Program-made: the position numbers and the translations under genes
Notes under the pieces: generated by a model
What the model was told of the DNA's origin: nothing
Database searches by the model: none
Seen by the model: the letters and a program-made list of their open reading frames with translations, nothing else
Shown here: in pieces, positions 1-64,000 of the stretch
Numbering within the stretch: the stretch's first letter is position 1
How the letters are laid out: each line of letters begins with the position of its first letter
DNA from: Torpedo marmorata
Taxonomy: Eukaryota
Direction of reading: 5' to 3'
Assembly (NCBI GenBank): GCA_977017645.1
Contig: OZ360225.1
Span: forward strand, 167,524,001 to 167,588,000
Length of the DNA: 64,000 bases

Positions 1-304
1 AGCTGCTGATAGCGATTATGAGGGGGTCATTTGCGAACTGGTGCATTCTTTCCACTGTTTATGCTAGTCTTTTGTTTTCTTGATACATGGAATCCTCAAT
101 GCTATTCTGAATGTTTCATTTCCATTTTGAACAAATATTATCCAAGGATTTGCATAATATGATGGGTGTTACATATTTCTATGGTTGCTTTGCGAACATC
201 GTGGAATATTTTTATTTGTACACCTAGTCAGAATTGTCTTCCTGTTTTAAGAGAATTCTGAGCCAATGAAATGCAATTAGGGTCTAAAAGAGGATGTTAG
301 CCTG

Positions 305-710
305 AGAGAAGACCCTCACCACCCAGCACACGCTCTGTTCTCGCTGCTGCCATCAGGAAAGAGGTATAGGTGCCACAAGACTCACACCACCAGGTTCAGG
401 AACAGCTGCTACCCCTCCACCATCAGACTCCTCAACGACAAACTCAATCAGAGACTAATTTAAGGACTCTTACTTGTGCACTTTATTGATTTTCTTTTTG
501 TTCTCTCCGTATTGCACAGTCAGTTTGTTTACATTTGTTATGTGTTTACAGTTCTTTGTTTATTTACATGGTTTACGCTGTGCACAGTTTATTTTTTGCA
601 CTACCAATTAGGGGTAATTCTGCCTCGCCCGCAGGAAAAAGGAATCTCAGGGTTGTATGCGATGTCATGTATGTACTCTGACAATAAATCTGAATTCTGA
701 AATCTGAAAA
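305..710 (+). mobile_element. Rex1/Babar LINE 3' fragment
   Basis: Encodes DPHHPAHALFSLLPSGKRYRCHKTHTTRFRNSCYP (Rex1 C-terminus). The 3' UTR ends in AATAAA followed by a (TCTGAA)n tail. Near-identical to 37050-37438. Confidence 0.85.
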
Positions 711-924
711 GAAATGAATGTAATTAGGGACTTAAATGGGATGCGAGCCCAGGAGAGGATATTGATATTGGTTTACTTATGGATTTGGAGCGTTTTGAAA
801 AGGAAACTCTAGTGCTTTGAGGTGCCTGCTACAGATAGTCCATGTCTAAGAGGGGTATATGTGAACAGGGATCACAGCTGCCCAATGCACCACGAGCATT
901 GTGATAGTTTTAAAGCATAGGATG

Positions 925-997
925 CCATATGTGCTCTGTGGTTGGTATGGGATTACAAAGTGGTATGTGAGTGGAAAATAAAGGGTTTAGAACCACT
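925..997 (+). mobile_element. Degenerate partial copy of the hAT MITE unit at 38608-38738
   Basis: GTGCTCTGTGGTTGGTATGGGATT...GTGGTATGTGAGTGG...AACCACT aligns by eye to 38670-38738. Confidence 0.55.
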
Positions 998-1304
998 CGT
1001 TTAAAGTCTTGAATTTCAAAAACCTTTTGTTTGATGGCTAAAGGCTATGCTGGCATACTGTAGCTGATGGTATTTTTAGCTGAGATATGGGAAAAAGATA
1101 ATGTTTTCCAGAGTCTGTTGTGGACCTTTGTTGTTCGAGGGCCATTTTGGACAGTAGTGGCTGATTAAAAGTGGACCATTGTTTTGTAGATGTTAAGTGC
1201 AAGGTCCATTCTCTCATTGAGTTCACTGGCTGAGTTAATGATGACTTGGAGACAAGCCTCCAAACAGATGCAGGGCCAAGCGTACTCTGCACACTGAAGC
1301 TTGA

Positions 1305-1715
1305 TGGATTGGAAGGCTGGGGTTATAAGGACAGATTGGATAGGCTGGGTCTGTTTTCCATGGAGCAAAGGAGGCGAAGAGGTGACAAGATAGAGGTACT
1401 CAAAATTATGAGAGATATAGATAGGGTAGATTGCCAGAGTCTATTTGCCAGAATGTAAAAGTAGAGGGTATAGGTTTAAGGAGATAGGGAGGAGAATAGT
1501 TCTAAGGGTACATTTTTCACACATACAATATTTAGTATCTGAAACTGAGCAGCCAGAGGAAGATGGTGGAGGCAGGAACAGTAACAACATTTAAGAGGCA
1601 TTTGGACAGGTACTCGAATGACTGGGGCAGAGAGGAATGCAGATTAGTGCAACTAAATCAGATTAGTTTCGATAGGCTGATGGGCCGAAAGGCCTGTTTC
1701 TATGCTGTTCAACTC
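1305..1715 (+). mobile_element. CR1 LINE 3' fragment
   Basis: Translation GYKDRLDRLGLFSMEQRRRRGDKIEVLKIM (CR1 ORF2 C-terminus). CR1 3' UTR GGGCCGAAAGGCCTGTTTCTATGCTG. Confidence 0.85.
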
Positions 1716-1895
1716 TTCGCCACAATTGTCTCACCCCCATGATGTTCACCGACCTACCCCATTGAAACCTCTTGCTCATCAGAGGCCACATTGAGAGATC
1801 CTACACTGCATTCATCATTCATCTCACAATCTAGCAAAATGGAGTAAACGCAAGTCACCCGTGGACCCAAGTGATTGTCCAAGAAAAACATTGCA

Positions 1896-3212
1896 AGAAC
1901 CATAGAACCATAGAAATGACAGCACAGAAAACACACCCTTCAGCCCTGCTAGTCTCTGCCAAACTATTATTCTGCCTAGTCCCACTGACCTGCACCTATT
2001 CCATATCCCTCCATACCCCTCCCATCCATGTACCTGTCCAAATGTTTCTTAAATGTTAAAACTGAGCCCTCATTCACCACTTCAGCTAGCAGCTCGTTCC
2101 ACACTCCCACCACTGTGTGAAGAAAAACCCCCAAATGTTCCCTGTAAACTTCTCCCCTTTCACCCTTAACCATGCCCTCAGTGCAAAAAGCCTACATGCA
2201 TTTACACTATCTATACCCATCATAATTTTGTATGCCTCTATCAAATATCCCCTCAGTCCTCTATGCTCGAGGGAATAAAGTCCTAACCTGTTTAACCTTT
2301 CCCTGTAACACACCTCCTCAAGTCCAGCAACATCCTTGTAAATCTTCTCTGCACTCTTTCAATTTTATTGATATCTTTCCTGTTTAGGTAGGTGACCAAA
2401 ACTGCACACAATACTCCAAATTTGGCCTCACCAATGTCTTATACAACTTTACCATAACATCCCAACTCTTATACTCAATACTTTGATTTATGAAGGCCAA
2501 TGTACCAATAGCTCACTTTATGACCCTATCTACCTGTGATGCCATTTTCAGGGAATTATCTATCTGTATTCCCAGATCCCTCCGTTCTACCACATTCCTC
2601 AATGCCCTAGCATTTACTGTGTATGCCCTATCTTGGTTTGTCCTTCCAAAATGCAACATCTCACACTTGTCCTCATGAAATTCCATCTGCCATTTTGCAG
2701 CCCATCTTTTCAGCTGGTCCAGATCCTCTGAAAACTTTAAAAACTTTCCTCAGTGTCACTACACTCCAATCTTTGTGTCGTCTGCAAAATTGCTGATCCA
2801 GTTTACCACATTATCATTTAGATCATTAATATAGATGACAAAGAGCAACGGACCCAGCACTGATCCTTGAGGCACAGCACTAGTCACAGGCTTCCAGTCA
2901 GAGAGGCAATCATCCACTACCATTCTCTGGCTTCTTCCAGAAAACCAATGTCGACTCCAGTTTACTACCTCACCATGAATACTGAGCGACTGAACTTTAC
3001 CGAATAACCTCCCATCTGGGACCTTGTCAAGGGCTTTACTAAAGTCCATGCAGACAATAGCCATAGCCTTTCCTTCATCAACTTTCTTGGTAACCTCCTC
3101 AATAAACTCCATAAGACTTGTTAAACATGACCTACCATGCACAAAGATATGTTGAGTATTCCCAATCAGTCCCTGACTATCCAAATACTTGTATATCCCA
3201 TCTCTTAGAACA
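1896..3212 (-). mobile_element. CR1 LINE, 5'-truncated (RT to 3' tail)
   Basis: ORF 2759-3184 has DFSKALDKV, VPQGSVLGP and FADDTK. ORF 2086-2313 has RLNRLGLYSLE. The (TTCTATGG)n tail reads agaaccatagaaccatagaa at 1896. Confidence 0.92.
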
Positions 3213-6200
3213 TTTTTTTTTAAAAGATATTTTTATTGAAGCAAAATAGCCATATTTTTATAAACATAAGAAAAAAAAACAAACAAAAAAAACCAAATGA
3301 ACAAACAAAATGCTCCCTCCCACCCCCCACCCTGGTATGGTAAAAATTTCTCCCACGTTCACAATTGAAAAATAGCAAAAATAAAATTCGATCAAGTAAG
3401 GTATGAGGTCCTAATGTATATTAATAAGGTATATATTACTACGTTAAGCAGGTAGTAGAAGTACGGGAGGACGGGTATCCGTACTAATTCAGTAACCGAG
3501 GAGGTGTAATAACGGTAATAAGGCCAAAAAAGAGCCCCATATTTTTTCATATGTTGCTGGTTTCCTCCTCACACTATACAAGATCTTTTCAGGTGTACTA
3601 TAGGATGTTAACTCGTTTAACCATTGACTCTGTGAAGGAGGAAATTCAGATTTCCACTTTTGTAGGATACACTTTTTCCCAGCTGTGGCCGCAAGCATTA
3701 TAAAGTATTTTTTATTGTGGTTCACATTAAGACCTTGTAGATCTCCCAAAATCCAGACCCTAGGGTCAAATGAAATTTTGGTTTTTATAATATCTGAGGT
3801 TATTCTAACAATGTACTTTCAAACTCTCATTGCGGCAGTCAGACGTTCCCACCTGCTTCAAAAAGGCATCAATCATCCCGGTACCCAAGAAGAGTAGTGT
3901 GAGCTGCCTCAACGACGACTGCCCAATAGCACTAACTTCTACTGTGATGAAATGCTTTGAGAGGCTGGTCATGGCCAGAATTAACACATACCTAAGCAAA
4001 GATCTGGACTCACAACAATTCGTCTATCGTCTCAATCGCTCCACAGCAGATGCAGTATCGCTGGCTCGCCACTCAGCCCTGGATCACCTCGAAAACAGCA
4101 ATTCATACATACGGCTGCTCTTCATCAACTCCAGCTCGGCCTTCAATACCTCAGTGCTGGTCAAGAAGCTACAAACTCTACCCCCTCTGCAACTGGATCC
4201 TTGACTTTCTCATCGGAAGACCAGTCAGTACGAATTGGAAACAACGTCTCCTCCTCACTGCTAATCAACACAGGCGCACCCCAAGGATGCGTGCTTAGCT
4301 CACTGCTCTACTCGTTATACACCCATGACTGTATGGCCAGGTACAATTCTAATGCCATCTACAAGTTTGCCGATGACACCACAGTTGTCGGTAGAATCAC
4401 AAACGGCAATGAGGAAGCGTACAGGACGGAGATAGATCAGCTCATTGAATGGTGTAACGACAACAACCTTGCGCTCAACGTCAGCAAAACCTAGGAGATG
4501 ATTGTGGACTTCAGGAGGAAGTCAGGGGAACACGACCCAGTCCTCATCGAGGGTTCAGTAGTGGAGAGGGTCAAGAACTTCAAATTCCTGGGTGTCAACA
4601 TCTCCGAGGATCTGTCCTGGAGCCTCCACGTTGATGCAATCACAAAGAAGGCTCGCCAGCGGCTATACTTTGTGAGGTGTCTGAGGAGATTCGGTATGTC
4701 ACCAAAGACTCTCGTAAACTTCTACAGGTGTACCGTGGAGAGCATTCTGGCTGGTTGCATCACTGCCTGGTATGGAGGCGCCAACTCTCAGGACAAGAAT
4801 AAACTCCAGAGGGTTGTTAACTCGGCCTGTGACATCACAGGCACCAGACTTCACTACATCGTGGACATCTACATGAGGCGGTGTCTTAAAAAAAGCAGTC
4901 TCTATCCTCAAAGACCCCCACCACCCAGGCTATGCCCTCTTCACACTGCTACCATCGGGAAAAAGGTACAGGAGCCTAAAGACGAGCACTCAACTGCACA
5001 AGGACAGCTTCTTCCCCGCTGCCATCAGATTCCTAAATAATCAATGAACCAAAAACACTGCCTTACTTGTCGTGCACTTATTTATATATATTTTTTATAG
5101 TAATGTCGTAAGATGATTATAATATAAATGTTTGCACTATGATGCTGCCGCAAAACATTGAATTTCATGACTTGTTCATGACAATAAATTCTGATTCTCA
5201 TGTATTTCCAAAAGTCTTCCAGATGAGAGCAATTCCAAAGCATATGAAGTAAATCTCCATCACAAGTTTTACATCTCTGACAATTGGGAGGGGTTATAGT
5301 ATATTTTGTGCAGTCTATGTGGAGTGTAGTAGGTCCTATTAAAGATATTAAATTGTATTTGTCTATGTTTAGTTGAGATTAATTCAGTTTGAGACATTTG
5401 AATGATATTACACCAATCAGCATCATCGTAATTGCATTCTAGATCTGATTCCCATTTATTTTTAATATCACTTAGTATAGATTGGCAAGCTACTGTTTAA
5501 AATAATATAAATAGATGATGTCAGACCCTTTGTAGTGTACAGGGTTTCACTAAGCAAGTGCTTTTCAAACAGGGATTCTGTTGGAATTTGAGGATCGTCT
5601 GTATAACTGTTACGGACCCAGTGTCTAATCTGAAAATATTTGAATAAATTATGATTTGGTAGATTGAATTTACCAGACAATTGTTGAAAATTGGCAAAGT
5701 TATCTTGGCTATATAAATCTTCAATTGTTTTTATACCACTATTAACCCAATTTTTAAAAATTCCATCTGCAATCAGGTGGGGGATATTGGGGTTATTCCA
5801 CAGAGGAGTTTTCCGAAATAATGAGGTATTTATACCAATAACTGCATGAGCTTCTTGCTGTACTGCAAAATAATTTAGAATTATAGGGTTCTTTGTAATA
5901 TTTAAGAGTGCTTTCTAGATGTTAAAAAAGGAAGAACTTTTAAGGGAACATTCTTTAGTTGATGTTGTTCAATAGGAAGCCATCTAGCGTCATTGTACTC
6001 AGAGTGCAACCAACACCATATTGAGCTGCAAGGTAGTAACATTTAAAATTAGGAAGATTTAATCCTCCCTTGGCGTAAGGGGCCTGAAGTGTTGAGAGTT
6101 TGACTCTAGGGACTTTACCTTTCCATAAGAAGCTGGACATTGATTTGTTTAATTCATTAAATAGACTTTTGGGAATTTTAATTGGGACACATTGGAATAA

Positions 6201-6290
6201 ATATCGAAATTTGGGGAGTATATTCATTTTAATTAAGTTCACTCTTCCAATTAAAGATAATGGCAGTTCCCTCCATTTCTGTAGATCTCC
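3213..6290 (-). mobile_element. L1-clade LINE 3' portion, interrupted by Rex1 (3824-5199)
   Basis: Poly-T at 3213. ORF 5955-6311 has LPLSLIGRVNLIKMNILPK and GGLNLPNF; ORFs 5468-5680 and 3489-3749 (ILQKWK...W) are further L1 ORF2 C-terminal pieces. Confidence 0.88.
3824..5199 (+). mobile_element. Rex1/Babar LINE, 5'-truncated, inserted in L1
   Basis: ORFs 3830-4204, 4201-4494 (GAPQGCVLS, KFADDTT) and 4498-5040. Tail AATAAATTCTGATTCT. Imperfect TSD ATGTACTTTCAAA (3811-3823) / ATGTATTTCCAAA (5200-5212). Confidence 0.93.
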
Positions 6291-6543
6291 ACCCCTTCCC
6301 TCTCTATACACCGAGCCATCCCTCCTCCCCCTGCTTGCTGATGTTCCCTCCCTCCCTTATCCACCTATTACCTCCTGCCTTTGGGACTGTACTCCTCCCC
6401 CCTACCACTTTGTTCGGTTGCCTGCTGACATTTTTCCATACCTTGATGAAGGGCTCAAGCCTGAAACGTTGGTTATGTATCTTTGCTACATAAAGTATGC
6501 TGTTTGACCAGCTGAGTTTCTCCAGCATTGTGTTTTTGCTTCA
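6291..6543 (+). mobile_element. Penelope-like element terminal (pLTR) fragment
   Basis: A pyrimidine tract, then TTGATGAAGGGCTCAAGCCTGAAACG and GACCAGCTGAGTTTCTCCAGCA. Matches the end of the GIY-YIG-coding element at 30411-30730. Confidence 0.75.
6436..6477 (+). ncRNA. Minimal type I hammerhead ribozyme-like motif (Penelope pLTR)
   Basis: CATACC (stem I) - TTGATGA - A - GGGC tcaa GCCT (stem II) - GAAA CG TT - GGTTATG (stem I partner). Confidence 0.55.
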
Positions 6544-7941
6544 GGTACTGTTACCTGACTGATGTAACTTTGATGAAAATATTGAATGCTTATTGAAGTT
6601 TCAGATTGATCACCAGTAGCTGGGGCAAGTTAAAGACTGATTTCGAGTAGTAGAGATAAAGAAAATGGCCATCTAATGGTTACGGAAAATATTTTAGTAT
6701 GAGGTCTCAGCAGAGAAAATTCAAGCTTCTGATACAGAGAAAGGCAGAAATTACTTTTAAAAGGACAGCAGAGAACGTGAAGCAAATCAAATAATGTTTC
6801 AATGACACAAGGGCTGCATTTTATGTCTGTTATTGGAGAGAAAGGGAAGATTAGTGGAGATAAGGAGCTCCATTATATTGAAGTCTTGGGCAAGATCTTG
6901 TGATCTTTCCCAGCACACAACATTTGAAAGGTTGTGCTTTTAATATGGCCAACATGAAGCAATTCAGATATAATAACAGGGTTACCATTTGTATAAATAA
7001 TCTCTACCACACCTAGCTGGCATTTTGCCAATAAAAACAAAGGGAGCATCTATGTAAAAGTGTAATAATACTGCCAGGGTAAATACTGTGGAAAATCGGA
7101 AAAGGTGTCCGTTTCATACATGACTTCAAATGTAGCACCAGAGATGCATGCAGTTAAAGTGGGGAGAACCAGAACTGTTTATGCAGCTGGTTGTGATAAA
7201 AACAGTACCCCGTTCCTTCAACATATCTTGACCATTAATAATTAATTTATCATTGAGATTCTTATTTTACAGCCCTATGTAAATTCCCTCTATGGCTCAC
7301 CTCAACCTTCACACGCCCTCAGAAGACTTATGCTCCATTTATTTTGGTCATCCACTCATTGCTTGCAAAACTCTTGAGGATATTATATGAGATGGAATCA
7401 CTAAATTTAATTCTTCTGTTCTTATTATGAATCATTTGAAGATAAAAGAATATTGTAAGAATCCACAGTCTGACTGAAAGGGTCCTGTTAAAATAGGACG
7501 ATTTTAAATAACTAAATGTTCACTACTTATATCCCATCTATGAATGGACTTCGATATGGCAGTGGCTATCGCAATGAGACTGAAATTGGGTGCTTGTGAA
7601 TGGAGTATACAGTATATAGCCACAGACCCAAAGAACATGACTTAAAATTTCCTGCGCTGACTTCCCAGGAGATGTTGGCTGCTGACACTCACATTTGACA
7701 AAATGTCGGTGAATATATCTCTCTCTCTCTCTCTCACATAATATCAACTATTAAGGTCAGTGTGGGCATCAATGTGATATTACACCAGGGAGTAATGGTC
7801 TATGCATCTACAGCCTATGTGAGGTCGAGTTTGCAATCATGCTACCATTATGAGTACCAGAAGTGAAATCATTAGCCCATATTATCAGAAGCGTACAAAG
7901 GGTAACCACTTTATCTTTCTGCCCAAAACAAATTTTGCCTC

Positions 7942-7985
7942 TTTTTTTTTTTAATATTTTATTTAAAATTTTTAAAACACACAAT
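7942..7985 (-). mobile_element. Extremely 5'-truncated L1 insertion (~44 bp)
   Basis: Poly-T plus AATATTTTATTTAAAATTTTTAAAACAC, the same 3' end as the L1s at 12248 and 20353. Flanked by TSD ACAAATTTTGCCTC (7928-7941, 7986-7999). Confidence 0.8.
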
Positions 7986-7999
7986 ACAAATTTTGCCTC

Positions 8000-8220
8000 T
8001 GTAGTGATAGTGTGCTACCACTAGGAGGAGTTGGAGATGAGTTGTGTGGCAGCTGTTGCATCTTGGGAAACCTATTGCATCTTGGGTAGATTCAAGATGG
8101 ATGCCTCCACATGAGTTCTTGTCTGTGTGTGTTCTGTTCTTAGTGCTGTTTGCTTAAGTTAATAAATGTAGTTGTTTAAAAAGAACCCAAGTTTCTTATT
8201 GTAATAGAAGACACATCACA
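8000..8220 (+). repeat. 5' LTR of Gypsy-1 (221 bp)
   Basis: TGTAGTGAT...CATCACA with AATAAA at 8161. About 12 differences, counted by eye, from the reconstructed 3' LTR. Confidence 0.95.
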
Positions 8221-8235
8221 TGGTACCAGGAGTGG
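8221..8235 (+). promoter_or_regulatory. Primer-binding site complementary to tRNA-Leu(UAA) 3' end
   Basis: TGGTACCAGGAGTGG lies directly after the LTR and is complementary to the vertebrate tRNA-Leu(UAA) end CCACTCCTGGTACCA. Confidence 0.85.
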
Positions 8236-8308
8236 AAGAAACAGCCAGAAGTGGAAGAAACACCAGGAGTGTGCATAGTGAGTATCAGTCGATATCAGCA
8301 GAGAAAAT

Positions 8309-9133
8309 ATGGAGAGTTTAAAAGCTCCTGAAGCTGTAAAATGGACTGGAAATGTCAACCAGGAGTGGAGGATGTTTAAACAAAGATTCATGCTGTATCT
8401 GCAAGGCATTGGAATTGATAGAAAACCGAGTACATGGAAGATTGCAATACTACTTATCTTGGCGGGACCTAAAGCACTAGAGGTTTTCAACACATTTGTT
8501 TTTGCGAGGCAGAAGACCAGGGCAAATTCGACAACGTGATCGAGATGTTTGATGAACACTGTTCACCAAAGAAAAATGAAACGTTCAAGAGGTACATGTT
8601 TCGCTCGCGCACGCAGCTGCAGGGAGAGAGCTTTGATACTTTTTTTAAACAGACTTAAAATTAAAAGCAAGAACATGCAATTTCGGACCACTGCAAGATT
8701 CAATGATCCGTGATCAAACTGTGTTCGGAATTAATGATAAGAAAGTGAGAGAGAGGTTGCTGCGAGAGACAGAGCTTACCTTAGCTGGAGCTGTGAAGAT
8801 ATGCCACGCCAGTGAATTAGCTCTGCAGCAGGCGAAAAAGTTTGGTGATAGTGTAAAAACCAATGAAAATGAAGGCATAGTCATAGCCACAGTATCTGGA
8901 CACACACACAAACAAAATATGAGATATAGGAAACAACAAAAAAATGGAGAGACATTTAATTGTAAATGATGTGGCACTAAACATGCACCAAAATGATGCC
9001 CAGCTTATGGGAAAGTCTGTAATAAGTGCAAAGCGTAGAATCACTATGCAAAGCAATGTTTTTACAAAGGAAAAAAAGACAGAAGTAAAAGTATACACAC
9101 TATAGAAGAAACTGCTCTCAGTGATACACTTTC
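8309..9133 (+). pseudogene. gag: Gypsy gag remnant with tandem CCHC-type knuckles
   Basis: MESLKAPEAVKWTGNVNQEWRMFKQRF, MIRDQTVFGIND and CK*CGTKH..CPAYGKVCNKC..NHYAKQC. Frameshifts and stops. Confidence 0.85.
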
Positions 9134-10050
9134 AAGGTCATTACATTGAGCACGGGGGCTCCCCAGGGCTGTGTGCTTAGTCCATTGCTGTTCACCCTGC
9201 TGACTCATGACTGTGCAGCAAAACACAGCTCAAATCACATCATAAAGTTTGCTGATGATACAACCGTGGTGGGCCTTATCAGTAAGAATGATGAGTCAGC
9301 ATACAGAGATGAGGTGCAGTCGCTAATGGAATGGTGCGGAAACAACAACCAGCAGCTCAACGTGAACAAAACAAAAGAGTTGGTTGTCGACTTCAGAAGG
9401 GCCCTGGGGGATCATTCTCCTTTGACCATGGACGGCTCTACCGTTGAGGTCGTAAAGAGTACCAAGTTTCTTGGAGTGTACTTGGCGGAGAGTCTCAGCT
9501 GGTCCCTAAACACCAGTTGCATAGTCAAGAAAGCCCAGCAGCGTCTTTACTTCCTGTGAAGACTGAGGAAAGTTCATCTCCCACCCCCTATCCTTACTAC
9601 ATTCTACAGGGGATGCATTGAGAGTATTCTGAGCAATTGCATCACAGCTTGGTTTGGAAACTGTACCACCTCGGACCGAAAGACCCTGCAGAGGATAGTG
9701 AGGGCAGCGGAGAAAATTATTGGAGTCTCTCTCCCCACCATGACAGACATTTACAACACACGATGCATGAGGAAGGCTAAAAACATTGCGAAGGACTTAT
9801 CACACCCCTTTGGTAAACTGTTTTCCCCTTTGCCATCTGGAAGGAGTTAGCGAAGCACTCGGGCGCGCACGTCCAGACTGTGCAACAGTTTTTTCCCCCA
9901 AGCCATCAGGCTCCTCAATTCCTAGATATATATGTGTATTAGCATGTTATAGTTTTTCTATTGTATTATGATATTTATGGTCCTGGAGAAACGCTATCCG
10001 TCTTACTGTGTATATGGTAATGAACGACAATTAAAGGTGACTCGACTTGA
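9134..10050 (+). mobile_element. Rex1/Babar LINE 3' part inserted in Gypsy-1 between gag and protease
   Basis: ORF 9146-9559 has STGAPQGCVLSP and KFADDTT. Tail GACTCGACTTGACT. The Gypsy flanks are contiguous in the sister copy at 44220-44250. Confidence 0.92.
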
Positions 10051-13000
10051 CTTTTCGTGGGCATGGTAGTGCAAGAAGTGAACAATGTTGAGCAGGACAA
10101 ATGGAGTGTGTCATTGCATACAAATTGAGCAAATATTCCTTTCAAGATGGACACAGGGGCAAAGGTCAAAATGTGAGCACGACATCAGGGCAATGAAGAT
10201 AAAGCCATACATCCATGCATATCCTGTACAGCTCAAAGCCTACAATGGACAGAGCATCGACACGAAAGGTACATGTAAACTCGAGGTGAAAGTTAAAGAT
10301 AAAGAGCACCACCTCAGGTTCACAGTCGTCCCAGATGGACATTATTCACTGCTTGGTGACAAAGCATGTGAAAACTTAAACCTAGTAAAGAGGGTGTACC
10401 ACATTAAGTGACAATGCACAGAACAGCGTAGAGGAAATATTGGATCAATTTCCAGACATCTTCAAGGGGTTTGGAGTTCTACCATTCACCTATAAGATAC
10501 AGTTAAAGGAGGACGCACAGCCAGTAGTGCATGCTACAAGGCGGGTTCCAGCGGCACTAAAAGAAAATCTCAAGCAGGAACTCGACCGAATGAGGGCGCT
10601 AGGGGTCATAAAGAAAGTGGAGGAGCCCACAAAATGGGTGAATTCAATGGTGTGTGTCAAAAATAAGAACGGTGACCTACACGTGTGCATGGACCCAAAA
10701 GACTTGAATGCCAATATAAAGAGGGAACATTATCAGATTCCAACCAGGGATGAAATTACAAGTGAGATGGGAGGTGCAAAGTTTTTCACTATATTGGATG
10801 CATCCCAGGGCTTCTGGCAAATAAAACTGCATGAAGATAGCACAAAATATTGTACATTTAATACACCATTTGGACGATACTCCTGTCTGAGGATGCCTTT
10901 TGGAATTTCCTCAGCTCCGGAAGTGTTCCACAGGACAATGGAGCACATCATAGAAGGCATAAATGGGGTGCGTGTGTACATGGATGACATGATCCTATGG
11001 GGATCCACACAAGAACAACACAACAAGATTAAAGTTAAACAGAGAAAAATGTCAGTTTGGTGTAAAGGAAATCATCTTTCTGGGAGATAAACTGTCAGAG
11101 GCAGGTGTGGAGCCAGACAAGAGCAAGGTGAAAGCAATTTTAGAGATTCCCAGACCCACTGACAAAAAAGGCTTATTGAGAGTGTTGGGAATGATCAATT
11201 TCATTGTTAAATTCATACCAAACCTGTCTTCTAAAACAATGTACCTAAGGAAGTTGTTACAGGACAAATGTGAATTCAAGTGGACAGACAACCACGAGGA
11301 AGAATGGGGACAACTGAAGACCATTCTAACTACAGAACCAGTACTTTATATGTTCTTTGATGCATCCAGAAGGATGCAAATATCAATGGACGCTTCAAAA
11401 GATGGAATACTACTTCAGGCTGTGGGAGAAGATTGGAGGCCAGTAGCATACGCATCAAGGACGATGACAACATCTGAATGTCGATATGCACAGGTTGAGA
11501 AAGAGTGTCTAGGCCTGGTCTATGGACTCGAGAAATTCCACAGTTATGTGCATGGTCTACCAACATTCGTGGCAGAGACAGGCCACAAACCATTAATAGC
11601 GATAATCAAGAAAAATCTCAGTGAAATGTCACCGAGAATCCAAAGACTGATGATGTTATGACTTTGAATTGGTGTACACACCAGGGAAACCTATTGTGTT
11701 AGCTGATGCGTTATCCAGGGCAACGATGCAGAGTGAAGCACAAAATGAGAGTTCCACAGGGACAGATGTGAATCTCCACGTGAATCTGATCACTGAATCT
11801 CTTCCCGTATCTGACATGAAATCCAAGCAGATCGTAGCTGAAACAGAAAAGGACACTTTTCTACAGAAGGTCATCAAGAATCTGAATGAAGGATGGCCTA
11901 GAGGTGAATGTTAGCCATACTACAACATCAGAGCTGAGCTGAGTGTTGTCAATGGGCTTCTACTCAGACAGAGCAGAATTATCATTCCTCAATCACTGCG
12001 ACAAGAGATGCTGAAAAGGGTGCACGAGGGGCACAATGGAATGGAAAAATGCAAGAGGGCCAGAACAGCTGTTTATTGGGCAGGGATAAATGCTGACATT
12101 GACAGGATGGTTTCCAGCTGTGAGACCTGTTTGAAACATCACGCAAAGCAGGCAAAGGAACCCATGATAATAACTGACTTACCAGCAGAACCATGGCAGA
12201 AATTTGAGACTGAACTGTTCCACATGGATGGAAAGAATTACTTGCTGTTTTTTTTTTTTTAAATATTTTATTTAAAATTTTAAATCACAAAATACATAAG
12301 GTAAAATATAAAATTATCAAAATACTTGTGATATATTTTCACCCCCCCTCCCTCACCCTCCCATCCCTACTAATCTAATAAAATAAAAATAAAAGAAAGA
12401 AAAAGATAGAGTAAGGAGAATGTCAATCTAAAAAAAAAAAACATCTATAAATTAATTTTATTATGGAGGTTAGGTTCGCCAGTAGATCCGATGTCCAGAG
12501 ATCTTCAAATCCTTAAACCGACAACTTTCATACATGGGCTCCAAATTTTTAAAAAGAAATGATATTTATTACGTAAATTGTAAGTGATTTTTTCAAGTGG
12601 TATACATGAACGAAGTTCTGCATGCCATCTTTCTAACCCTAAATCTACATCAGATTTCCAAGTAATAGCAATACATTTCTTTGAAACAGCTAAAGCAATT
12701 CGCAGAAATTCTATTTGATACATATTTAATTTCATCTTAATACTAACTCTTTTAATATCTCTAAACAGAAATATCATAGGGTCCATTGGGAATGTGATTT
12801 TTAATACTTTGTCTAGAAAATTTTTAACTTTCAACCAAAAATCATAAACTTTTGGACAAAACCATGTAGAATGTACAAAATAACCTTCCTCTCTATTACA
12901 TCTAATAATTACTTGCTGGTTATTGACTATCTATCGAACTATTCAGAGATTGCACTGCTTCCTAGCATGTCTGCTGCTTGTGTGATTAAAAATAAGAAAT

Positions 13001-13726
13001 CGATCTTTGCAAGACATGGAATTCCTCAAATTGTCTACAGTGACAATGGACCATGCTACAGTTGTAGAGAATTCCAGAACTTTGCAGAAGAGTATGATTT
13101 TTGACATGTGACTTCAAGTCCTCTGCATCCACAGTCAAACGGTAAAGCAGAGAAAGGAGTTCACATAGTTAAACAGTTGCTGAAGAAAGCGGCTCAGATC
13201 CATATCTAGCTTTATTGAGTTACAGAGCTTAACCACTTGACATGGCGTGTCACTCACTGAGCTTCTGATGGGACGTAGACTACGCACCACACTTCCCTAC
13301 TCTACAGACCCAAACAAGAACATAGATGTCGAAGACGTCGAACGGAAACAAAAGCGTCTGCAATGGAGACAAAAAGCAAACTATGACAAGTCAGCAAGAA
13401 GCTTAGGGCCACTGGCACAACATGATGCAGTGAGACTCAGAGATTCCAACACTTGGGACAAAAAGGCTACTGTTCTTGAGGAAATAAATCCAAGATCCTA
13501 CACTGTCAGAACAGAGGATGGTCAAATACTGAGGAGGAATCGAAACAGCCTGCTGAAAATGCAAGAGATACTGCAGGAACAGACAGATGCAGAAGATTCA
13601 GCCTGCACAGCGACAGAGGAAACACCACCAGCGCTAGACAGTAGTGGACCAGCAGAGCCGACACAAGCACCTGTGTTAAGAAGATCCACATGTGTTATCA
13701 AAGTACCTGACAGACTGAATCTCTAA
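10051..13726 (+). pseudogene. pol: Gypsy pol remnant (protease, RT, RNase H, integrase)
   Basis: FKMDTGAK at 10141. RT ORF 10440-11090 (LDASQGFWQ, MPFG, YMDD). RNase H ORF 11107-11661 (DASKDG, YAQVEKE). Integrase HHCC/core pieces at 12008-12262, 12907-13104 (SDNGP) and 13247-13726. Confidence 0.93.
12248..12906 (-). mobile_element. L1 3' fragment inserted in Gypsy integrase
   Basis: Poly-T and ORF 12505-12834, highly similar to the end of ORF 20626-22779. 12-bp TSD AATTACTTGCTG (12236-12247, 12907-12918). Confidence 0.93.
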
Positions 13727-13894
13727 AAGAAAAAGAACTGCACACTTCAAAGTTTGTGCTGCTGATGTTTATGTTTACGTTTGTGTTGAACTTTAAATTG
13801 AAAGAATACTGTATTAGTGTGTCATATTGTTAGATTAAACATCTCAAGGAAACGGGATGTAGTGATAGTGTGTGTTACGAACTAACAAACCCTG

Positions 13895-14761
13895 TGTAGT
13901 GAGTGAGGTAACAGGTTTGGTGGATCTCAAAGTCAAGGACTCTAGACACAGTTTTGGTCGTAAGGGATTTTATTTTAAAAAGGCTGCCGTGGGAAAATGG
14001 TAACAGATGCAACACACACACACACACAATTTACTGCAGCCTTGGGAAAATCGGATCGGCAATAAAACAATGTGGACAATTAATAACGAACGTGGGAAAA
14101 AGTCGGGACGGCAATAACGCGCTCAGCTTAATAGCGATCGTGGGAAAATCGCCTGGGAACGAAGTACACACACACACATAACCAACTGGGTACATACAAT
14201 AATCAAGGAAAAATCAATACGATGACCCACCACCCCTTGACTCAGTGCAGGCACGGCTCTATGCTACTTAGGGACACTAATTAAATACTCCCAACCCTTT
14301 TAAACAGTGCACATTTTACCAACAATTTCTCCAGCGCCCTTCACGGTTCTAGGCCTGGAGTGAAACAGGGTGGTCCCAAGCTGGAAAAGAGGGAAAACAA
14401 AGAACATGTGGCACCTTTATAGTGCTGGGGGGTCCAGCCCAGGTCGTTAACAGGGGGCCAATGGCTTGGTGCCAGGAAGGTTAATCCAATTACAACAGCC
14501 AATGGCCCAAGGCCAAGTACAGGCAGGCTGGAGAGTCCAGCCTAGGTAATTTACTGGGGGCCAATGGCTCAGTGCCAGCAAGGTTAAGCTGATTACAAAG
14601 GACAATGTCCCAAGGCCAAGTACAAAGGAATTTAAATTGGCCAACAGCAAGGTGTGCACTAATAGGTGGGGCGGGGCTAAACCTTGATTGGCAGGTGGTG
14701 TGTCCTCCGATTAGGTAGGGGGCAGTGCTGTCACGTGACAGCCACAACCCTTCCCAATACA
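13895..14761 (-). repeat. ERV 3' LTR (867 bp)
   Basis: Direct repeat of 18223-19116. Multiple CCAAT boxes; minus-strand TATAAA at ~14415-14420 and AATAAA at ~13968-13973. Confidence 0.93.
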
Positions 14762-15854
14762 ATCCACCCCTCGGAAGTCACACCACTCACCAATCATTAC
14801 GAAGACCATCAATAACTCTATGTATATGTTTAAGTAAAAACAAAAAGACAGGTTTAAAAAAAAGCAATACGAATCAAACAGGTCAATTTATAAACAAGTG
14901 CCTTTGGTATTCTGGACAAGACACAGTCAAATTCAATGACAACACCTCACCAGCCCCCCCCCCACCCCCCCCCGACCAAATAGGGTCGCTGTGTTACCGA
15001 TGGAGCAGGGTGCTGTGGGAGCTGCTCCCCAGTGTCAGAGGGGAGGGTAGAAAAAGGAATTTGTGTGGTCACCGACACGTATGCCTGGTTTCTCCAGCTT
15101 GGTTGGCAAATGTGAGCACCCTTACCACCAACGTCTGCGAGCAGGCAGTGCAAGGTCATCCATCAGGTGCCAGAGCTCTCTCTTGGCGTGCGCATCCTGC
15201 GCCTTGGCCTCACGCTTGGGCGCTCCCTAAGCACAGTTCCCAGATGCATGTCACCGTGCTATCCCGTGGTGAGTCAGGGGGCAGGCCGGCAGGTATACAT
15301 CTAGGGTGTACCGAGAGCACCCTTTTTATGTGGGCTGGTGTTTGACACCAGGATGCCGTTCCTGCTCGCGTTCTCTTTAAACGGGTGCCCCAAGTGCCTG
15401 TGCTGGACCCCTGCAACGATAGTCGCGAGGAGTCGGGACCAAAAGCCAGCCAATTTAGTGTTTTCACATAAACGTCCCCGAAGCCCCCACCCCATGAGGT
15501 GTTTTTCTGTTAATGTGAGTTCTGGGGTGATGCTGTCATTGTGAAACAAAATACATACAATGTTTCCAACCATGGTCTGATTGATGACTTACAAACTGTA
15601 ACTTCAATTTCTCTGAGTGTGCTTAGAGACATTATGCATAGTAAATACCACAGATCATAACAAAGGATGTTGGAATGACAGATGATAAAGTTTCTATAGC
15701 AACAGCTGTTCTCTTGCTGAGACTTTTTTTTGCATAATACCTAACAAACTCTCTTGTTGGTCAGTAGTCAGTTCAGTGTCACTGTTAAGGTGCTAGCAAA
15801 ATCATAAGTGAACCTGAGGAAAGTGTTGGCCGACGTCGCGGTATCGAATAGGTT

Positions 15855-16250
15855 GTAGGGAGCGGCAGCTCCAGGCAGAGATTTTGTCCAGAAGCCTTGC
15901 GAGACTCTGCGCCCTTGGATCTTCTGTCAGAGGTTCCATTCAGCGACCGCCTCACTGGCCGAGACCTGTAATTTAAAAGGAACACCTGCCTGGCAGAGAG
16001 GGGGTGGCAGTGGTTCTTCAACGGCTTGCTTTGCTGTGTCAGAAGCAGCCTGTTGTTCTGGTCACCATAAGAATGTGGCTTTCTTATGGGAGACTCTATA
16101 GGGTGGTTTAAAGAGCATGGTAAGGTGGGATATATGCTGCTGCCAATAAAGGAGGCCCACAAAGCTCTGGGTGTCTGTTTTATTTGAGGGGATGGCAAAA
16201 TTCAAAATTTCATTCTTGGCAGTCTCAGAAATATGTCTTTGGCATCAACT
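15855..16250 (-). pseudogene. pol: ERV pol remnant (RT thumb/connection)
   Basis: Frameshift-corrected minus translation FAIPSNKTDTQSFVGLL.YWQQHISHL...KATFLW*PEQQAA...VPFKLQVSASEAVAEWNL*QKIQGRRVSQGFWTKSLPGAAAPY parallels ERV-L pol (PPTTKKEAQ..VGLFGFWRQHIPHL..FEWGPEQ..WSLWQ..PLGFWSK). Confidence 0.8.
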
Positions 16251-16524
16251 TCCGGTTCGAGCGCAGTTGATTCTAATTTAAATTAAATTATTTTTGGCTG
16301 ACACTCATTTTTCAAAAGTGGCACCTCCCCCCCCCGCCCCCTGCGACGCGGTCCCCTTCCGCTCGCTCCGACGCGCACCCCCCCCCCGTTCGCTCCAACG
16401 CGGCTGACACACCCCCCCCAGACCAATGGAGCGAACGAGGGGGAGAGGGAGGGAGAGAGGGGTGGGGGAGAGAGGGCGGGAGAGGGCAATGGAACAAATG
16501 CGCCGGGGGGGCCTGGCATTCATC

Positions 16525-18168
16525 CTATGGGAGAGGGGTGGGGGTCTGCCACCCCGTGGGTGAGGGTTCCTGCTGGTGCAGATGGGACAATTCCTGTCTC
16601 AGCAGGTCTCTGAGCTCAGTCTTGAGGGCAGGAGAGACTGTTTCGAGTGGGGGAGGAGCAGAGGCAGTGTCAGTGTCAGTGTCGACGGGGGCAGCCCTGC
16701 GCTTGATCCCAGGGTGGTTGTGGGTTTTCCCCTGGCCAGATTTCCCCCCCACAAAGCTCTTTCCACAGCGCGTAAATGGCAGAGGTCGAGATCACATCAA
16801 TTCTGGCGCGGTCCGCCCCTGTGCGCAGCAGATCCAAGTACAGCTGCCTGCGTGTAAAGCGGGGAGGGATTGTGTTTCCAGCCCTTGCCTCTGCACTACG
16901 GACCTGGGTGGGTGCCCCCCGCTGCATGTATTCTAGCCCTTGCAGGAGGGTGATGGCGTCCCACACGGTCTTCCCATTAGCTGGTGCCATGTGGGGCAGG
17001 ACCACTGACTTTAAATCGGGGCGCGCGGTGGTGACCAGGTATCCTGCTAGGGCACCGGTCACCTGGGTATTTTCTAAAAAATTACAGTCGCGGGCACCCT
17101 GGTAGATGCCATTAACCAGCACCAACTCTCTAATAACCCAGGTGCCCTCACTGACCGTGCCCCATTGTGGGCGCCCGTGTAGATCCCACTCCATGAGGGT
17201 GGGGTACTGGACCCTCACCGCAGTCACTACCCGATCCCACAGGGTAGCGCCATCCCGGATCTCTGGCCGTGGCGCCCATAGGGCATTGTTGATGCTTTGT
17301 TGGTCAGAGAGGCTCCCCAGGGCATTCGCCTCTTGATGAGCAAGGCTCAAGTTGGGTGTCCCCTCATCCCACAGCCGGAGTAACCATGCGGCCACGTGCT
17401 CGCCCGGCTGTTGGCGGTACCGATCCCCCAGCTGGGTCAGCTCCTTTGGGGAGAAATCCCGGGTCTCTGTGGTCTCAGTGTGACCACGGGCATGCCCCCC
17501 TGCGACTTGGTCATCCTCACCTTCCTCCTCTCTGCGGTGGACCTGGGACCGCGTGGTGACAGGTCGAGCGTGCAGGGGTTCGGGTGCATAAGGGGAAGGG
17601 TGGTAGTAGGACCTAGGCTCCTCGGGCACCCCCTCCTCATCACTGTTTAACCATATATCCCCATCCCCCAGCCACGCGTCCAGATTTTACCGTGCTGGAC
17701 CAGGGCTCGGATGTTTTGCGGGTCAGTCTGCCAGCCAGACCTGCTGCAGCTGTATGAGCCTGCAGGTGACTTAAGTCCCCCTGACCTCGAGATCGTTGGC
17801 TTGAGTCTGGGCCGCTTGTACTGCCTCCTGCAGCGTGCAGCAGCGGTGCCGGAGCTCTTCTAACTCCCTGTCCTTCTGGTTGCCTAAATGCTGGATCTGG
17901 CCAGTAATCCCGACCTGGCGTCTCAGAAAGGACGTGAACAGCCAAAAGGCACCCCTTTGACTTTTGGGAACCCAGACTTCTTAAGGAGGGAGACCACGTG
18001 GTGCCCCAGTTTCTCGCCACGTGGGTCCAACTGCTTGGACCAGTCCACTGCTTTACCGTGGTCCGCCAGCATGCTGGCCAAGCGTTCAAATCCCTCCCTC
18101 TCATCGGTCCACCCGGGAATCCTATCCTCAGTGCCTACACTGGCTTTTTTGCCCCTGTTCCAGAACAT
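16525..18168 (-). pseudogene. gag: ERV-L/Fv1-like gag with frameshifts
   Basis: ATG at 18168 (MFWNRGKK). ORF 16676-17629 contains FSPKELTQLGDRYRQQPGEHVAAWLLRLWDEG...LGSLS, the ERV-L gag/Fv1 capsid signature. The C-terminal piece ends with TAG at 16525. Confidence 0.85.
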
Positions 18169-18202
18169 TCTCCCATGCCTGTGTCCAGCCAAGACCTCTG
18201 AG

Positions 18203-18220
18203 ACCCTGCTTGCAGCGCCA
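18203..18220 (-). promoter_or_regulatory. ERV primer-binding site, best match tRNA-Ser(CGA)
   Basis: Minus strand TGGCGCTGCAAGCAGGGT, 2 nt after the 5' LTR. Compare TGGCGCTGTGAGCAGGAT, the complement of vertebrate tRNA-Ser(CGA) as recalled from memory. Confidence 0.65.
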
Positions 18221-18222
18221 CT

Positions 18223-19116
18223 TGTTGTGAGTGAGGAAACACGTTTGGTGGGTCTCAAAGGCAAGGACTCTTGACACACAGTTTTGTAGTAAGGGATTTT
18301 ATTTTAAAAAGGCAGCTGTGGGAAAATGGTAACAGATGCAGCACACACACACACACACAATTTACAGTAGCCGTGGGAAAATTTGATCGGCAATAAAACA
18401 ACACGGAAAATTAATAACGAACATGGGAAAAAGTCGGGACAGCAATAAAAAACGCACTCAGCTTAATAGCGATCGTGGGAAAATCGCATGGGAACAAAGT
18501 ACACACACACATACAACCAACTGGGTACATACAATAATCAAGGAAAAATCAATACGATGCCCCACCACCCCTTGACTCAGTGCAGGCACGGCTCTATACT
18601 ACTTAGGGACACTAATTAAACGCTCCCAACCCTTTTGAACAGTGCACATCTTACCAACAATTTCTCCAGTGCCCTTCCACTGTTCTAGGCCTGGAGTGAA
18701 GTAGGGTGGTCCCAAGCTGGCAAAGAGGGAGAACAAAGAACATGCTGGAGGGCTAGGGGGTCCAGCCCAGGTCTTTAGCAGGGGGCCAATGGCTCGGTGC
18801 CAGGAAGGTTAATCCAATTACAACAGCCAATGGCCCAAGGCCAAGTGCAGGCAGGCTGGAGAGTCCAGCCCAGGTAATTTACTGGGGGCCAATGGCTCAG
18901 TGCCAGCAAGGTAAAGCTGATTACAAAGGCCAATGGTCCAAGGCCAAGTACAAAGGAATTTAAATTGGCCAACGGCAAGGTGTGCACTAATGCGTGGGTC
19001 GGGGCCAAATCTTGATTGGCAGGTAGTGTGTCCAAATCTTGATTGGCAGGTGGTGTGTCCTCCGATTAGGTAGGGGGCAGTGTTGTCACTTGACAGCCAC
19101 GACCCTTCCCAATACA
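18223..19116 (-). repeat. ERV 5' LTR (894 bp)
   Basis: Direct repeat of 13895-14761, adjacent to the PBS. Has an extra ~27-bp tandem duplication at ~19006-19060. Confidence 0.93.
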
Positions 19117-20352
19117 CCCTGTTAGTACTAACAAAGGAACAGCAATGGAAGATGCACCAGTCAATGGTAAATCCAAAAGAATAGTTTTATTTAAACTATT
19201 AATAACATAACATATCTTACTTATCTCTAAACTTAACTTTAACTTAAACCCCACTATACGCAAATGTAAATGTGTGTGTGTTAAAGTTTAAACTTGATTT
19301 TGAAAAATCAATTTTTAAAGTCCAGTTTCAAACTTCTTTTGTTGAACTTCAGGATTCCTTTAAATTGTGTTTCAGAAGTAATTATAAAGCCAAAGTGAAG
19401 CATCCGATTTTTTCAATCTCACAAGTCTTTTGATGAGTTGTCTTTCAGATATAGTCTTCATACGTGTGTTTTCACAAGTTTCCCCCTATCTTGTTAGGGT
19501 TACGGAACTGTGATCTTCAAGATGATTTCTTTCTTAATCAGCGTGACCATCTTTTCATGGACACACGAGGCTGCTTCTTATATGTAGTCAGAAGTGGTGT
19601 TACTTATTTTAAAAGCCACTTATTGTATATCTCCTATGGTAAGGATAATACACAAAACAGCACCTCTATCTATTTCAGAGATCACTGCTTCAAATTCTGT
19701 CTTTCCAGAAAGTCAAATTTCTTCAGTCTGATTCAAAATGTCTCTCTGCCTTCAGTATATAGTTCTCTGACATCATGTGACGTGACATCAGCACAGTTTC
19801 ATTTCTACAAAACCTCCAGCCTTTCTCCAAAACCACTTCATATCCATAAAGACATCTGACCTCATCTCTGTTTAAGTGGCTATGTCTCCGGAAAGTCTGA
19901 CACATGTCACTTAAATGGCACTTGAGTTTGCAACAGTTGCAGGCATAATGCTTTTAAGAACCACACATTGTCCTGAAATCCATTAAGATCCAGACGCTGC
20001 GACTCCAAGCTGACACTTTTTCTCTTAGTGCAGTGGTGTATCTGGAAATGTGATGTGACCTGTGTGTGACCCTGTACCATCCCACAACTAACCTTACCAA
20101 AAATATCTATATTTCTATAACTTAACTTTAAGTATTAATATTAACTTTAAGACATCCGTTACATGTGCTACCACTAGGAGGAGTCGGAGAGGAGTTGTGT
20201 GGCAGCTGTTGCATCTTGGGAAACCTGTTGCATCTTGGGTAGATTCAAGATGGATGCCTCCACATGAGGTCTTGTCTGTGTGCGTTCTGCTCTCAGTACT
20301 GTTTGCTTTAGTTAATAAATGTAGTTGTTTAAAAAGAACCCAAGTTTCTTTA

Positions 20353-22938
20353 CTTTTTTAAAAATTATTTTATTTAAACTTTTAAATCACAAAATACATA
20401 AAATAAAATATATAATCATCAAAATACATGTGATACATTTTCACCCCCCCACCTCCCTCTCCTCCCTAACCCCCCCATCCCCACTAATCTAGTAATATAA
20501 AGTAAAAATAAAAATAAAAATAGAAAAAAGAAAGAAAGGAAAAGATAGAATAAGGGGAATATCATCTATAAACTAATTCTATTACGGAGGTCAAGTATGC
20601 CAGTAGATCTGATATCTAGAGATCTTCAAATCCCTAAACCCACAGCTCTCATATATGGGCTCCAAATTTTCAAAAAGAAATGATATTTATTACGTAAATT
20701 ATAAGTAATTTTTCCCAGTGGCATACACGAACGAAGCTCTGCATGCCATCTTTCTAATCCTAAATCTAAATCAGATTTCCAAGTAATAGCAATGCATTTT
20801 TTCGAAACCGCTAAAGCAATTCGTAAAAATTCTACTTGAAACATATTTAATTTCTTTTTAATACTAAATTTTCTAATATCTCCAAATAAAAATAACATAG
20901 GATCCATTGGAAATGTAATATTAAATACTTTATCTAAATTTTTTTTAACTTTCAACCAAAAATCTTGAATCTTTGGACAAAACCATGTAGAATGAACAAA
21001 AAAGCCTTCCTCATTATTACATCTAAAACATAATCCTGATAATGTCGGATTAAATTTCTTTAATTTTTTAGGTGTTAAATATAATTGATGAAAGAAATTA
21101 TACTGTACTAATCTATATCTAACATTAATAATTTTTGTCATACTTAACTTACATAAATCTTTCCAATGAATCTCATCTATATTTACATTTAAATCTAGTT
21201 CCCATTTTAATCTTGATTTGTGCAATCCTATTTTAGGCATTTTCCTCTGAAACAATTTATACATTTGAGAAATAAATTTATTAACTTCTCCATTAGTAAC
21301 TAATAATTCTAATTCATTTTGTCTTGGTAAAATCAAAGCATGACCTAATTTCTCGGTTAAAAAATCTTTAACTTGATAATAAGCTAAAAATGTATTATCT
21401 AATATATTAAATTTATCTTTCATTCTTTGAAACGTAATAAATCTTCCAGCTTCAAAACAATCATTAATCTTCTTAATACCTTTTTGAAACCAAATTTTAA
21501 ATAACTGATTATTAACAGTAAATGATATAAGTCCATTTTGATATAATGGCATATTTGAAGAAATTAATCCTCTTCCACCTATCTCTTTATCCAATTTACC
21601 CCATATTTCTAACAGATGTTTAATAATCGGTGAATTTTTCTTTTTTACTGATATTAATTTAGAATCCCATTTATAAATAATCTCTTCTTTAAAATTTTCT
21701 CCTATATTATTTAATTCTATTTTAATCCAAGCAGAAGTTTTATTTGAATCAAAAAATTCATTAACAAATTTTAATTGGGCTGCTTTATAATAATTTTGAA
21801 AATTAGGAAGTTGCAATCCACCCAACTCATAATTCCAAGTTAACTTTTCCATGCTTACTCTTGCTAACTTTCCTTTCCATAAAAAATTCCTAATAATAAA
21901 ATTTAAATCTTTAAAATTTTTTTGAGGAATTCCAAAAGGAATTGATTGAAAAAGATACTGAACTCTTGGAAAAATATTCATTTTAATACAATTTACCCTT
22001 CCCATTAAAGTTATGGGTAAATCTTTCAAATTCTCTAAATCTTTCTTTATTTTCACAAATAATGGTAGATAATTTAATTTATATAAGTTTTCCAATTTTG
22101 TATCAACCTTAACCCCCAAATATTTAATTCCTTCTTTAGCCCATTTAAATTGTGTAATTTCTTTACATCTAGTATAATCACCTTGAGATAAAGCCATTAT
22201 TTCACTCTTATCTGAATTAATTTTATATCCAGATATTTTACCATATTCTCTTAATTTAATAGATAATTGTTGAAGTGATATAATAGATTTTGTCATATAT
22301 ATCAATACATCATCTGCAAACAAACTAATTTTATGTTCTTCCGTACCAACTTTAATACCCACTCTTTTAGGATCTTTTCTAACTAATTCAGCCAAGGGTT
22401 CTATTGCCAAAACAAATAAAGCTGGTGACAGGGGACATCCCTGTCTCGTAGAACGTGTCAAAGAAAATTTTGGCGATATTTGTCCATTTGTAATTACTTT
22501 AGCTGATGGTTCTTTATATATAGTTTTAATCCAATTTATAAATGTATTTCCAAAACCAAATTTTTCTAATACCTTAAATAAAAAATTCCATTCTAATCTA
22601 TCAAAAGCCTTTTCAGCATCTAATGTTACAACTAATGGTAAATCTTGCTTCTTTTTATGCAAACCAATTAATCTAGCTATATTATCCTTTGAATATCTAT
22701 TTTTAATAAAACCAGCTTGATCTAGATGTATCAAATCTGGCAAATATTTAGCCAATCTGTTTGCTAAAATTTTTGCCATTATTTTATAATCTACATTTAA
22801 TAATGAAATAGGTCTATGATTCAGTTTTTAATACATCTCTATCTTTCTTTGGTATAACTGTAATTATAGCATTTAAAAATGTTTTCGGTAATAAATGAGT
22901 TTCCGTAATTTGATCTAGTACTTCCATATATGGAGGTA
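20353..22938 (-). mobile_element. Young 5'-truncated L1 (2.6 kb) inserted in the Gypsy-1 3' LTR
   Basis: 13-bp TSD CCAAGTTTCTTTA (20340-20352, 22939-22951), T-rich tail and a long open ORF. Confidence 0.95.
20626..22779 (-). CDS. L1 ORF2 partial (RT plus C-terminal cysteine-rich domain), 717 aa uninterrupted
   Basis: LDAEKAFD, TRQGCPLSP, FADD, YLG, GGLQLP and CFRC...HSTWFC. Confidence 0.92.
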   Translation of the reverse strand: MAKILANRLAKYLPDLIHLDQAGFIKNRYSKDNIARLIGLHKKKQDLPLVVTLDAEKAFDRLEWNFLFKVLEKFGFGNTFINWIKTIYKEPSAKVITNGQISPKFSLTRSTRQGCPLSPALFVLAIEPLAELVRKDPKRVGIKVGTEEHKISLFADDVLIYMTKSIISLQQLSIKLREYGKISGYKINSDKSEIMALSQGDYTRCKEITQFKWAKEGIKYLGVKVDTKLENLYKLNYLPLFVKIKKDLENLKDLPITLMGRVNCIKMNIFPRVQYLFQSIPFGIPQKNFKDLNFIIRNFLWKGKLARVSMEKLTWNYELGGLQLPNFQNYYKAAQLKFVNEFFDSNKTSAWIKIELNNIGENFKEEIIYKWDSKLISVKKKNSPIIKHLLEIWGKLDKEIGGRGLISSNMPLYQNGLISFTVNNQLFKIWFQKGIKKINDCFEAGRFITFQRMKDKFNILDNTFLAYYQVKDFLTEKLGHALILPRQNELELLVTNGEVNKFISQMYKLFQRKMPKIGLHKSRLKWELDLNVNIDEIHWKDLCKLSMTKIINVRYRLVQYNFFHQLYLTPKKLKKFNPTLSGLCFRCNNEEGFFVHSTWFCPKIQDFWLKVKKNLDKVFNITFPMDPMLFLFGDIRKFSIKKKLNMFQVEFLRIALAVSKKCIAITWKSDLDLGLERWHAELRSCMPLGKITYNLRNKYHFFLKIWSPYMRAVGLGI

Positions 22939-23733
22939 CCAAGTTTCTTTATTGTAATAGCAGAAACATCACAGCCTCCAGCCTCTTCATTTTGAATATA
23001 ACATGGAGAGCTCCCAAGCTCCCATAGACCCCATTTGAGATGTAATCCATCGTTCTCTCAAATATTTACCACATCTATTATCAATCTATCTTTTAGCCCT
23101 ATCCTGACCATCTTGTTCAACTCCTGTACATTTTATCCCACTTTCCAATATTTATGGACGAAGAGCTAGAAGAATGTAACTTCTGGGATACAACTGAAAA
23201 TATTAAATGTTCTCTTTAGACTATCAATGCATAAAATAAGTTAAGGACAATTACAATCAATTGGTTGTATTATATGGTGTAGCACACCTGTGCTATTTCA
23301 TTTGTATGTTGGCAAATTTTCCTTGGAGAGCTCACGAGGATGAGGATTACAGAGGCAATTGGAATATATTATGACATTGGGGTTACAGTACAGTGTTGTA
23401 GTAAAAAGGAAATAAATTTAAGTTGTATCTGTCTGCACCAGAAAAATTATTTATACTTCAGATGGACCTTGAACCTTCCATGCCACCAACCTTGAAAGCC
23501 AATGAAAGAATTTTTAACATGTGGCCACCATTGTTATACCATGTCACACTCACCAAGGTCATAGCACTGCAAATACAGTATATAAAGTTTGATGATTACT
23601 TTTGGGTTAAGGAGGAAAGATTGACAAAGATTAGGCATTTTGAGAGCAGAACCAATATAGTGGAGGTGGTGGCACTATTAACGTCCATCTGAATCACTGT
23701 AATAGGGGAATGAAGTTTTGGTTTGTAACCCAG

Positions 23734-25109
23734 TGTTACAAATTCAAACCAGCAACGACAGAAGACGCAATGCAAAAGGGATAAAATTGAAATTTATATT
23801 TATTAAAGACAATTAAACATATAATTTCACAACAATTAACCCCACTATAAACGTCTATAAACACTATTCTTATCTAAAAGGTGTGTGTGTGTGTAAAGCC
23901 CAGACCATTACAGTCTGTGCCCAACCCTCATGTAAAAATAGAAAAACTTTCCCCAAAAACCCCAGGTCAGTCATAAAAACAAGTCAGTCAAAAAGAAAAT
24001 AATGCAGTCCACAAAAATTCACTCTTTATGTTCAGGGTCCAAATTCAGCTCTGTGTGCTGGCAAGAAGGACTTCTTAATGAACGTTGGAGAGAGACAATG
24101 ACTGTTTATGCTTATGAATACTTGGCTTGCTTTTCTTCTCTGATTACTTTCCCTTCTGGTGTTTTCACAAGGATTGCGAATTCAAATCCGTTTTGGATTT
24201 AGGCATGTACTTGGATCTCACAGCCGGTTCCTCACAAAAGCTGTTCTCAACTCAGGATTCTGCCGAATCATCAGGCCTTGTTTTTCTCCCAGCCGTTTCC
24301 CCTGGGATGCACAAGCCTGGACTTTTCTGATTCAAGAGACTCTGTGCTATTCTCCCAACTTATTCTCTGGGTTGCACAAGCCTAGATCCTGCTGAGTTCT
24401 CCCGCCTTTGCAACTCCAAAACTGCCACTGATTTAGTTTTCCACTTCAGGTCTTACAGTAGAGAGAGAGTTTCTCTAGCTATCTTCTTCCAAAGTTTCAC
24501 ACACCAAGTATCTTTCTACAGTTTGTCTCCCCTGGTGTCTCTCTCTGGTAAATACAAGAAGTCCTGGGCAAGTTAACTCTTTCAGTACCAGGTCCCAGTG
24601 TGTACTCCAAAAAAACTTCATCCTTCCTGCTTACCGTCCGCAGTCCAAACTGTCAGTCATGGTCCATAACACCCAGAGAGCAAACTGTTGCTGGATAAAA
24701 AAGTTTCTGAGGTGGAAATGATATTGCCTTTCTTTATGTTTTTTTCAGTTTGGCACCAAAACTGTTATGTTTACATCTTACAGCAGTCTTGCTTCTTTCT
24801 GCACCTGAAGGTTCCTTATGACTGTCAGCCTTGAATGGAAGCCAAAAATCTCCCAACCAGGCTGCTTAAATTTCAGTTCAGTATTGTAGTAAAGAATTAA
24901 GTTACCACTTAAATTGTATTAAGAGTATCCTATTCTAAACAGTTTTGACAGGAATCAATTTTAGTTCCTTCTTGGTGTACAATTTATTACAATGACAGTA
25001 GTTGATACTTTAGTTAAGTGAATCATTGACTAGAATTCAGTCTTTTACTTTTTTCTTTGTTATACTCTAATTTACATTATCCTTGCACAGAACCCTACAT
25101 ACAATAACA
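23734..25109 (-). mobile_element. Probable solo LTR (right boundary uncertain)
   Basis: Starts TGTTACA and is organised like the 19122-20163 solo LTR (TTTATT, AACCCCACTATA, (GT)n). Its first ~210 bp recur inverted at 33011-33226. No unambiguous TSD. Confidence 0.6.
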
Positions 25110-25159
25110 GGTTATAAATGCATCATATGTATCATTTATATACAATGCACTCAGTCCAT

Positions 25160-25830
25160 TCATCCAAGTCATTAATGTAGATTATAAATAGTTGAGGCTC
25201 CAGCACTGATCCCGATGGCAGCACATTTGTTAACCTGAAATGAGTCATATATCCAAAACCTCTATTTTCTTTTATTTAGCTCTTCTCTATTCATGCTCAT
25301 ATGATACGCCAAATGCCATGGCTTTTACCTGTTGCAAGAACCTTTTATATGGTAAAAAGCAATCTGCTGGAAGCTGTAGGTCAGGTAGCATCTTTGAAGG
25401 CAGAGGGATGGTCACTATTTTGGATCAAAACCTAGCATCAGGAGTTTATGGTATATCTTCTAGAAATCCAAATTCATTAAGTCTGTTTGTTCCCCTTTAT
25501 TCATCCTGCTTGTTACATCTTCCAAGAATTCTAATAAAATTTGTCCAACATGAATTCCCTTTCATTAAGCCAGGAAAGACTGTGCTTGACCATGTTTGAT
25601 TTTCTTAATGTCCTTCTACTACTTCCTTGTTAATGGATTCCAAAATTTTCCTTATGACAAACCTTAGGCAAACTGACCTACACCTTCCTGCATTCTGTCT
25701 TATTCCTTTTTTGTATAGATGTGTTACAATTACAGTTATTAAAAATTTATTGGAACCTTTCCTGAATCAAAAGAATTTTGGAAAGTTACAACCAACGCAT
25801 CTGCTGTCTCTTCTGCCTCTTCCCTTAAGA
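25160..25830 (-). mobile_element. Old CR1 fragment with a degenerate Penelope end inside (~25350-25443)
   Basis: GGCTCCAGCACTGATCCC (reverse of GSVLG), QHGFxKGNSC-like sequence and ...CRSVCLRFV. The similar stretch at 54690-54975 appears related. Confidence 0.55.
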
Positions 25831-26509
25831 CCTTGGAATACAGGCCAGTACATTACCTTGCATCTTTTTTTCATATGATAATGTTCCTACCTCCCTGTCA
25901 CTCTTTTGCATAACGGTTCTGCCATAATCAGGATGATCTTAATTGTGACATAAATTGGACAAATCACATTTGTAAAAATAGTCTGGAGAATGAGCTTATA
26001 GAGTACATTTGGGAGATTTGTTTAAAATGATATATTGTGGAATTAGGTAAGGAACATTTTATTTAAGATCTGGTCATGTAGTAATGCAACCAGCTTAGGT
26101 ACTGTCATACTCACGAATATTGAGATCATCAATCTGAAATGTTAACTCTGTTTCTATCAACCCAGCTGTCTGACATGCTGAGGATTTCCAGCTTTTTCTG
26201 CAGTGGTGAATCTGCCTTAGTAATGCAGCACAATAATAAAATGTTCGATACATAATTGATATTGTCTGATCAGAATTTACCAGAACATATCTAAATTTAT
26301 TTTAATGTGAACGCAATAGGAAGTCAGAGAAACTTTCTTTCATCAATTGAAATCACTGCAAAATGAATTACATTTTCTAATCTTAATTTCAAACATTTTA
26401 TCATTACAAAGGAAAGGCATACTGCCCTTAGAGGTAAGGTGACAAACTGATTCTGGGTTGAGGTGATTATCCTATTTGTTTTATATATATATATGAGTGC
26501 CATTAACAA

Positions 26510-29207
26510 AGTCTATCTAATTAAAGAGGAGATGGTTGCTGTGTTAAGGCAATTAAGGGTGGAGAAATCCCCAGGGCCTGACAAAATATTTTCTTGGACC
26601 TTGAGGAAGGCTAGTGTAGAAATTGCAGAGACCCTGGCAGATATACTGTATTTAACATGTCTTTAGCCACGGGTACAGTGTCGGAGGATTGGAGGGTATT
26701 TCATGTTTATCCGTTGTTTAAAAATAGTTCTAAAAATAATCCGGGAAATTGTAGGCCAGTGAGCCTGATGTCAGTAGTGGGTAGGTTATTAGAAGGTGTT
26801 CTAGGAGATCGGATATACAAGTATTTGGATAGACAGGGATTGATTAGGGATAGTCAATGTGGCTTTGTGCGTGGTAAGTTGTGTTTAACCAATCTTATAG
26901 AGTTTTTTTGAGGAGGTTACCAGGAAAGTTGATGAAGGAAAGGATATGGATGTTGACTACATGGACTCTTGAGAAGGTTCCACTTGGGAGGTTAGTCGGG
27001 AAGGTTCAGTCGCTTGGTGTTCATAGTGAGGTAGTAAATTGGATTAGATATTGGCTTTACGTGAGAAGCCAGAGAGGGCTACTGGATGATTGCCTATTTA
27101 ACTGGAGGCCTGTGACTAGTGGTGTGCCTCAGGGATCAGTGCTGGGACCATTGTTGTATCTCATCTATATCAATGATCTGGATGCTAATGTGGTAAATTG
27201 GATGAGCAAGTTTGCAGATGACACAAAGATTGGAGGTGTAGTGGACAGTGAGGAAAGCTTTCCAAGCTTTCAGAGGGATCTGGACCAGCTGAGAAAATGG
27301 GCTGCAAAATGGCAGATGGAATTTAATGTAGATAAATGTGAGGTGTGGCATTTTGGAAGCACAAACCAAGGTAGGACATACACAGTAAACAGTAGGACAT
27401 TGAGGAGTGCAGTAGGATGAAGGGATCTTGGAATACAGATCATAATTCCCTGAAAGGGATATTACAGGTAGACAGGGCTGTAAAGAGAGCTTTTGGTATA
27501 TTGCCCTTCACAAATCAAAGTATTGAGTAGAGGAATTGGGATGCTATGGTGAAGTTGTACATTGATGAGGTTGTACTTGATGATAAGTGACATTCGTGAG
27601 GTTCAATTTGGAGTATTGTGTGCAGTTTTGGTCACCTAACTACAGGAAAGATATCAATAAGATTGAAAGAGTGCAGAAGAGATTACAAGGATGTTGCCGG
27701 GACTTGAAGAACTGAGTGACAGGGAAAGGTTAAACAGATTAGGACTTTATTCCATGGAGCATAGAAGAATGAGGGGAGATTTGATAGAGGTATACACAAT
27801 TATGAAGGGTATAGATAGAGTAAATGCAAGTAGGCTTGTTTTCACTGTGATTAGGTGACATAAAAACTAGAGGGCATGCGTTAAGCGAGAAAGGGGAAAA
27901 GTTTAATGGGAACTTCTTTCATGCAGAGCGTGGTGGGAGTGTGGAATGATCTGTCAGCTGAATTGGTAAATGTAGGCTCAATTTTAACATTTAAGAAAAA
28001 AATTGGAATAAATTGGAATTTTATAAATTCCTTGAGATTGGAGTTTCCTTTAGATTTAAAGTTAGTAATCATAGAAAAGGTTTTTACTATCACTCCTGAT
28101 ATACCAAAACCATTGTCAGTATTTTATAACCTTTTAAAAGAAATTGTGATACAGCATGTGGATAAAATAAAGGAGGCTTGGGAAAGAGATTTTTTAGAAG
28201 TTTTTTCACCTTCAGTGTGGTCCAATATTTTGGACCGTATCCATACCTCTTCATTATGTGCAAGACATTATTTAATTAAATTCAAAGTAGTTCACAGAGC
28301 TCATTACTCAAAATCTTTACTGGCTAAATTTTCATCAAATATATCATCTATGTGTGATAGATGTAATGTTCATGGAGGTACATTATTTCACATGTTTTGG
28401 TTGTGCCCTAAATTTTTTGTACTCTTTCTTTGGTTTTAACTACTCAATTAGATCCAAATCCATTTATAGCAATATTTGGTATAAATGATCCTAGTAATCA
28501 TGATCTTACTAATAATCAAAAACATGTGATTGCTTTTTCTTCTCTGGTTGCAAGGCGACAGATCTTGCTAAAATGGAAGGATGGTAATCCTCCTATATAT
28601 GAAGATTGACTATCAAGTTTAATGTCCTATTTAACATGAGAAAAGATTAGATGTTCAAATATTAAATTAAACCTAAAATTTACTAATATTTGGGGTTCCT
28701 TTATCGACTATTATCAGAGTTTATGATTCCTCATGATTTGAAGTTATATTATTTCTATAGGTCAGTGCAATTCTGGGGTGGGGGTAGGTGGTAGGCTAGT
28801 TTAGATTGTTTTAGCTTTTATAAAAAAATGTATTATGATGAAATTACTATATTATCTTTTTTTTGTGGCTTGGTTCTTTTTATACCTTTTGGTATTATAA
28901 TACTAAATTGTAAAGAAAAAAAATTGATATATATCTGTAATGTATTCTCTGTTATGGATGGATTAATGGAACATATGATAATGCTTTTCATTGCTTTTTT
29001 TTTCTGTAAACGTATATAGTGAATGAACTGTTATATCCATGATTTTATGGAATTAATAAAGAGATTTTAAAAAGAAAGAAAAAAATTTGGTCGGTACATG
29101 GACAGGAGGGGTATGGAGGGATCTGGTCTGGGTGCAGGTCAGATAGTTTGGCACAGACTAGAAGGGCCAAATGGCCTGTTTCTGTGCTGTAATGTTCTAT
29201 GGTTCTC
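26510..29207 (+). mobile_element. CR1 LINE, 5'-truncated, interrupted by L1 (28007-29075)
   Basis: KSPGPD, NCRPVSL, VPQGSVLGP and FADDTK in ORFs 26463-27420. 3' tail TGTTCTATGGTTCT at ~29200. Confidence 0.92.
28007..29075 (+). mobile_element. L1 3' fragment (second family) inserted in CR1
   Basis: FKVVHRAHY...CDRC..HGGTLFHMFWLCP. AATAAA plus A-rich tail. TSD AAGAAAAAAAT(T)TGG at 27993-28006 and 29076-29090. Confidence 0.9.
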
Positions 29208-29379
29208 TAATTCCAACTGACTTTGAGGATGTAATGATTAATTAGCTCATTGAGTAGTTGTCATCTGTGCTCCCACATTACTTTGGGCAAAGGCAAATTG
29301 CATTGACATGAGGCTTTAACACATAATGCCTTTGTGTTTCTAAGCAGTAGTGGGTATATGTGTGGAGGATTCTGTCAGA

Positions 29380-30000
29380 GAAACCTCAGAAGTTGTTGTA
29401 TTGACCCTTGTAGATGCCATTAGGTTGATGGGATTGCCCTGGATGGCATTAAGCAACTTAAGAGTTCTGTGGTTAGTGGAGGATATATCATCACTTTCCC
29501 TTCCTGGGCCTTGTTGACAATGGAAATACTTGAGAAACTGGGAAGCCTGTCATTTGCCACAGAATACCCAGCCTCTAGTAGACACAATATTTCTGTCTGG
29601 TCCAGTTATGTTTGTGGTCAACAGTGACTCTTAGAATGTTCATGTAGATTTAATAAGGTAATGACTTTGAATATCAAGGGAAAGAGGCCAGATATTTTTC
29701 TTGTAAGGAATGGTAGTTGTTGATATTTGTATAGAATAAACGCTACTTTCCATTTTTGTAGTATAGGCCTGTCTAATGCTAGGCCTTGTATGCGAATGCG
29801 CTACAGGCAACTTTGTTATCTGAGGAATTGCAAACGTAACCCAATGGTGTACATTCATCAATGAACACTTGCACTTCTGACATTATAATAGAGAGATTTT
29901 TTTCTTTGAAGTATTTGAAGCTGGTTGAGCTGAGGATCTCCTGTAGTTACATTTTACCGCTTGAAAGGCGGACTCCAAACCATCCAGCCACCTTCAAGGT
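29380..30000 (-). mobile_element. Highly degenerate LINE fragment (CR1/Jockey-group, unassigned)
   Basis: Similar by eye to 55720-56110. No intact ORF. Confidence 0.35.
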
Positions 30001-30184
30001 ATGAAGGTAACTCAAATAAGATAGGAAGAAATTTTAGAGTTAGAGAGAAATGAGCCCTTGAAGGGAATTGAAAAAAATAATATTTAAGAAGCAAAGTTAT
30101 CTCTTGTAGCACAGGAGTGATTGGTCTCTGACACTTGGAAGGATGAGCTCACATTGGATGAAGCATCTCTTACAATATTGAAAG

Positions 30185-30410
30185 GCACAATTCAGTCCAT
30201 TGAGTCTATGCCATTTTTCAGAGGAAATCCAACAAACCCTGTAACATATTTTCTTTCATATGTCCATCAACTCCACCCTGACTTTCCTGTCACCTAGCGA
30301 GGGGTAATTTACAGTAAGCAGTTAACCAAACACATCTTTGAGATGTGGGAGGGAATTGGAACATCTAGGGGAAATCCGAATGTGCAACACAGATGGCAAT
30401 TGAGCCCAGT
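30185..30410 (-). mobile_element. Degenerate tRNA-derived V-SINE-like element, split by Penelope; its 5' end continues at ~31876-31931
   Basis: CATCTTTGAGATGTGGGAGGGAATTGGAAC..GGGGAAATCC is the reverse of the V-domain. The tRNA-like head GGAGCTGTAAGGCAGCAACACTACCTGCTACACC lies after the Penelope. Confidence 0.55.
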
Positions 30411-31875
30411 GAAACACGAAAGGCTGTGACGGTAGTAAAAACACAGAAATGCTGGAGGAACTCAGCAGGTCTTGCAGCATCCATAGGAGGTAAAGATATA
30501 TTACTGACGTTTTGAGCCTGAGCCCTTCCTCAAAGTATGAGTAAAAAGCAGGCAGGCACTGAAATTAAAAGGCTGGTGAAAAGGGAAGAATGGGACAAAA
30601 AGTGTTAACTGGATAGGATAAGAGGACAGGAGAGAGGAAAGCTGAGAATTGATTGGGGAGGGGGGTTGTTTTTGGCTCCATGAAAGGAGACAGGGAGACA
30701 GAGGGAAAAAGGAAGAGAGAGACAGACCTAGAGGAATGGAGACAGAAACTGGAGAAGTCGATGTTAATGCTATCAGGTTGGAGTGTGCCCGAACGGAATA
30801 TAAGGTGTTGTTCCTCCAATTTGCGGTGGTCTCAGTCTGGCAGTGCATGAGACCATGGACAGACATGTTGGCAAGGAATGGGGCGAGAAATTGTAATGGG
30901 TGGCCACTGGGAGATCCCCGCTATTGTGGCAGACAGAGCCGAGGTGCTCAACAAAATAATCTCCCAGTCTGCGTCCAATCTCTCCAATGTAGAAGAGACC
31001 ACAATGGGAGCACTGGATACAGTAGATGACCATTGCAGATTCACAAGTGAAATGTTGCTTCACTTGGAAGGACTTTTTGGGGCCCCGAATGGTGGTGAGG
31101 GAGGAGGTGTGGGCGGAAGTAGAGCGCCTTCTGCATTCACAAGGGTAGGTTCCAAGGGGGCAATTGGTGGGGAGGGAGGAGTGGACGAGAGAGTCATGGA
31201 GGGAGTGGTCCCTATGGAAGGCAGAGAGGGAAGGAGAGGGGAAGATGTGTCTGGTGGTGGGATCACGTAGTAGGTGGCCGAAATGGTGGAGGATGATATG
31301 TTTGATGCAGAGGCAGGTGGGTTGCAAGGTGAGGACATGGGGAATCCTGTCCTTGTTGTGTGTTAGGGCGGAGGGGGCCAGAGCAGATGTGCAGGTAATG
31401 GAGGATATCCGGGTGAGGGCCGAGTTGATGGTGATAGAGGGGAAGCCATGCTGTTTGAAGAAGAAGGACATCTCTGATGATCTGGCATGGAAGACCTTGT
31501 TCTGGGAGAAGATGTGATGGAGACAAAGGAATTTAGATAAAGGGATGGAATCCTTACAGGGGATAGGGTGTGAAGAGTTGTAGTCAAGGTAGTTGTGGGA
31601 GTTGGTGGGTCTCTAGAAGATGTCTGTCAAGAGTTTGTCTCCCGAGATGGAGACAGAGAGATTGAGAAAAGCGACAGTGTTGTTAGAGATGTACCAAGTG
31701 AATTTGAGGTCAGGGTGGAAGCTGGCAGCAAAATGGATAAAGTTGAAGAGCTCATCATGGGTTCATGAGCCAACATCAAATAGTCGTTGTCATCGATGTA
31801 GCGGAGGAAGAGTTGAGGAGCCTTGCCTGTGTAGGCTTGTAGCATGGATTGCTCCAAGTAGCCAACAAAAAGGCA
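30411..31875 (-). mobile_element. Penelope-like element, 5'-truncated (RT C-terminus, GIY-YIG, pLTR)
   Basis: ORF 31627-31917 has LFVGYLE...FLRYIDD. ORF 30773-31471 has FTCESAMVIYCIQCSHCGLFYIGEIGRRLGDYFVEH (GIY-YIG). Confidence 0.93.
30500..30539 (-). ncRNA. Degenerate minimal hammerhead motif in Penelope pLTR
   Basis: Minus strand CATACT TTGAGGA A GGGC TCAG GCTC AAAA CGTC AGTAA. The GAAA box is mutated. Confidence 0.45.
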
Positions 31876-33010
31876 AGCATTTGAGCCCAAGACACTGGAG
31901 CTGTAAGGCAGCAACACTACCTGCTACACCAATGTACATATCCAGTGCCTTCAGTGTGAATACATGGGACTAATTATTAAAATGAATAATATGTATCAAC
32001 AGCCTTTTCTTATTGTGACATTTTTCCCTAGACTGAGTATCATAGCTGTGTTTACTGACAATCAAACATTCTCCATACACCCTCAATGTTGCCAAGAGAA
32101 ATATTTTATGTTCAGATTACTATGTTAAGACATCTGGATATTTCCTCCTTGAACTATTTGTCATGGATAAACTTACTTAGACAATTAAGAATTCTAACCA
32201 ACCCTAAATAAGGCCTATCACCTGTGCTTTACTCCTCTGAATCCCTTAAAACATCTAACCCTGAAAATGCATTGCCATTTCTGAGTCAAAAGTCAACTAA
32301 TTGATAGGAACTGATTATTATCAACAATCAACCATTCAATTTTCCTTGAGTCTTGCACCAATCAAAATTACAGAAGGCAAACTCTCAATACCATGATCCA
32401 GCAATTCCTCTGTTCATGTGAGAGAATTAGACCATGATATTGCTTTAGGAGAGAGTGCCATGTTGAATTTCAGTGGAACTTCGGAACCAAGGAATAGTGT
32501 TTCAATTTATGAGTAAAATCTTGGAGAGATTAGGAAACAAGAATCTAAATAATTCCTCCTCATGCTTGCCAATGAATTTTTATCTCCATAATGTTCTGAA
32601 ATGTCAGACGAGATTAACTACTCAAGTCACGCAGAGTTAAGAGTGGTACTAACTGAGCCAAGCTAACACCCATGCTTTACAATCCACAGCATGATATGTC
32701 AAAGCATGTTGAAGAATTTGGTAATCATTCACTTCAACCTGCTACTGCTCAGCTGAAACGATGAAATTATGTTAGTATTTCTGGAAACAGTTGAATAATT
32801 AGATCAAGCCAATGATAAGAAAACAAAGCAAGGCGGCTCCTCCTTAATGTTTTGGTACTCCACCTTGATGTCAGAAAGCTAGATGCACTGCCAAGTCAGG
32901 GATCAGCATACAATGTCTGTAGACAGCTAGAGCTTTTTCACATTAGGCGAGTTGCCACATGAACAGATACACAGCCACTACCTGACAAAATGTACATCGC
33001 ACCTGCAAAC

Positions 33011-33226
33011 TTGGGGAAGGTTTTCCATTTTTACATGAGGGTTGGGCACAGACTGTAATGGTCTGGGCTTTACACACACTCTTTAGATAAGAATAGTGTT
33101 TATAGACGTTTATAGTTGGGTTGATTGTTGTGAAATTATATGTTTAATTGTCTTTAATAAATATAAATTTCAATTTTACCCCTTTTGCATTGCGTCTTCT
33201 GTCGTTGCTGGTTTGAGTTTGTAACA
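33011..33226 (+). mobile_element. Truncated inverted copy of the LTR-like element at 23734
   Basis: Reverse complement of ~23734-23953, ending TGTAACA. Confidence 0.8.
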
Positions 33227-34390
33227 GAGCTCATCCATTCTCCCACTCAGCCCCACTCCCCTACTTTCTCCCCATAATCTCTGAAACCCTGACTATTCAG
33301 AGACCTGTCAATCTCTGCCTTAAATACACCCAATGTCTTGGCCGCCACAGCCACCCGTGGTAGCAAATTCCAGAGGATTATCACTCTCTCGCTAAAGAAA
33401 TTCCTCTGCGTCTCTGTTTTAAATGGGCGTCCTTTAATTCTGAAGTTGTTCCCTCCTGTCCTAGACTTCCCTACTATGGGAAACAACTTTTCCACATCTT
33501 CTGTCTAGGCCTTTCAACATTCTAAATGCTTCTTCTATGAGGTTCCCCTCATTCTTCTGAACTCGAATGAGTACAGACCAAGAGCTATCAAATGTTCCTC
33601 ACAGGCTAATCCCTTCATTCCAGGAATCATTCTTTTTTATTTTATTTTTTTTAATTATTTTATTTAAACTTTTAAATCACAAAATACATAAAATAAAATA
33701 TAAAATTGTCAAAATACATGTGATACATTTTCACCCCCCCCACCTCCCTCCCCTCCCTAACTCCCTCATCCCCACTAATCTAGTAATATAAAGTAAAAGT
33801 AAAAATAAAAATAGAAAAAGGAAAGAAAGGAAAAGATAGAATAAAGGGAATATCATCTATAAACTAATTCTATTACGGAGGTCAAATGTGCCAGTAGATC
33901 CGATATCTAGAGATCTTCAAATCCCTAAACCCACAGCTCTCATATATGGGCTCCAAATTTTCAAAAAAAAAAAAGATATTTATTACGTAACCAGGAATCA
34001 TTCTTGTGATTCTTCTTCGAACCCTCTCCAATGCCAGAACACCCTTTCTTAAATAAGGAGTCCAAAGCTATATACTGTATTCCAAGTGCCTTTTTAAGCC
34101 TTAACATCACATCCCTGCTATGAATGCCAACATTGCTTTTGTCTTCTTCACCACTGACTCAATCTGGAGGTTAACCTTTAAGGTATCCTGCACGATGACT
34201 CCCAAGTCCATTTGCATCTTCAAATTTTGAATTTTATCCCTTTTATTCCTTCTACCAAGGTGCATGACCATACACTCTACAACACTTTCTATTATTTGCC
34301 ATTTCTTGGACCATTCTACTAATCTATCTAAGTCTCTCTTCATTCTCTCAGTTTCCTCCTCACTACCTGCCCCTCCACCTTATCTTTGTA
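33227..34390 (-). mobile_element. CR1 3' fragment interrupted by L1 (33635-33990)
   Basis: ORFs 33247-33495 (RNFFSERV..LWNLLP) and 34107-34343 (DLDRLVEWSKKWQ). Confidence 0.85.
33635..33990 (-). mobile_element. L1 3' fragment (same family as 20353-22938)
   Basis: Near-identical to 20360-20698. TSD CCAGGAATCATTCTT (33620-33634, 33991-34005). Confidence 0.93.
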
Positions 34391-35044
34391 GAATTCCAGT
34401 CAACAGGTTCATTTCCATTCTTTCGCCCAAATGGATTTCCAGTGATAACATACCGTATTTCCTATTTATTCTTTCTGTAAGAATTTCTGTGGATCAAAGT
34501 TCTTCCTGTTAACCTTCATAATATAGTGCTACTTCTGTACATATCTCAGTCCATTCTTTTCTATCATTCAGAATTTCTGATGTCAGAACTGTCCTTTGTA
34601 CTGTATTTGCATCGATCGCACTATTTTTCATTTCCCTCTATTACAACTACAATGAAAGTGTTAAGATGCAAAGAGTGCAATATCTGACCCGACCCCCCCC
34701 CCCCACCAATTCCGATCCTTGTAAAGGAGTAAAAGGATGCATCTAGCTTAACAAATTTAACATTGTAATGCTTCAAAGTGCTTCACACTCCAGCTGAAAA
34801 TCATGCCACTATTTTGGGATATTCTCGGCCATATCTTTAGTTTTTACAACATTGGTCAGACATCAGGTTACTGAAAGCTACAGATCTTGCCAAGCACAGA
34901 AGATTATGTAATAGATTGTGGAGCAGAGACTCCAAAAACAATTAAATTAGCTCCCATTATAAAGGACTTGAAGGCTCAAACTAAGCTAAACACCTGAAAA
35001 TATACTGGAAAAAATGTTCGGTTTTTGGAGGTTTTCAGTTTTCG

Positions 35045-36005
35045 GAATCTGGAAGTCAATATCTAGTGAAGTTCCACAGGGATCTGTTCCGGGACCCCTG
35101 CTCATTGTGATTTTCATAAATGACCTGGACGAAGAAGTGGAAGCATGGGTCAGTAAGTTTGCAGATGACACGAAGGTTGGAGGTGTTGTGGATAGTGTAG
35201 AAGGTTGCCGTAGGTTACAACAAGAGAGAAGTGGCAGATGGAGTGCAATCCGGAAAAATGCAAAGTTTTGCATTTTGGAAGGTCGAACTTGAAAGTGGAG
35301 TACATGGTTAATGATAGGATTCTTAACGGTGTAGAAGAATATAGGGACCTTGGTGTCCAAATTCATAGATCTCCCAAGGTTGCCATGCAGGTTGATAGGG
35401 TAGTTTAGAAGGCTTATTGTATGCTCATTAGTCAGGGATTGAGTTCAAGAGTTGTGAGGTAATGTTGCAGCTCTATAAAACTCTCATTAGACCACACTTG
35501 GATTATTTTGTTCAGTTCTGGTTGCCTCATTACAGTAAGGATATGGAAGCTTTGGAGAGGGTGCAGAGGAGATTTACCAGGCTGTTGCCTGGATTGGAGT
35601 GTATGTCTTGTGAGGCAAGGTTAATGGAGCTAGGGCTTTTCTCTTTGGAGCAAAGAAGGGTGAGAGGTGACTTAATAGAGGTCTATAAGATTATAAGAGG
35701 CATAGATAGGGTGGACAGCCCACACCTTTTTCATGGAGTGACAGTGCAAATACCAGAGAAAAGTTTAGGGGAGACATCAGGGGTAATTAATTTTACACAG
35801 AGAGTAGTGGGTGCCTGGAATGCATTGGCAGGGGTGGTGGTGGAGGCTGGTACAATAGGGACATTTAAATGATTCTGAGGCACACGGATGCAAGTAAAAT
35901 AGAGGCTTATGGGTGTGAGGTAGGAAAGTTTAGATTGTTGAGTAGATTTATATATGTCAGTACAACATTGTGGGCCGATGGGTCTGTACTATGCTGTATT
36001 GTTCT
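35045..36005 (+). mobile_element. CR1 3' fragment
   Basis: VPQGSVPGP, FADDTK and LYKTLIRPHLDY..QFW. CR1 3' UTR at ~35970. Confidence 0.9.
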
Positions 36006-36014
36006 AATTAAAAA

Positions 36015-36385
36015 ATAAGAACTGAACACAATTCTCTCAGTGTGGTCTAACTAGAGTTAATAGAGCTGCAACATTACCTCATGGATCTTGAGCTCAATTA
36101 CCTGATTAGTGAAGACCAGCACCATACGTTTTCTTAACTACCCCATCAACTTGCTCAGGAACCTTGAGAGATCTATGGTCTTTGACCCCAAGATCCCTCT
36201 GTTCCTCCACACTGCTAAGAATCCTGCCATTACCCATGTACTGCCCCTTCAAGTTCGATTTCCCACTTCACACTTTTCCAGATTGAACTCCATCCTCTAC
36301 TTTTCTGCCAAACTCTGAATCATCTGCAAAGTTACTGACCCATCTCCCCCATCACTTCTTTGTCCCAGTCGCTTGTAAAAATCAG
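36015..36385 (-). mobile_element. CR1 internal fragment
   Basis: Reverse-complement similarity to CR1 ORF2 (VMLQL, DLGV, KCEV). Confidence 0.7.
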
Positions 36386-36584
36386 ACACTAACTGATTAA
36401 AACCAGATACGGATTTTATCCAGGTATCAGATCTGAAACCTGAAGAAAACTTAAAATATTCTCAGGGCTTGCGGTGGTGCTTAAATGTATTTTCCATCAT
36501 AGACATTGAAAAAGCAGAGATAAGTCATGTTGGTTTCTTTTGCCAATCACCCTTAAATTGTAGGCTTTTTTTTGTCAACCTGAA

Positions 36585-37438
36585 CTCCTGATGATACCAC
36601 GGTAGTAGGTTGCATAAAAAGGGGCGATGAGTCAGCGTACAAGAGGGAGATTGAAAACTTGGCTCAATGGTGTACTAACAACAACCTAAACCAATGAGCT
36701 GTTTGTGGACATTAGGAGGGGAAAACCAGAGGTGTATGAACCAGTGATCATTGGGCGATTCAGGGGTGGAGAGGATGAGCAAATTTAAATTCCTGGGAGT
36801 CACTATCTCAGAGGATCTTTCCTTGACCCACCACACGAATATCATCGTGAAGAAAGCACATCAGTGCCTTTACTTCCTCAGGAGTTTATGGAGGTTTGGT
36901 ATGACATTGAAAACCTTGGCAAACTTCTACAGATGTGTAGTGTAAAGTGTGTTGGCCTGGTATGGGGGCCCCAATATTTGTGAGCGGAAAGCCCTGCAAA
37001 TTGAGAAAATCTACATGGAACGCTACCGTTGGAGAGCAGCAGCATTCATCAAGGATCCACACCAGCCAGGACATCCTCTGTCCTTGCTGCTGCCATCAGG
37101 AAAGAGGTATAGATGCCACAAGACTCATACCACCAAATTCAGGAACAGTTGCTACCCTCCACCATCAGACGCTGAATCAACAAACTCAATCAGAGACTCA
37201 TTTAAGGACTCTTACTTTGCACATTATTTATTATTGAATATTTATTTTCTGTATTGCACATTCAGTTTGTTTACATATATTTCTTTGTTTACATTTATCT
37301 CTTTTGTATACGTATCTTTTCTAGAGTACAGTTTTTTGCACTACCGATACATAGAAATTCTGCCTGACCTGCAGGAAAAAGAATTTCAGAGTTGCATGTG
37401 ATGTCAGGTATGTACTCAGACAATAAATCTGAACTTTG
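36585..37438 (+). mobile_element. Rex1/Babar 3' fragment with internal deletion
   Basis: DDTTVVG, KFKFLGVTISEDL and KDPHQPGH..LLPSGKRY. Tail AATAAATCTGAACTTTGAA. Confidence 0.9.
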
Positions 37439-37754
37439 AAATACTTTATTATTATGTACTTCTTGACTTTAAATACTTGTATCAAAAATTCTCTTGGCCT
37501 CCACTCTGAGGACAATGACCTCAGCTTTTTCAGTGTATGCAAACCCTCATCCTTAGAGACTGTCTATTAAAACTCATGTGTTCCTCTCTGACAACTTCAC
37601 GCACTTCCTAGATATTGTGCCCAGAAATCAACAGAGTACTCCATTTAAGGACAAACTCATGTTTTTATATAGATTTATATACTTACTGGCTATTGTATTC
37701 TACTTATAAATCCTGGATATCATATGTTTTCTTATTTAATGATTTGCATTTATC

Positions 37755-40160
37755 AACATAGAAATCTACACCACAGTACAGGACCTTCAGCCCACAGTGT
37801 TGTGCTGACCTAATAACCTACTCTAACAACTGCCTAGAATTGCCCTACTGCAGAACTCTCCAATTTTCTCAGTTCCATGTACCTATCTAATAGTCTCTTG
37901 AAAAATTCTAATGTACTTGCCTCCACCATCATTGCCGGCAGTGCCCACCACTCTGTGTGAAAAACTTACCTCTTACGTCCTCCCCCCCCTGTACTTATTC
38001 TCAAGCATCTTAAAACTATGCCTCGTCGTGGTGGCCATTTCAGCCCCGGGAAAAAGCCTCTGGTCATCCACAAGATCAATGCCTCTCATCGTCTTGTACA
38101 CCTCTATCAGGTCGCCCCTCTTTCTCCGTCGATCCAAGGAGAAAAGACCAAGTTCACTCAACCTATCCTCATAAGGCATTCTCTCTAATCCAGGCAACAT
38201 CCTTGTGAATCTCCTCTGCACCCTCTTAAAAACATCCATATCTTTCCTGTAATGAGGTGACCGGAACTGAACACAATATTCCAAATGGGGTCTCAACAAG
38301 CTGCAACATTACCTCACAGCTTTTGAACTCGAATCCATGGTTAATGAAGGCCAACACACTAGACACCTTCTTAACAACACTATCAACCTGTGCAGCAGCT
38401 TTGAGTGTCGTATAGCCATGGACCCCAATCTTTCTTACTTCATCCACACTGCTCAAAATTCTCCCATTAACATTGTATTCTGTCTTCATTTTGACCTACC
38501 GAAATGAACCACTGCACAATTCTATGGGTTAAACTCCATTTGCCACTTCTCAACCCAGCTCTGCGTTCTATCAATGTCCCTTTGTAACCTCTGGCAACCT
38601 TCTAGACTAGTGGTTTTCAAACTGCCCCCCTAAACTCACATTCCACCTTAAGCAATCCCTATGCCATAAGTGCTCTGTGATTGGTAAGGGATTGCTTAAG
38701 GTGGTATGTGAGTGGGAAGAGAAGGTTGACAACCACTGGTCTAGACCCAATTGTTACTGAAATATTTTGCTTGAGAAAAATTGTCATCGGCCCATTTCCT
38801 TTGGAGTTATGAAACCGTGCACATAACGAGTCAATTAGGTACGATTAAAACAGTGGTTTTCAAACCTTTTTCTTTCCACTCACATACCACCTTAAGCAAT
38901 CCCTTACTAATCACAGAGCACTTATGGCATAGGGATTACTTAAGGTGGAATGTGAGTTTAGGGGAGCAGTTTGAAAACTACTGCTCTAGACTATCCACAA
39001 CACCATTCACTTTCATGTCATCTGCAAACTGACAAACCCTTCCTCATCCAGGTCATTTATAAAAAATACAAAGAGGAGGGGTCCCAGAAAAGATCCCTGC
39101 AGAACATCACTGGTCACTGATCTCCATGCAGAATACAAACCATCTTTTCCATGCTTTGCCTCTCTGGACAAGCCAATGGTGTATCCACAACGCACGGCAT
39201 CCTTGGATTCCATGCCTCCTTATTTTCTGAATGAGGCTTGCATGGCGAACCTTATCAAGTGTCTTACTGAAATCCATATACACTACATTCATTGCTCTAC
39301 CTTCATCAATATTCCTTCTTGCATCCTCAAAGAATTCAATCAGGCTCATGAGACACGACCTTCCCCTAACAAAGCCATGCTGACTATTCGTAATTAGATT
39401 ATGCCTCTCAAAATGCTTGTAAATCCTATCTCTCAGAATCTTCTCCAACAGCTTGTCCACCACTGATTAAAGACTCATTGGTATATAATTTCTTGGGTTA
39501 CCTCTACTCCCTTTCTTAAACAGGGGAACAACATTTGCAACCGAACAATCCTCTGGTACCTCTCCTGTCCCTAGTGACAGCGTGAAAATTATCGCCAGTG
39601 TCTCAGCAATCTGCTCCCTTTCTTCCAACAGTAGCCTTGGGTAAATCTCATCCGGTCCTGGCGACTTATCTAGCATCAAGCTTTTCAAAAGCTCCAACAC
39701 ATCCTCTTTCTTAATGTCAACATGCTCAATTATTTCTTTCCTCTTTAAGTCATCCTCACAATTGCCAAGATGAATACTGAAGCAAAGTATTCATTAGGTA
39801 CCTCCTCTACCTCACACGAGAAGAGGACCCATCTTTTTCTTTACATATGTGAAATTCCTTGGGGTTTCCTCAATCCTGCTCACTAAGACCTTCTCATGGC
39901 CCCTTCTATCTCTCCTCAGTCCTTTCTTAAGCTCTTTCCTGGCAATCTTGTAATTCTCTAGAACTCTATCAGTTCCTATCTTCTAAAACCTCTCGTAAGC
40001 ATTTCTCTACTTCTTAACTAGATTTTCTTCATCCCTTGTACACTATGGCTCTTTCACTTTACCATCCTTTCCCTAGCTCAATGTAATATACTTGTTCAGA
40101 GCACCATGCAAAGATTCTTTGAACATTTGCCACATTTCTGCTGTACTTTTCCCTGAGTAC
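37755..40160 (-). mobile_element. CR1 LINE, 5'-truncated, interrupted by a hAT MITE
   Basis: ORFs 39467-39700 (KSPGPD), 39107-39463 (SQHGF, DFSK) and 37973-38299 (RPHLEYCVQF). Confidence 0.92.
38608..38983. mobile_element. Composite non-autonomous hAT (Charlie-like) MITE
   Basis: TIRs (T/C)AGTGGTTTTCAAACT / AGTTTGAAAACTACTG. 8-bp TSD TTCTAGAC (38600-38607) / CTCTAGAC (38984-38991). Two inverted ~130-bp units. Confidence 0.9.
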
Positions 40161-40484
40161 ATCTGCTGCAATGTACAACAATTTCATTTTGGACATTCAT
40201 TGCCAGTATTTGTCCCATTGTTGTTTGATATTTCCTCTACGTTACCCCATCCTGAACTCCCAGAGAAGAGAGTCAACGCAGATTAAATTTAAAAGTGAGG
40301 TAATCTCTAGATGCTGCCTTCAAAGATTGCACATCAGTGATCAGACAGAGAATAAAACTCACTTTCCATTTTCCTACTAAACAGAGATAGTCACTTAATA
40401 TTTAATTAAATAAGACCAAATCAGATGAGGTATGAATTAAATATAAAATTCCCTCTGCCAGACGGTTATGTCAAGGCAATAAAG

Positions 40485-41345
40485 ATAATTAGTTTATTGT
40501 CATATACATAAGTACAATGTACATATGCACCAAAATATTCACTTGCTGCAGCCAAAAAGGCACTTTTTAAAACAAAACAACTACATTAGTATATATTGTA
40601 TAGATGCAGTGGTTCTCAACTAGTGGACCAAGTTTTCCCACTAGTTTTTCTATATAGGTCTTTAAAAATGTTAAATAAAATACTTTAAATTAGATAAAGA
40701 TATGTTTCTTACAGAGCTGCCTTTGACTTGAAAATATTGCTCAGTCATTGCCATTAGTGGACCATGGCATGCTAGGCTGGAAGCCAGATTGAGAACTATT
40801 GTTTAGTGTATAGAAAGAGATAATATAAAAGATAGATAATAAATGTTCACAGTTACAATAGTGTAAGAAAAATGTGGTGTTTTAATAGTGCAGACAGGTG
40901 TCCTTGTGGTCCCACAGTAGTTTATGATTAAAGCATTAAGGGGAGGTTCAAGAGCCTGATAGCTTTTAGAAAAAAAATGTGTTTAAATTCAGGGATGATG
41001 GACTTTAGGCTTCTTTACCTTCGTCCCAAAGGTAGCAGCAATAAAAGGTTGTGAGCAGAGTGATGGGGGTCCTTTGTGATATTGGCTGCCTTCTCGAGGC
41101 AGCGCTTCACATAAATGTCTTCAATGGATTGGAGGTCGGAGCCTGTGATGGACTTGGCTATATTTTCTACCATCTGCAGCTTTCTGCATTCCTGAGCACT
41201 CGAATCAGGCCATGATGCAACCACTCAGTTTAGTTTCCACAGAGCACCTGTAAAAGTTTGATAGAGTATTTAACAACATGCTAAATCTCCTCAGACTTCT
41301 TAAGGCAGTGGTGTGCCTTCTTCGTAGTTGCCTCGGTGTGCTGAC
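40485..41345 (-). mobile_element. Degenerate Rex1 3' fragment containing a hAT MITE
   Basis: ORF 41015-41224 has IEDIYVKRCLEKAANITKDPHH...LLPLGRR. TTTATTGTC at ~40493. Confidence 0.8.
40607..40801. mobile_element. hAT-type MITE (~195 bp)
   Basis: Terminal inverted repeats CAGTGGTTCTCAA / TTGAGAACTATTG. TSD is degenerate. Confidence 0.65.
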
Positions 41346-41714
41346 TACATTATGTTGCAAGTCTTGCTACATTGTTGGATGAAACTTTCAACTTATCTGA
41401 TCCTTTGAGGATGTAGAGATCCCAGGACTCTAAGTAGGACAAGTGGGTGAATTCTTAATGGAGTTTTGGATATTATTTCTGGCATAAGCAACTTTACTAC
41501 AGAAGATTACCTTTTTTTAAAACATTTTTCCATTTAATTTTGTTGCATGGGATATTTGCAGCACTAGTATGATCAGCACTTAATTCCTTTTCCAATTGTC
41601 CTTAAGATGTTGCCAGGAGCCAAAGTTTGGGTGCCAATGGTTTAAGGTGCTCTCAATCTATCTGAATTTGTGCTAAAATTGTAACATTTTGTTTGTCTTG
41701 GATCATGTGATGCT

Positions 41715-42182
41715 TTTTGAAAACTATAAGACATTGGTGAGGCAAAATATGGAGTATTGTGTGCAGTTTTGGTCAATTAACTACAGGAAAGATATCAATA
41801 AGATAGAAAGAGTGCAGAGAAGATTTACTAGGATGTTGCCCGGACTTCAGGAACAGAGTTACAGGGAAAGGTTAAACAGGTTAGGACTTTATTCCCTGGA
41901 GCATAGAAGAATGAGGGGAGATTTGATAGAGGTATTTAAAATTATGAAGGGGGTAGACAGAGTAAATGTAAATAGGCTTTTTCCACTGAGGGTAGGTGAG
42001 ATACAAACCAGAGGACGTGGGTTAAGAGTGAAAGGGGAAAAGTTTAGGGGAACATTGGTGGGAACTTCTTCACACAGAGAGTGGTGGGTGTGTGGAATGA
42101 GCTTCCAGGTGAAGTGGTGAATGCGGGCTCAATTTTAACATTTAAGAGGAATTTGGATAGGTACATGGATGGGAGAAGTATG
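41715..42182 (+). mobile_element. CR1 3' fragment, left part (continues at 50345-50461)
   Basis: ORF 41689-42120 has YKTLVRQNMEYCVQFW...RLGLYSLE. The sequence resumes as GTATGGAGGGCTATGG at 50345 and ends in a TGTTCTGTGGTTCTAT tail. Confidence 0.9.
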
Positions 42183-45176
42183 TTGTGATGTTTCTTTTAT
42201 TGTAATAAAGAAACTTAGGTTCTTTTAAAACAACTATACTTTATTAGCTTTATCATGACCGCGTGGAGGCATCCATCTTGAATCCAACAGAGCTGAACAA
42301 ACTAGTCTCTGACTCCCTCTAGTGGTCGGGAGGATCACTAGCACTCTATCACGACATCCCCTTTCCTTGAGATGTTTAATCTAACAACATGACACATTAA
42401 TACAGTATTCATTTCAATTTAAAGTTCAACACAAAAGTAAACACAACATCAGCTGCACAAACTTTTTAAGTATGCAGTTCATTTTCTTTTATAGATTCAG
42501 TCTCTGAGGTGCTTTGATAACACATGTGGATCTTCTTAACACAGGTGCTTGTGTCGGCTCTGCTGGTCCACTATTGTCTAGCACTGGTGGTGTTTCCTCT
42601 TTTGCTGTGCAGGCTGGATCTTCTGCATTTGTCTGTTCCTGCAGTGTCTCTTGCGTTTTCAGCAGGCTCTTTCGATTCCTTCTCAGTATTTGACCATCCT
42701 CTGTTCTGACAGTGTAGGATCTTGGATTTACTTCCTCAAGAACAGTAGCCTTTTTGTCCCAAGTGTTGGAATCTCTGAGTCTCACTGTGTCATGTTGTGC
42801 CAGTGGCCCTAAGCTTCTTGCTGACTTGTCATAGTTTGCTTTTTGTCTCCATTGCAGACAATTTTGTTTCCGTTCGACATCTTCAACATCGCTGTTTTTA
42901 TTTGGGTCTGCAGAGTAGGGAAGTGTGGTGCGTAGTCTACGTCCCATCAGAAGCTCAGCAGGTGACATGCCATGTTCAAGTGGTGAAGCACTGTAACTCA
43001 ATAGAGCTAGATCTAGTCTAGTGCTTTCTTGAGCAACTGTTTAACTATGTGAACTCCTTTCTCTGCTTTACTGTTTGACTGTGGATGCAGAGGACTTGAA
43101 GTCACATGTCAAAAATCATACTCTTCTGCAAAGTTCTGGAATTCTCTACACCTGTAGCATGGTCCATTGTCACTGTAGACAATTTGAGGAATTCCATGTC
43201 TTGCAAAGATCACACAAGCAGCAGACATGTTAGGAAGCAGCGCAATCTCCGGATAGTTTGATAGATAGTCAATAACCAGCAGGTAATTCTTTCCATCCAT
43301 ATGGAACAGATCAGCCCCAACTTTCTGCCATGGTTTTGCTGGTAAGTCAGTTATTATCATGGGTTCCTCTGCCTGCTTTGCGTGATGTTTCAAACAGGTC
43401 TCACAGCTGGAAACCATCCTGTCAATGTCAGCATTTATCCCTGGCCAATAAACAGCAGTTCTGGCCCTCCTCTTGCATTTTTCCATTCCAAGGTGCCCCT
43501 CATGCACCCTTTTCAGCATCTCTTGTCGCAGTGATTGAGGAATGATAATTCTGCTCTGTCTGAGTAGAAGCCCATTGACAACACTCAGCTCAGCTCTGAT
43601 GTTGTAGTATGGCTGACATTCACCTCTAGGCCATCCTTCATTCAGATTCTTGATGACTTTCTGTAGAATTGTGTCCTTTTCTGTTTCAGCTGCGATCTGC
43701 TTGGATTTCATGTCAGATACGGGAAGAGACTCAGTGATCAGGTTCATGTGGTGATTCACATCTGTCTCTGTGGAACTCTCATTGTGTGCTTCACTCTGCA
43801 TCATTGCCCTGGATAACGCATCAGCTAACACAATAGGTTCCCTGGTGTGGACACCCTCTTGACTAGGCTCAAGTTTTCACATGCTTTGTCACCAAGCAGT
43901 GATTCATGTCCATCTGGGACTACTGCGAACCTGAGGTGGTGCTCTTTATCTTTAACTTTCATCTTGAGTTTACATGTACCTCTTGTGTCCATGCTCTGTC
44001 CATTGTAGGCTTTGAGCTGTACCGGATTAGCATGGATGTATGGCTTTATCTTCATTGCCCTGATGTCGCGCTCAAAGATCAAATTGACTTTTGCCCTGTG
44101 TCCAGCTTGAAAGCAATATTTGTTCCATTTGTATGCAATGACACAGTCCACTTATCCTGCTCGACTCTGTTCACACTCGGCTGTTCAGTGTCTGTTGGTT
44201 TATAATATTCCTGCACTACCATGCCAACGAAAAGTGTATCACTGAGGGCAGTTTCTTCTATAGTGTGTACAGTGTGCACGCTTTCACTTCTGTTTCGTTT
44301 CCCTTTGGAACAACATTGCTTTGCTTAGTGATTCTGCCCTTTGCACTTATTACAGACTTTTCCATAGGCGGGGCATTGTTTTGGTACATGTTGAGTGCCA
44401 CATTGTTTGTAATTGAATGTCTCTCCATCTTTTTCTTGTTTCCTATATCTCGTTTTTTGTTTGTGTGTGGACAAACATTGTGGCAATGGCTATGCCTTAG
44501 TTTTCATTGGCTTTTGCACTCTCACCAAACTTTTTCACATGCTGCAGAGCTAATTCACTGGCGTGGCATATCTTCACAGCTCCAGCTAAGGTAAGCTCTG
44601 TCTCTCGCAGCAACCTCTCTCTCACTTTCTTATCAATAATCCCGAACACAATTTGATCACTGATCATTGAATCTTGCAGCGGTCTGAAATTGCATGTTCT
44701 TGCTTTTAATTTCAAGTCTGTTAAAAAAGTGTCAAAGCTCTCTCCCTGCAGCTGCGTGCGCGAGCAAAACACGTACCTCTTGAACGTTTCATTTTTCTTT
44801 GGTGAACAGTGTTCATCAAACATCTCGATAACCTTGTCGAACTTGCCCTGGTCTTCTGCCTCGGCAAAATCGAATGGATTGAAAACCTCTAGTGCTTGAG
44901 GTCCCACCACGGTAAGTAGCAGTGCAATCTTCCATGCATCAGGTTCATTATCGACTACAATGCCTTGCAGGTACAGCATGAATCTTTGTTTAAACAACCT
45001 CCACTCGTGGTTGACATTTCTAGTCTAATTTACAGCATCAGGAGCCTTCACACTTTCCATATCTCTGCTGCTATATCGACCGATTCTCACTCCTTGTACC
45101 ATGTGATGTTTCTTTTATTGTAATAAAGAAACTTGGGTTCTTTTAAAACAACTATACTTTATTAGCTTTATCATGA

Positions 45177-46027
45177 ACAGTCAGGAGAGGAGAGAGAGAG
45201 GAGAGGAGAAGAGAAGACAGAGGAGAAAAGAGTCGGGGGCAAGGCAAGGTAAGAAAGCTTTTTTAAAAGTCTCTTACCGGGGCCTGTGGCAAGGGTCCGA
45301 AGAGGAGTCGGCGTCGGAGGCGGCCATTGGTCGGGCGGGCCTACAGGAGAGCGTGTCGGGAAGGTAAGGTCTTCTTAAGGGCTCTTACCGAGGGCAGGGT
45401 CTAACAGTCAGGAGAGGAGAGAGAGAGGAGAGGAGAAGAGAAGACAGAGGAGAAAAGAGTCGGGGGCAAGGCAAGGTAAGAAAGCTTTTTTTAAAGTCTC
45501 TTACCGGGGCCTGCGGCAAGGGTCCGAAGAGGAGTCGGCGTCGGAGGCGGCCATTGGTCGGGCGGGCCTACAGGAGAGCGTGTCGGGAAGGTAAGGTCTT
45601 CTTAAGGGCTCTTACCGAGGGCAGGGTCTAACAGTCAGGAGAGGAGAGAGAGAGGAGAGGAGAAGAGAAGACAGAGGAGAAAAGAGTCGGGGGCAAGGTA
45701 AGAAAGCTTTTTTAAAAGTCTCTTACCGGGGCCTGCGGCAAGGGTCCGAAGAGGAGTCGGCGTCGGAGGCGGCCATTGGTCGGGCGGGCCTACAGGAGAG
45801 CGTGTCGGGAAGGTAAGGTCTTCTTAAGGGCTCTTACCGAGGGCAGGGTCTAACAGTCGGGAGAGGAGAGAGAGAGGAGAGGAGGAGAGAAGACAGAGGA
45901 GAAAAGAGTCGGGGGCAAGGTAAGAAAGCTTTTTTAAAAGTCTCTTACCGGGGCCTGCGGCAAGGGTCCGAAGAGGAGTCGGCGTCGGAGGCGGCCATTG
46001 GTCGGGCGGGCCTACAGGAGAGCGTGT
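45177..46027 (+). repeat. Tandem ~225-bp monomers (3.8 copies) in the CR1 5' UTR
   Basis: Units start at 45177, 45404, 45631 and 45853 and are near-identical. Each has a GA-rich tract, CCATTGG and GGGCGGG. Confidence 0.95.
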
Positions 46028-46217
46028 AGGGGTTAATTGGTCAAAGGCCAATAAATAAGAGGGACAGGGAGCGGCCCAGCGAGTGAGTGGCACAGCGAAG
46101 GAGTGGGACCTCTAGGCTTTGGCTCATCAGGCTTCGGCGAGCACAGGCTGAGGACGCGTCACTGAACACTAAGGTAAGAATCTTATTAGTCTTATTACGA
46201 TTTCATTGGGGTCCAGG

Positions 46218-47153
46218 ATGAGTGTTAGGGCTGTGTGTTGTTGGGAGTGCCAGATGTGGGAGGTCCTGGAGTCTTCCAGACTCCCTGATGTCCATATCTG
46301 CACGAGGTGTGTAGAGCTGCAGAATCTTAGGAACCGTGTTAGGGAACTGGAGCTGCAGCTCGATGACCTCAGGCTGGTTAGGGAAACAGAGGAGGTCATA
46401 GATAGGAGTTACAGCCAGGTGGTCACGCCAGGGCCACGGGAGGAGGAAAGGTGGGTAGCAGTTAGAAGAGGGGCAGTAAAACGTAAGGAGCCAGAGAGGA
46501 GCCCTATGACTGTAACCCTCAGCAATAAGTACGCCTCTTTGGGTACTGTTGAGGAGGACAGCATGGTTGGGGGGAGCAACAGTGGCTGTGCCTCTGGCAC
46601 GGGGTCAGCCCCTGTGGCTCAGAAGGGTAGGGAAAGGAAGAGGAGGGCAATAGTTGTAGGGGACTCCATAGTCAAGAGGACAGATAGGGGATTCTGTGGA
46701 CGCAGCAAGGAGAACCGGATGGTGGTTTGCCTCCCTGGTGCCAGGGTCCGGGATGTTGCTGCTCGTGTCCCGGATATCCTAAAGGGGGAGGGACAGGAGC
46801 CAGAGGTCGTGGTACATGTAGGTACCAATGACATAGGGAGGAATAGAGAAGAGGTCCTAAAAAGGGAGTACAGGGAGTTAGGTAGGGAGTTAAAAAGAAG
46901 GACCGCAAAGGGGGTAATCTCTGGATTACTCCCTGTGCCACGTGACAGTGAGAGTAGAAATAGAATGAGGTGGAGGATTAACACGTGGCTGAAGGGGTGG
47001 AGTAAGGGGCAGGGTTTCAAGTTTCTGGATCACTGGGACCTTTTTTGGGGGAGATGTGACCTGTACAGTAAGGACGGGTTACACTTGAATCCCAGGGGGA
47101 CCAGAATCCTGGCAGGGGTATTTGCTAGGGCTACTCAGGAGCCTTTAAACTAG
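46218..47153 (+). CDS. CR1 ORF1: Cys-rich finger, coiled coil and SGNH esterase-like domain
   Basis: CxxC...CxxC, LRNRVRELELQLDDL, then SGNH blocks VVGDSIV, LPGARV, HVGTND and DGLH. Uninterrupted. Confidence 0.92.
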   Translation: MSVRAVCCWECQMWEVLESSRLPDVHICTRCVELQNLRNRVRELELQLDDLRLVRETEEVIDRSYSQVVTPGPREEERWVAVRRGAVKRKEPERSPMTVTLSNKYASLGTVEEDSMVGGSNSGCASGTGSAPVAQKGRERKRRAIVVGDSIVKRTDRGFCGRSKENRMVVCLPGARVRDVAARVPDILKGEGQEPEVVVHVGTNDIGRNREEVLKREYRELGRELKRRTAKGVISGLLPVPRDSESRNRMRWRINTWLKGWSKGQGFKFLDHWDLFWGRCDLYSKDGLHLNPRGTRILAGVFARATQEPLN

Positions 47154-50110
47154 AAAGGTTGGGGGGAGGGAGCAAAATAGTACCGAGCAGTAAGGAGAAG
47201 GTTAGAACAGGGAATGTTTGTAGTCAGAGTTTGAATATGGATGGGCAGGTGATAGAGAAGGTTACTAAAGATAAGGGCAAACAGAGATTAAGAAGTGGGA
47301 AATCTCTGAAATTCATATATTTTAATGCCAGGAGTATTGTAAAAAAGGTGGATGAGCTGAAGGTGTGGATTGATACTTGGAAGTATGAGGTGGTAGCCAT
47401 CAGTGAGACATGGTTGCAGGAGGGATGTGATTGGCAGCTGAATATCCCTGGGTTTCGTTGCTTTAGGTGTGATAGAGTCGGAGGAGCAAGAGGAGGTGGT
47501 GTTGCGTTGCTTGTCAGGGAGAATATTACAGCGGTGCTTAGGCAGGATAGATTAGTGGGCTCGTCCACGGAGGCTATTTGGGTAGAACTGAGAAGTGGAA
47601 AAGGAGAAGTTACACTTGTAGGGGTGTATTATAGACCACCCGGAGGGGACAGAGACCTAGAGGAGCAAATCTGTAGGGAGATAGTGGATATTTGTGATAA
47701 GCACAGGGTTGTGATTGTGGGAGATTTTAATTTTCCACATATAGATTGGGAAACACATTCTGTGAAAGGGCTGGATGGGTTGGAGTTTGTGAAATGTGTG
47801 CAGGATAGTTTTTTACAACAGTATGTAGAGGTACCGACCAGAGAAGGAGCAGTGTTAGATCTACTGTTGGCAAATGAGATAGGTCAAGTGACGGAGGTTT
47901 GTGTTGGCGAGCACTTCGGGTCCAGTGATCATAATGCCATCAGCTTCAATGTCATTATGGAAAGAGATAAGTCAGGGCCAAGGTTTGAGGTTTTTGATTG
48001 GGGAAAAGCTAGATTTGAGGAGATGAGAAGGGACTTACAGGGTGTGCATTGGGACAATTTGTTTTATGGGCAGGATGTAGTAGAGAGATGGAAGTCTTTT
48101 AAAGATCAGATTTTGAGAGTGCAAAAGCTTTATGTTCCTGTTAGGTTAAAAGGAGGGGCAAAAGGTTTGAGAGAGCCGTGGTTTTCGAGGAATATTGGAA
48201 ACTTGGTTTGAAAAAAAAGGGAGGCGTACATTAAGTATAAGAAGCATGGAAAGGAGATGTTTGAAAAATACATTGAATGTAAAAAGAATCTTAAGAGAGG
48301 AATTAGGAAAGCTAAAAGAAGGTATGAAGAGACTATAACAAGCAGGGTGAAAATTAATCCAAAAGGTTTTTACAAATACGTTAATGGTAAAAGGAAAGCG
48401 AGGGACAAAATTGGTCCCTTAGAGAATCAGAGCGGAAAACTGTGTGTGGAGCCTAGAGAAATGGGGGAGATATTGAACAGTTTCTTTTCTTCGGTATTCA
48501 CCAAGGAGAAGGATATTGAGATATGCCAGATAAAAAAAGCAAATTGGATAAATATGGAGAATATAAGGATTACGAAAGATGTAGTGTTAGGGCTTTTGAG
48601 GCATATAAAGGTGGATAAGTCTCCGGGACCCGACGGGATCTTCCCCAGGACCTTGAGAGAAGTAAGCGAAGAAATAGCAGAGGCTCTGACGGTGATTTTC
48701 CAAATGTCATTAGAGATGGGGATAGTGCCGGAGGATTGGCGATTTGCGCATGTGGTTCCGTTATTTAAAAATGGTTCAAGGAGGAAGCCTGGCAATTATC
48801 GGCCTGTAAGTTTGACGTCTGTGGTAGGTAAATTAATGGAGAAAGTTCTCAGAGATAGTACTTACAAATATCTGGATAGACAGGGTCTGATCAGGAACTC
48901 TCAACACGGATTTGTGAGCGGAAGGTCCTGTTTGACCAATCTGATTGAATTTTTTGAAGAGGTGACTAGGAATGTGGATGAGGGTAGCGCGGTGGATGTT
49001 GTCTATATGGACTTCAGTAAGGCCTTCGATAAGGTTCCGCATGGAAGGTTAGTTAGGAAGGTGCAGTCTTTAGGTATAAATTCTGAGATAGTCAAATGGA
49101 TTGAACATTGGCTGGAAGGGAGAGGCCAGAGAGTGGTAGTGGATAATTGTCTGTCAGGTTGGAGGCAGGTGACCAGAGGTGTGCCTCAGGGATCTGTATT
49201 GGGCCCGTTGTTGTTTGTTATATATATCAATGATCTAGATGATGGGGTGGTAAACTGGATTAGTAAATATGCAGATGATACTAAGATAGGTGGAATAGTG
49301 GATAATGAAGAAGGTTTTCAAGGATTGCAGAGGGATTTGGGCTGCTTAGAAAAGTGGGCTGAAAAATGGCAGATGGAGTTTAATGCTGATAAGTGTGAGC
49401 TGCTTCATTTTGGTAGGAAGAATCAGAACAGGACATATGTAGTAAATGGGAGAGCATTGATGAATACAGAAGAGCAGAAAGATTTAGGAATAACGGTGCA
49501 TCGTTCCCTGAAGGTGGAAACTCATGTGAATAGGGTGGTGAAGAAGGCTTTTAGTATGCTGGCCTTCATCAATCATTGCATAGAATATAGGAGTTGGGAA
49601 GTGATGTTGAGATTATATAAGGCTTTGGTGCGGCCTAATTTAGAGTTCTGTGTGCAGTTCTGGTCGCCAAATTATAGGAAGGATATCAACAAGGTGGAGA
49701 GAGTGCAGAGAAGGTTTACCAGAATGTTGCCTGGGTTTAAGAATCTAGAGTACAAGGAGAGATTGAGCAGATTAGGTCTTTATTCTTTGGAGCGTAGAAG
49801 GTTGAGAGGGGATTTGATAGAGGTATTTAAAATTATGAAGGGGATAGACAGAGTGGATGTGGATAGACTATTTCCATTAAGAACAGGAGAGATTGAAACA
49901 AGAGGACATGAGCTAAGAATTAAGGGGCAGAGGTTTAGAGGTAACATGAGGGGGAACTTCTTTACTCAGAGAGTGGTAGCGGTGTGGAATGAGCTTCCGG
50001 GAGAAGTAGTGGCGGCAGAGTCAATTTTATTATTTAAGAAAAAGTTGGACAAGTATATGGATGAGAAGGAAGTGGAGGGTTATGGGCAGGGTGCAGGTAG
50101 GTGGGACTAG
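47129..50110 (+). pseudogene. CR1 ORF2 (APE endonuclease plus RT) with a single in-frame TGA at 48209-48211
   Basis: ORFs 47159-48211 (NARS, SETW, YRPP, GDFN, SDH) and 48257-50110 (KSPGPD, DFSKAFD, PQGSVLGP, YADD) are in the same frame. Confidence 0.93.
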
Positions 50111-50761
50111 ATAGGAATGTTTGGTTCGGTGCGGACTGGAAGGGCCTAATGGCCTGTTTCCGTGCTGTAATTTTTATATTTATATGGTTTATATGACCGT
50201 GTGGAGGCATCCATCTTGAATCCAACAGAGCTGCAACAAACTAGTCTCCGACTCCCTCTAGTGGTTGGGAGGATCTCTAGCACTCTATCACTACAGTCTC
50301 TGCCTCCCCTAGTGGTCGGGAGGATCACTAGCACTATCACTACAGTATGGAGGGCTATGGACTCGGTGCAGATCAGTGTGACTAGGCAAAAAAAATGGTT
50401 CGGCACGGACTAGACGGGCCGATGAGGTCTGTTTCTGTGCTGTAATGTTCTGTGGTTCTATTGTCATTTTTTTCATGCAGGGAAGAACTTGATGAGTGTG
50501 GCTTGACACTCACAATTTCTCTGATAGACATAAAAGCTTAAATTTATCTTTCACAGATCTGGTGATATGAAAATGCCAAGGTTCTACAATTATGAATTTT
50601 TAAGTGATGTCATCTGTTTTAAATTAAAACCACTTTTAATTAGAAACATTAAAGTAAACTAATAATTAAAACAAACTGATTGTTTTAAGATCTTCAAAAC
50701 CATTCCTTTCTTTTCAAGTGAATAGGCTTGTGGATTCTGCATCAGGTCTAAACTGGAACAG

Positions 50762-50899
50762 AAGTAAAACACGAAAATCTGTAGTCACCGTGGTTGAAGT
50801 AAAAAACACAAATGCTGGAGAAACTCAGCAGGTCAAACAGTGTATTTTATGTAGCAAAAGTAGAAATACATAACCGACGTTTCGGGCTTGAGCCCTTCA
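50762..50899 (-). mobile_element. 138-bp Penelope pLTR-only insertion beginning in the hammerhead core
   Basis: 13-bp TSD TAAACTGGAACAG (50749-50761, 50900-50912). Minus strand ATGAAGGGCTCAAGCCCGAAACGTCGGTTATG...GACCTGCTGAGTTTCTCCAGC. Confidence 0.85.
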
Positions 50900-51009
50900 T
50901 AAACTGGAACAGGTTCTGTTTGCAATTTTACCAGCAAAAGTACAGGGGAATTCAACAAGTTCATGGACCATTGCTGGACATCATGCAGAGTTTAATGTTG
51001 GAGCACAGC

Positions 51010-51795
51010 CAGGAAGGGAGATAGATCAGCAAGTTGAGTGGTGTCACAACAACAACCTTGCACTCAACGTTAGCAAAACTAAGGAATTGATTGTGGACTT
51101 CAGGAAGGGGAAAGTAGGAGAACACAAACCAGTCCTCATCGAGGGGTAAGCAGTGGGGAGGTGAAGAACTTCAAATTCCTTGTGTCAAATCTTTGAAGAC
51201 CTATCCTGGGGCCATCATGTTGATGCAATCATGAAAAAAGCATGCCAGAGGCTATATTTCATTGGAGTTTGAGGAGATTTGGTGTGTCACCAAAGACTCT
51301 TGCAAATTCCTGCAGGTGTACCATGGAGAGCATTCTGACTGGTTGCATCACTGTCTGGTATGGAGGTGCCAATGTACAGGACAGAAAAAGGCTATGGAGG
51401 GTTGTAAACATGACCAGTGCCATTAAGGACATTAAGGACATCTTTGAGAGGCGGTGTCTCAAGAAAGCAGTCTCTATCATCATGGACCCTAACCATCCAG
51501 GCCATGCCCTTTTCCCTCTGCTACCATCAGGAAGGAGGTACAGGAGTCTGAGGACGCACACCAATGGTACAAAAACAGCTTCTTTCCTTTACCATCAGAT
51601 TTCTAAACGAACAATGAACCTGTGAACACTACCTCACCTTTTTCTCCTTTTTTTGCACTAAATATTTTTTATTTATCTTGTATTTCCGGAATTGAAATTT
51701 ATAGTAATTTTGCACCTGTAAGCAGAATACTGCTGCTGCAAAACAACAAATTTTGTGACACATGTTCATAACAATAAACCTGATTCTGCTTCTGA
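51010..51795 (+). mobile_element. Rex1/Babar 3' fragment
   Basis: ORF 51242-51625 has ESILTGCITVWYG and [11 protein letters not shown]. Tail AATAAACCTGATTCTGCTTCTGA. Confidence 0.9.
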
Positions 51796-53554
51796 TAATT
51801 GGCAGTTGATGTTAACATAGGAACTTTTTCTTTTAATTCATTCTTAGTTGTGGATTCTTCTCATCACTGGAACTTTAGCATTTATTGCTCCTCTCCAGTG
51901 AGTGATGAAGTTCTTCCTACTTGACTGACCTGTTGCATCTGTAAGGTGAGGGAATGCTAATATTGATGTTCTGGGGAAGCTTCAACATAGCAAGCACACA
52001 GGAAAATGAAAATATATTTGCAAGTGAGAATGTTGTATGACTTGGAGTTCACCTGACAAGTGTTGAAGTACGAAATGACAGTGGGCTTTGTTTTATCAAG
52101 TAGACTGTTTGAGACTCTTTGTGATGTGGTGGTTGCTTTCAGACATTTGGCGCATGGCAGACAGTACAGGCATTGCTTTGGTGTTAGATAGCCGTGTGGT
52201 TCATGGTGGTAGAAATGCAGCAAGCTGAATGAAGTAAAGGTTCTTTTGTGTCTTTGCAGCTGCACTTTAAATGCAAGTAAAGAAAATTCTTAAGTGTCTG
52301 ATGCGGCAGAGAACGTCTCTCACACACCTGAGGTGTGTTATAGATATGGGAACAATGTAGTAAATAAAGAGTTCAGAGCCTCATCCCTAAATATACCGTA
52401 TGTACATGTCGTATAATTAAGTGTATGATCAGTTCTCTTCTACACAAGACAGAAAATTTCTGTTACCACTGCCTTTGAAAATCTGAGCCCCAAAATCTGT
52501 TGCTTCCTGTGCAGATGGAAGTGGGAGCTCAATCCTGGAAGACTCCTGACTTCTAACTCTCCCCTTGTGACTTTCCACTCCACCAATTTTCACAATAGAT
52601 CCCTCTGGATACCAAGATTTTTCAAACACTCACCATTTGAAAATATTCAACGTTTCTATTTTTTTTTCACAATGGAATGAGAGTAGGCTTTTTTCATCCA
52701 TCAACCCAAGCAGAAATGCATTTTTTGGTGGAATAATATGGAAAGTGATATATATTGAAACGTTCATCTTCCACCAGGAAGAACCAGATGACTGAAAGGA
52801 GGGGGGTGAGATTTTTTTCTTTTTGAAGCTTGTTTTATTACTCCTCCTATGATGGCAAGCCTGAGGTCAGTGAACTCAGTTGAACCTAATACGCTATGAA
52901 ACTGTCCCACTTTAACACAAGTCCTGTGGGCAAGAGTCCTTCAACCACCTTAAGGACATGACAAGAATGTATAATGCATAGCAACCACCAGAAACCCATC
53001 AAAGGCATTAACAAGAAAAACAAAGACACTCCCAAATATTTGTGTAGTTAAATTAAGTGGAAAGGAAGTGCCGTGTCCTAGACATCATCACAAGGGGATT
53101 CAGACCAGGAACAGATGACAGACATCAAAACAAAACTGATAAACTCTGAGAGCCCAGGCCAAGGAGATTTCTTTACAAATGATATTAGCTGTAATTAGAT
53201 CTTATTCAAAGTTTTAAGTTCAAAACCCAAATCCCAGGTGTCCAGTTAACACATCGTCAACTAACATTGTAAGCTGATTTCTGCCATTTTTCCAAGCAGG
53301 GTGTTCAATAGATTGACTGCGTTACTAGATTTCCAGCCTTTTCAGTGGTGTCCAGGACAGGATAGATCCAAATAAGTTTACAACCAATGAGCACTGGAGA
53401 AGATTCTTAAGTAATTAAAACAACTAGGAAGGAGCAATCTGATCTGTCCTATTCCCACCTCCCCATTCCATATTTCCTCGTAACCTTGCAACTTGTTCCT
53501 TCTCACACTTGCCCATCAAATCCCCTTCATTCTTTTAGCCATGAATCTAAAATT

Positions 53555-53735
53555 AGTGGCATGGTTAGTACTTTCTGCCCGTGTCTGCGTGGGTTTCCTC
53601 TGGGTGCTCCGGTTTCCTCCCACCCTCCAAAATGTACGGTGTTGATAGATTAATTCGGTGTAATTAGGCGGCATGGGTTTTATGGGGCAGAAGGGCCTTC
53701 TACAGTACTGCATCGTTAAAGTAAAAATAACTATT
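53555..53735 (+). mobile_element. V-SINE-like fragment
   Basis: V-domain GTGTCTGCGTGGGTTTCCTCTGGGTGCTCCGGTTTCCTCCCAC. Same family as 61143. Confidence 0.8.
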
Positions 53736-53749
53736 TAAAAAATTAAATC

Positions 53750-53950
53750 CATGCTGGGGGATTATTTTCAGCGGCTAATTAACCTACCAGCATGTCTTTG
53801 GGATATGAAAATAAAACAGATCAAAACAGATCAGCTGTAGGAAAGACGTATGGTCATGAAAAGAATGTGCAAACTGCACAAACAGCAGCCAAATTCAGAT
53901 TCAAACCCAAAATCCCTGGCAGCAGCTTCTGATTGCTGAGCTACCATCCT
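53750..53950 (-). mobile_element. Older V-SINE-like fragment
   Basis: AATTAACCTACCAGCATGTCTTTGGGA...GAATGTGCAAACTGCACA..GATTCAAACCC, the reverse of a SINE body and B-box. Confidence 0.55.
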
Positions 53951-54179
53951 GTCCGTGGCTGTTAGAAAGCTGCAACAGTTAATGTTCAAGGTTGACACGG
54001 AAAAGAGGGATTTTTTTCTTATTATTTACTCATTCACAGGAGGGCTAGTGTAGTATTTTTCTTAAGTGACCTAGAATTGAGTAGCTTTTGAACCTATTTC
54101 AGAGGCAGAGTCAACCACATAACTATGGGCCTGGAGTCACAAATAAGGCAGATGGGCCGAGAACAGCAGGGAGGAATAG

Positions 54180-54460
54180 ATCAGGGAACATACAGAGTCT
54201 TTTTTCAAGAGCAGGGGAATTAAGAACAAGAGGACATAGGTTTAAGGTGAGGGGGTTGAGACTTAATAGGAGTCTGAGGGGTAACTTTTTTTACACAGAG
54301 GGTTGTGGGTGAATGGATCAAGCTGCCAGAGGAGGTGGTTGAGGCAGATGCTATTGCAACATTTAAGAAACATTTGGATAGATGCATAGATAGGATAGGT
54401 TTGGAGGGATATGAGCCAAACACAGGCAGGTAGGAATAGTGTGGGTAGGACATTTTGATT
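54180..54460 (+). mobile_element. CR1 3' fragment
   Basis: RTRGHRFKV..RGNFF, followed by FKKHLD. Confidence 0.8.
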
Positions 54461-55719
54461 GGTTTCGCTCCCTGATAGACTGTTATAAGTCAGTTAAGCT
54501 TTTAAATAATTTGGAAATTTTGTCGACACCATTACTGATACTAGCTTTCACTAAATCTCTAATTTTCTATTTAGTTGTGGGAATATATATTCCACAGCAT
54601 CTACAACAGGATTTGGAATTTCAAGAGTTTATTATCATATACATTTTCATGTATAAAAGTACAATGTACAGAAGGAATGAAACTTTGGTCAATTACATTG
54701 AATTTTTCAGTGTTCTGCTGAAACATATTTTACAATAGCTTCTAACATTTTCCTCATTACATATGTCAGAAAGACCTGCCTGTAGTTTCTGACTTTTTCC
54801 CTTTATGAATAAAATAATTAGATTTGCTCTTTTCCAATCGAATTGAATCTCCCCAAATCAAATGGATTTTGGAAAATTAAAAACAATGCAAAAGCTATCT
54901 CCTCAGACACTAACTTTTAAGGCCTTAGATTAAGACTGACAGGACCTGGAGACTTGTCAGCCTGCATATCCAACTGTTTAGTTGATATTTTAATAGGGTT
55001 GTTTAAAAAAACCCAAATGCAAACAAAATGGGGGCCTGAGGTTAAAGGCTGAAAAAAGGCAAAACTGAAAGGAAAAAGTAAAGATCCTTTCCTGTGGTGA
55101 GTATTTAATGGCCTGGAAATCTATCCCAGGTGAAGAATGGAGAAAGACTGAGTCCACTATTTGACTCAGTAAACAATGATTTCAATAAAACATAATCAAA
55201 GCGTAGAATGAAAGACTCAAAACGTTCTGTACCACAAGCCTTGCTATAAATTTTTAGGCAGGTATAATATTTTTGTAATATTTACCATTATTAGCTTTGT
55301 GTGCTTGGGTATAATTTTCTCCCCAAATTGTGCAATGATATGTCAGTCATCTCATCCGGTAATTTCCAGGCTTTTCCAGGAATCTATCTGAAGAAAACAA
55401 ACTCCAGTTGCTTGTGTACATAACCAACGCTCTGCAGAATGATTCATGGCTCATGGCCACTCAATACAAATACGCAAAATTCTGTTTGTTTTAGAGATGT
55501 GCTGCCAGCAGTAGTGGCAAAGTTAACACCTTGTTTTTTGCTAAACTGATGCAGGACATGTTCCCCTGTGGCACTCCTGCCAAATACCCACATGCAGGAG
55601 TTGATTGTTTAACTGGGAAGCAATTGGTAAATGACTAGTCAGACTCCATTTGAAAATCTAAACATTTAGGTGCCTAATACACTTATTTTGAATTCTTTAG
55701 AATACTCAGCCTGTGATCT

Positions 55720-56110
55720 GGTCGTGTAGTAGCAGTATTTATATCACTGGTTCAGTTATGTTTCTAATCTATGAAAACCAGGATGTTGGCGATGGGGGAA
55801 TCTGGGGATTGTAATGTTATTAAATGTTAATGAGCTGTGGATGGACTCTGTTTATGGAATGGACATTACATGGCACTTGTTTTGGATGAACATTACTTGT
55901 CTCTATCAGCCCATGCCTGAATCTAGGTCTTGATGCATGCTGGTAAAGACTGGTCCATTTCCTGTGGAGCTGGAAATGGAACCTGTAATACTCCATTTCT
56001 GACATTGTGGTGGAAATAAAGTGACTAGTGAAGCAGTTGACAATGCTTGAGCCTATGACAGTGCCCAAAAGAATTGCTGAGACAATATCTTGGAGTACAG
56101 ATTACCAGTC
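55720..56110 (-). mobile_element. Highly degenerate LINE fragment related to 29380-30000
   Basis: Reverse translation resembles WAD.QVxFxPxKCxVMxI and ILG. Confidence 0.4.
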
Positions 56111-56344
56111 TCCAACAACAGAGCTAGAGATACTTGCTGTAATCTTGTGGCCTGCTGCAAATGGGCATCACTCCCACATGAACCTCAGTTATGATATTGG
56201 CAAGCAATTTGACTTTTGTAGAATCCCATAAAAAAGTCAAGAGCAAGGAAAAATCGATCTTCTCAAATGCTTTTTAGTCTGTATGACTATCTATGACTTT
56301 AGCCTCGGTGAATTCTTTCCAAGCAATTCTTTGTGTTGAGTTAG

Positions 56345-56481
56345 ATTTTTACATTGTAGGGGAATTAAGGGATATGAGGAAAAGGCAGGGAGGTGGAGAT
56401 GAGTCATGATCCCATTGAATGGCAGAACAGACTCGACGGGCCGGATGGCCTACTCCTGCTCCTATTTCTGATGTTCTTATG
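56345..56481 (+). mobile_element. CR1 3' UTR fragment
   Basis: GAATGGCAGAACAGACTCGACGGGCCGGATGGCCTACTCCTGCTCCTATTTCTGATGTTCTTATG. Confidence 0.75.
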
Positions 56482-56863
56482 TTACTTTGGAGATCAAAGA
56501 TTTCTTTTGCCTGGTTTCCCCTTAATAAAGAAAACTATCCAAAAAAAATCTCTAATCTTTAAGTCAATGTTGCAACAATTTATCTCTTTTTAAAGGTGCC
56601 AATTTGGCACTTGTCTATTCTTGCTTTCTCAAAACATCCATACACAGGTGCGTTACAGTGGGGGAGGTGTTGGGGGTTGTGGTGTAACAGAACATCAATC
56701 AGCTGGAGACTGATCTGTTCTCATGGTTTTCCTTATTCTAGGCCATGGAGACCATTTGCAGTTCCCCATCTACAAGAATACACTGGGTGTCAGAATATGT
56801 GAAGTTACATTGTTCTGTGTGTAAGTACAATTTGTGAACATTGAAGATTTTTGTTTGTATTTC

Positions 56864-58410
56864 TCAGAATCAGAATCAGAATTTATTGTCACGAAATTCA
56901 TTATTTTGCGGCAGCATCACAGTGCAAACATTCATATAAACTACCTTATACCTACAAAATAAATAAAAATAGTGCAAGAAAAAGAAAAAATGTCGAAGTG
57001 GGATAGTGTCTGGGTTTATTGTTCATTCAGAAATCTGATGGCAGCGGGGAAGAAGCTGTCCTTGTGCCGCAGAGTGCTTGTCTTCAGGCTCCTGTACCTT
57101 TTTCCTGATGGTAGCAGAGTGAAGAGGGCATGGCCTGGGTGGTGGGGGTCCTTGAGGATAGAGGCTGCTTTCTTAAGACACCGCCTCTTTGTAGATGTCC
57201 TCGATGGAGTGAAGACTGGTGTCCGTGATGTCGCAGGCCGAGCTAACAACCCTCTGGAGTTTTTTCTTGTCCTGAGCGTTGGCACCTCCATACCAGACCG
57301 TGATGCAACCAGCCAGAATGTGTAGCCAGAACCTGTAGAAGTTTTCGAGAGTCTTCGGTGACATACCGAATCTCCTTAAACTCCTCACAAAGTATAGCCA
57401 CTGGTGAGCTTTCTTCGTGATTGCATCAACATGGAGGCTGCAGGACAGATCCTCGGAGATGTTGCCACCAAGGAATTTGAAGTTCTTGACCCTCTCCACT
57501 ACTGAGCCCTCGATGAGGACAGGGTCGTGTTCGCCTGACTTCCTCCTGAAATCCAAAATCATCTCCTTGGTTTTGCTAACGTTGAGTGCAAGGTTGTTGG
57601 TGTGAACCTACTCAACTCGCTGATATATCTCCCTCCTGTACACTTCCTCATTGCCGTTTGTGACTCTGCCGACAACCGTGGTGTCATCGGCAAATTTGTA
57701 GACAGCATTGGAATTGTGCCTGGCCACACAGTCATGGGTATATAGTGAGTAGAGCAGTGGGCCAAGCACGCAACCTTGAGGTGCGCCTGTGTTGATCGTC
57801 AGTGAGGAGGAGACGTTGTTTCCAATTCATACTGACTGTGGTCTTCTACTGAGGAAGTCAAGGATCCAGTTGCAGAGGCATGGTGCAGAGGCCCAGGATT
57901 TGGAGCTTGTTGACCAGCTCTGAGGGAATAATGGTGTTGAAGGCTGAGCTGTAGTCAATGAAGATCAGCCGTATGTATGAGATGCTGTTTTTCCGTGATC
58001 TAGCGCTGAGTAGAGAGCCAGTGATATTGCGACTGCTGTGGAGCAATTGTAACGATAGGTGAATTGCAGTGGGTCCAGCCCTTTGCTTAGGTACGTGTTA
58101 ATTCTGGCCATGACCAACCTCTCAAAGCATTTCATCACAGTAGATGTTAGTGCTACTGGGCGATAGTCATTGAGGCAACTCACTCTGCTCCTCTTGGGAA
58201 CTGGGATGATTAGTGCCCTTTTAAAGCAGATGGGAACCTCCAACTGCAGCAGTGAGAGATTGAAAATGTCTGTGAACACTCCGGCTAGTTGGTTGGCACA
58301 GATTTTCAGTATCTTGTCAGGTACGCCATCAGGGGCTGACGCCTTGTTCACCCTCTTGAATGATGTTCTGACATCAGCTTCAGAGACAGATATCTCAGGG
58401 TCCTCAGCCT
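56864..58410 (-). mobile_element. Rex1/Babar LINE, 5'-truncated
   Basis: ORFs 57965-58450 ([16 protein letters not shown]), 57173-57562 and 57016-57291. (ATTCTG)n tail. Confidence 0.93.
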
Positions 58411-58589
58411 CACTGTGAATACACAATTTGACAAGTAAAACTTTTAGCAAAAAGCAGAGGGGAACGATAGAAGTTGTAGCTAAAAATAAAATAAGGGTGA
58501 ATACAGTGAAACATCATCCTGCCTGCATGTGATGCGAATGAGCTGTCCAACAAAAGAACCCACAATGTGGTATTTGTCTTAAAAACTGT

Positions 58590-59230
58590 CACTATATACA
58601 GCTCAGGAAGATGAACTTCATGCTGACATTGGGTATACACTCTCATCGCCCAGAAAATTAACCATTGAAGAGTAGAAGTGCAAGATCATTCTCACCTGTC
58701 CAATACGCGATTGGGGAGTTGTATCCTAGCTCAATGATACAGTAATCAATTTGTTTTTAAATTTAGAGACACAGCACAGTAACAGGCCCTCCCAGCCCAC
58801 GAGCCTATGCCACCCAAATACACTAATTAACCTGCAAACTCCATATATGAATTATTTATCTTGATATTTAAGATATTTAAGTAAGCTGTACTTTTCCCAG
58901 ATCTTTTGATTTGTTGAAAGGATAACAGCATTTGTTGCAAAATTACTTCTGACATTTTTAGCAAAGTCATGTTGATGCAGAACCTTCTGAAATCACCTGG
59001 GGATGTGATGACTGAGATCTCAGTTTGGGTCAATCTATATGGACCTTGTTTTGCAGATATATGTACAGCACTCCTATTATGACAGCAGGAGCAAGGCATG
59101 GTCCTGTTCGTAAGGCTCAGTTTGAGTCCATCATTTATTGAGTGCTGATTTAAAGCAATGAGATTGAAAATCTTGCCAGAAACAAACTGCAGGTGTTGCA
59201 CTACTGATGACATTATTTGGCAAAACTGCA
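58590..59230 (-). mobile_element. Old RTE-like fragment with a short SINE 3' end inside (~58750-58835)
   Basis: LQFVSGKIFNL resembles RTE DGKLFNL. The SINE piece is the reverse of 61320-61395. Confidence 0.4.
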
Positions 59231-59237
59231 TTCCAAA

Positions 59238-60800
59238 ATCAGAATCAGAATTTATTGTCATGAACATGTCACGAAATTCATTGTTTTGCAGCAGCATCAC
59301 AGTGCAAACATTTATATAAGCCACCTTACAAAATAAATAAAAATAGTGCAAAATAAAATCAAAGTAAGGCAGTGTTTGTGGTTCATTGTTCATTCAGCAT
59401 TCAATCCTAACTGCATGCTGTAACTTTGATTTTTTTTTAAGTCGACTACCATCGGTTCCGCACGGGCTTTGAACGGCCCATTAAAGGAGCCGACGGTGGT
59501 TTTATTTAAGATCCCGCGACCACGGGGTCTGCGCCCAAGATGGCAGCGCCTTTTAACCGGCAGCAGCCATGAGGGGCTGCAGATTCCGGGGAAGCAGAGG
59601 ACTGGAGCAGGGCACCAGAGGACAGGAAGATCAGCGCCCCCCTCCACCCCCCCCCCCATCTGAGAAGGAGAAGCGGAGGAGACGACACACGGGACGGTAA
59701 CCACGGCGGCGGACCGGTGAGGGGCTCTGAGGCTGAAGGACCAGTGCATGCGGTGGGCTGCTGGCGACTCGAGGCAAGGAACCCGCGGAGGCGGTGGGCT
59801 GCTGGAGACTGCTGTCAGGGGACTCACGCTGGGCTGCAGACTGCTGGAGGCTGGCTCGAACTGGCTGGAGGAGTACCAGGTATCGGAACCGGGATGCAAG
59901 GGGGTGCCGAGGGCAACCTGACCGTGTTGGAGGTTCGGATCTGGAGCTCAGGATGCCGATGGTTTGGACTGGCCTCTGTGTGGCTGCGGAGGCTGCAGAA
60001 GCGCTGGAGGCGAATCTATGGACACTCGGTGACTCTAGGGGGACTCTCTTTTGCTTCTCTTTCTCTGACTGTAAGGAATGTTAGAGGCACTTAGGCAATT
60101 TCTGCCGGTGGCGAATCTGTCTGCCTTGCAGCAGGCAAAAAGAAATTTCATGGAATATGACACTGTCTTATTACTATGACAATAAATTGAATCTTGGATC
60201 TTGATGGCAGAGGGGAAGAAGCTGTCCTTGTGCCACTGAGTGTTCGTCATCAGGCTTTTGTACCTTTTTCCCGATGGTAGCAGAGTGAAGAGGGGTATGG
60301 CTTGGGTGGTGGGGGTCCTTGAGGATAGAAGCTGCTTTCTTAAGACACTGCCTCTTGTAGATATCCTCGATGGAGTGAAGACTGGTGCCCATGATGTCAC
60401 AGGCCGTTAACAACCCTCTGGAGTTTTTTCTTGTTCTGAGCATTGGCACCTCTGTACCAGCCAGAATGCTCTCCATGATACATCTGTAGAAGTTTTCGAG
60501 AGTCTTCGGTGACATACTGAATCTCCTCAAACTCCTCACAAAGCATAATTGCTGGTGAGCCTTCTTCGTGATTGCATTGAACTGGAGGCTCCAGGACAGA
60601 TCCCCAGAGATGTTGACACCCAGGAATTTGAAGTTCTTGACCCTCTCCACTGTTGACCCCTTGATGAGGACTGGTTCATGTTCTCCTGATTTCCTCCTGA
60701 AGTCCACAATCATCTTCTTGGTTTTGCTAACGTTGAGTGCAAGGTTGTTGGTGTCACACCACTCAACGAGCTGATCTATCTCCCTCCTGTACACTTCCTC
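59238..60800 (-). mobile_element. Rex1/Babar 3' part, split by an insertion at 59403-60201
   Basis: ORFs 60174-60794 and 60035-60400. Tail at 59238. The sequence CATTCAG..TC|TGATGGC is contiguous in the copy at ~57024-57041. Confidence 0.9.
59403..60201 (+). mobile_element. Non-coding GC-rich retroposon with a Rex1-type 3' tail
   Basis: CpG-rich body with no RT motif. Ends GAAATTTCATGG..ATGACAATAAATTGAATCTTGGATCTTG, like Rex1 3' ends. Confidence 0.7.
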
Positions 60801-61142
60801 ACAGCACTAGTTCTAAAGTACACAGAGTTGTCACACAAGGAAACTGTATCTTATTAACGATTGGTGTTAACTCACTCATGTACAAAAGTGGTTAAGGCCA
60901 TCTTAATGCAATTTTCACTGTACAATGCCTATTTTTGGGAATTGCACAGATAAATTTATAGACCCTAGATTTTTGTTACCTGTTTAGTATAAGCTGTGCT
61001 GATTGTATTTTCAATCAACCCACTTCACCTCGTTTTTAAATCCATTATAACAAAAACATCATTATTTTTCATTGCTCTTGGCATATCTAATTAAAATATC
61101 TTCTTTGTAATGTTATAGCCTTTTTTTTCTCCAGATTCTTCA

Positions 61143-61397
61143 GGACAGCACGGTTAGCGTAGCGGTTAGCGCAACGCTGTTACAGAGCCAGCAATTAGGA
61201 TTGAGTTTCTAATCCCGTGCTGTCTGTAAGGAGTTTGTAAGTTCTTCATGTGTCTGCGTGGGTTTCCTCTGGTTTCCTCCCAATGTTCAAAACGTACAGG
61301 GAGTTGTAGGTCGATTGGGTGTAATTGGGCGGCACAGGCTCATGGGTTGAAATGGGCTGTTACCTTGCTGTATGTCTAAATTTAAAACAAATTAAAG
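61143..61397 (+). mobile_element. Full-length tRNA-derived V-SINE-like element
   Basis: A-box-like TAGCGTAGCGG, B-box-like GTTTCTAATCC, V-domain GTGTCTGCGTGGGTTTCCTC, CR1-like 3' end and A-rich tail. Confidence 0.85.
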
Positions 61398-61601
61398 ATT
61401 AGTCTTTTATTATTGGCTTTCTTTTAATTATATGACTTTTTCCTTTTTATCTATAACTATCTGTTTACATCTCTCTACAAGTCGCTTGGCAGTTTCATTT
61501 AGCTAGACTAGGTCATCTTTATGCATTGAAAATATTAGTTTATTGAAGTTAGAATCATCTTCTTGCAGAAATTTTATGATCACAAGGCTTTGCGTCATAA
61601 C

Positions 61602-64000
61602 TTTTTAGATTAGATACACTTTATTGTCATTGTACCAGTGCAAAACAAGCCAATGAGATACAATTAGCATCCAACCAGAAGTTAAAAAAAATAGTGCTAT
61701 ATACATCACGAGTCAAACATGTGCAATTAAAACCAACAACAAACTTATTCAACAAATAAACTATTATAAAAGTACTGATATTACAATATGAGTGCAGTAC
61801 CACTCAGCGCTGTGATTCAATGTTCATCAGGCTCACAGCCTCATGAAAAAAACTCTTCTTGAGCCTGCTGGTACGCGAGCGAAGGCTCCTGTAGCGCCTG
61901 CCCGATGGGAGAAGAGTAAAAAGTCCACGATTTGGGTGTGATGCATCCTTAATGATGTTCCTCACCCTGCCCAGACACCGTTCCCTATAGATGTTCTCGA
62001 TGGTAGGCAATTGCATGCCAATAATCCGCTGGGCAGTTTTCACCACCCGCTGGAGTGCTTTGCGGTCTTGTGCTAGACAATTACCATACCACACCGAGAT
62101 GCCATATGTTAGTACGCTCTCAATGGTACATGTATAGAAATCCAGCAATATCCTGGGACAGAGGTGTACCTTCCTCATGCTTCGCAGAAAATAAAGACGC
62201 TGTTGTGCCTTTTTAATCAGTATTGAAGAATTCAGGGACCAGGTAAGATCTTTGGAAAAATGGACGCCAAGAAATTTAAAGCTCGACAGACGTTCCACCA
62301 CAACTCCATCGATGTAAATAGGGACGTGAGTGTGGCTTCCAGCACGCCTGAAGTTCACAATGATTTCCTTGGTCTTCTGAGTATTGGGTGTCAAGTTATT
62401 ATCGGCACACCACAAGGCCAGGTGCTGAACCTCATCGCTATAGGCCGTTTCATCGTCCCCTCTGATCAGGCCAACCACTGTGGTGTCATCTGCGAACTTG
62501 ATTATAGAATTTGTACTATGTACAGGAACGCAGTCAGAGGTAAAAAGGGAATACAAAAGAGGGCTCAACACACAACTCTGAGGTACGCCGGTATTCAAGG
62601 TAAGGATGGAAGAGAAAAGACTGCCTAATTTAACAGATTGGGGTCTTTTAGTTGGAAAGTCCAAAATCCAATTACAGAGGGATGAACTGATACCAAGCAG
62701 ATGGTTTGGTAATCAGCTTGGAGGAATCACAGTGTTGAAAGCCGAGCTAAAGTCAATGAACAGCATTCTGACATAAGAGTTAGAGCTGTCCAAGTGAGTC
62801 AAAGCAGAGTGGAGTACTGTTAAAATGGCATCCTCGGTCGATCTGTTGATACGGTAGGCACATTGATGAGAGTCCATGGTGGCAAGCAAACAGAATTTCA
62901 GATGTGATAAGACCAGCCTCTCAAAACACTTTGTGATGATGGGGGTGAATGCAACTGGACGGTAGTCATTCAGACTCATAACGGTAGAATGCTTCAGCAC
63001 TGGCACAATGGTAGCAATCTTGAAGCTCGTTGGAACAACTGCCTTGGCTAGGGACAGATTGAAAATGTCCGTAAAGACCCCAGCCAACTGTTCTGCACAG
63101 GCTCCAAGCACATGGCCAGGTATGCCATCCGGACCAGCTCAAGGTGGCCCATATGTCAGAGATGGAAAGTGAGAGAGGCAGTTCATCAGGTAGAAGATCC
63201 GCCTTGAAAGTGACCTCCTTATTCTCTCGGTCAAAGCGAGCGTAGAAGTAGTTAAGCTTCTCAGAGAGGAAGGCACAGCTAGAAGGAGGCGCAATACTAG
63301 ATGATTTGTAGTCTGTGATAATCTGTATGCCCTGCCACATACGCCGAGGGTCCGAGGATTTAAAATGCTCTTCGATCTTTTGTTTATATGTATATTTAGC
63401 CTGAGAGATTCCCCTCCTTAAGTTGGTCCTGGCTAAGCCATAAGTCTCCCGGTCTCTAGATATGAAGGCTATATCTCTGTCTTTGAGCAAACGGTGAACC
63501 TCACTGTTCATCCATGGTTTTTGGTTAGCAAATATTTTTATTTTCTTTTGTGATGTCACTCCATCCACACACTTGTTGATATACTCAAGAACAGAGTTTG
63601 TATATGAATCAATATCAATCTGAGAATCTGCGATAGCATGGGCAGCAAACACCTCCAATCTGTATGTTGAAAATGTTGCTGAAGAACAAGGTCAGCACCC
63701 TCAAGTCAGATCTTAATAGTCTTCATTGTGGGTTTTACCCGTTTAATAACTGGACTATACCTGGGAAGCATAAACAGTGAAAGATGGTCAGACTGTCCCA
63801 GGTGAGGGAGGGTAGTGGTTTTGTAAACGTCAGCCACATTTGTATAAACCTGATCTAAGGTTACATTTTGATGGAATCTTGGAAGCACAGTACGGAAGTT
63901 GCAGTGATTAAAGTCCCCAGCCACAATAAAGGCTCCGCCTGGATGCAATGTCTGCAACTTGCTGATAGCAGCACTGAGGTCTTTCATGGCTACTTTAGCA
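61602..64000 (-). mobile_element. Rex1/Babar LINE (distinct subfamily), runs off the window
   Basis: Endonuclease piece 63706-63987 (AGDFN, TLDQVY, SDH), then 62966-63658, 62713-63111 and 61804-62664 ([13 protein letters not shown]). (AATCT)n tail. Confidence 0.94.

Follow-up and report, generated by a model that had tools for sequence, protein, structure and literature searches.

The window, a stretch of 64,000 nucleotides from Torpedo marmorata, harbours a provirus with a gag gene and hardly any pol. It was originally predicted to represent a MaLR-like non-autonomous family, and the question raised by the locus is whether its gene losses define such a family or belong to a single damaged copy. 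Our analysis shows that the locus is a defunct member of an ancient retrovirus family that has lost part of its sequence through two deletions, of which one recurs in other copies and the other apparently does not.

Provirus anatomy and insertion site

The provirus lies on the minus strand between a 5' LTR of 894 nt (18223..19116) and a 3' LTR of 867 nt (13895..14761), both with TGT..ACA ends, and is flanked by the target-site duplication CCCTG (13890..13894 and 19117..19121). This gives exact coordinates to the paired ~0.88-kb LTRs and 5-bp duplication of the original prediction. The LTRs are identical at 801 of 857 aligned positions (9 gaps, K2P 0.069). The 3' LTR contains TATAAA at 14421, absent from the 5' LTR, AATAAA at 13974 and a U3 with ~100-nt internal repeats; the 5' LTR has AATAAA at 18303 and a 27-nt additional repeat unit in U3. 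The internal region of 3461 nt holds the polypurine tract GAGGGGTGGA (14772-14763; 14762..14772 with one spacer base) and a primer binding site (18203..18220, both on the minus strand). Compared by eye with the last 18 nt, at the 3' end, of human tRNA-Ser-CGA-1-1 (sequence from PMC10359600), positions 18220-18203 match at 15/18, against 12/18 for Ser-AGA/TGA and 10/18 for Leu-CAA, and the Ser-like PBS and the PPT first proposed thus hold. No tRNA genes were found in the window. The provirus splits a ~1.06-kb solo-LTR-like element (13873..20163; TG..CA, 4-bp TGTG duplication), which itself lies within the LTR of a Gypsy-type retrotransposon on the plus strand (8000..20352; 5' LTR 8000-8220, RT and integrase remnants). 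The 3' LTR of this retrotransposon starts at 13858, is interrupted and resumes at 20164.

The gag gene (16525..18168, minus strand) is of the ERV-L/Fv1 type, as predicted, with 166 matches at E ≤ 0.001; 3 of 20 looked-up matches are Fv1-like in name (Narcine, chinchilla, pipefish). The gene is broken, with three in-frame stops and a number of frame switches, a state on which the original prediction was silent, and the longest stop-free piece (17686-16679, 336 aa) contains the capsid region. Gag was not recognized in Pfam and PDB sequence searches, and Foldseek with the predicted gag model gave nothing at E ≤ 0.001. In structural alignment the predicted model weakly resembles retro-capsid lobes (Z 5.8 for MOAP1 CA, Z 5.4 for the foamy capsid, 146 aligned, rmsd 5.2).

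What remains of pol is a relic of ~400 nt on the minus strand (15843..16243, the lower end being approximate, 15843-15873), covering the RT thumb and the connection (degenerate RNase H-like) domain with two stops and a codon gap. Judged by length against P0165, pol has lost at least 2.0 kb downstream of the relic and 0.95 kb upstream of it. YxDD, a protease motif in coding position, CX6CC and ISD are absent from the three frames of the provirus, similarity to RNase H, integrase, dUTPase or env in 14763-15850 does not exceed that of shuffled sequences, and 16760-16244 yielded no protease or RT remnants (9/20 shuffles score as high). The predicted confinement of pol to ~400 bp of a 3.46-kb internal region, without protease, integrase or env, is therefore borne out. 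An LDTG at 18188 lies within the leader and was taken as chance; decayed continuing pol in 15850-15500 was rejected (shuffles as high in 21/40 and 35/40).

A deletion junction had been placed at ~16250. There is indeed a gap, but not a plain join: protease and the RT fingers and palm are replaced by a foreign segment of 230 nt (16244..16473), followed by a short native stretch past the gag stop (16474..16524, minus strand). The filler (CpG o/e 0.87) contains a G+C-rich imperfect hairpin (~16324-16470; z -5.25) with poly-C runs, able to depress coverage; Rfam returned two chance hairpin matches only. On the other side of the relic, a 1.07-kb 3' segment (14773..15842, minus strand) precedes the PPT, with no detectable pol or env similarity. 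A putative integrase C-terminal SH3 remnant at 15509-15213 was unsupported by Pfam, PDB, atlas and profile searches and was rejected. Weak resemblances to env at 15596-15525, 15509 and 15159 (tblastn, E 0.16-2.6 in 3.4 kb) were equalled by 7/40 shuffles, in a comparison with a single env relative that ends before the membrane anchor.

Relatives and lineage

The proteins closest to the element are stingray and electric-ray gene models (XP_072911374.1, LOC132402424, XP_059826944.1, XP_069772250.1), which are automatic models rather than described viruses and carry the RT core, RNase H, integrase or env that the element lacks. These batoid matches agree with the predicted cartilaginous-fish affinity. 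The Hemitrygon and Hypanus models are 63-77% identical to gag pieces and 55-67% to the pol relic, against 33% between the element gag and the 'Fv1-like' gag of Narcine. The existence of complete-type relatives, which the original prediction called for, is supported by three stingray gene models. P0003 (Hemitrygon akajei) matches gag at 77% over 84 aa, and its RT, with the YIDD deleted in this copy, runs in frame into a thumb 65% identical to the pol relic (E 1e-43). P0164 (Hypanus sabinus) holds the connection, RNase H and rve, ending inside integrase. P0014 (H. sabinus) matches the gag C-terminus at 66% over 62 aa, fused to a gamma-type env (TLV_coat, E 5.6e-15). This fusion, found in one predicted gene model, argues against an env-less lineage. 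In this copy the dUTPase/env region is deleted, and a class I-type TM env (ISD, CX6CC) was undetected (shuffles 7/40, Pfam blank).

A pol tree of 9 rows and 134 columns, built of gene models rather than named reference viruses and excluding P0082 and P0083 for short overlap, joined the element, P0003 and P0164 in one clade (97/97). This is nested in a 98/98 clade with frog, lizard and bichir Pols, with P0169, a mammalian (Talpa) gene model, outside. Within its clade the pol relic lies on the longest branch (0.30 versus 0.09+0.09). In a quick tree of gag, retaining 99 of 161 homologues, the element grouped with Narcine at 85, unstarred; it was not taken as proof because of this support and because the three closest stingray pieces had been dropped for short overlap.

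The gag type, LTR ends and 5-bp duplication uphold the class III identity first proposed. ERV-L proper is named for its leucine primer, and the Leu-CAA fit of this element is poorer than that to Ser-CGA. Further marks of ERV-L proper are a dUTPase behind integrase and a lineage devoid of env. The serine PBS, together with env in a close relative, makes the lineage look more ERV-S/XtERV-S-like than ERV-L-like. XtERV-S of Xenopus tropicalis shares with the element an ERV-L-type gag-pol, a serine PBS, TGT..ACA ends and a 5-bp duplication, the last two being features that mark class III ERVs of the ERV-L/ERV-S kind, and its class I-type TM env has a counterpart in one relative of the element (PMC8278194, in part). 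Its primer isoacceptor is Ser(AGA/TGA) instead of Ser(CGA). The HERV-S/HSERVIII supergroup likewise combines class III gag-pol, a serine primer and a class I env (PMC4724089, PMC5210030, both in part), a likeness by description, as the tree held no named HERV-S sequence. Chondrichthyan ERVs described in the parts of the literature considered, the CmiERV lineages (PMC4422223) and ERV-Spuma.0-Sca (PMC10699275), are also retroviral insertions in cartilaginous fish but are snakehead-like, epsilon-like or foamy-like, with none ERV-L/ERV-S-like, and are set apart from the element by description. The literature covered did not describe any ERV-L/ERV-S-like or MaLR-like family from batoids, although the element may already be catalogued in repeat libraries or in ERV surveys across vertebrates.

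The two deletions in other copies

Four public runs yielded 10130 (X1), 133 (X2), 4911 (X4) and 516 (X5) contigs aligned to the element. Since they contain at most 29% of the words, the runs probably derive from relatives rather than from the host. At the LTR edge (14761), 64 contigs of X1 and 62 of X4 have loose ends, and the agreement of 0.36-0.37 beyond this edge points to unrelated flanks. The presence of many copies, as anticipated, is thus borne out, and these contigs support a multi-copy family in the run organisms, although depth is not copy number. A word-indexed search with the pol relic gave no matches, viral and metagenome contigs scanned by protein and for the PPT-LTR pattern contained none either, and no RNA data set was listed as a holder. 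The individual contigs named below come from the 32 contig pieces listed out of ~15,800.

For the original prediction to stand, both deletion junctions would have to be shared among copies, and this appears to be so for one of them. At the ~15850 junction RNase H and integrase are missing. One organism has a long contig that runs colinearly over it and two others have shorter ones, so that this junction looks shared. Bridging is certain in one listed contig, X2 record 13, which spans 16243-15683 with 18 differing letters and 5 gap letters; X5 record 27 and X1 record 3 reach 28 and 16 letters beyond 15850. A variant at 15850 occurs in 32 contigs of X1 and 22 of X4, which extend for up to 52 and 88 letters before they end, and depth is level across 15757-16248 in all four runs.

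Three of the long contigs listed extend to the upstream gap (two in X2, one in X5), a small sample from low-depth runs, and all of them continue with other sequence. The point of departure is 16243 in X2 record 13 and X5 record 28 (256 and 344 other letters) and 16474 in X2 record 14 (237 other letters), which shares the native stretch past the gag stop. These departures indicate other copies without the protease-RT loss of this one, and the contigs would presumably continue into protease and RT. Position 16343 is covered by two contigs in X1, one in X4 and none in X2 and X5, with a summed depth of 13 (X1) and 18 (X4) versus hundreds to thousands elsewhere. The upstream loss hence looks private to this copy. 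However, the six loose ends listed for X1 or X4 (with 1677 further ones) do not include 16243, and mean depth over 16249-16371 is still 1267 (X1) and 1885 (X4); a minority subfamily sharing the filler could account for this.

Origin of the deleted form

The reading we consider probable is a multi-copy batoid class III lineage of ERV-S/XtERV-S-like build that lost its genes in two steps and was amplified in trans. In the first, shared step an ancestor would have lost RNase H, integrase and any env, its RT connection becoming joined to the 1.07-kb 3' segment. Having kept LTRs, PBS and PPT, this defective form may have been copied and inserted repeatedly by the RT/RNase H and integrase of complete relatives. 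In the second step, in this copy or a small branch, the foreign 230-nt hairpin would have replaced protease and the RT core, by deletion-with-insertion during reverse transcription or after integration. Insertion into the solo LTR inside the Gypsy LTR and decay would have followed.

Mammalian ERVL-MaLRs similarly combine an ERV-L-type gag with very abundant LTRs, no env and no working pol, and helper dependence is presumably common to both (PMC11359688, PMC4724089, both in part). As described there, MaLRs are pol-less as families, whereas this element has a pol relic and a protease-RT loss not common to the long contigs listed; it is non-mammalian and of independent origin. A gag-only MaLR-like family is unproven and rather improbable: the multi-copy state and one shared junction (~15850) of the predicted family stand, but not its gag-only nature. 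Its full form, in which independent copies share both junctions, with gag under selection and pol lost, seems unlikely to us. It is favoured by partly good coverage of the filler bin in X1 and X4 (the low depth at 16343 could be technical), by a pol relic conserved no better than gag against the stingray relatives (65-67% versus 66-77%) and by the long branch of that relic. Against it stand the three departing contigs, the scarce coverage of 16343, the retained relic and the broken gag of this copy.

It is equally doubtful that the element is a recombinant of a class III 5' half (gag-pro-RT) with the 3' segment of another, more abundant swarm LTR element. Positions 14896-15510 have ~2-6 times the depth of pol in X1 and ~10 times in X2 and X4, G+C changes in steps along 16243-14763 (0.49, 0.38, 0.56, 0.34), and the segment resembles neither pol nor env. 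However, shorter derivatives of LTR plus 3' end, as in Xenopus, would also produce this pattern (PMC8278194, in part), one X1 contig skipping 14829-15480 displays such a further deletion form, and no donor was found. Post-insertion decay of a complete provirus, with junction-crossing copies as orthologues or duplications of one locus, fits the age, breakage and private-looking upstream loss of this copy but is very unlikely, given that in X1 and X4 the region of the 3' junction is covered by tens of distinct contigs with different variants, and that in organisms B and E contigs follow the 3' segment colinearly but diverge at 16243.

Retroviruses commonly include defective families that are mobilised in trans. 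For class III, deleted families have previously been described from a non-mammalian host, namely the XtERV-S copies Xt-S4 to S22, in which PBS, leader, 5' gag and PPT are retained and 11 of which share a similar structure (PMC8278194, in part). The element is therefore a useful annotation of a known kind. In comparison with those copies, as far as described, it retains all of gag and the RT thumb/connection relic, resides in a batoid, and belongs to a family apparently far more numerous.

The element adds an apparently abundant ERV-L/ERV-S-like lineage to cartilaginous fish and suggests that complete-type partners are accompanied by a swarm of deletion derivatives. A bolder and rather unlikely extension is that batoids independently replayed MaLR evolution stepwise. 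An env-bearing ERV-S-like virus would have given rise to a high-copy family devoid of env, RNase H and integrase; a gag-only branch (filler included) and even shorter LTR-plus-3'-end forms would derive from this family, trans-amplified across several ray species with gag selected. If so, intermediates lost for the mammalian MaLRs would all be found within one genome, and an amplified pol-less branch with selected gag would provide a second test case for gag retention in non-autonomous class III elements.

Structure, age and coding remains of the provirus

The provirus (13895-19116, minus strand) has the predicted pair of LTRs, each with a TGT start and an ACA end (3' LTR at 13895-14761, 5' LTR at 18223-19116, both minus strand), and the predicted 5-bp target-site duplication, CCCTG, is found on both flanks. 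It splits a 1.06-kb solo-LTR-like element, which in turn interrupts a Gypsy element in its 3' LTR, and this nesting makes it a true integration. The three-level nest occupies 8000-20352, the solo-LTR-like element having a TGTG duplication. Of 857 aligned LTR positions, 801 are identical, and there are 9 gaps (K2P 0.069; 0.045 without CpG sites). With the rates of 2.2e-9 and 2.2e-10 substitutions per site and year in the available text of PMC4422223, this gives a loosely fixed age of roughly 16-156 million years. Gypsy LTR divergence (K2P 0.052 ± 0.016, 181 nt) agrees within error, which argues that both insertions were close in time. The PBS (18220-18203) is Ser-like, as predicted: compared by eye, 15 of 18 positions fit human tRNA-Ser-CGA-1-1 (sequence printed in PMC10359600), against 12 of 18 for Ser-AGA/TGA and 10 of 18 for Leu-CAA. 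The PPT lies at 14772-14763 (minus strand).

The minus-strand gag opens with an ATG at 18168 and closes with a stop at 16527; three stops lie in frame between them, and the frame switches several times. A stop-free part of 336 aa has 166 relatives at E ≤ 0.001; the 20 looked up are vertebrate gene models or unnamed, and the three among them named Fv1-like bear out the proposed Fv1/ERV-L-like character. The structure model of the gag core is confident (mean pLDDT 80), but the modelled fold matches retro-capsid lobes only weakly: the best Z is 5.8, and the foamy capsid reaches Z 5.4 over 146 residues. Pol is confined, as originally described, to a relic of ~400 bp from 16243 to ~15845 (minus strand), comprising RT thumb and connection. 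Its similarity to MLV RT is weak (E ~0.002) and that to stingray gene models strong (65 %, E 1e-43). By length relative to P0165, a related predicted protein, pol lacks at least 0.95 kb upstream and at least 2.0 kb downstream. The original prediction recognised no integrase or env, and none was found here: comparison of 14763-15850 with class III connection, RNase H, integrase, dUTPase and one env relative gave nothing above shuffles (positive control, score 249 versus a shuffle mean of 24), and six-frame Pfam and atlas searches of this stretch were blank. Between gag and the relic lies a foreign filler of 230 nt (16244-16473) with a strong imperfect hairpin at 16324-16470 (DNA fold z -5.25, 0 of 200 shuffles). 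One contig of public run X5 matches 16306-16341 only, which suggests that this stretch belongs to a separate repeat.

Junctions in other copies and proposed history

Twelve public sequencing runs from six organisms contain fragments of the internal region that cover no more than 29 % of its words. Four were aligned to the element at 80 % likeness, yielding 10130 (X1), 133 (X2), 4911 (X4) and 516 (X5) contigs; details come from the 32 of ~15,800 pieces and 24 of ~1,700 loose ends listed, and contig depth does not equal copy number. At LTR edge 14761, 64 contigs of X1 and 62 of X4 continue into mutually unrelated sequence, the pattern that would be expected of many independent insertions.

The original check asked whether copies share the deletion junctions; one of the two looks shared. 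At ~15850 the pol relic is joined to a 1.07-kb 3' segment (14773-15842), and this junction looks common to other copies. X2 record 13 tracks 16243-15683, differing by 18 letters and 5 gap letters, and depth stays level over 15757-16248 in each of the four runs. Tens of X1 and X4 contigs cover 15850 and extend up to 52 and 88 letters beyond, most of the 3' segment is tiled by X2 and X5 pieces, and one contig among those listed bridges the position beyond doubt. The upstream gap, at ~16250, does not look shared among the contigs listed. Two contigs depart from the element at 16243, namely X2 record 13 (256 other letters) and X5 record 28 (344); X2 record 14 (237) does so at 16474. Judged from the stingray protein P0003, all three would continue into protease and RT. 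Position 16343 inside the filler has two contigs in X1 and one in X4.

These three departures speak against a gag-only, MaLR-like family, which is considered unlikely, although the bin 16249-16371 still has a mean depth of 1267 (X1) and 1885 (X4), fitting a minority branch with the filler, the low coverage at 16343 could reflect coverage loss at the hairpin and poly-C, and 16243 is absent among the listed loose ends of X1 and X4. The stretch 14896-15510 has 2-10 times the depth of gag or pol (X1, X2, X4), and a contig of X1 jumps over 14829-15480; on these grounds the stretch is common to shorter derivatives or another element. The high depth is also compatible with a recombinant 3' end, a reading judged improbable. 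Decay private to this copy is very unlikely with the 3' junction apparently present elsewhere.

We consider it reasonably probable that the element belongs to a multi-copy defective class III family, amplified in trans, with protease-RT loss in this copy or a small branch. An env-bearing class III virus may have entered batoid germ lines, and a derivative would have lost RNase H, integrase and env while retaining LTRs, PBS, gag and PPT. Helper proteins would have served to package its RNA, reverse-transcribe it and integrate the product, as the apparently shared 3' junction and established retroviral biology suggest. This copy or a small branch would also have lost protease and RT core, with captured sequence in their place, either during reverse transcription or after integration. 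The provirus is now dead: its gag is broken, and the TATAAA that the 3' LTR has in its differing TATA-box block (14405-14425) is missing from the matching stretch of the 5' LTR near 18745.

Stingray relatives and known class III elements

Complete-type partners exist in stingrays, since related predicted proteins carry RT, RNase H, integrase and env. P0003 (Hemitrygon akajei) shows 77 % identity in gag over 84 residues; its RT has YIDD and continues in frame into the thumb at the point where the element's pol relic starts. P0164 (Hypanus sabinus) has the connection followed by RNase H and integrase. In P0014 (H. sabinus) the C-terminus of gag, with 66 % identity over 62 residues, is joined to an env of gamma type that has ISD and CX6CC (TLV_coat, E 5.6e-15), an env link that is a single automatic gene model. 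P0001, P0003 and P0014 are chimeric stingray models, in which retrovirus pieces are spliced to a TRIM/A33-like gene or to part of a Gypsy RT, or gag and env are spliced together; this splicing is probably an annotation artefact, yet it marks loci of the retrovirus family. A pol-relic tree of nine rows, all gene models without a named reference virus, grouped the window, P0003 and P0164 (97/97), and frog, lizard and bichir Pols share the surrounding clade (98/98). These relationships make a batoid the probable host. The 18 differences in the X2 contig are too few for the ~35 % protein difference from stingray Pols, which makes the deleted family a separate lineage and not a decayed P0003.

The build of the lineage resembles XtERV-S and HERV-S, with Ser primer and class I env (here via P0014), more closely than ERV-L, as far as the available text of PMC8278194 and PMC4724089 goes. 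The former reports 19 deleted XtERV-S copies, 11 of them alike and keeping PBS, 5' gag and PPT; deleted class III copies are thus already known, and the element adds another case. Of the proposed MaLR-like family, non-autonomous class III behaviour stands: the element works in this way. Membership of MaLR, described as pol- and env-less in the accessible part of PMC11359688, does not, given the pol relic, the non-mammalian host and an upstream loss that does not look shared. A stepwise parallel to MaLR evolution is rather doubtful. Chondrichthyan ERVs are described as snakehead-, epsilon- or foamy-like in the available text of PMC4422223, PMC10699275 and PMC4977317, and no batoid case appears in that of PMC10435555, PMC11835228, PMC8672886, PMC2329609 and PMC5210030. 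A literature search found no description of the family; supplements, subscription papers, Dfam or Repbase may contain one.

Other elements in the window

The Gypsy family of the nest is represented again at 42184-45176 (minus strand) by an internally deleted copy, 87-94 % identical, which has both LTR ends and an uninterrupted 3' LTR. Adjoining it, at 45176-46031, a 222-227-nt unit is repeated in tandem about four times, the copies being 96-99 % alike. An apparently young LINE (20626-22827, minus strand) has an RT/zf-RVT frame of 733 codons free of stops. The 3' end of this LINE interrupts the Gypsy 3' LTR, a further copy lies inside the Gypsy body, and related ends occur at ~7940, 12247-12879 and 33641-33990. 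A 279-codon frame without Pfam match (30773-31612, minus strand) may represent the C-terminal portion, of GIY-YIG type, of a Penelope-like element, a candidate label. A near full-length CR1-type LINE at 46173-50110 comprises a GDSL-esterase ORF1, endonuclease and RT.

What the first reader, a model, noticed from the sequence alone, without database searches (positions are those of the whole stretch)
47126..47240. Canonical -1 ribosomal frameshift signal joins CR1 ORF1 to ORF2
Seen: ORF1 ends CCT TTA AAC TAG (47142-47153), so the heptamer T_TTA_AAC (47144-47150) is correctly phased immediately before the stop. The ORF2 frame is the -1 frame and is open from 47129 (22-nt overlap). After slippage it reads AAA CTA GAA AGG TTG GGG... 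into the endonuclease. A G-rich tract GGTTGGGGGGAGGG begins 6 nt downstream. Established: U_UUA_AAC is the coronavirus-type slippery site, while LINE ORF2s are usually explained by reinitiation. Inference: this CR1 may make a Gag-Pol-like ORF1-ORF2 fusion (esterase-EN-RT), possibly stimulated by the adjacent stop or a G-quadruplex. An in-frame ATG at 47237 is the alternative route.
Basis: partly seen in the sequence, partly recalled or inferred. Interest (0 to 1): 0.8.

Follow-up and report, generated by a model that had tools for sequence, protein, structure and literature searches.

The report
Conserved frameshift switch in CR1 retrotransposons
A widespread vertebrate jumping gene (a CR1 LINE) ends its first gene with a virus-type slippery sequence, a stop and a run of five G's at a fixed distance, kept from rays to birds, and it likely makes its reverse transcriptase when ribosomes slip back one base and fuse the two proteins, as retroviruses do.

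Summary
Confirmed and extended. Window 45176-50195 is a young CR1 LINE (esterase ORF1; endonuclease-RT ORF2 in the -1 frame, one premature stop in this copy). ORF1 ends T_TTA_AAC-TAG (47144-47153). Across 13 lineages (8 from this genome, 5 animal-type metagenome contigs) the last codons are TTA 13/13, AAC 13/13, stop 13/13, while Leu, Asp, His and Asn codons just upstream vary freely; the final C is synonymous in both frames, so the constraint is on the RNA. Linkers of 110-221 nt keep the -1 phase. Four of 12 lineages have no in-frame ATG before the endonuclease; in the others its place varies. New here: a G run at +11 to +15 from the heptamer in 12-13 of 13 lineages, independent of amino acid. 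No conserved hairpin, pseudoknot partner or universal G-quadruplex was found. Best reading: programmed -1 frameshift giving a ~1,297-aa ORF1-ORF2 fusion (0.83); no translation was measured. Rival: reinitiation, possible in this family at ATG 47237. Not found in searchable literature; three classic CR1 papers could not be read; Dictyostelium TRE5-A/TRE3-A is a stated precedent.

The parts
45176..46027 (+). 5' UTR tandem array, about 222-bp unit, 3.8 copies
   Evidence: TRF; sisters are 5'-truncated at various points inside it
46218..47153 (+). ORF1, 311 aa: N-terminal Cys motif, coiled-coil-like stretch, SGNH/GDSL esterase; ends L-N-stop
   Evidence: PF13472 E 5e-14; best relatives 66-73% identical in rays and skates
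47144..47150 (+). Slippery heptamer T_TTA_AAC (last 7 coding bases of ORF1)
   Evidence: T/G-TTA-AAC in 13 of 13 lineages
47151..47153 (+). ORF1 stop, directly 3' of the heptamer
   Evidence: 13 of 13 lineages (TAG 10, TAA 3); TGA in L075
47161..47166 (+). G run at +11 to +15/16 from the heptamer end; candidate 3' stimulator
   Evidence: G at +11,+12,+14 in 13/13 and +13,+15 in 12/13 lineages; same spacing in decayed metagenome copies
47150..47323 (+). -1-frame linker (58 codons) from the shift site to the first conserved Asn of the endonuclease
47237..47239 (+). In-frame ATG (A at -3, G at +4); alternative ORF2 start in this family only
   Evidence: 30 of 30 near-identical loci; absent or elsewhere in other lineages
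47150..50110 (+). ORF2 frame: APE endonuclease + reverse transcriptase; premature TGA at 48209-48211 in this copy
   Evidence: PF03372, PF14529, PF00078; 45-48% identical over ~620 aa to bird CR1-type ORF2
50111..50195 (+). Short 3' UTR ending in a short AT-rich repeat tail (no poly-A)

Best explanation
The junction of this CR1 LINE holds a conserved slippery heptamer, adjacent stop and fixed-distance G run, and likely works as a programmed -1 ribosomal frameshift that would give mostly ORF1p and a small share of a predicted 1,297-aa esterase-linker-endonuclease-RT fusion. Shown: sequence, phase, conservation at synonymous positions, absence of a usable ATG in several lineages. Inferred: ribosomes with tRNA-Leu and tRNA-Asn on UUA AAC re-pair on UUU AAA, read CUA next and so bypass the stop; the pause is likely supplied by the stop codon and by the G5 run 10 nt downstream (at a spacing closer to protein-assisted frameshifts than to pseudoknots), acting through a bound protein, a weak or intermolecular quadruplex, or the ribosome's entry channel. 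The shift would set the ORF1p:RT ratio and tether RT to the ORF1p particle, as in Gag-Pol.
For: (1), column-wise commonest codon per lineage, 13 lineages: Leu(-2) TTA 13/13, Asn(-1) AAC 13/13, third base of codon -3 T 12/13 (G in one, G_TTA_AAC) although that residue is P, C, A, G, D, Y or S. Controls 20-26 codons upstream are saturated: Leu columns use 6 and 5 codons (TTA 3 of 24), Asp/His/Asn split 20:14 C:T. The element prefers AAT 42:13. AAC/AAT is Asn in frame 0 and CTA/TTA is Leu in frame -1, so the fixed C is not a protein constraint. (2) The cassette moves with the ORF1 end when the tail is 26, 27, 31 or 32 residues long. (3) Linker lengths by majority column or single copy: 110, 125, 140, 143, 155, 161, 173, 188 (three families), 221, all 2 mod 3; the -1 frame has no commonest-codon stop in the linker in 12 of 12, while frames 0 and +1 hold 0-7 and 2-11. 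(4) First in-frame ATG lies 54 codons (F140, 9 copies), 94 codons (F161, 7 copies) and 14 codons (L063) past the endonuclease Asn, none before it in L061; in L169 only on the codon just before it; elsewhere at codons 10, 16, 23, 27, 29, 32, 39; ATG-less lineages are scattered on the tree. No ATG in the overlap in 12 of 12. (5) Proteins: 82 of 88 ORF1 relatives ending 20-32 aa after DGxH end L-N (sharks, rays, bony fish, frogs, turtles, lizards); among 92 more distant ones 43 end LN, 9 GN, 3 KN, the endings expected from U_UUA_AAC, G_GGA_AAC and A_AAA_AAC, which PMC5009743 lists among the shiftiest heptamers. (6) Contigs of four public runs show no listed variant at 47143-47155 while 47141, 47142 and 47156 vary (40 rows shown, 7 hidden), and linker indels upstream of the ATG net +6, +6, +63 nt. 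(7) L062 (bird-type) and L065 are open for 1,006 and 973 codons from the heptamer.
Against: No measurement of translation; no RNA, ribosome-profiling or proteomics data (one search listed no run on record as RNA). No classical stimulator: local folds are weak (z -2.4 to +1.3), no Rfam match, no conserved long-range partner. This family and 7 of 12 lineages do have an upstream in-frame ATG, here in good context, with no variant listed there in related-species contigs. L1 ORF2 is thought to start independently of its AUG (PMC5009743), so lack of ATG alone proves little. Lineages share ancestry, and 7 of the 8 own-genome ones are 59-83% alike; old copies are often out of phase (49 of 84 in phase; 3 of 15 in the oldest family). 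The combined chance of open linkers (1e-11) is inflated because in-phase copies were picked. 33 of 92 distant ORF1s do not end in N. GN/KN endings are protein-level only; their DNA was not obtained.
Confidence: 0.83

Rival explanations
1. Termination-reinitiation (L1/SART1 style): ribosomes stop at the ORF1 stop and restart in the -1 frame at ATG 47237 in this family, or at a non-AUG codon near the stop in ATG-less families; heptamer and G run would be the reinitiation signal, and ORF2p would be free.
For: Stop strictly conserved; ATG 47237 in 30 of 30 sisters with A-3/G+4 and no out-of-frame ATG ahead of it in the sisters; AUG-independent initiation favoured for L1 (PMC5009743) and UAAUG coupling for SART1 (PMC3894237).
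Against: Does not explain why the conserved signal is exactly an X_XXY_YYZ heptamer in the shifting phase, nor the G_UUA_AAC variant or the GN/KN endings; no stop-start overlap in any lineage; the codon over the stop is CTA (13/13), a poor initiator (own knowledge); frame-0 ATGs precede the first in-frame ATG in F155 and F221; the linker upstream of the ATG stays open and in phase. It may still act as a second, minor route in ATG-bearing families.
Confidence: 0.1
2. The motif is an RNA or DNA cis-element of another kind (protein-binding, packaging, promoter or cleavage site) that happens to sit at the ORF1 end.
For: Nucleotide-level conservation is shown, function is not; GTTTAAAC is a palindrome in four families; the G run has no identified partner.
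Against: The base 5' of the heptamer is C, G or A, so the palindrome is not kept; the motif is locked to codon phase and to the stop, and moves with the ORF1 end; leaves ATG-less ORF2s without a route to expression.
Confidence: 0.05
3. Splicing: the AG of the ORF1 stop is a 3' splice site and a spliced RNA (donor-like GGTAAG just before ORF1) expresses ORF2.
For: TAG in 10 of 13 lineages; GGTAAG motifs in the 5' region.
Against: TAA in 3 of 13 and TGA in L075; no pyrimidine tract; ATG-less families would still lack a start; no joint ending at the stop among those shown (contigs, RNA status guessed, many rows hidden).
Confidence: 0.02

Closest known systems
Coronavirus/arterivirus ORF1a/1b and retroviral Gag-Pol -1 frameshifting
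   Same: U_UUA_AAC heptamer in the same phase (one lineage has the G_UUA form that PMC5009743 gives for equine arteritis virus); structural gene upstream, polymerase in -1 frame.
   Different: Non-LTR retrotransposon; no pseudoknot or stem-loop at 5-9 nt; stop directly after the heptamer; conserved unstructured G5 at 10 nt; no protease in the element, so the fusion would stay whole.
Dictyostelium TRE5-A / TRE3-A
   Same: APE-type LINEs stated to require a -1 frameshift for ORF2 (PMC5911963, figure-legend passage; primary papers not read).
   Different: Other LINE clade, other ORF1; whether they use this heptamer or were tested by assay was not checked.
Pea enation mosaic umbravirus shift site; arterivirus and cardiovirus protein-assisted frameshifts
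   Same: Stop codon near the shift site needed for shifting (PEMV); spacers of 11-14 nt (PMC5009743 passages).
   Different: No stimulating protein identified here; motif is G-rich.
L1 and SART1 ORF2 translation
   Same: Bicistronic LINE RNA with a poorly translated ORF2.
   Different: Those have an inter-ORF spacer or UAAUG overlap and give free ORF2p; here ORFs overlap at a slippery site and ORF2 often lacks an ATG.

Membership tests
Canonical CR1 LINE (ORF1+) | ORF2 with APE endonuclease and RT | tested here: met
   PF03372/PF14529 and PF00078
Canonical CR1 LINE (ORF1+) | Esterase-type ORF1 (PMC13343379) | tested here: met
   PF13472
Canonical CR1 LINE (ORF1+) | RT groups with CR1 rather than L2/Rex1 | tested here: inconclusive
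   45-48% identity to bird-type ORF2 (L062, stork gene models) against 31% to another esterase LINE; no tree with named reference elements; the label CR1 for the bird sequences is my recall
Canonical CR1 LINE (ORF1+) | Short 3' UTR with short-repeat tail, no poly-A, frequent 5' truncation | tested here: met
   (feature partly recalled; poly-A said to be unique to Zenon)
Programmed -1 ribosomal frameshift | X_XXY_YYZ heptamer in correct phase within an ORF overlap | tested here: met
Programmed -1 ribosomal frameshift | Conservation beyond protein constraint | tested here: met
Programmed -1 ribosomal frameshift | Downstream ORF open from the shift site, no obligate own start | tested here: met
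   ATG present in this family, absent in 4 of 12 lineages
Programmed -1 ribosomal frameshift | Stem-loop or pseudoknot stimulator 5-9 nt downstream (classical type) | tested here: not met
   a conserved G5 at +11..+15 instead; pseudoknots were checked only by looking for complementary C runs and duplexes
Programmed -1 ribosomal frameshift | Measured frameshift efficiency or transframe product | not testable with these tools
   no reporter, ribosome-profiling or proteomics data
G-quadruplex stimulator | Four G tracts able to fold in every lineage | tested here: not met
   quadruplex in minimum-energy fold 5 of 12, two-tier pattern 7 of 12, three-tier 0 of 12

The most novel reading that the evidence does not exclude
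ORF1-bearing CR1 elements, the dominant retrotransposons of birds, reptiles and cartilaginous fish, all make their reverse transcriptase as an esterase-endonuclease-RT fusion through an ancient -1 frameshift driven by a new kind of stimulator (adjacent stop plus an unstructured G5 at a fixed 10-nt spacer), and the wider CR1/L2 group switches between U_UUA_AAC, G_GGA_AAC, A_AAA_AAC and in-frame stop readthrough, the same menu retroviruses use for Gag-Pol.
Probability: 0.45. Interest if true: 0.9.

Novelty: new variant of a known kind. Interest (0 to 1): 0.76.

Why it matters
How LINEs translate ORF2 is described as an open question (PMC3894237; PMC5009743). This gives a precise, cheap-to-test answer for a major vertebrate clade: a 25-nt cassette conserved over hundreds of millions of years. 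If right, CR1 ORF2 annotations start in the wrong place (the protein begins with ORF1), CR1 particles resemble Gag/Gag-Pol assemblies with a lipid-binding esterase fused to RT, and the G5 element would be a compact natural frameshift stimulator of a type not described in the review passages read.

Tried and rejected
Near-identical sisters (30 of 40 loci taken) are uninformative on conservation, so divergent families were pulled with five foreign ORF1 proteins (30, 30, 30, 30 and 20 loci of 122-147 matches each). Hairpin CCTTT/AAAGG around the site in this family: rejected, 47156 differs in related species. Conserved stem-loop, universal G-quadruplex, C-run partner: not found. Long-range pairing with the 3' end (lead from e1-9772336): best 40-nt duplexes in 17 sequences fall at scattered places, often outside the element. 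Rfam: 0 matches. Longer homologs (22 hits): P0121 and P0037 read ORF1 into the linker in one frame, but are single gene models, probably copies with an indel; not counted as evidence. Residue -3 avoiding E/Q/K/M/W (2 of 87 against 39 and 38 at -4/-5) is weak, since -6, -7 and -9 are also low. DNA for GN/KN-ending relatives: none found in viral contigs, prokaryote genomes or this genome. Expression: no RNA holder listed. Of the 54 metagenome loci, many are bacterial esterases or end before the junction; 12 reach it: 9 exact T/G-TTAAAC, 3 one or two bases off in broken copies; G5 at +11 in 9 of 11 that extend that far. Literature: ten searches found no report of a frameshift in CR1; the 2026 vertebrate-wide CR1 survey (PMC13343379; outline and passages seen) has 0 occurrences of 'frameshift', 'overlap', 'start codon' or 'translat' in its main text, supplements not seen. 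Kapitonov and Jurka 2003, Kajikawa 1997, the SART1 paper and Alisch 2006 were not held and Haas 1997 was not looked up; any of them may already note the overlap or suggest a frameshift.
Full report
Observation. The window carries a LINE at about 45176-50195 (+): a 222-bp tandem 5' array, a 311-aa ORF1 with an SGNH esterase, and an ORF2 with APE endonuclease and RT. ORF1's nearest named relatives are from rays and skates (66-73%), and the 6.2-Gb genome holds many near-identical copies (620 candidates, 40 scored), so this is a young family, most likely in a cartilaginous fish. This copy has a premature TGA at 48209; 22 of 30 near-identical loci have CGA there and 11 of 30 have no stop over about 600 codons from the heptamer.

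Is the heptamer conserved? At protein level, 82 of 88 ORF1 relatives that end 20-32 residues after the catalytic DGxH end in L-N (120 of 245 hits listed; 95 had the motif), across sharks, rays, bony fish, frogs, turtles and lizards. For DNA, I searched this genome with five foreign ORF1 proteins and metagenomes with an ORF1 alignment, and anchored junctions on the DGxH motif with a profile that excluded the last 13 residues. The 141 distinct own-genome loci from the first five searches fell into 7 families of 9-30 copies plus small clusters, 55-83% alike between main families; 86 of 111 older copies have TTTAAAC at the fixed position without allowing for indels. Taking the commonest codon per column in 8 own-genome lineages and the natural sequence of 5 metagenome contigs, the last codons are TTA 13/13, AAC 13/13 and a stop 13/13, and codon -3 ends in T in 12/13 although seven amino acids occur there; the exception gives G_TTA_AAC. 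Invariant residues 20-26 codons upstream use every synonymous option, so these lineages are diverged enough for the test, and the element otherwise prefers AAT to AAC 42:13. The last C is silent in both frames. The lineages are related, so simple probabilities (1e-11 and 1e-3) overstate the case, but the contrast with the controls does not depend on them. Pairwise amino-acid identity of 12 lineages over the ORF1 end and endonuclease start is 24-77%, median 40%.

Phase and start codons. Linkers from the stop to the first conserved endonuclease Asn are unalignable between distant lineages and range from 110 to 221 nt, yet all are 2 mod 3 by majority column (six older families) or in single copies. 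Individual old copies are often broken: 49 of 84 are in phase, only 3 of 15 in the oldest family, whose majority-column length is still 188. The -1 frame closes 1-19 codons upstream of the heptamer with no ATG in the overlap (12 of 12), so ORF2 cannot start upstream. In two multi-copy families and two metagenome contigs there is no in-frame ATG before the endonuclease; in the two families the first lies 54 and 94 codons past the Asn, beyond the ETW motif (that these residues are catalytic is recalled from L1 endonuclease). Where an ATG exists it sits anywhere from codon 10 to 39. In this family ATG 47237 is in all 30 loci and in good context, so reinitiation there cannot be excluded as a second route. 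Contigs from public runs of other organisms keep 47143-47155 without listed variants and carry in-frame linker indels upstream of the ATG (contigs only, some rows hidden).

What could stimulate the shift? Two features are fixed: the stop directly after the heptamer (TAG, TAA, and TGA in L075) and a G run at +11 to +15. In the -1 frame this means codon 6 ends in G in 13/13 though it encodes L, G, R, Q or K, and codon 7 is GGG in 12/13, never another Gly codon (GGG is 42 of 111 Gly codons in the element). The seven bases between stop and run vary but their number does not, except for a 3-nt shift in L065. No conserved hairpin was found (z -2.4 to +1.3), a quadruplex is predicted in 5 of 12 lineages, no complementary C run is conserved, no long-range partner recurs and Rfam has no match. 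PMC5009743 (passages) lists U_UUA_AAC among the shiftiest heptamers, reports that a nearby stop is needed in pea enation mosaic virus, gives 5-9 nt spacers for structures and 11-14 nt for arterivirus and cardiovirus, and says natural quadruplex stimulators were not known in 2016. I infer that the stop and the G run together pause the ribosome; how the G run acts is open.

Mechanism. Most likely a programmed -1 shift: most ribosomes end ORF1p at L-N; some re-pair one base back and continue L-E-R-L-G-G-G into a flexible linker, endonuclease and RT, 1,297 aa in all. Confidence 0.83. Reinitiation 0.10, other cis-element 0.05, splicing 0.02.

Wider picture. Among 92 more distant ORF1s, 59 end in Asn: LN 43, GN 9, KN 3, SN 2 and two others; GN and KN match G_GGA_AAC and A_AAA_AAC, but their DNA could not be fetched, and 33 end otherwise. 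A more distant esterase LINE family has ORF1 and ORF2 in one frame separated by a single TAG in 4 of 5 loci, suggesting readthrough.

Known or new. -1 frameshifting is well known, and a review states that Dictyostelium TRE5-A and TRE3-A need it for ORF2 (PMC5911963, passage). For vertebrate CR1, ten searches found no report; the frameshift review's passage on non-LTR elements names HeT-A, TART and mammalian LINEs only (first 300,000 of 449,034 characters held), a review on non-LTR protein biogenesis (PMC3894237, parts 1-2 of 3 read) lists reinitiation and IRES options, and the 2026 CR1 survey does not use the word. The classic CR1 papers could not be read. Earlier AI notes of this scan reached the same reading in other genomes; they are not independent proof. 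Verdict: real, new variant of a known kind, interest 0.76.

Noticed in passing
L076:1589-1591, L083:3334-3336, L091:965-967, L096:718-720 (L078 has a 2-nt deletion there): A more distant esterase-ORF1 LINE family (31% RT identity) in which ORF1 and ORF2 are in the same frame, separated by one TAG followed by G and three predicted hairpins (-20 to -22 kcal/mol in 72 nt): candidate stop-codon readthrough. The only Met lies four residues before the endonuclease Asn.
   Followed up: partly
Proteins P0188, P0189, P0199, P0200, P0202, P0206, P0245, P0260, P0262 (GN end); P0212, P0257, P0276 (KN end): Distant ORF1s end G-N-stop or K-N-stop, as expected from G_GGA_AAC and A_AAA_AAC heptamers; DNA not obtained.
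   Followed up: partly
window 45176-46027: 5' UTR is a tandem array of a 222-bp unit (3.8 copies) with several GGTAAG splice-donor-like motifs; another lies just upstream of the ORF1 ATG (about 46176).
   Followed up: no
window 44497-45024 (-): 175-aa open frame directly upstream of the LINE that looks like a fragment of an LTR-retrotransposon gag (by recall; no Pfam match).
   Followed up: partly
window 1291-63135, about 15 places: Many older CR1-like and more distant RT fragments on both strands, 25-75% identical to this ORF2; none reaches ORF1.
   Followed up: no
P0137, P0139, P0141 (stork gene models); P0121, P0037 (stingray gene models): Host gene models have absorbed CR1 sequence and begin the ORF2-frame part at F-K-L, the heptamer itself; P0121 and P0037 run ORF1 into the linker in one frame.
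   Followed up: partly
P0021: A cartilaginous-fish-type CR1 ORF1 (55% identical) is filed under Pseudomonas aeruginosa in NCBI, probably host contamination.
   Followed up: no
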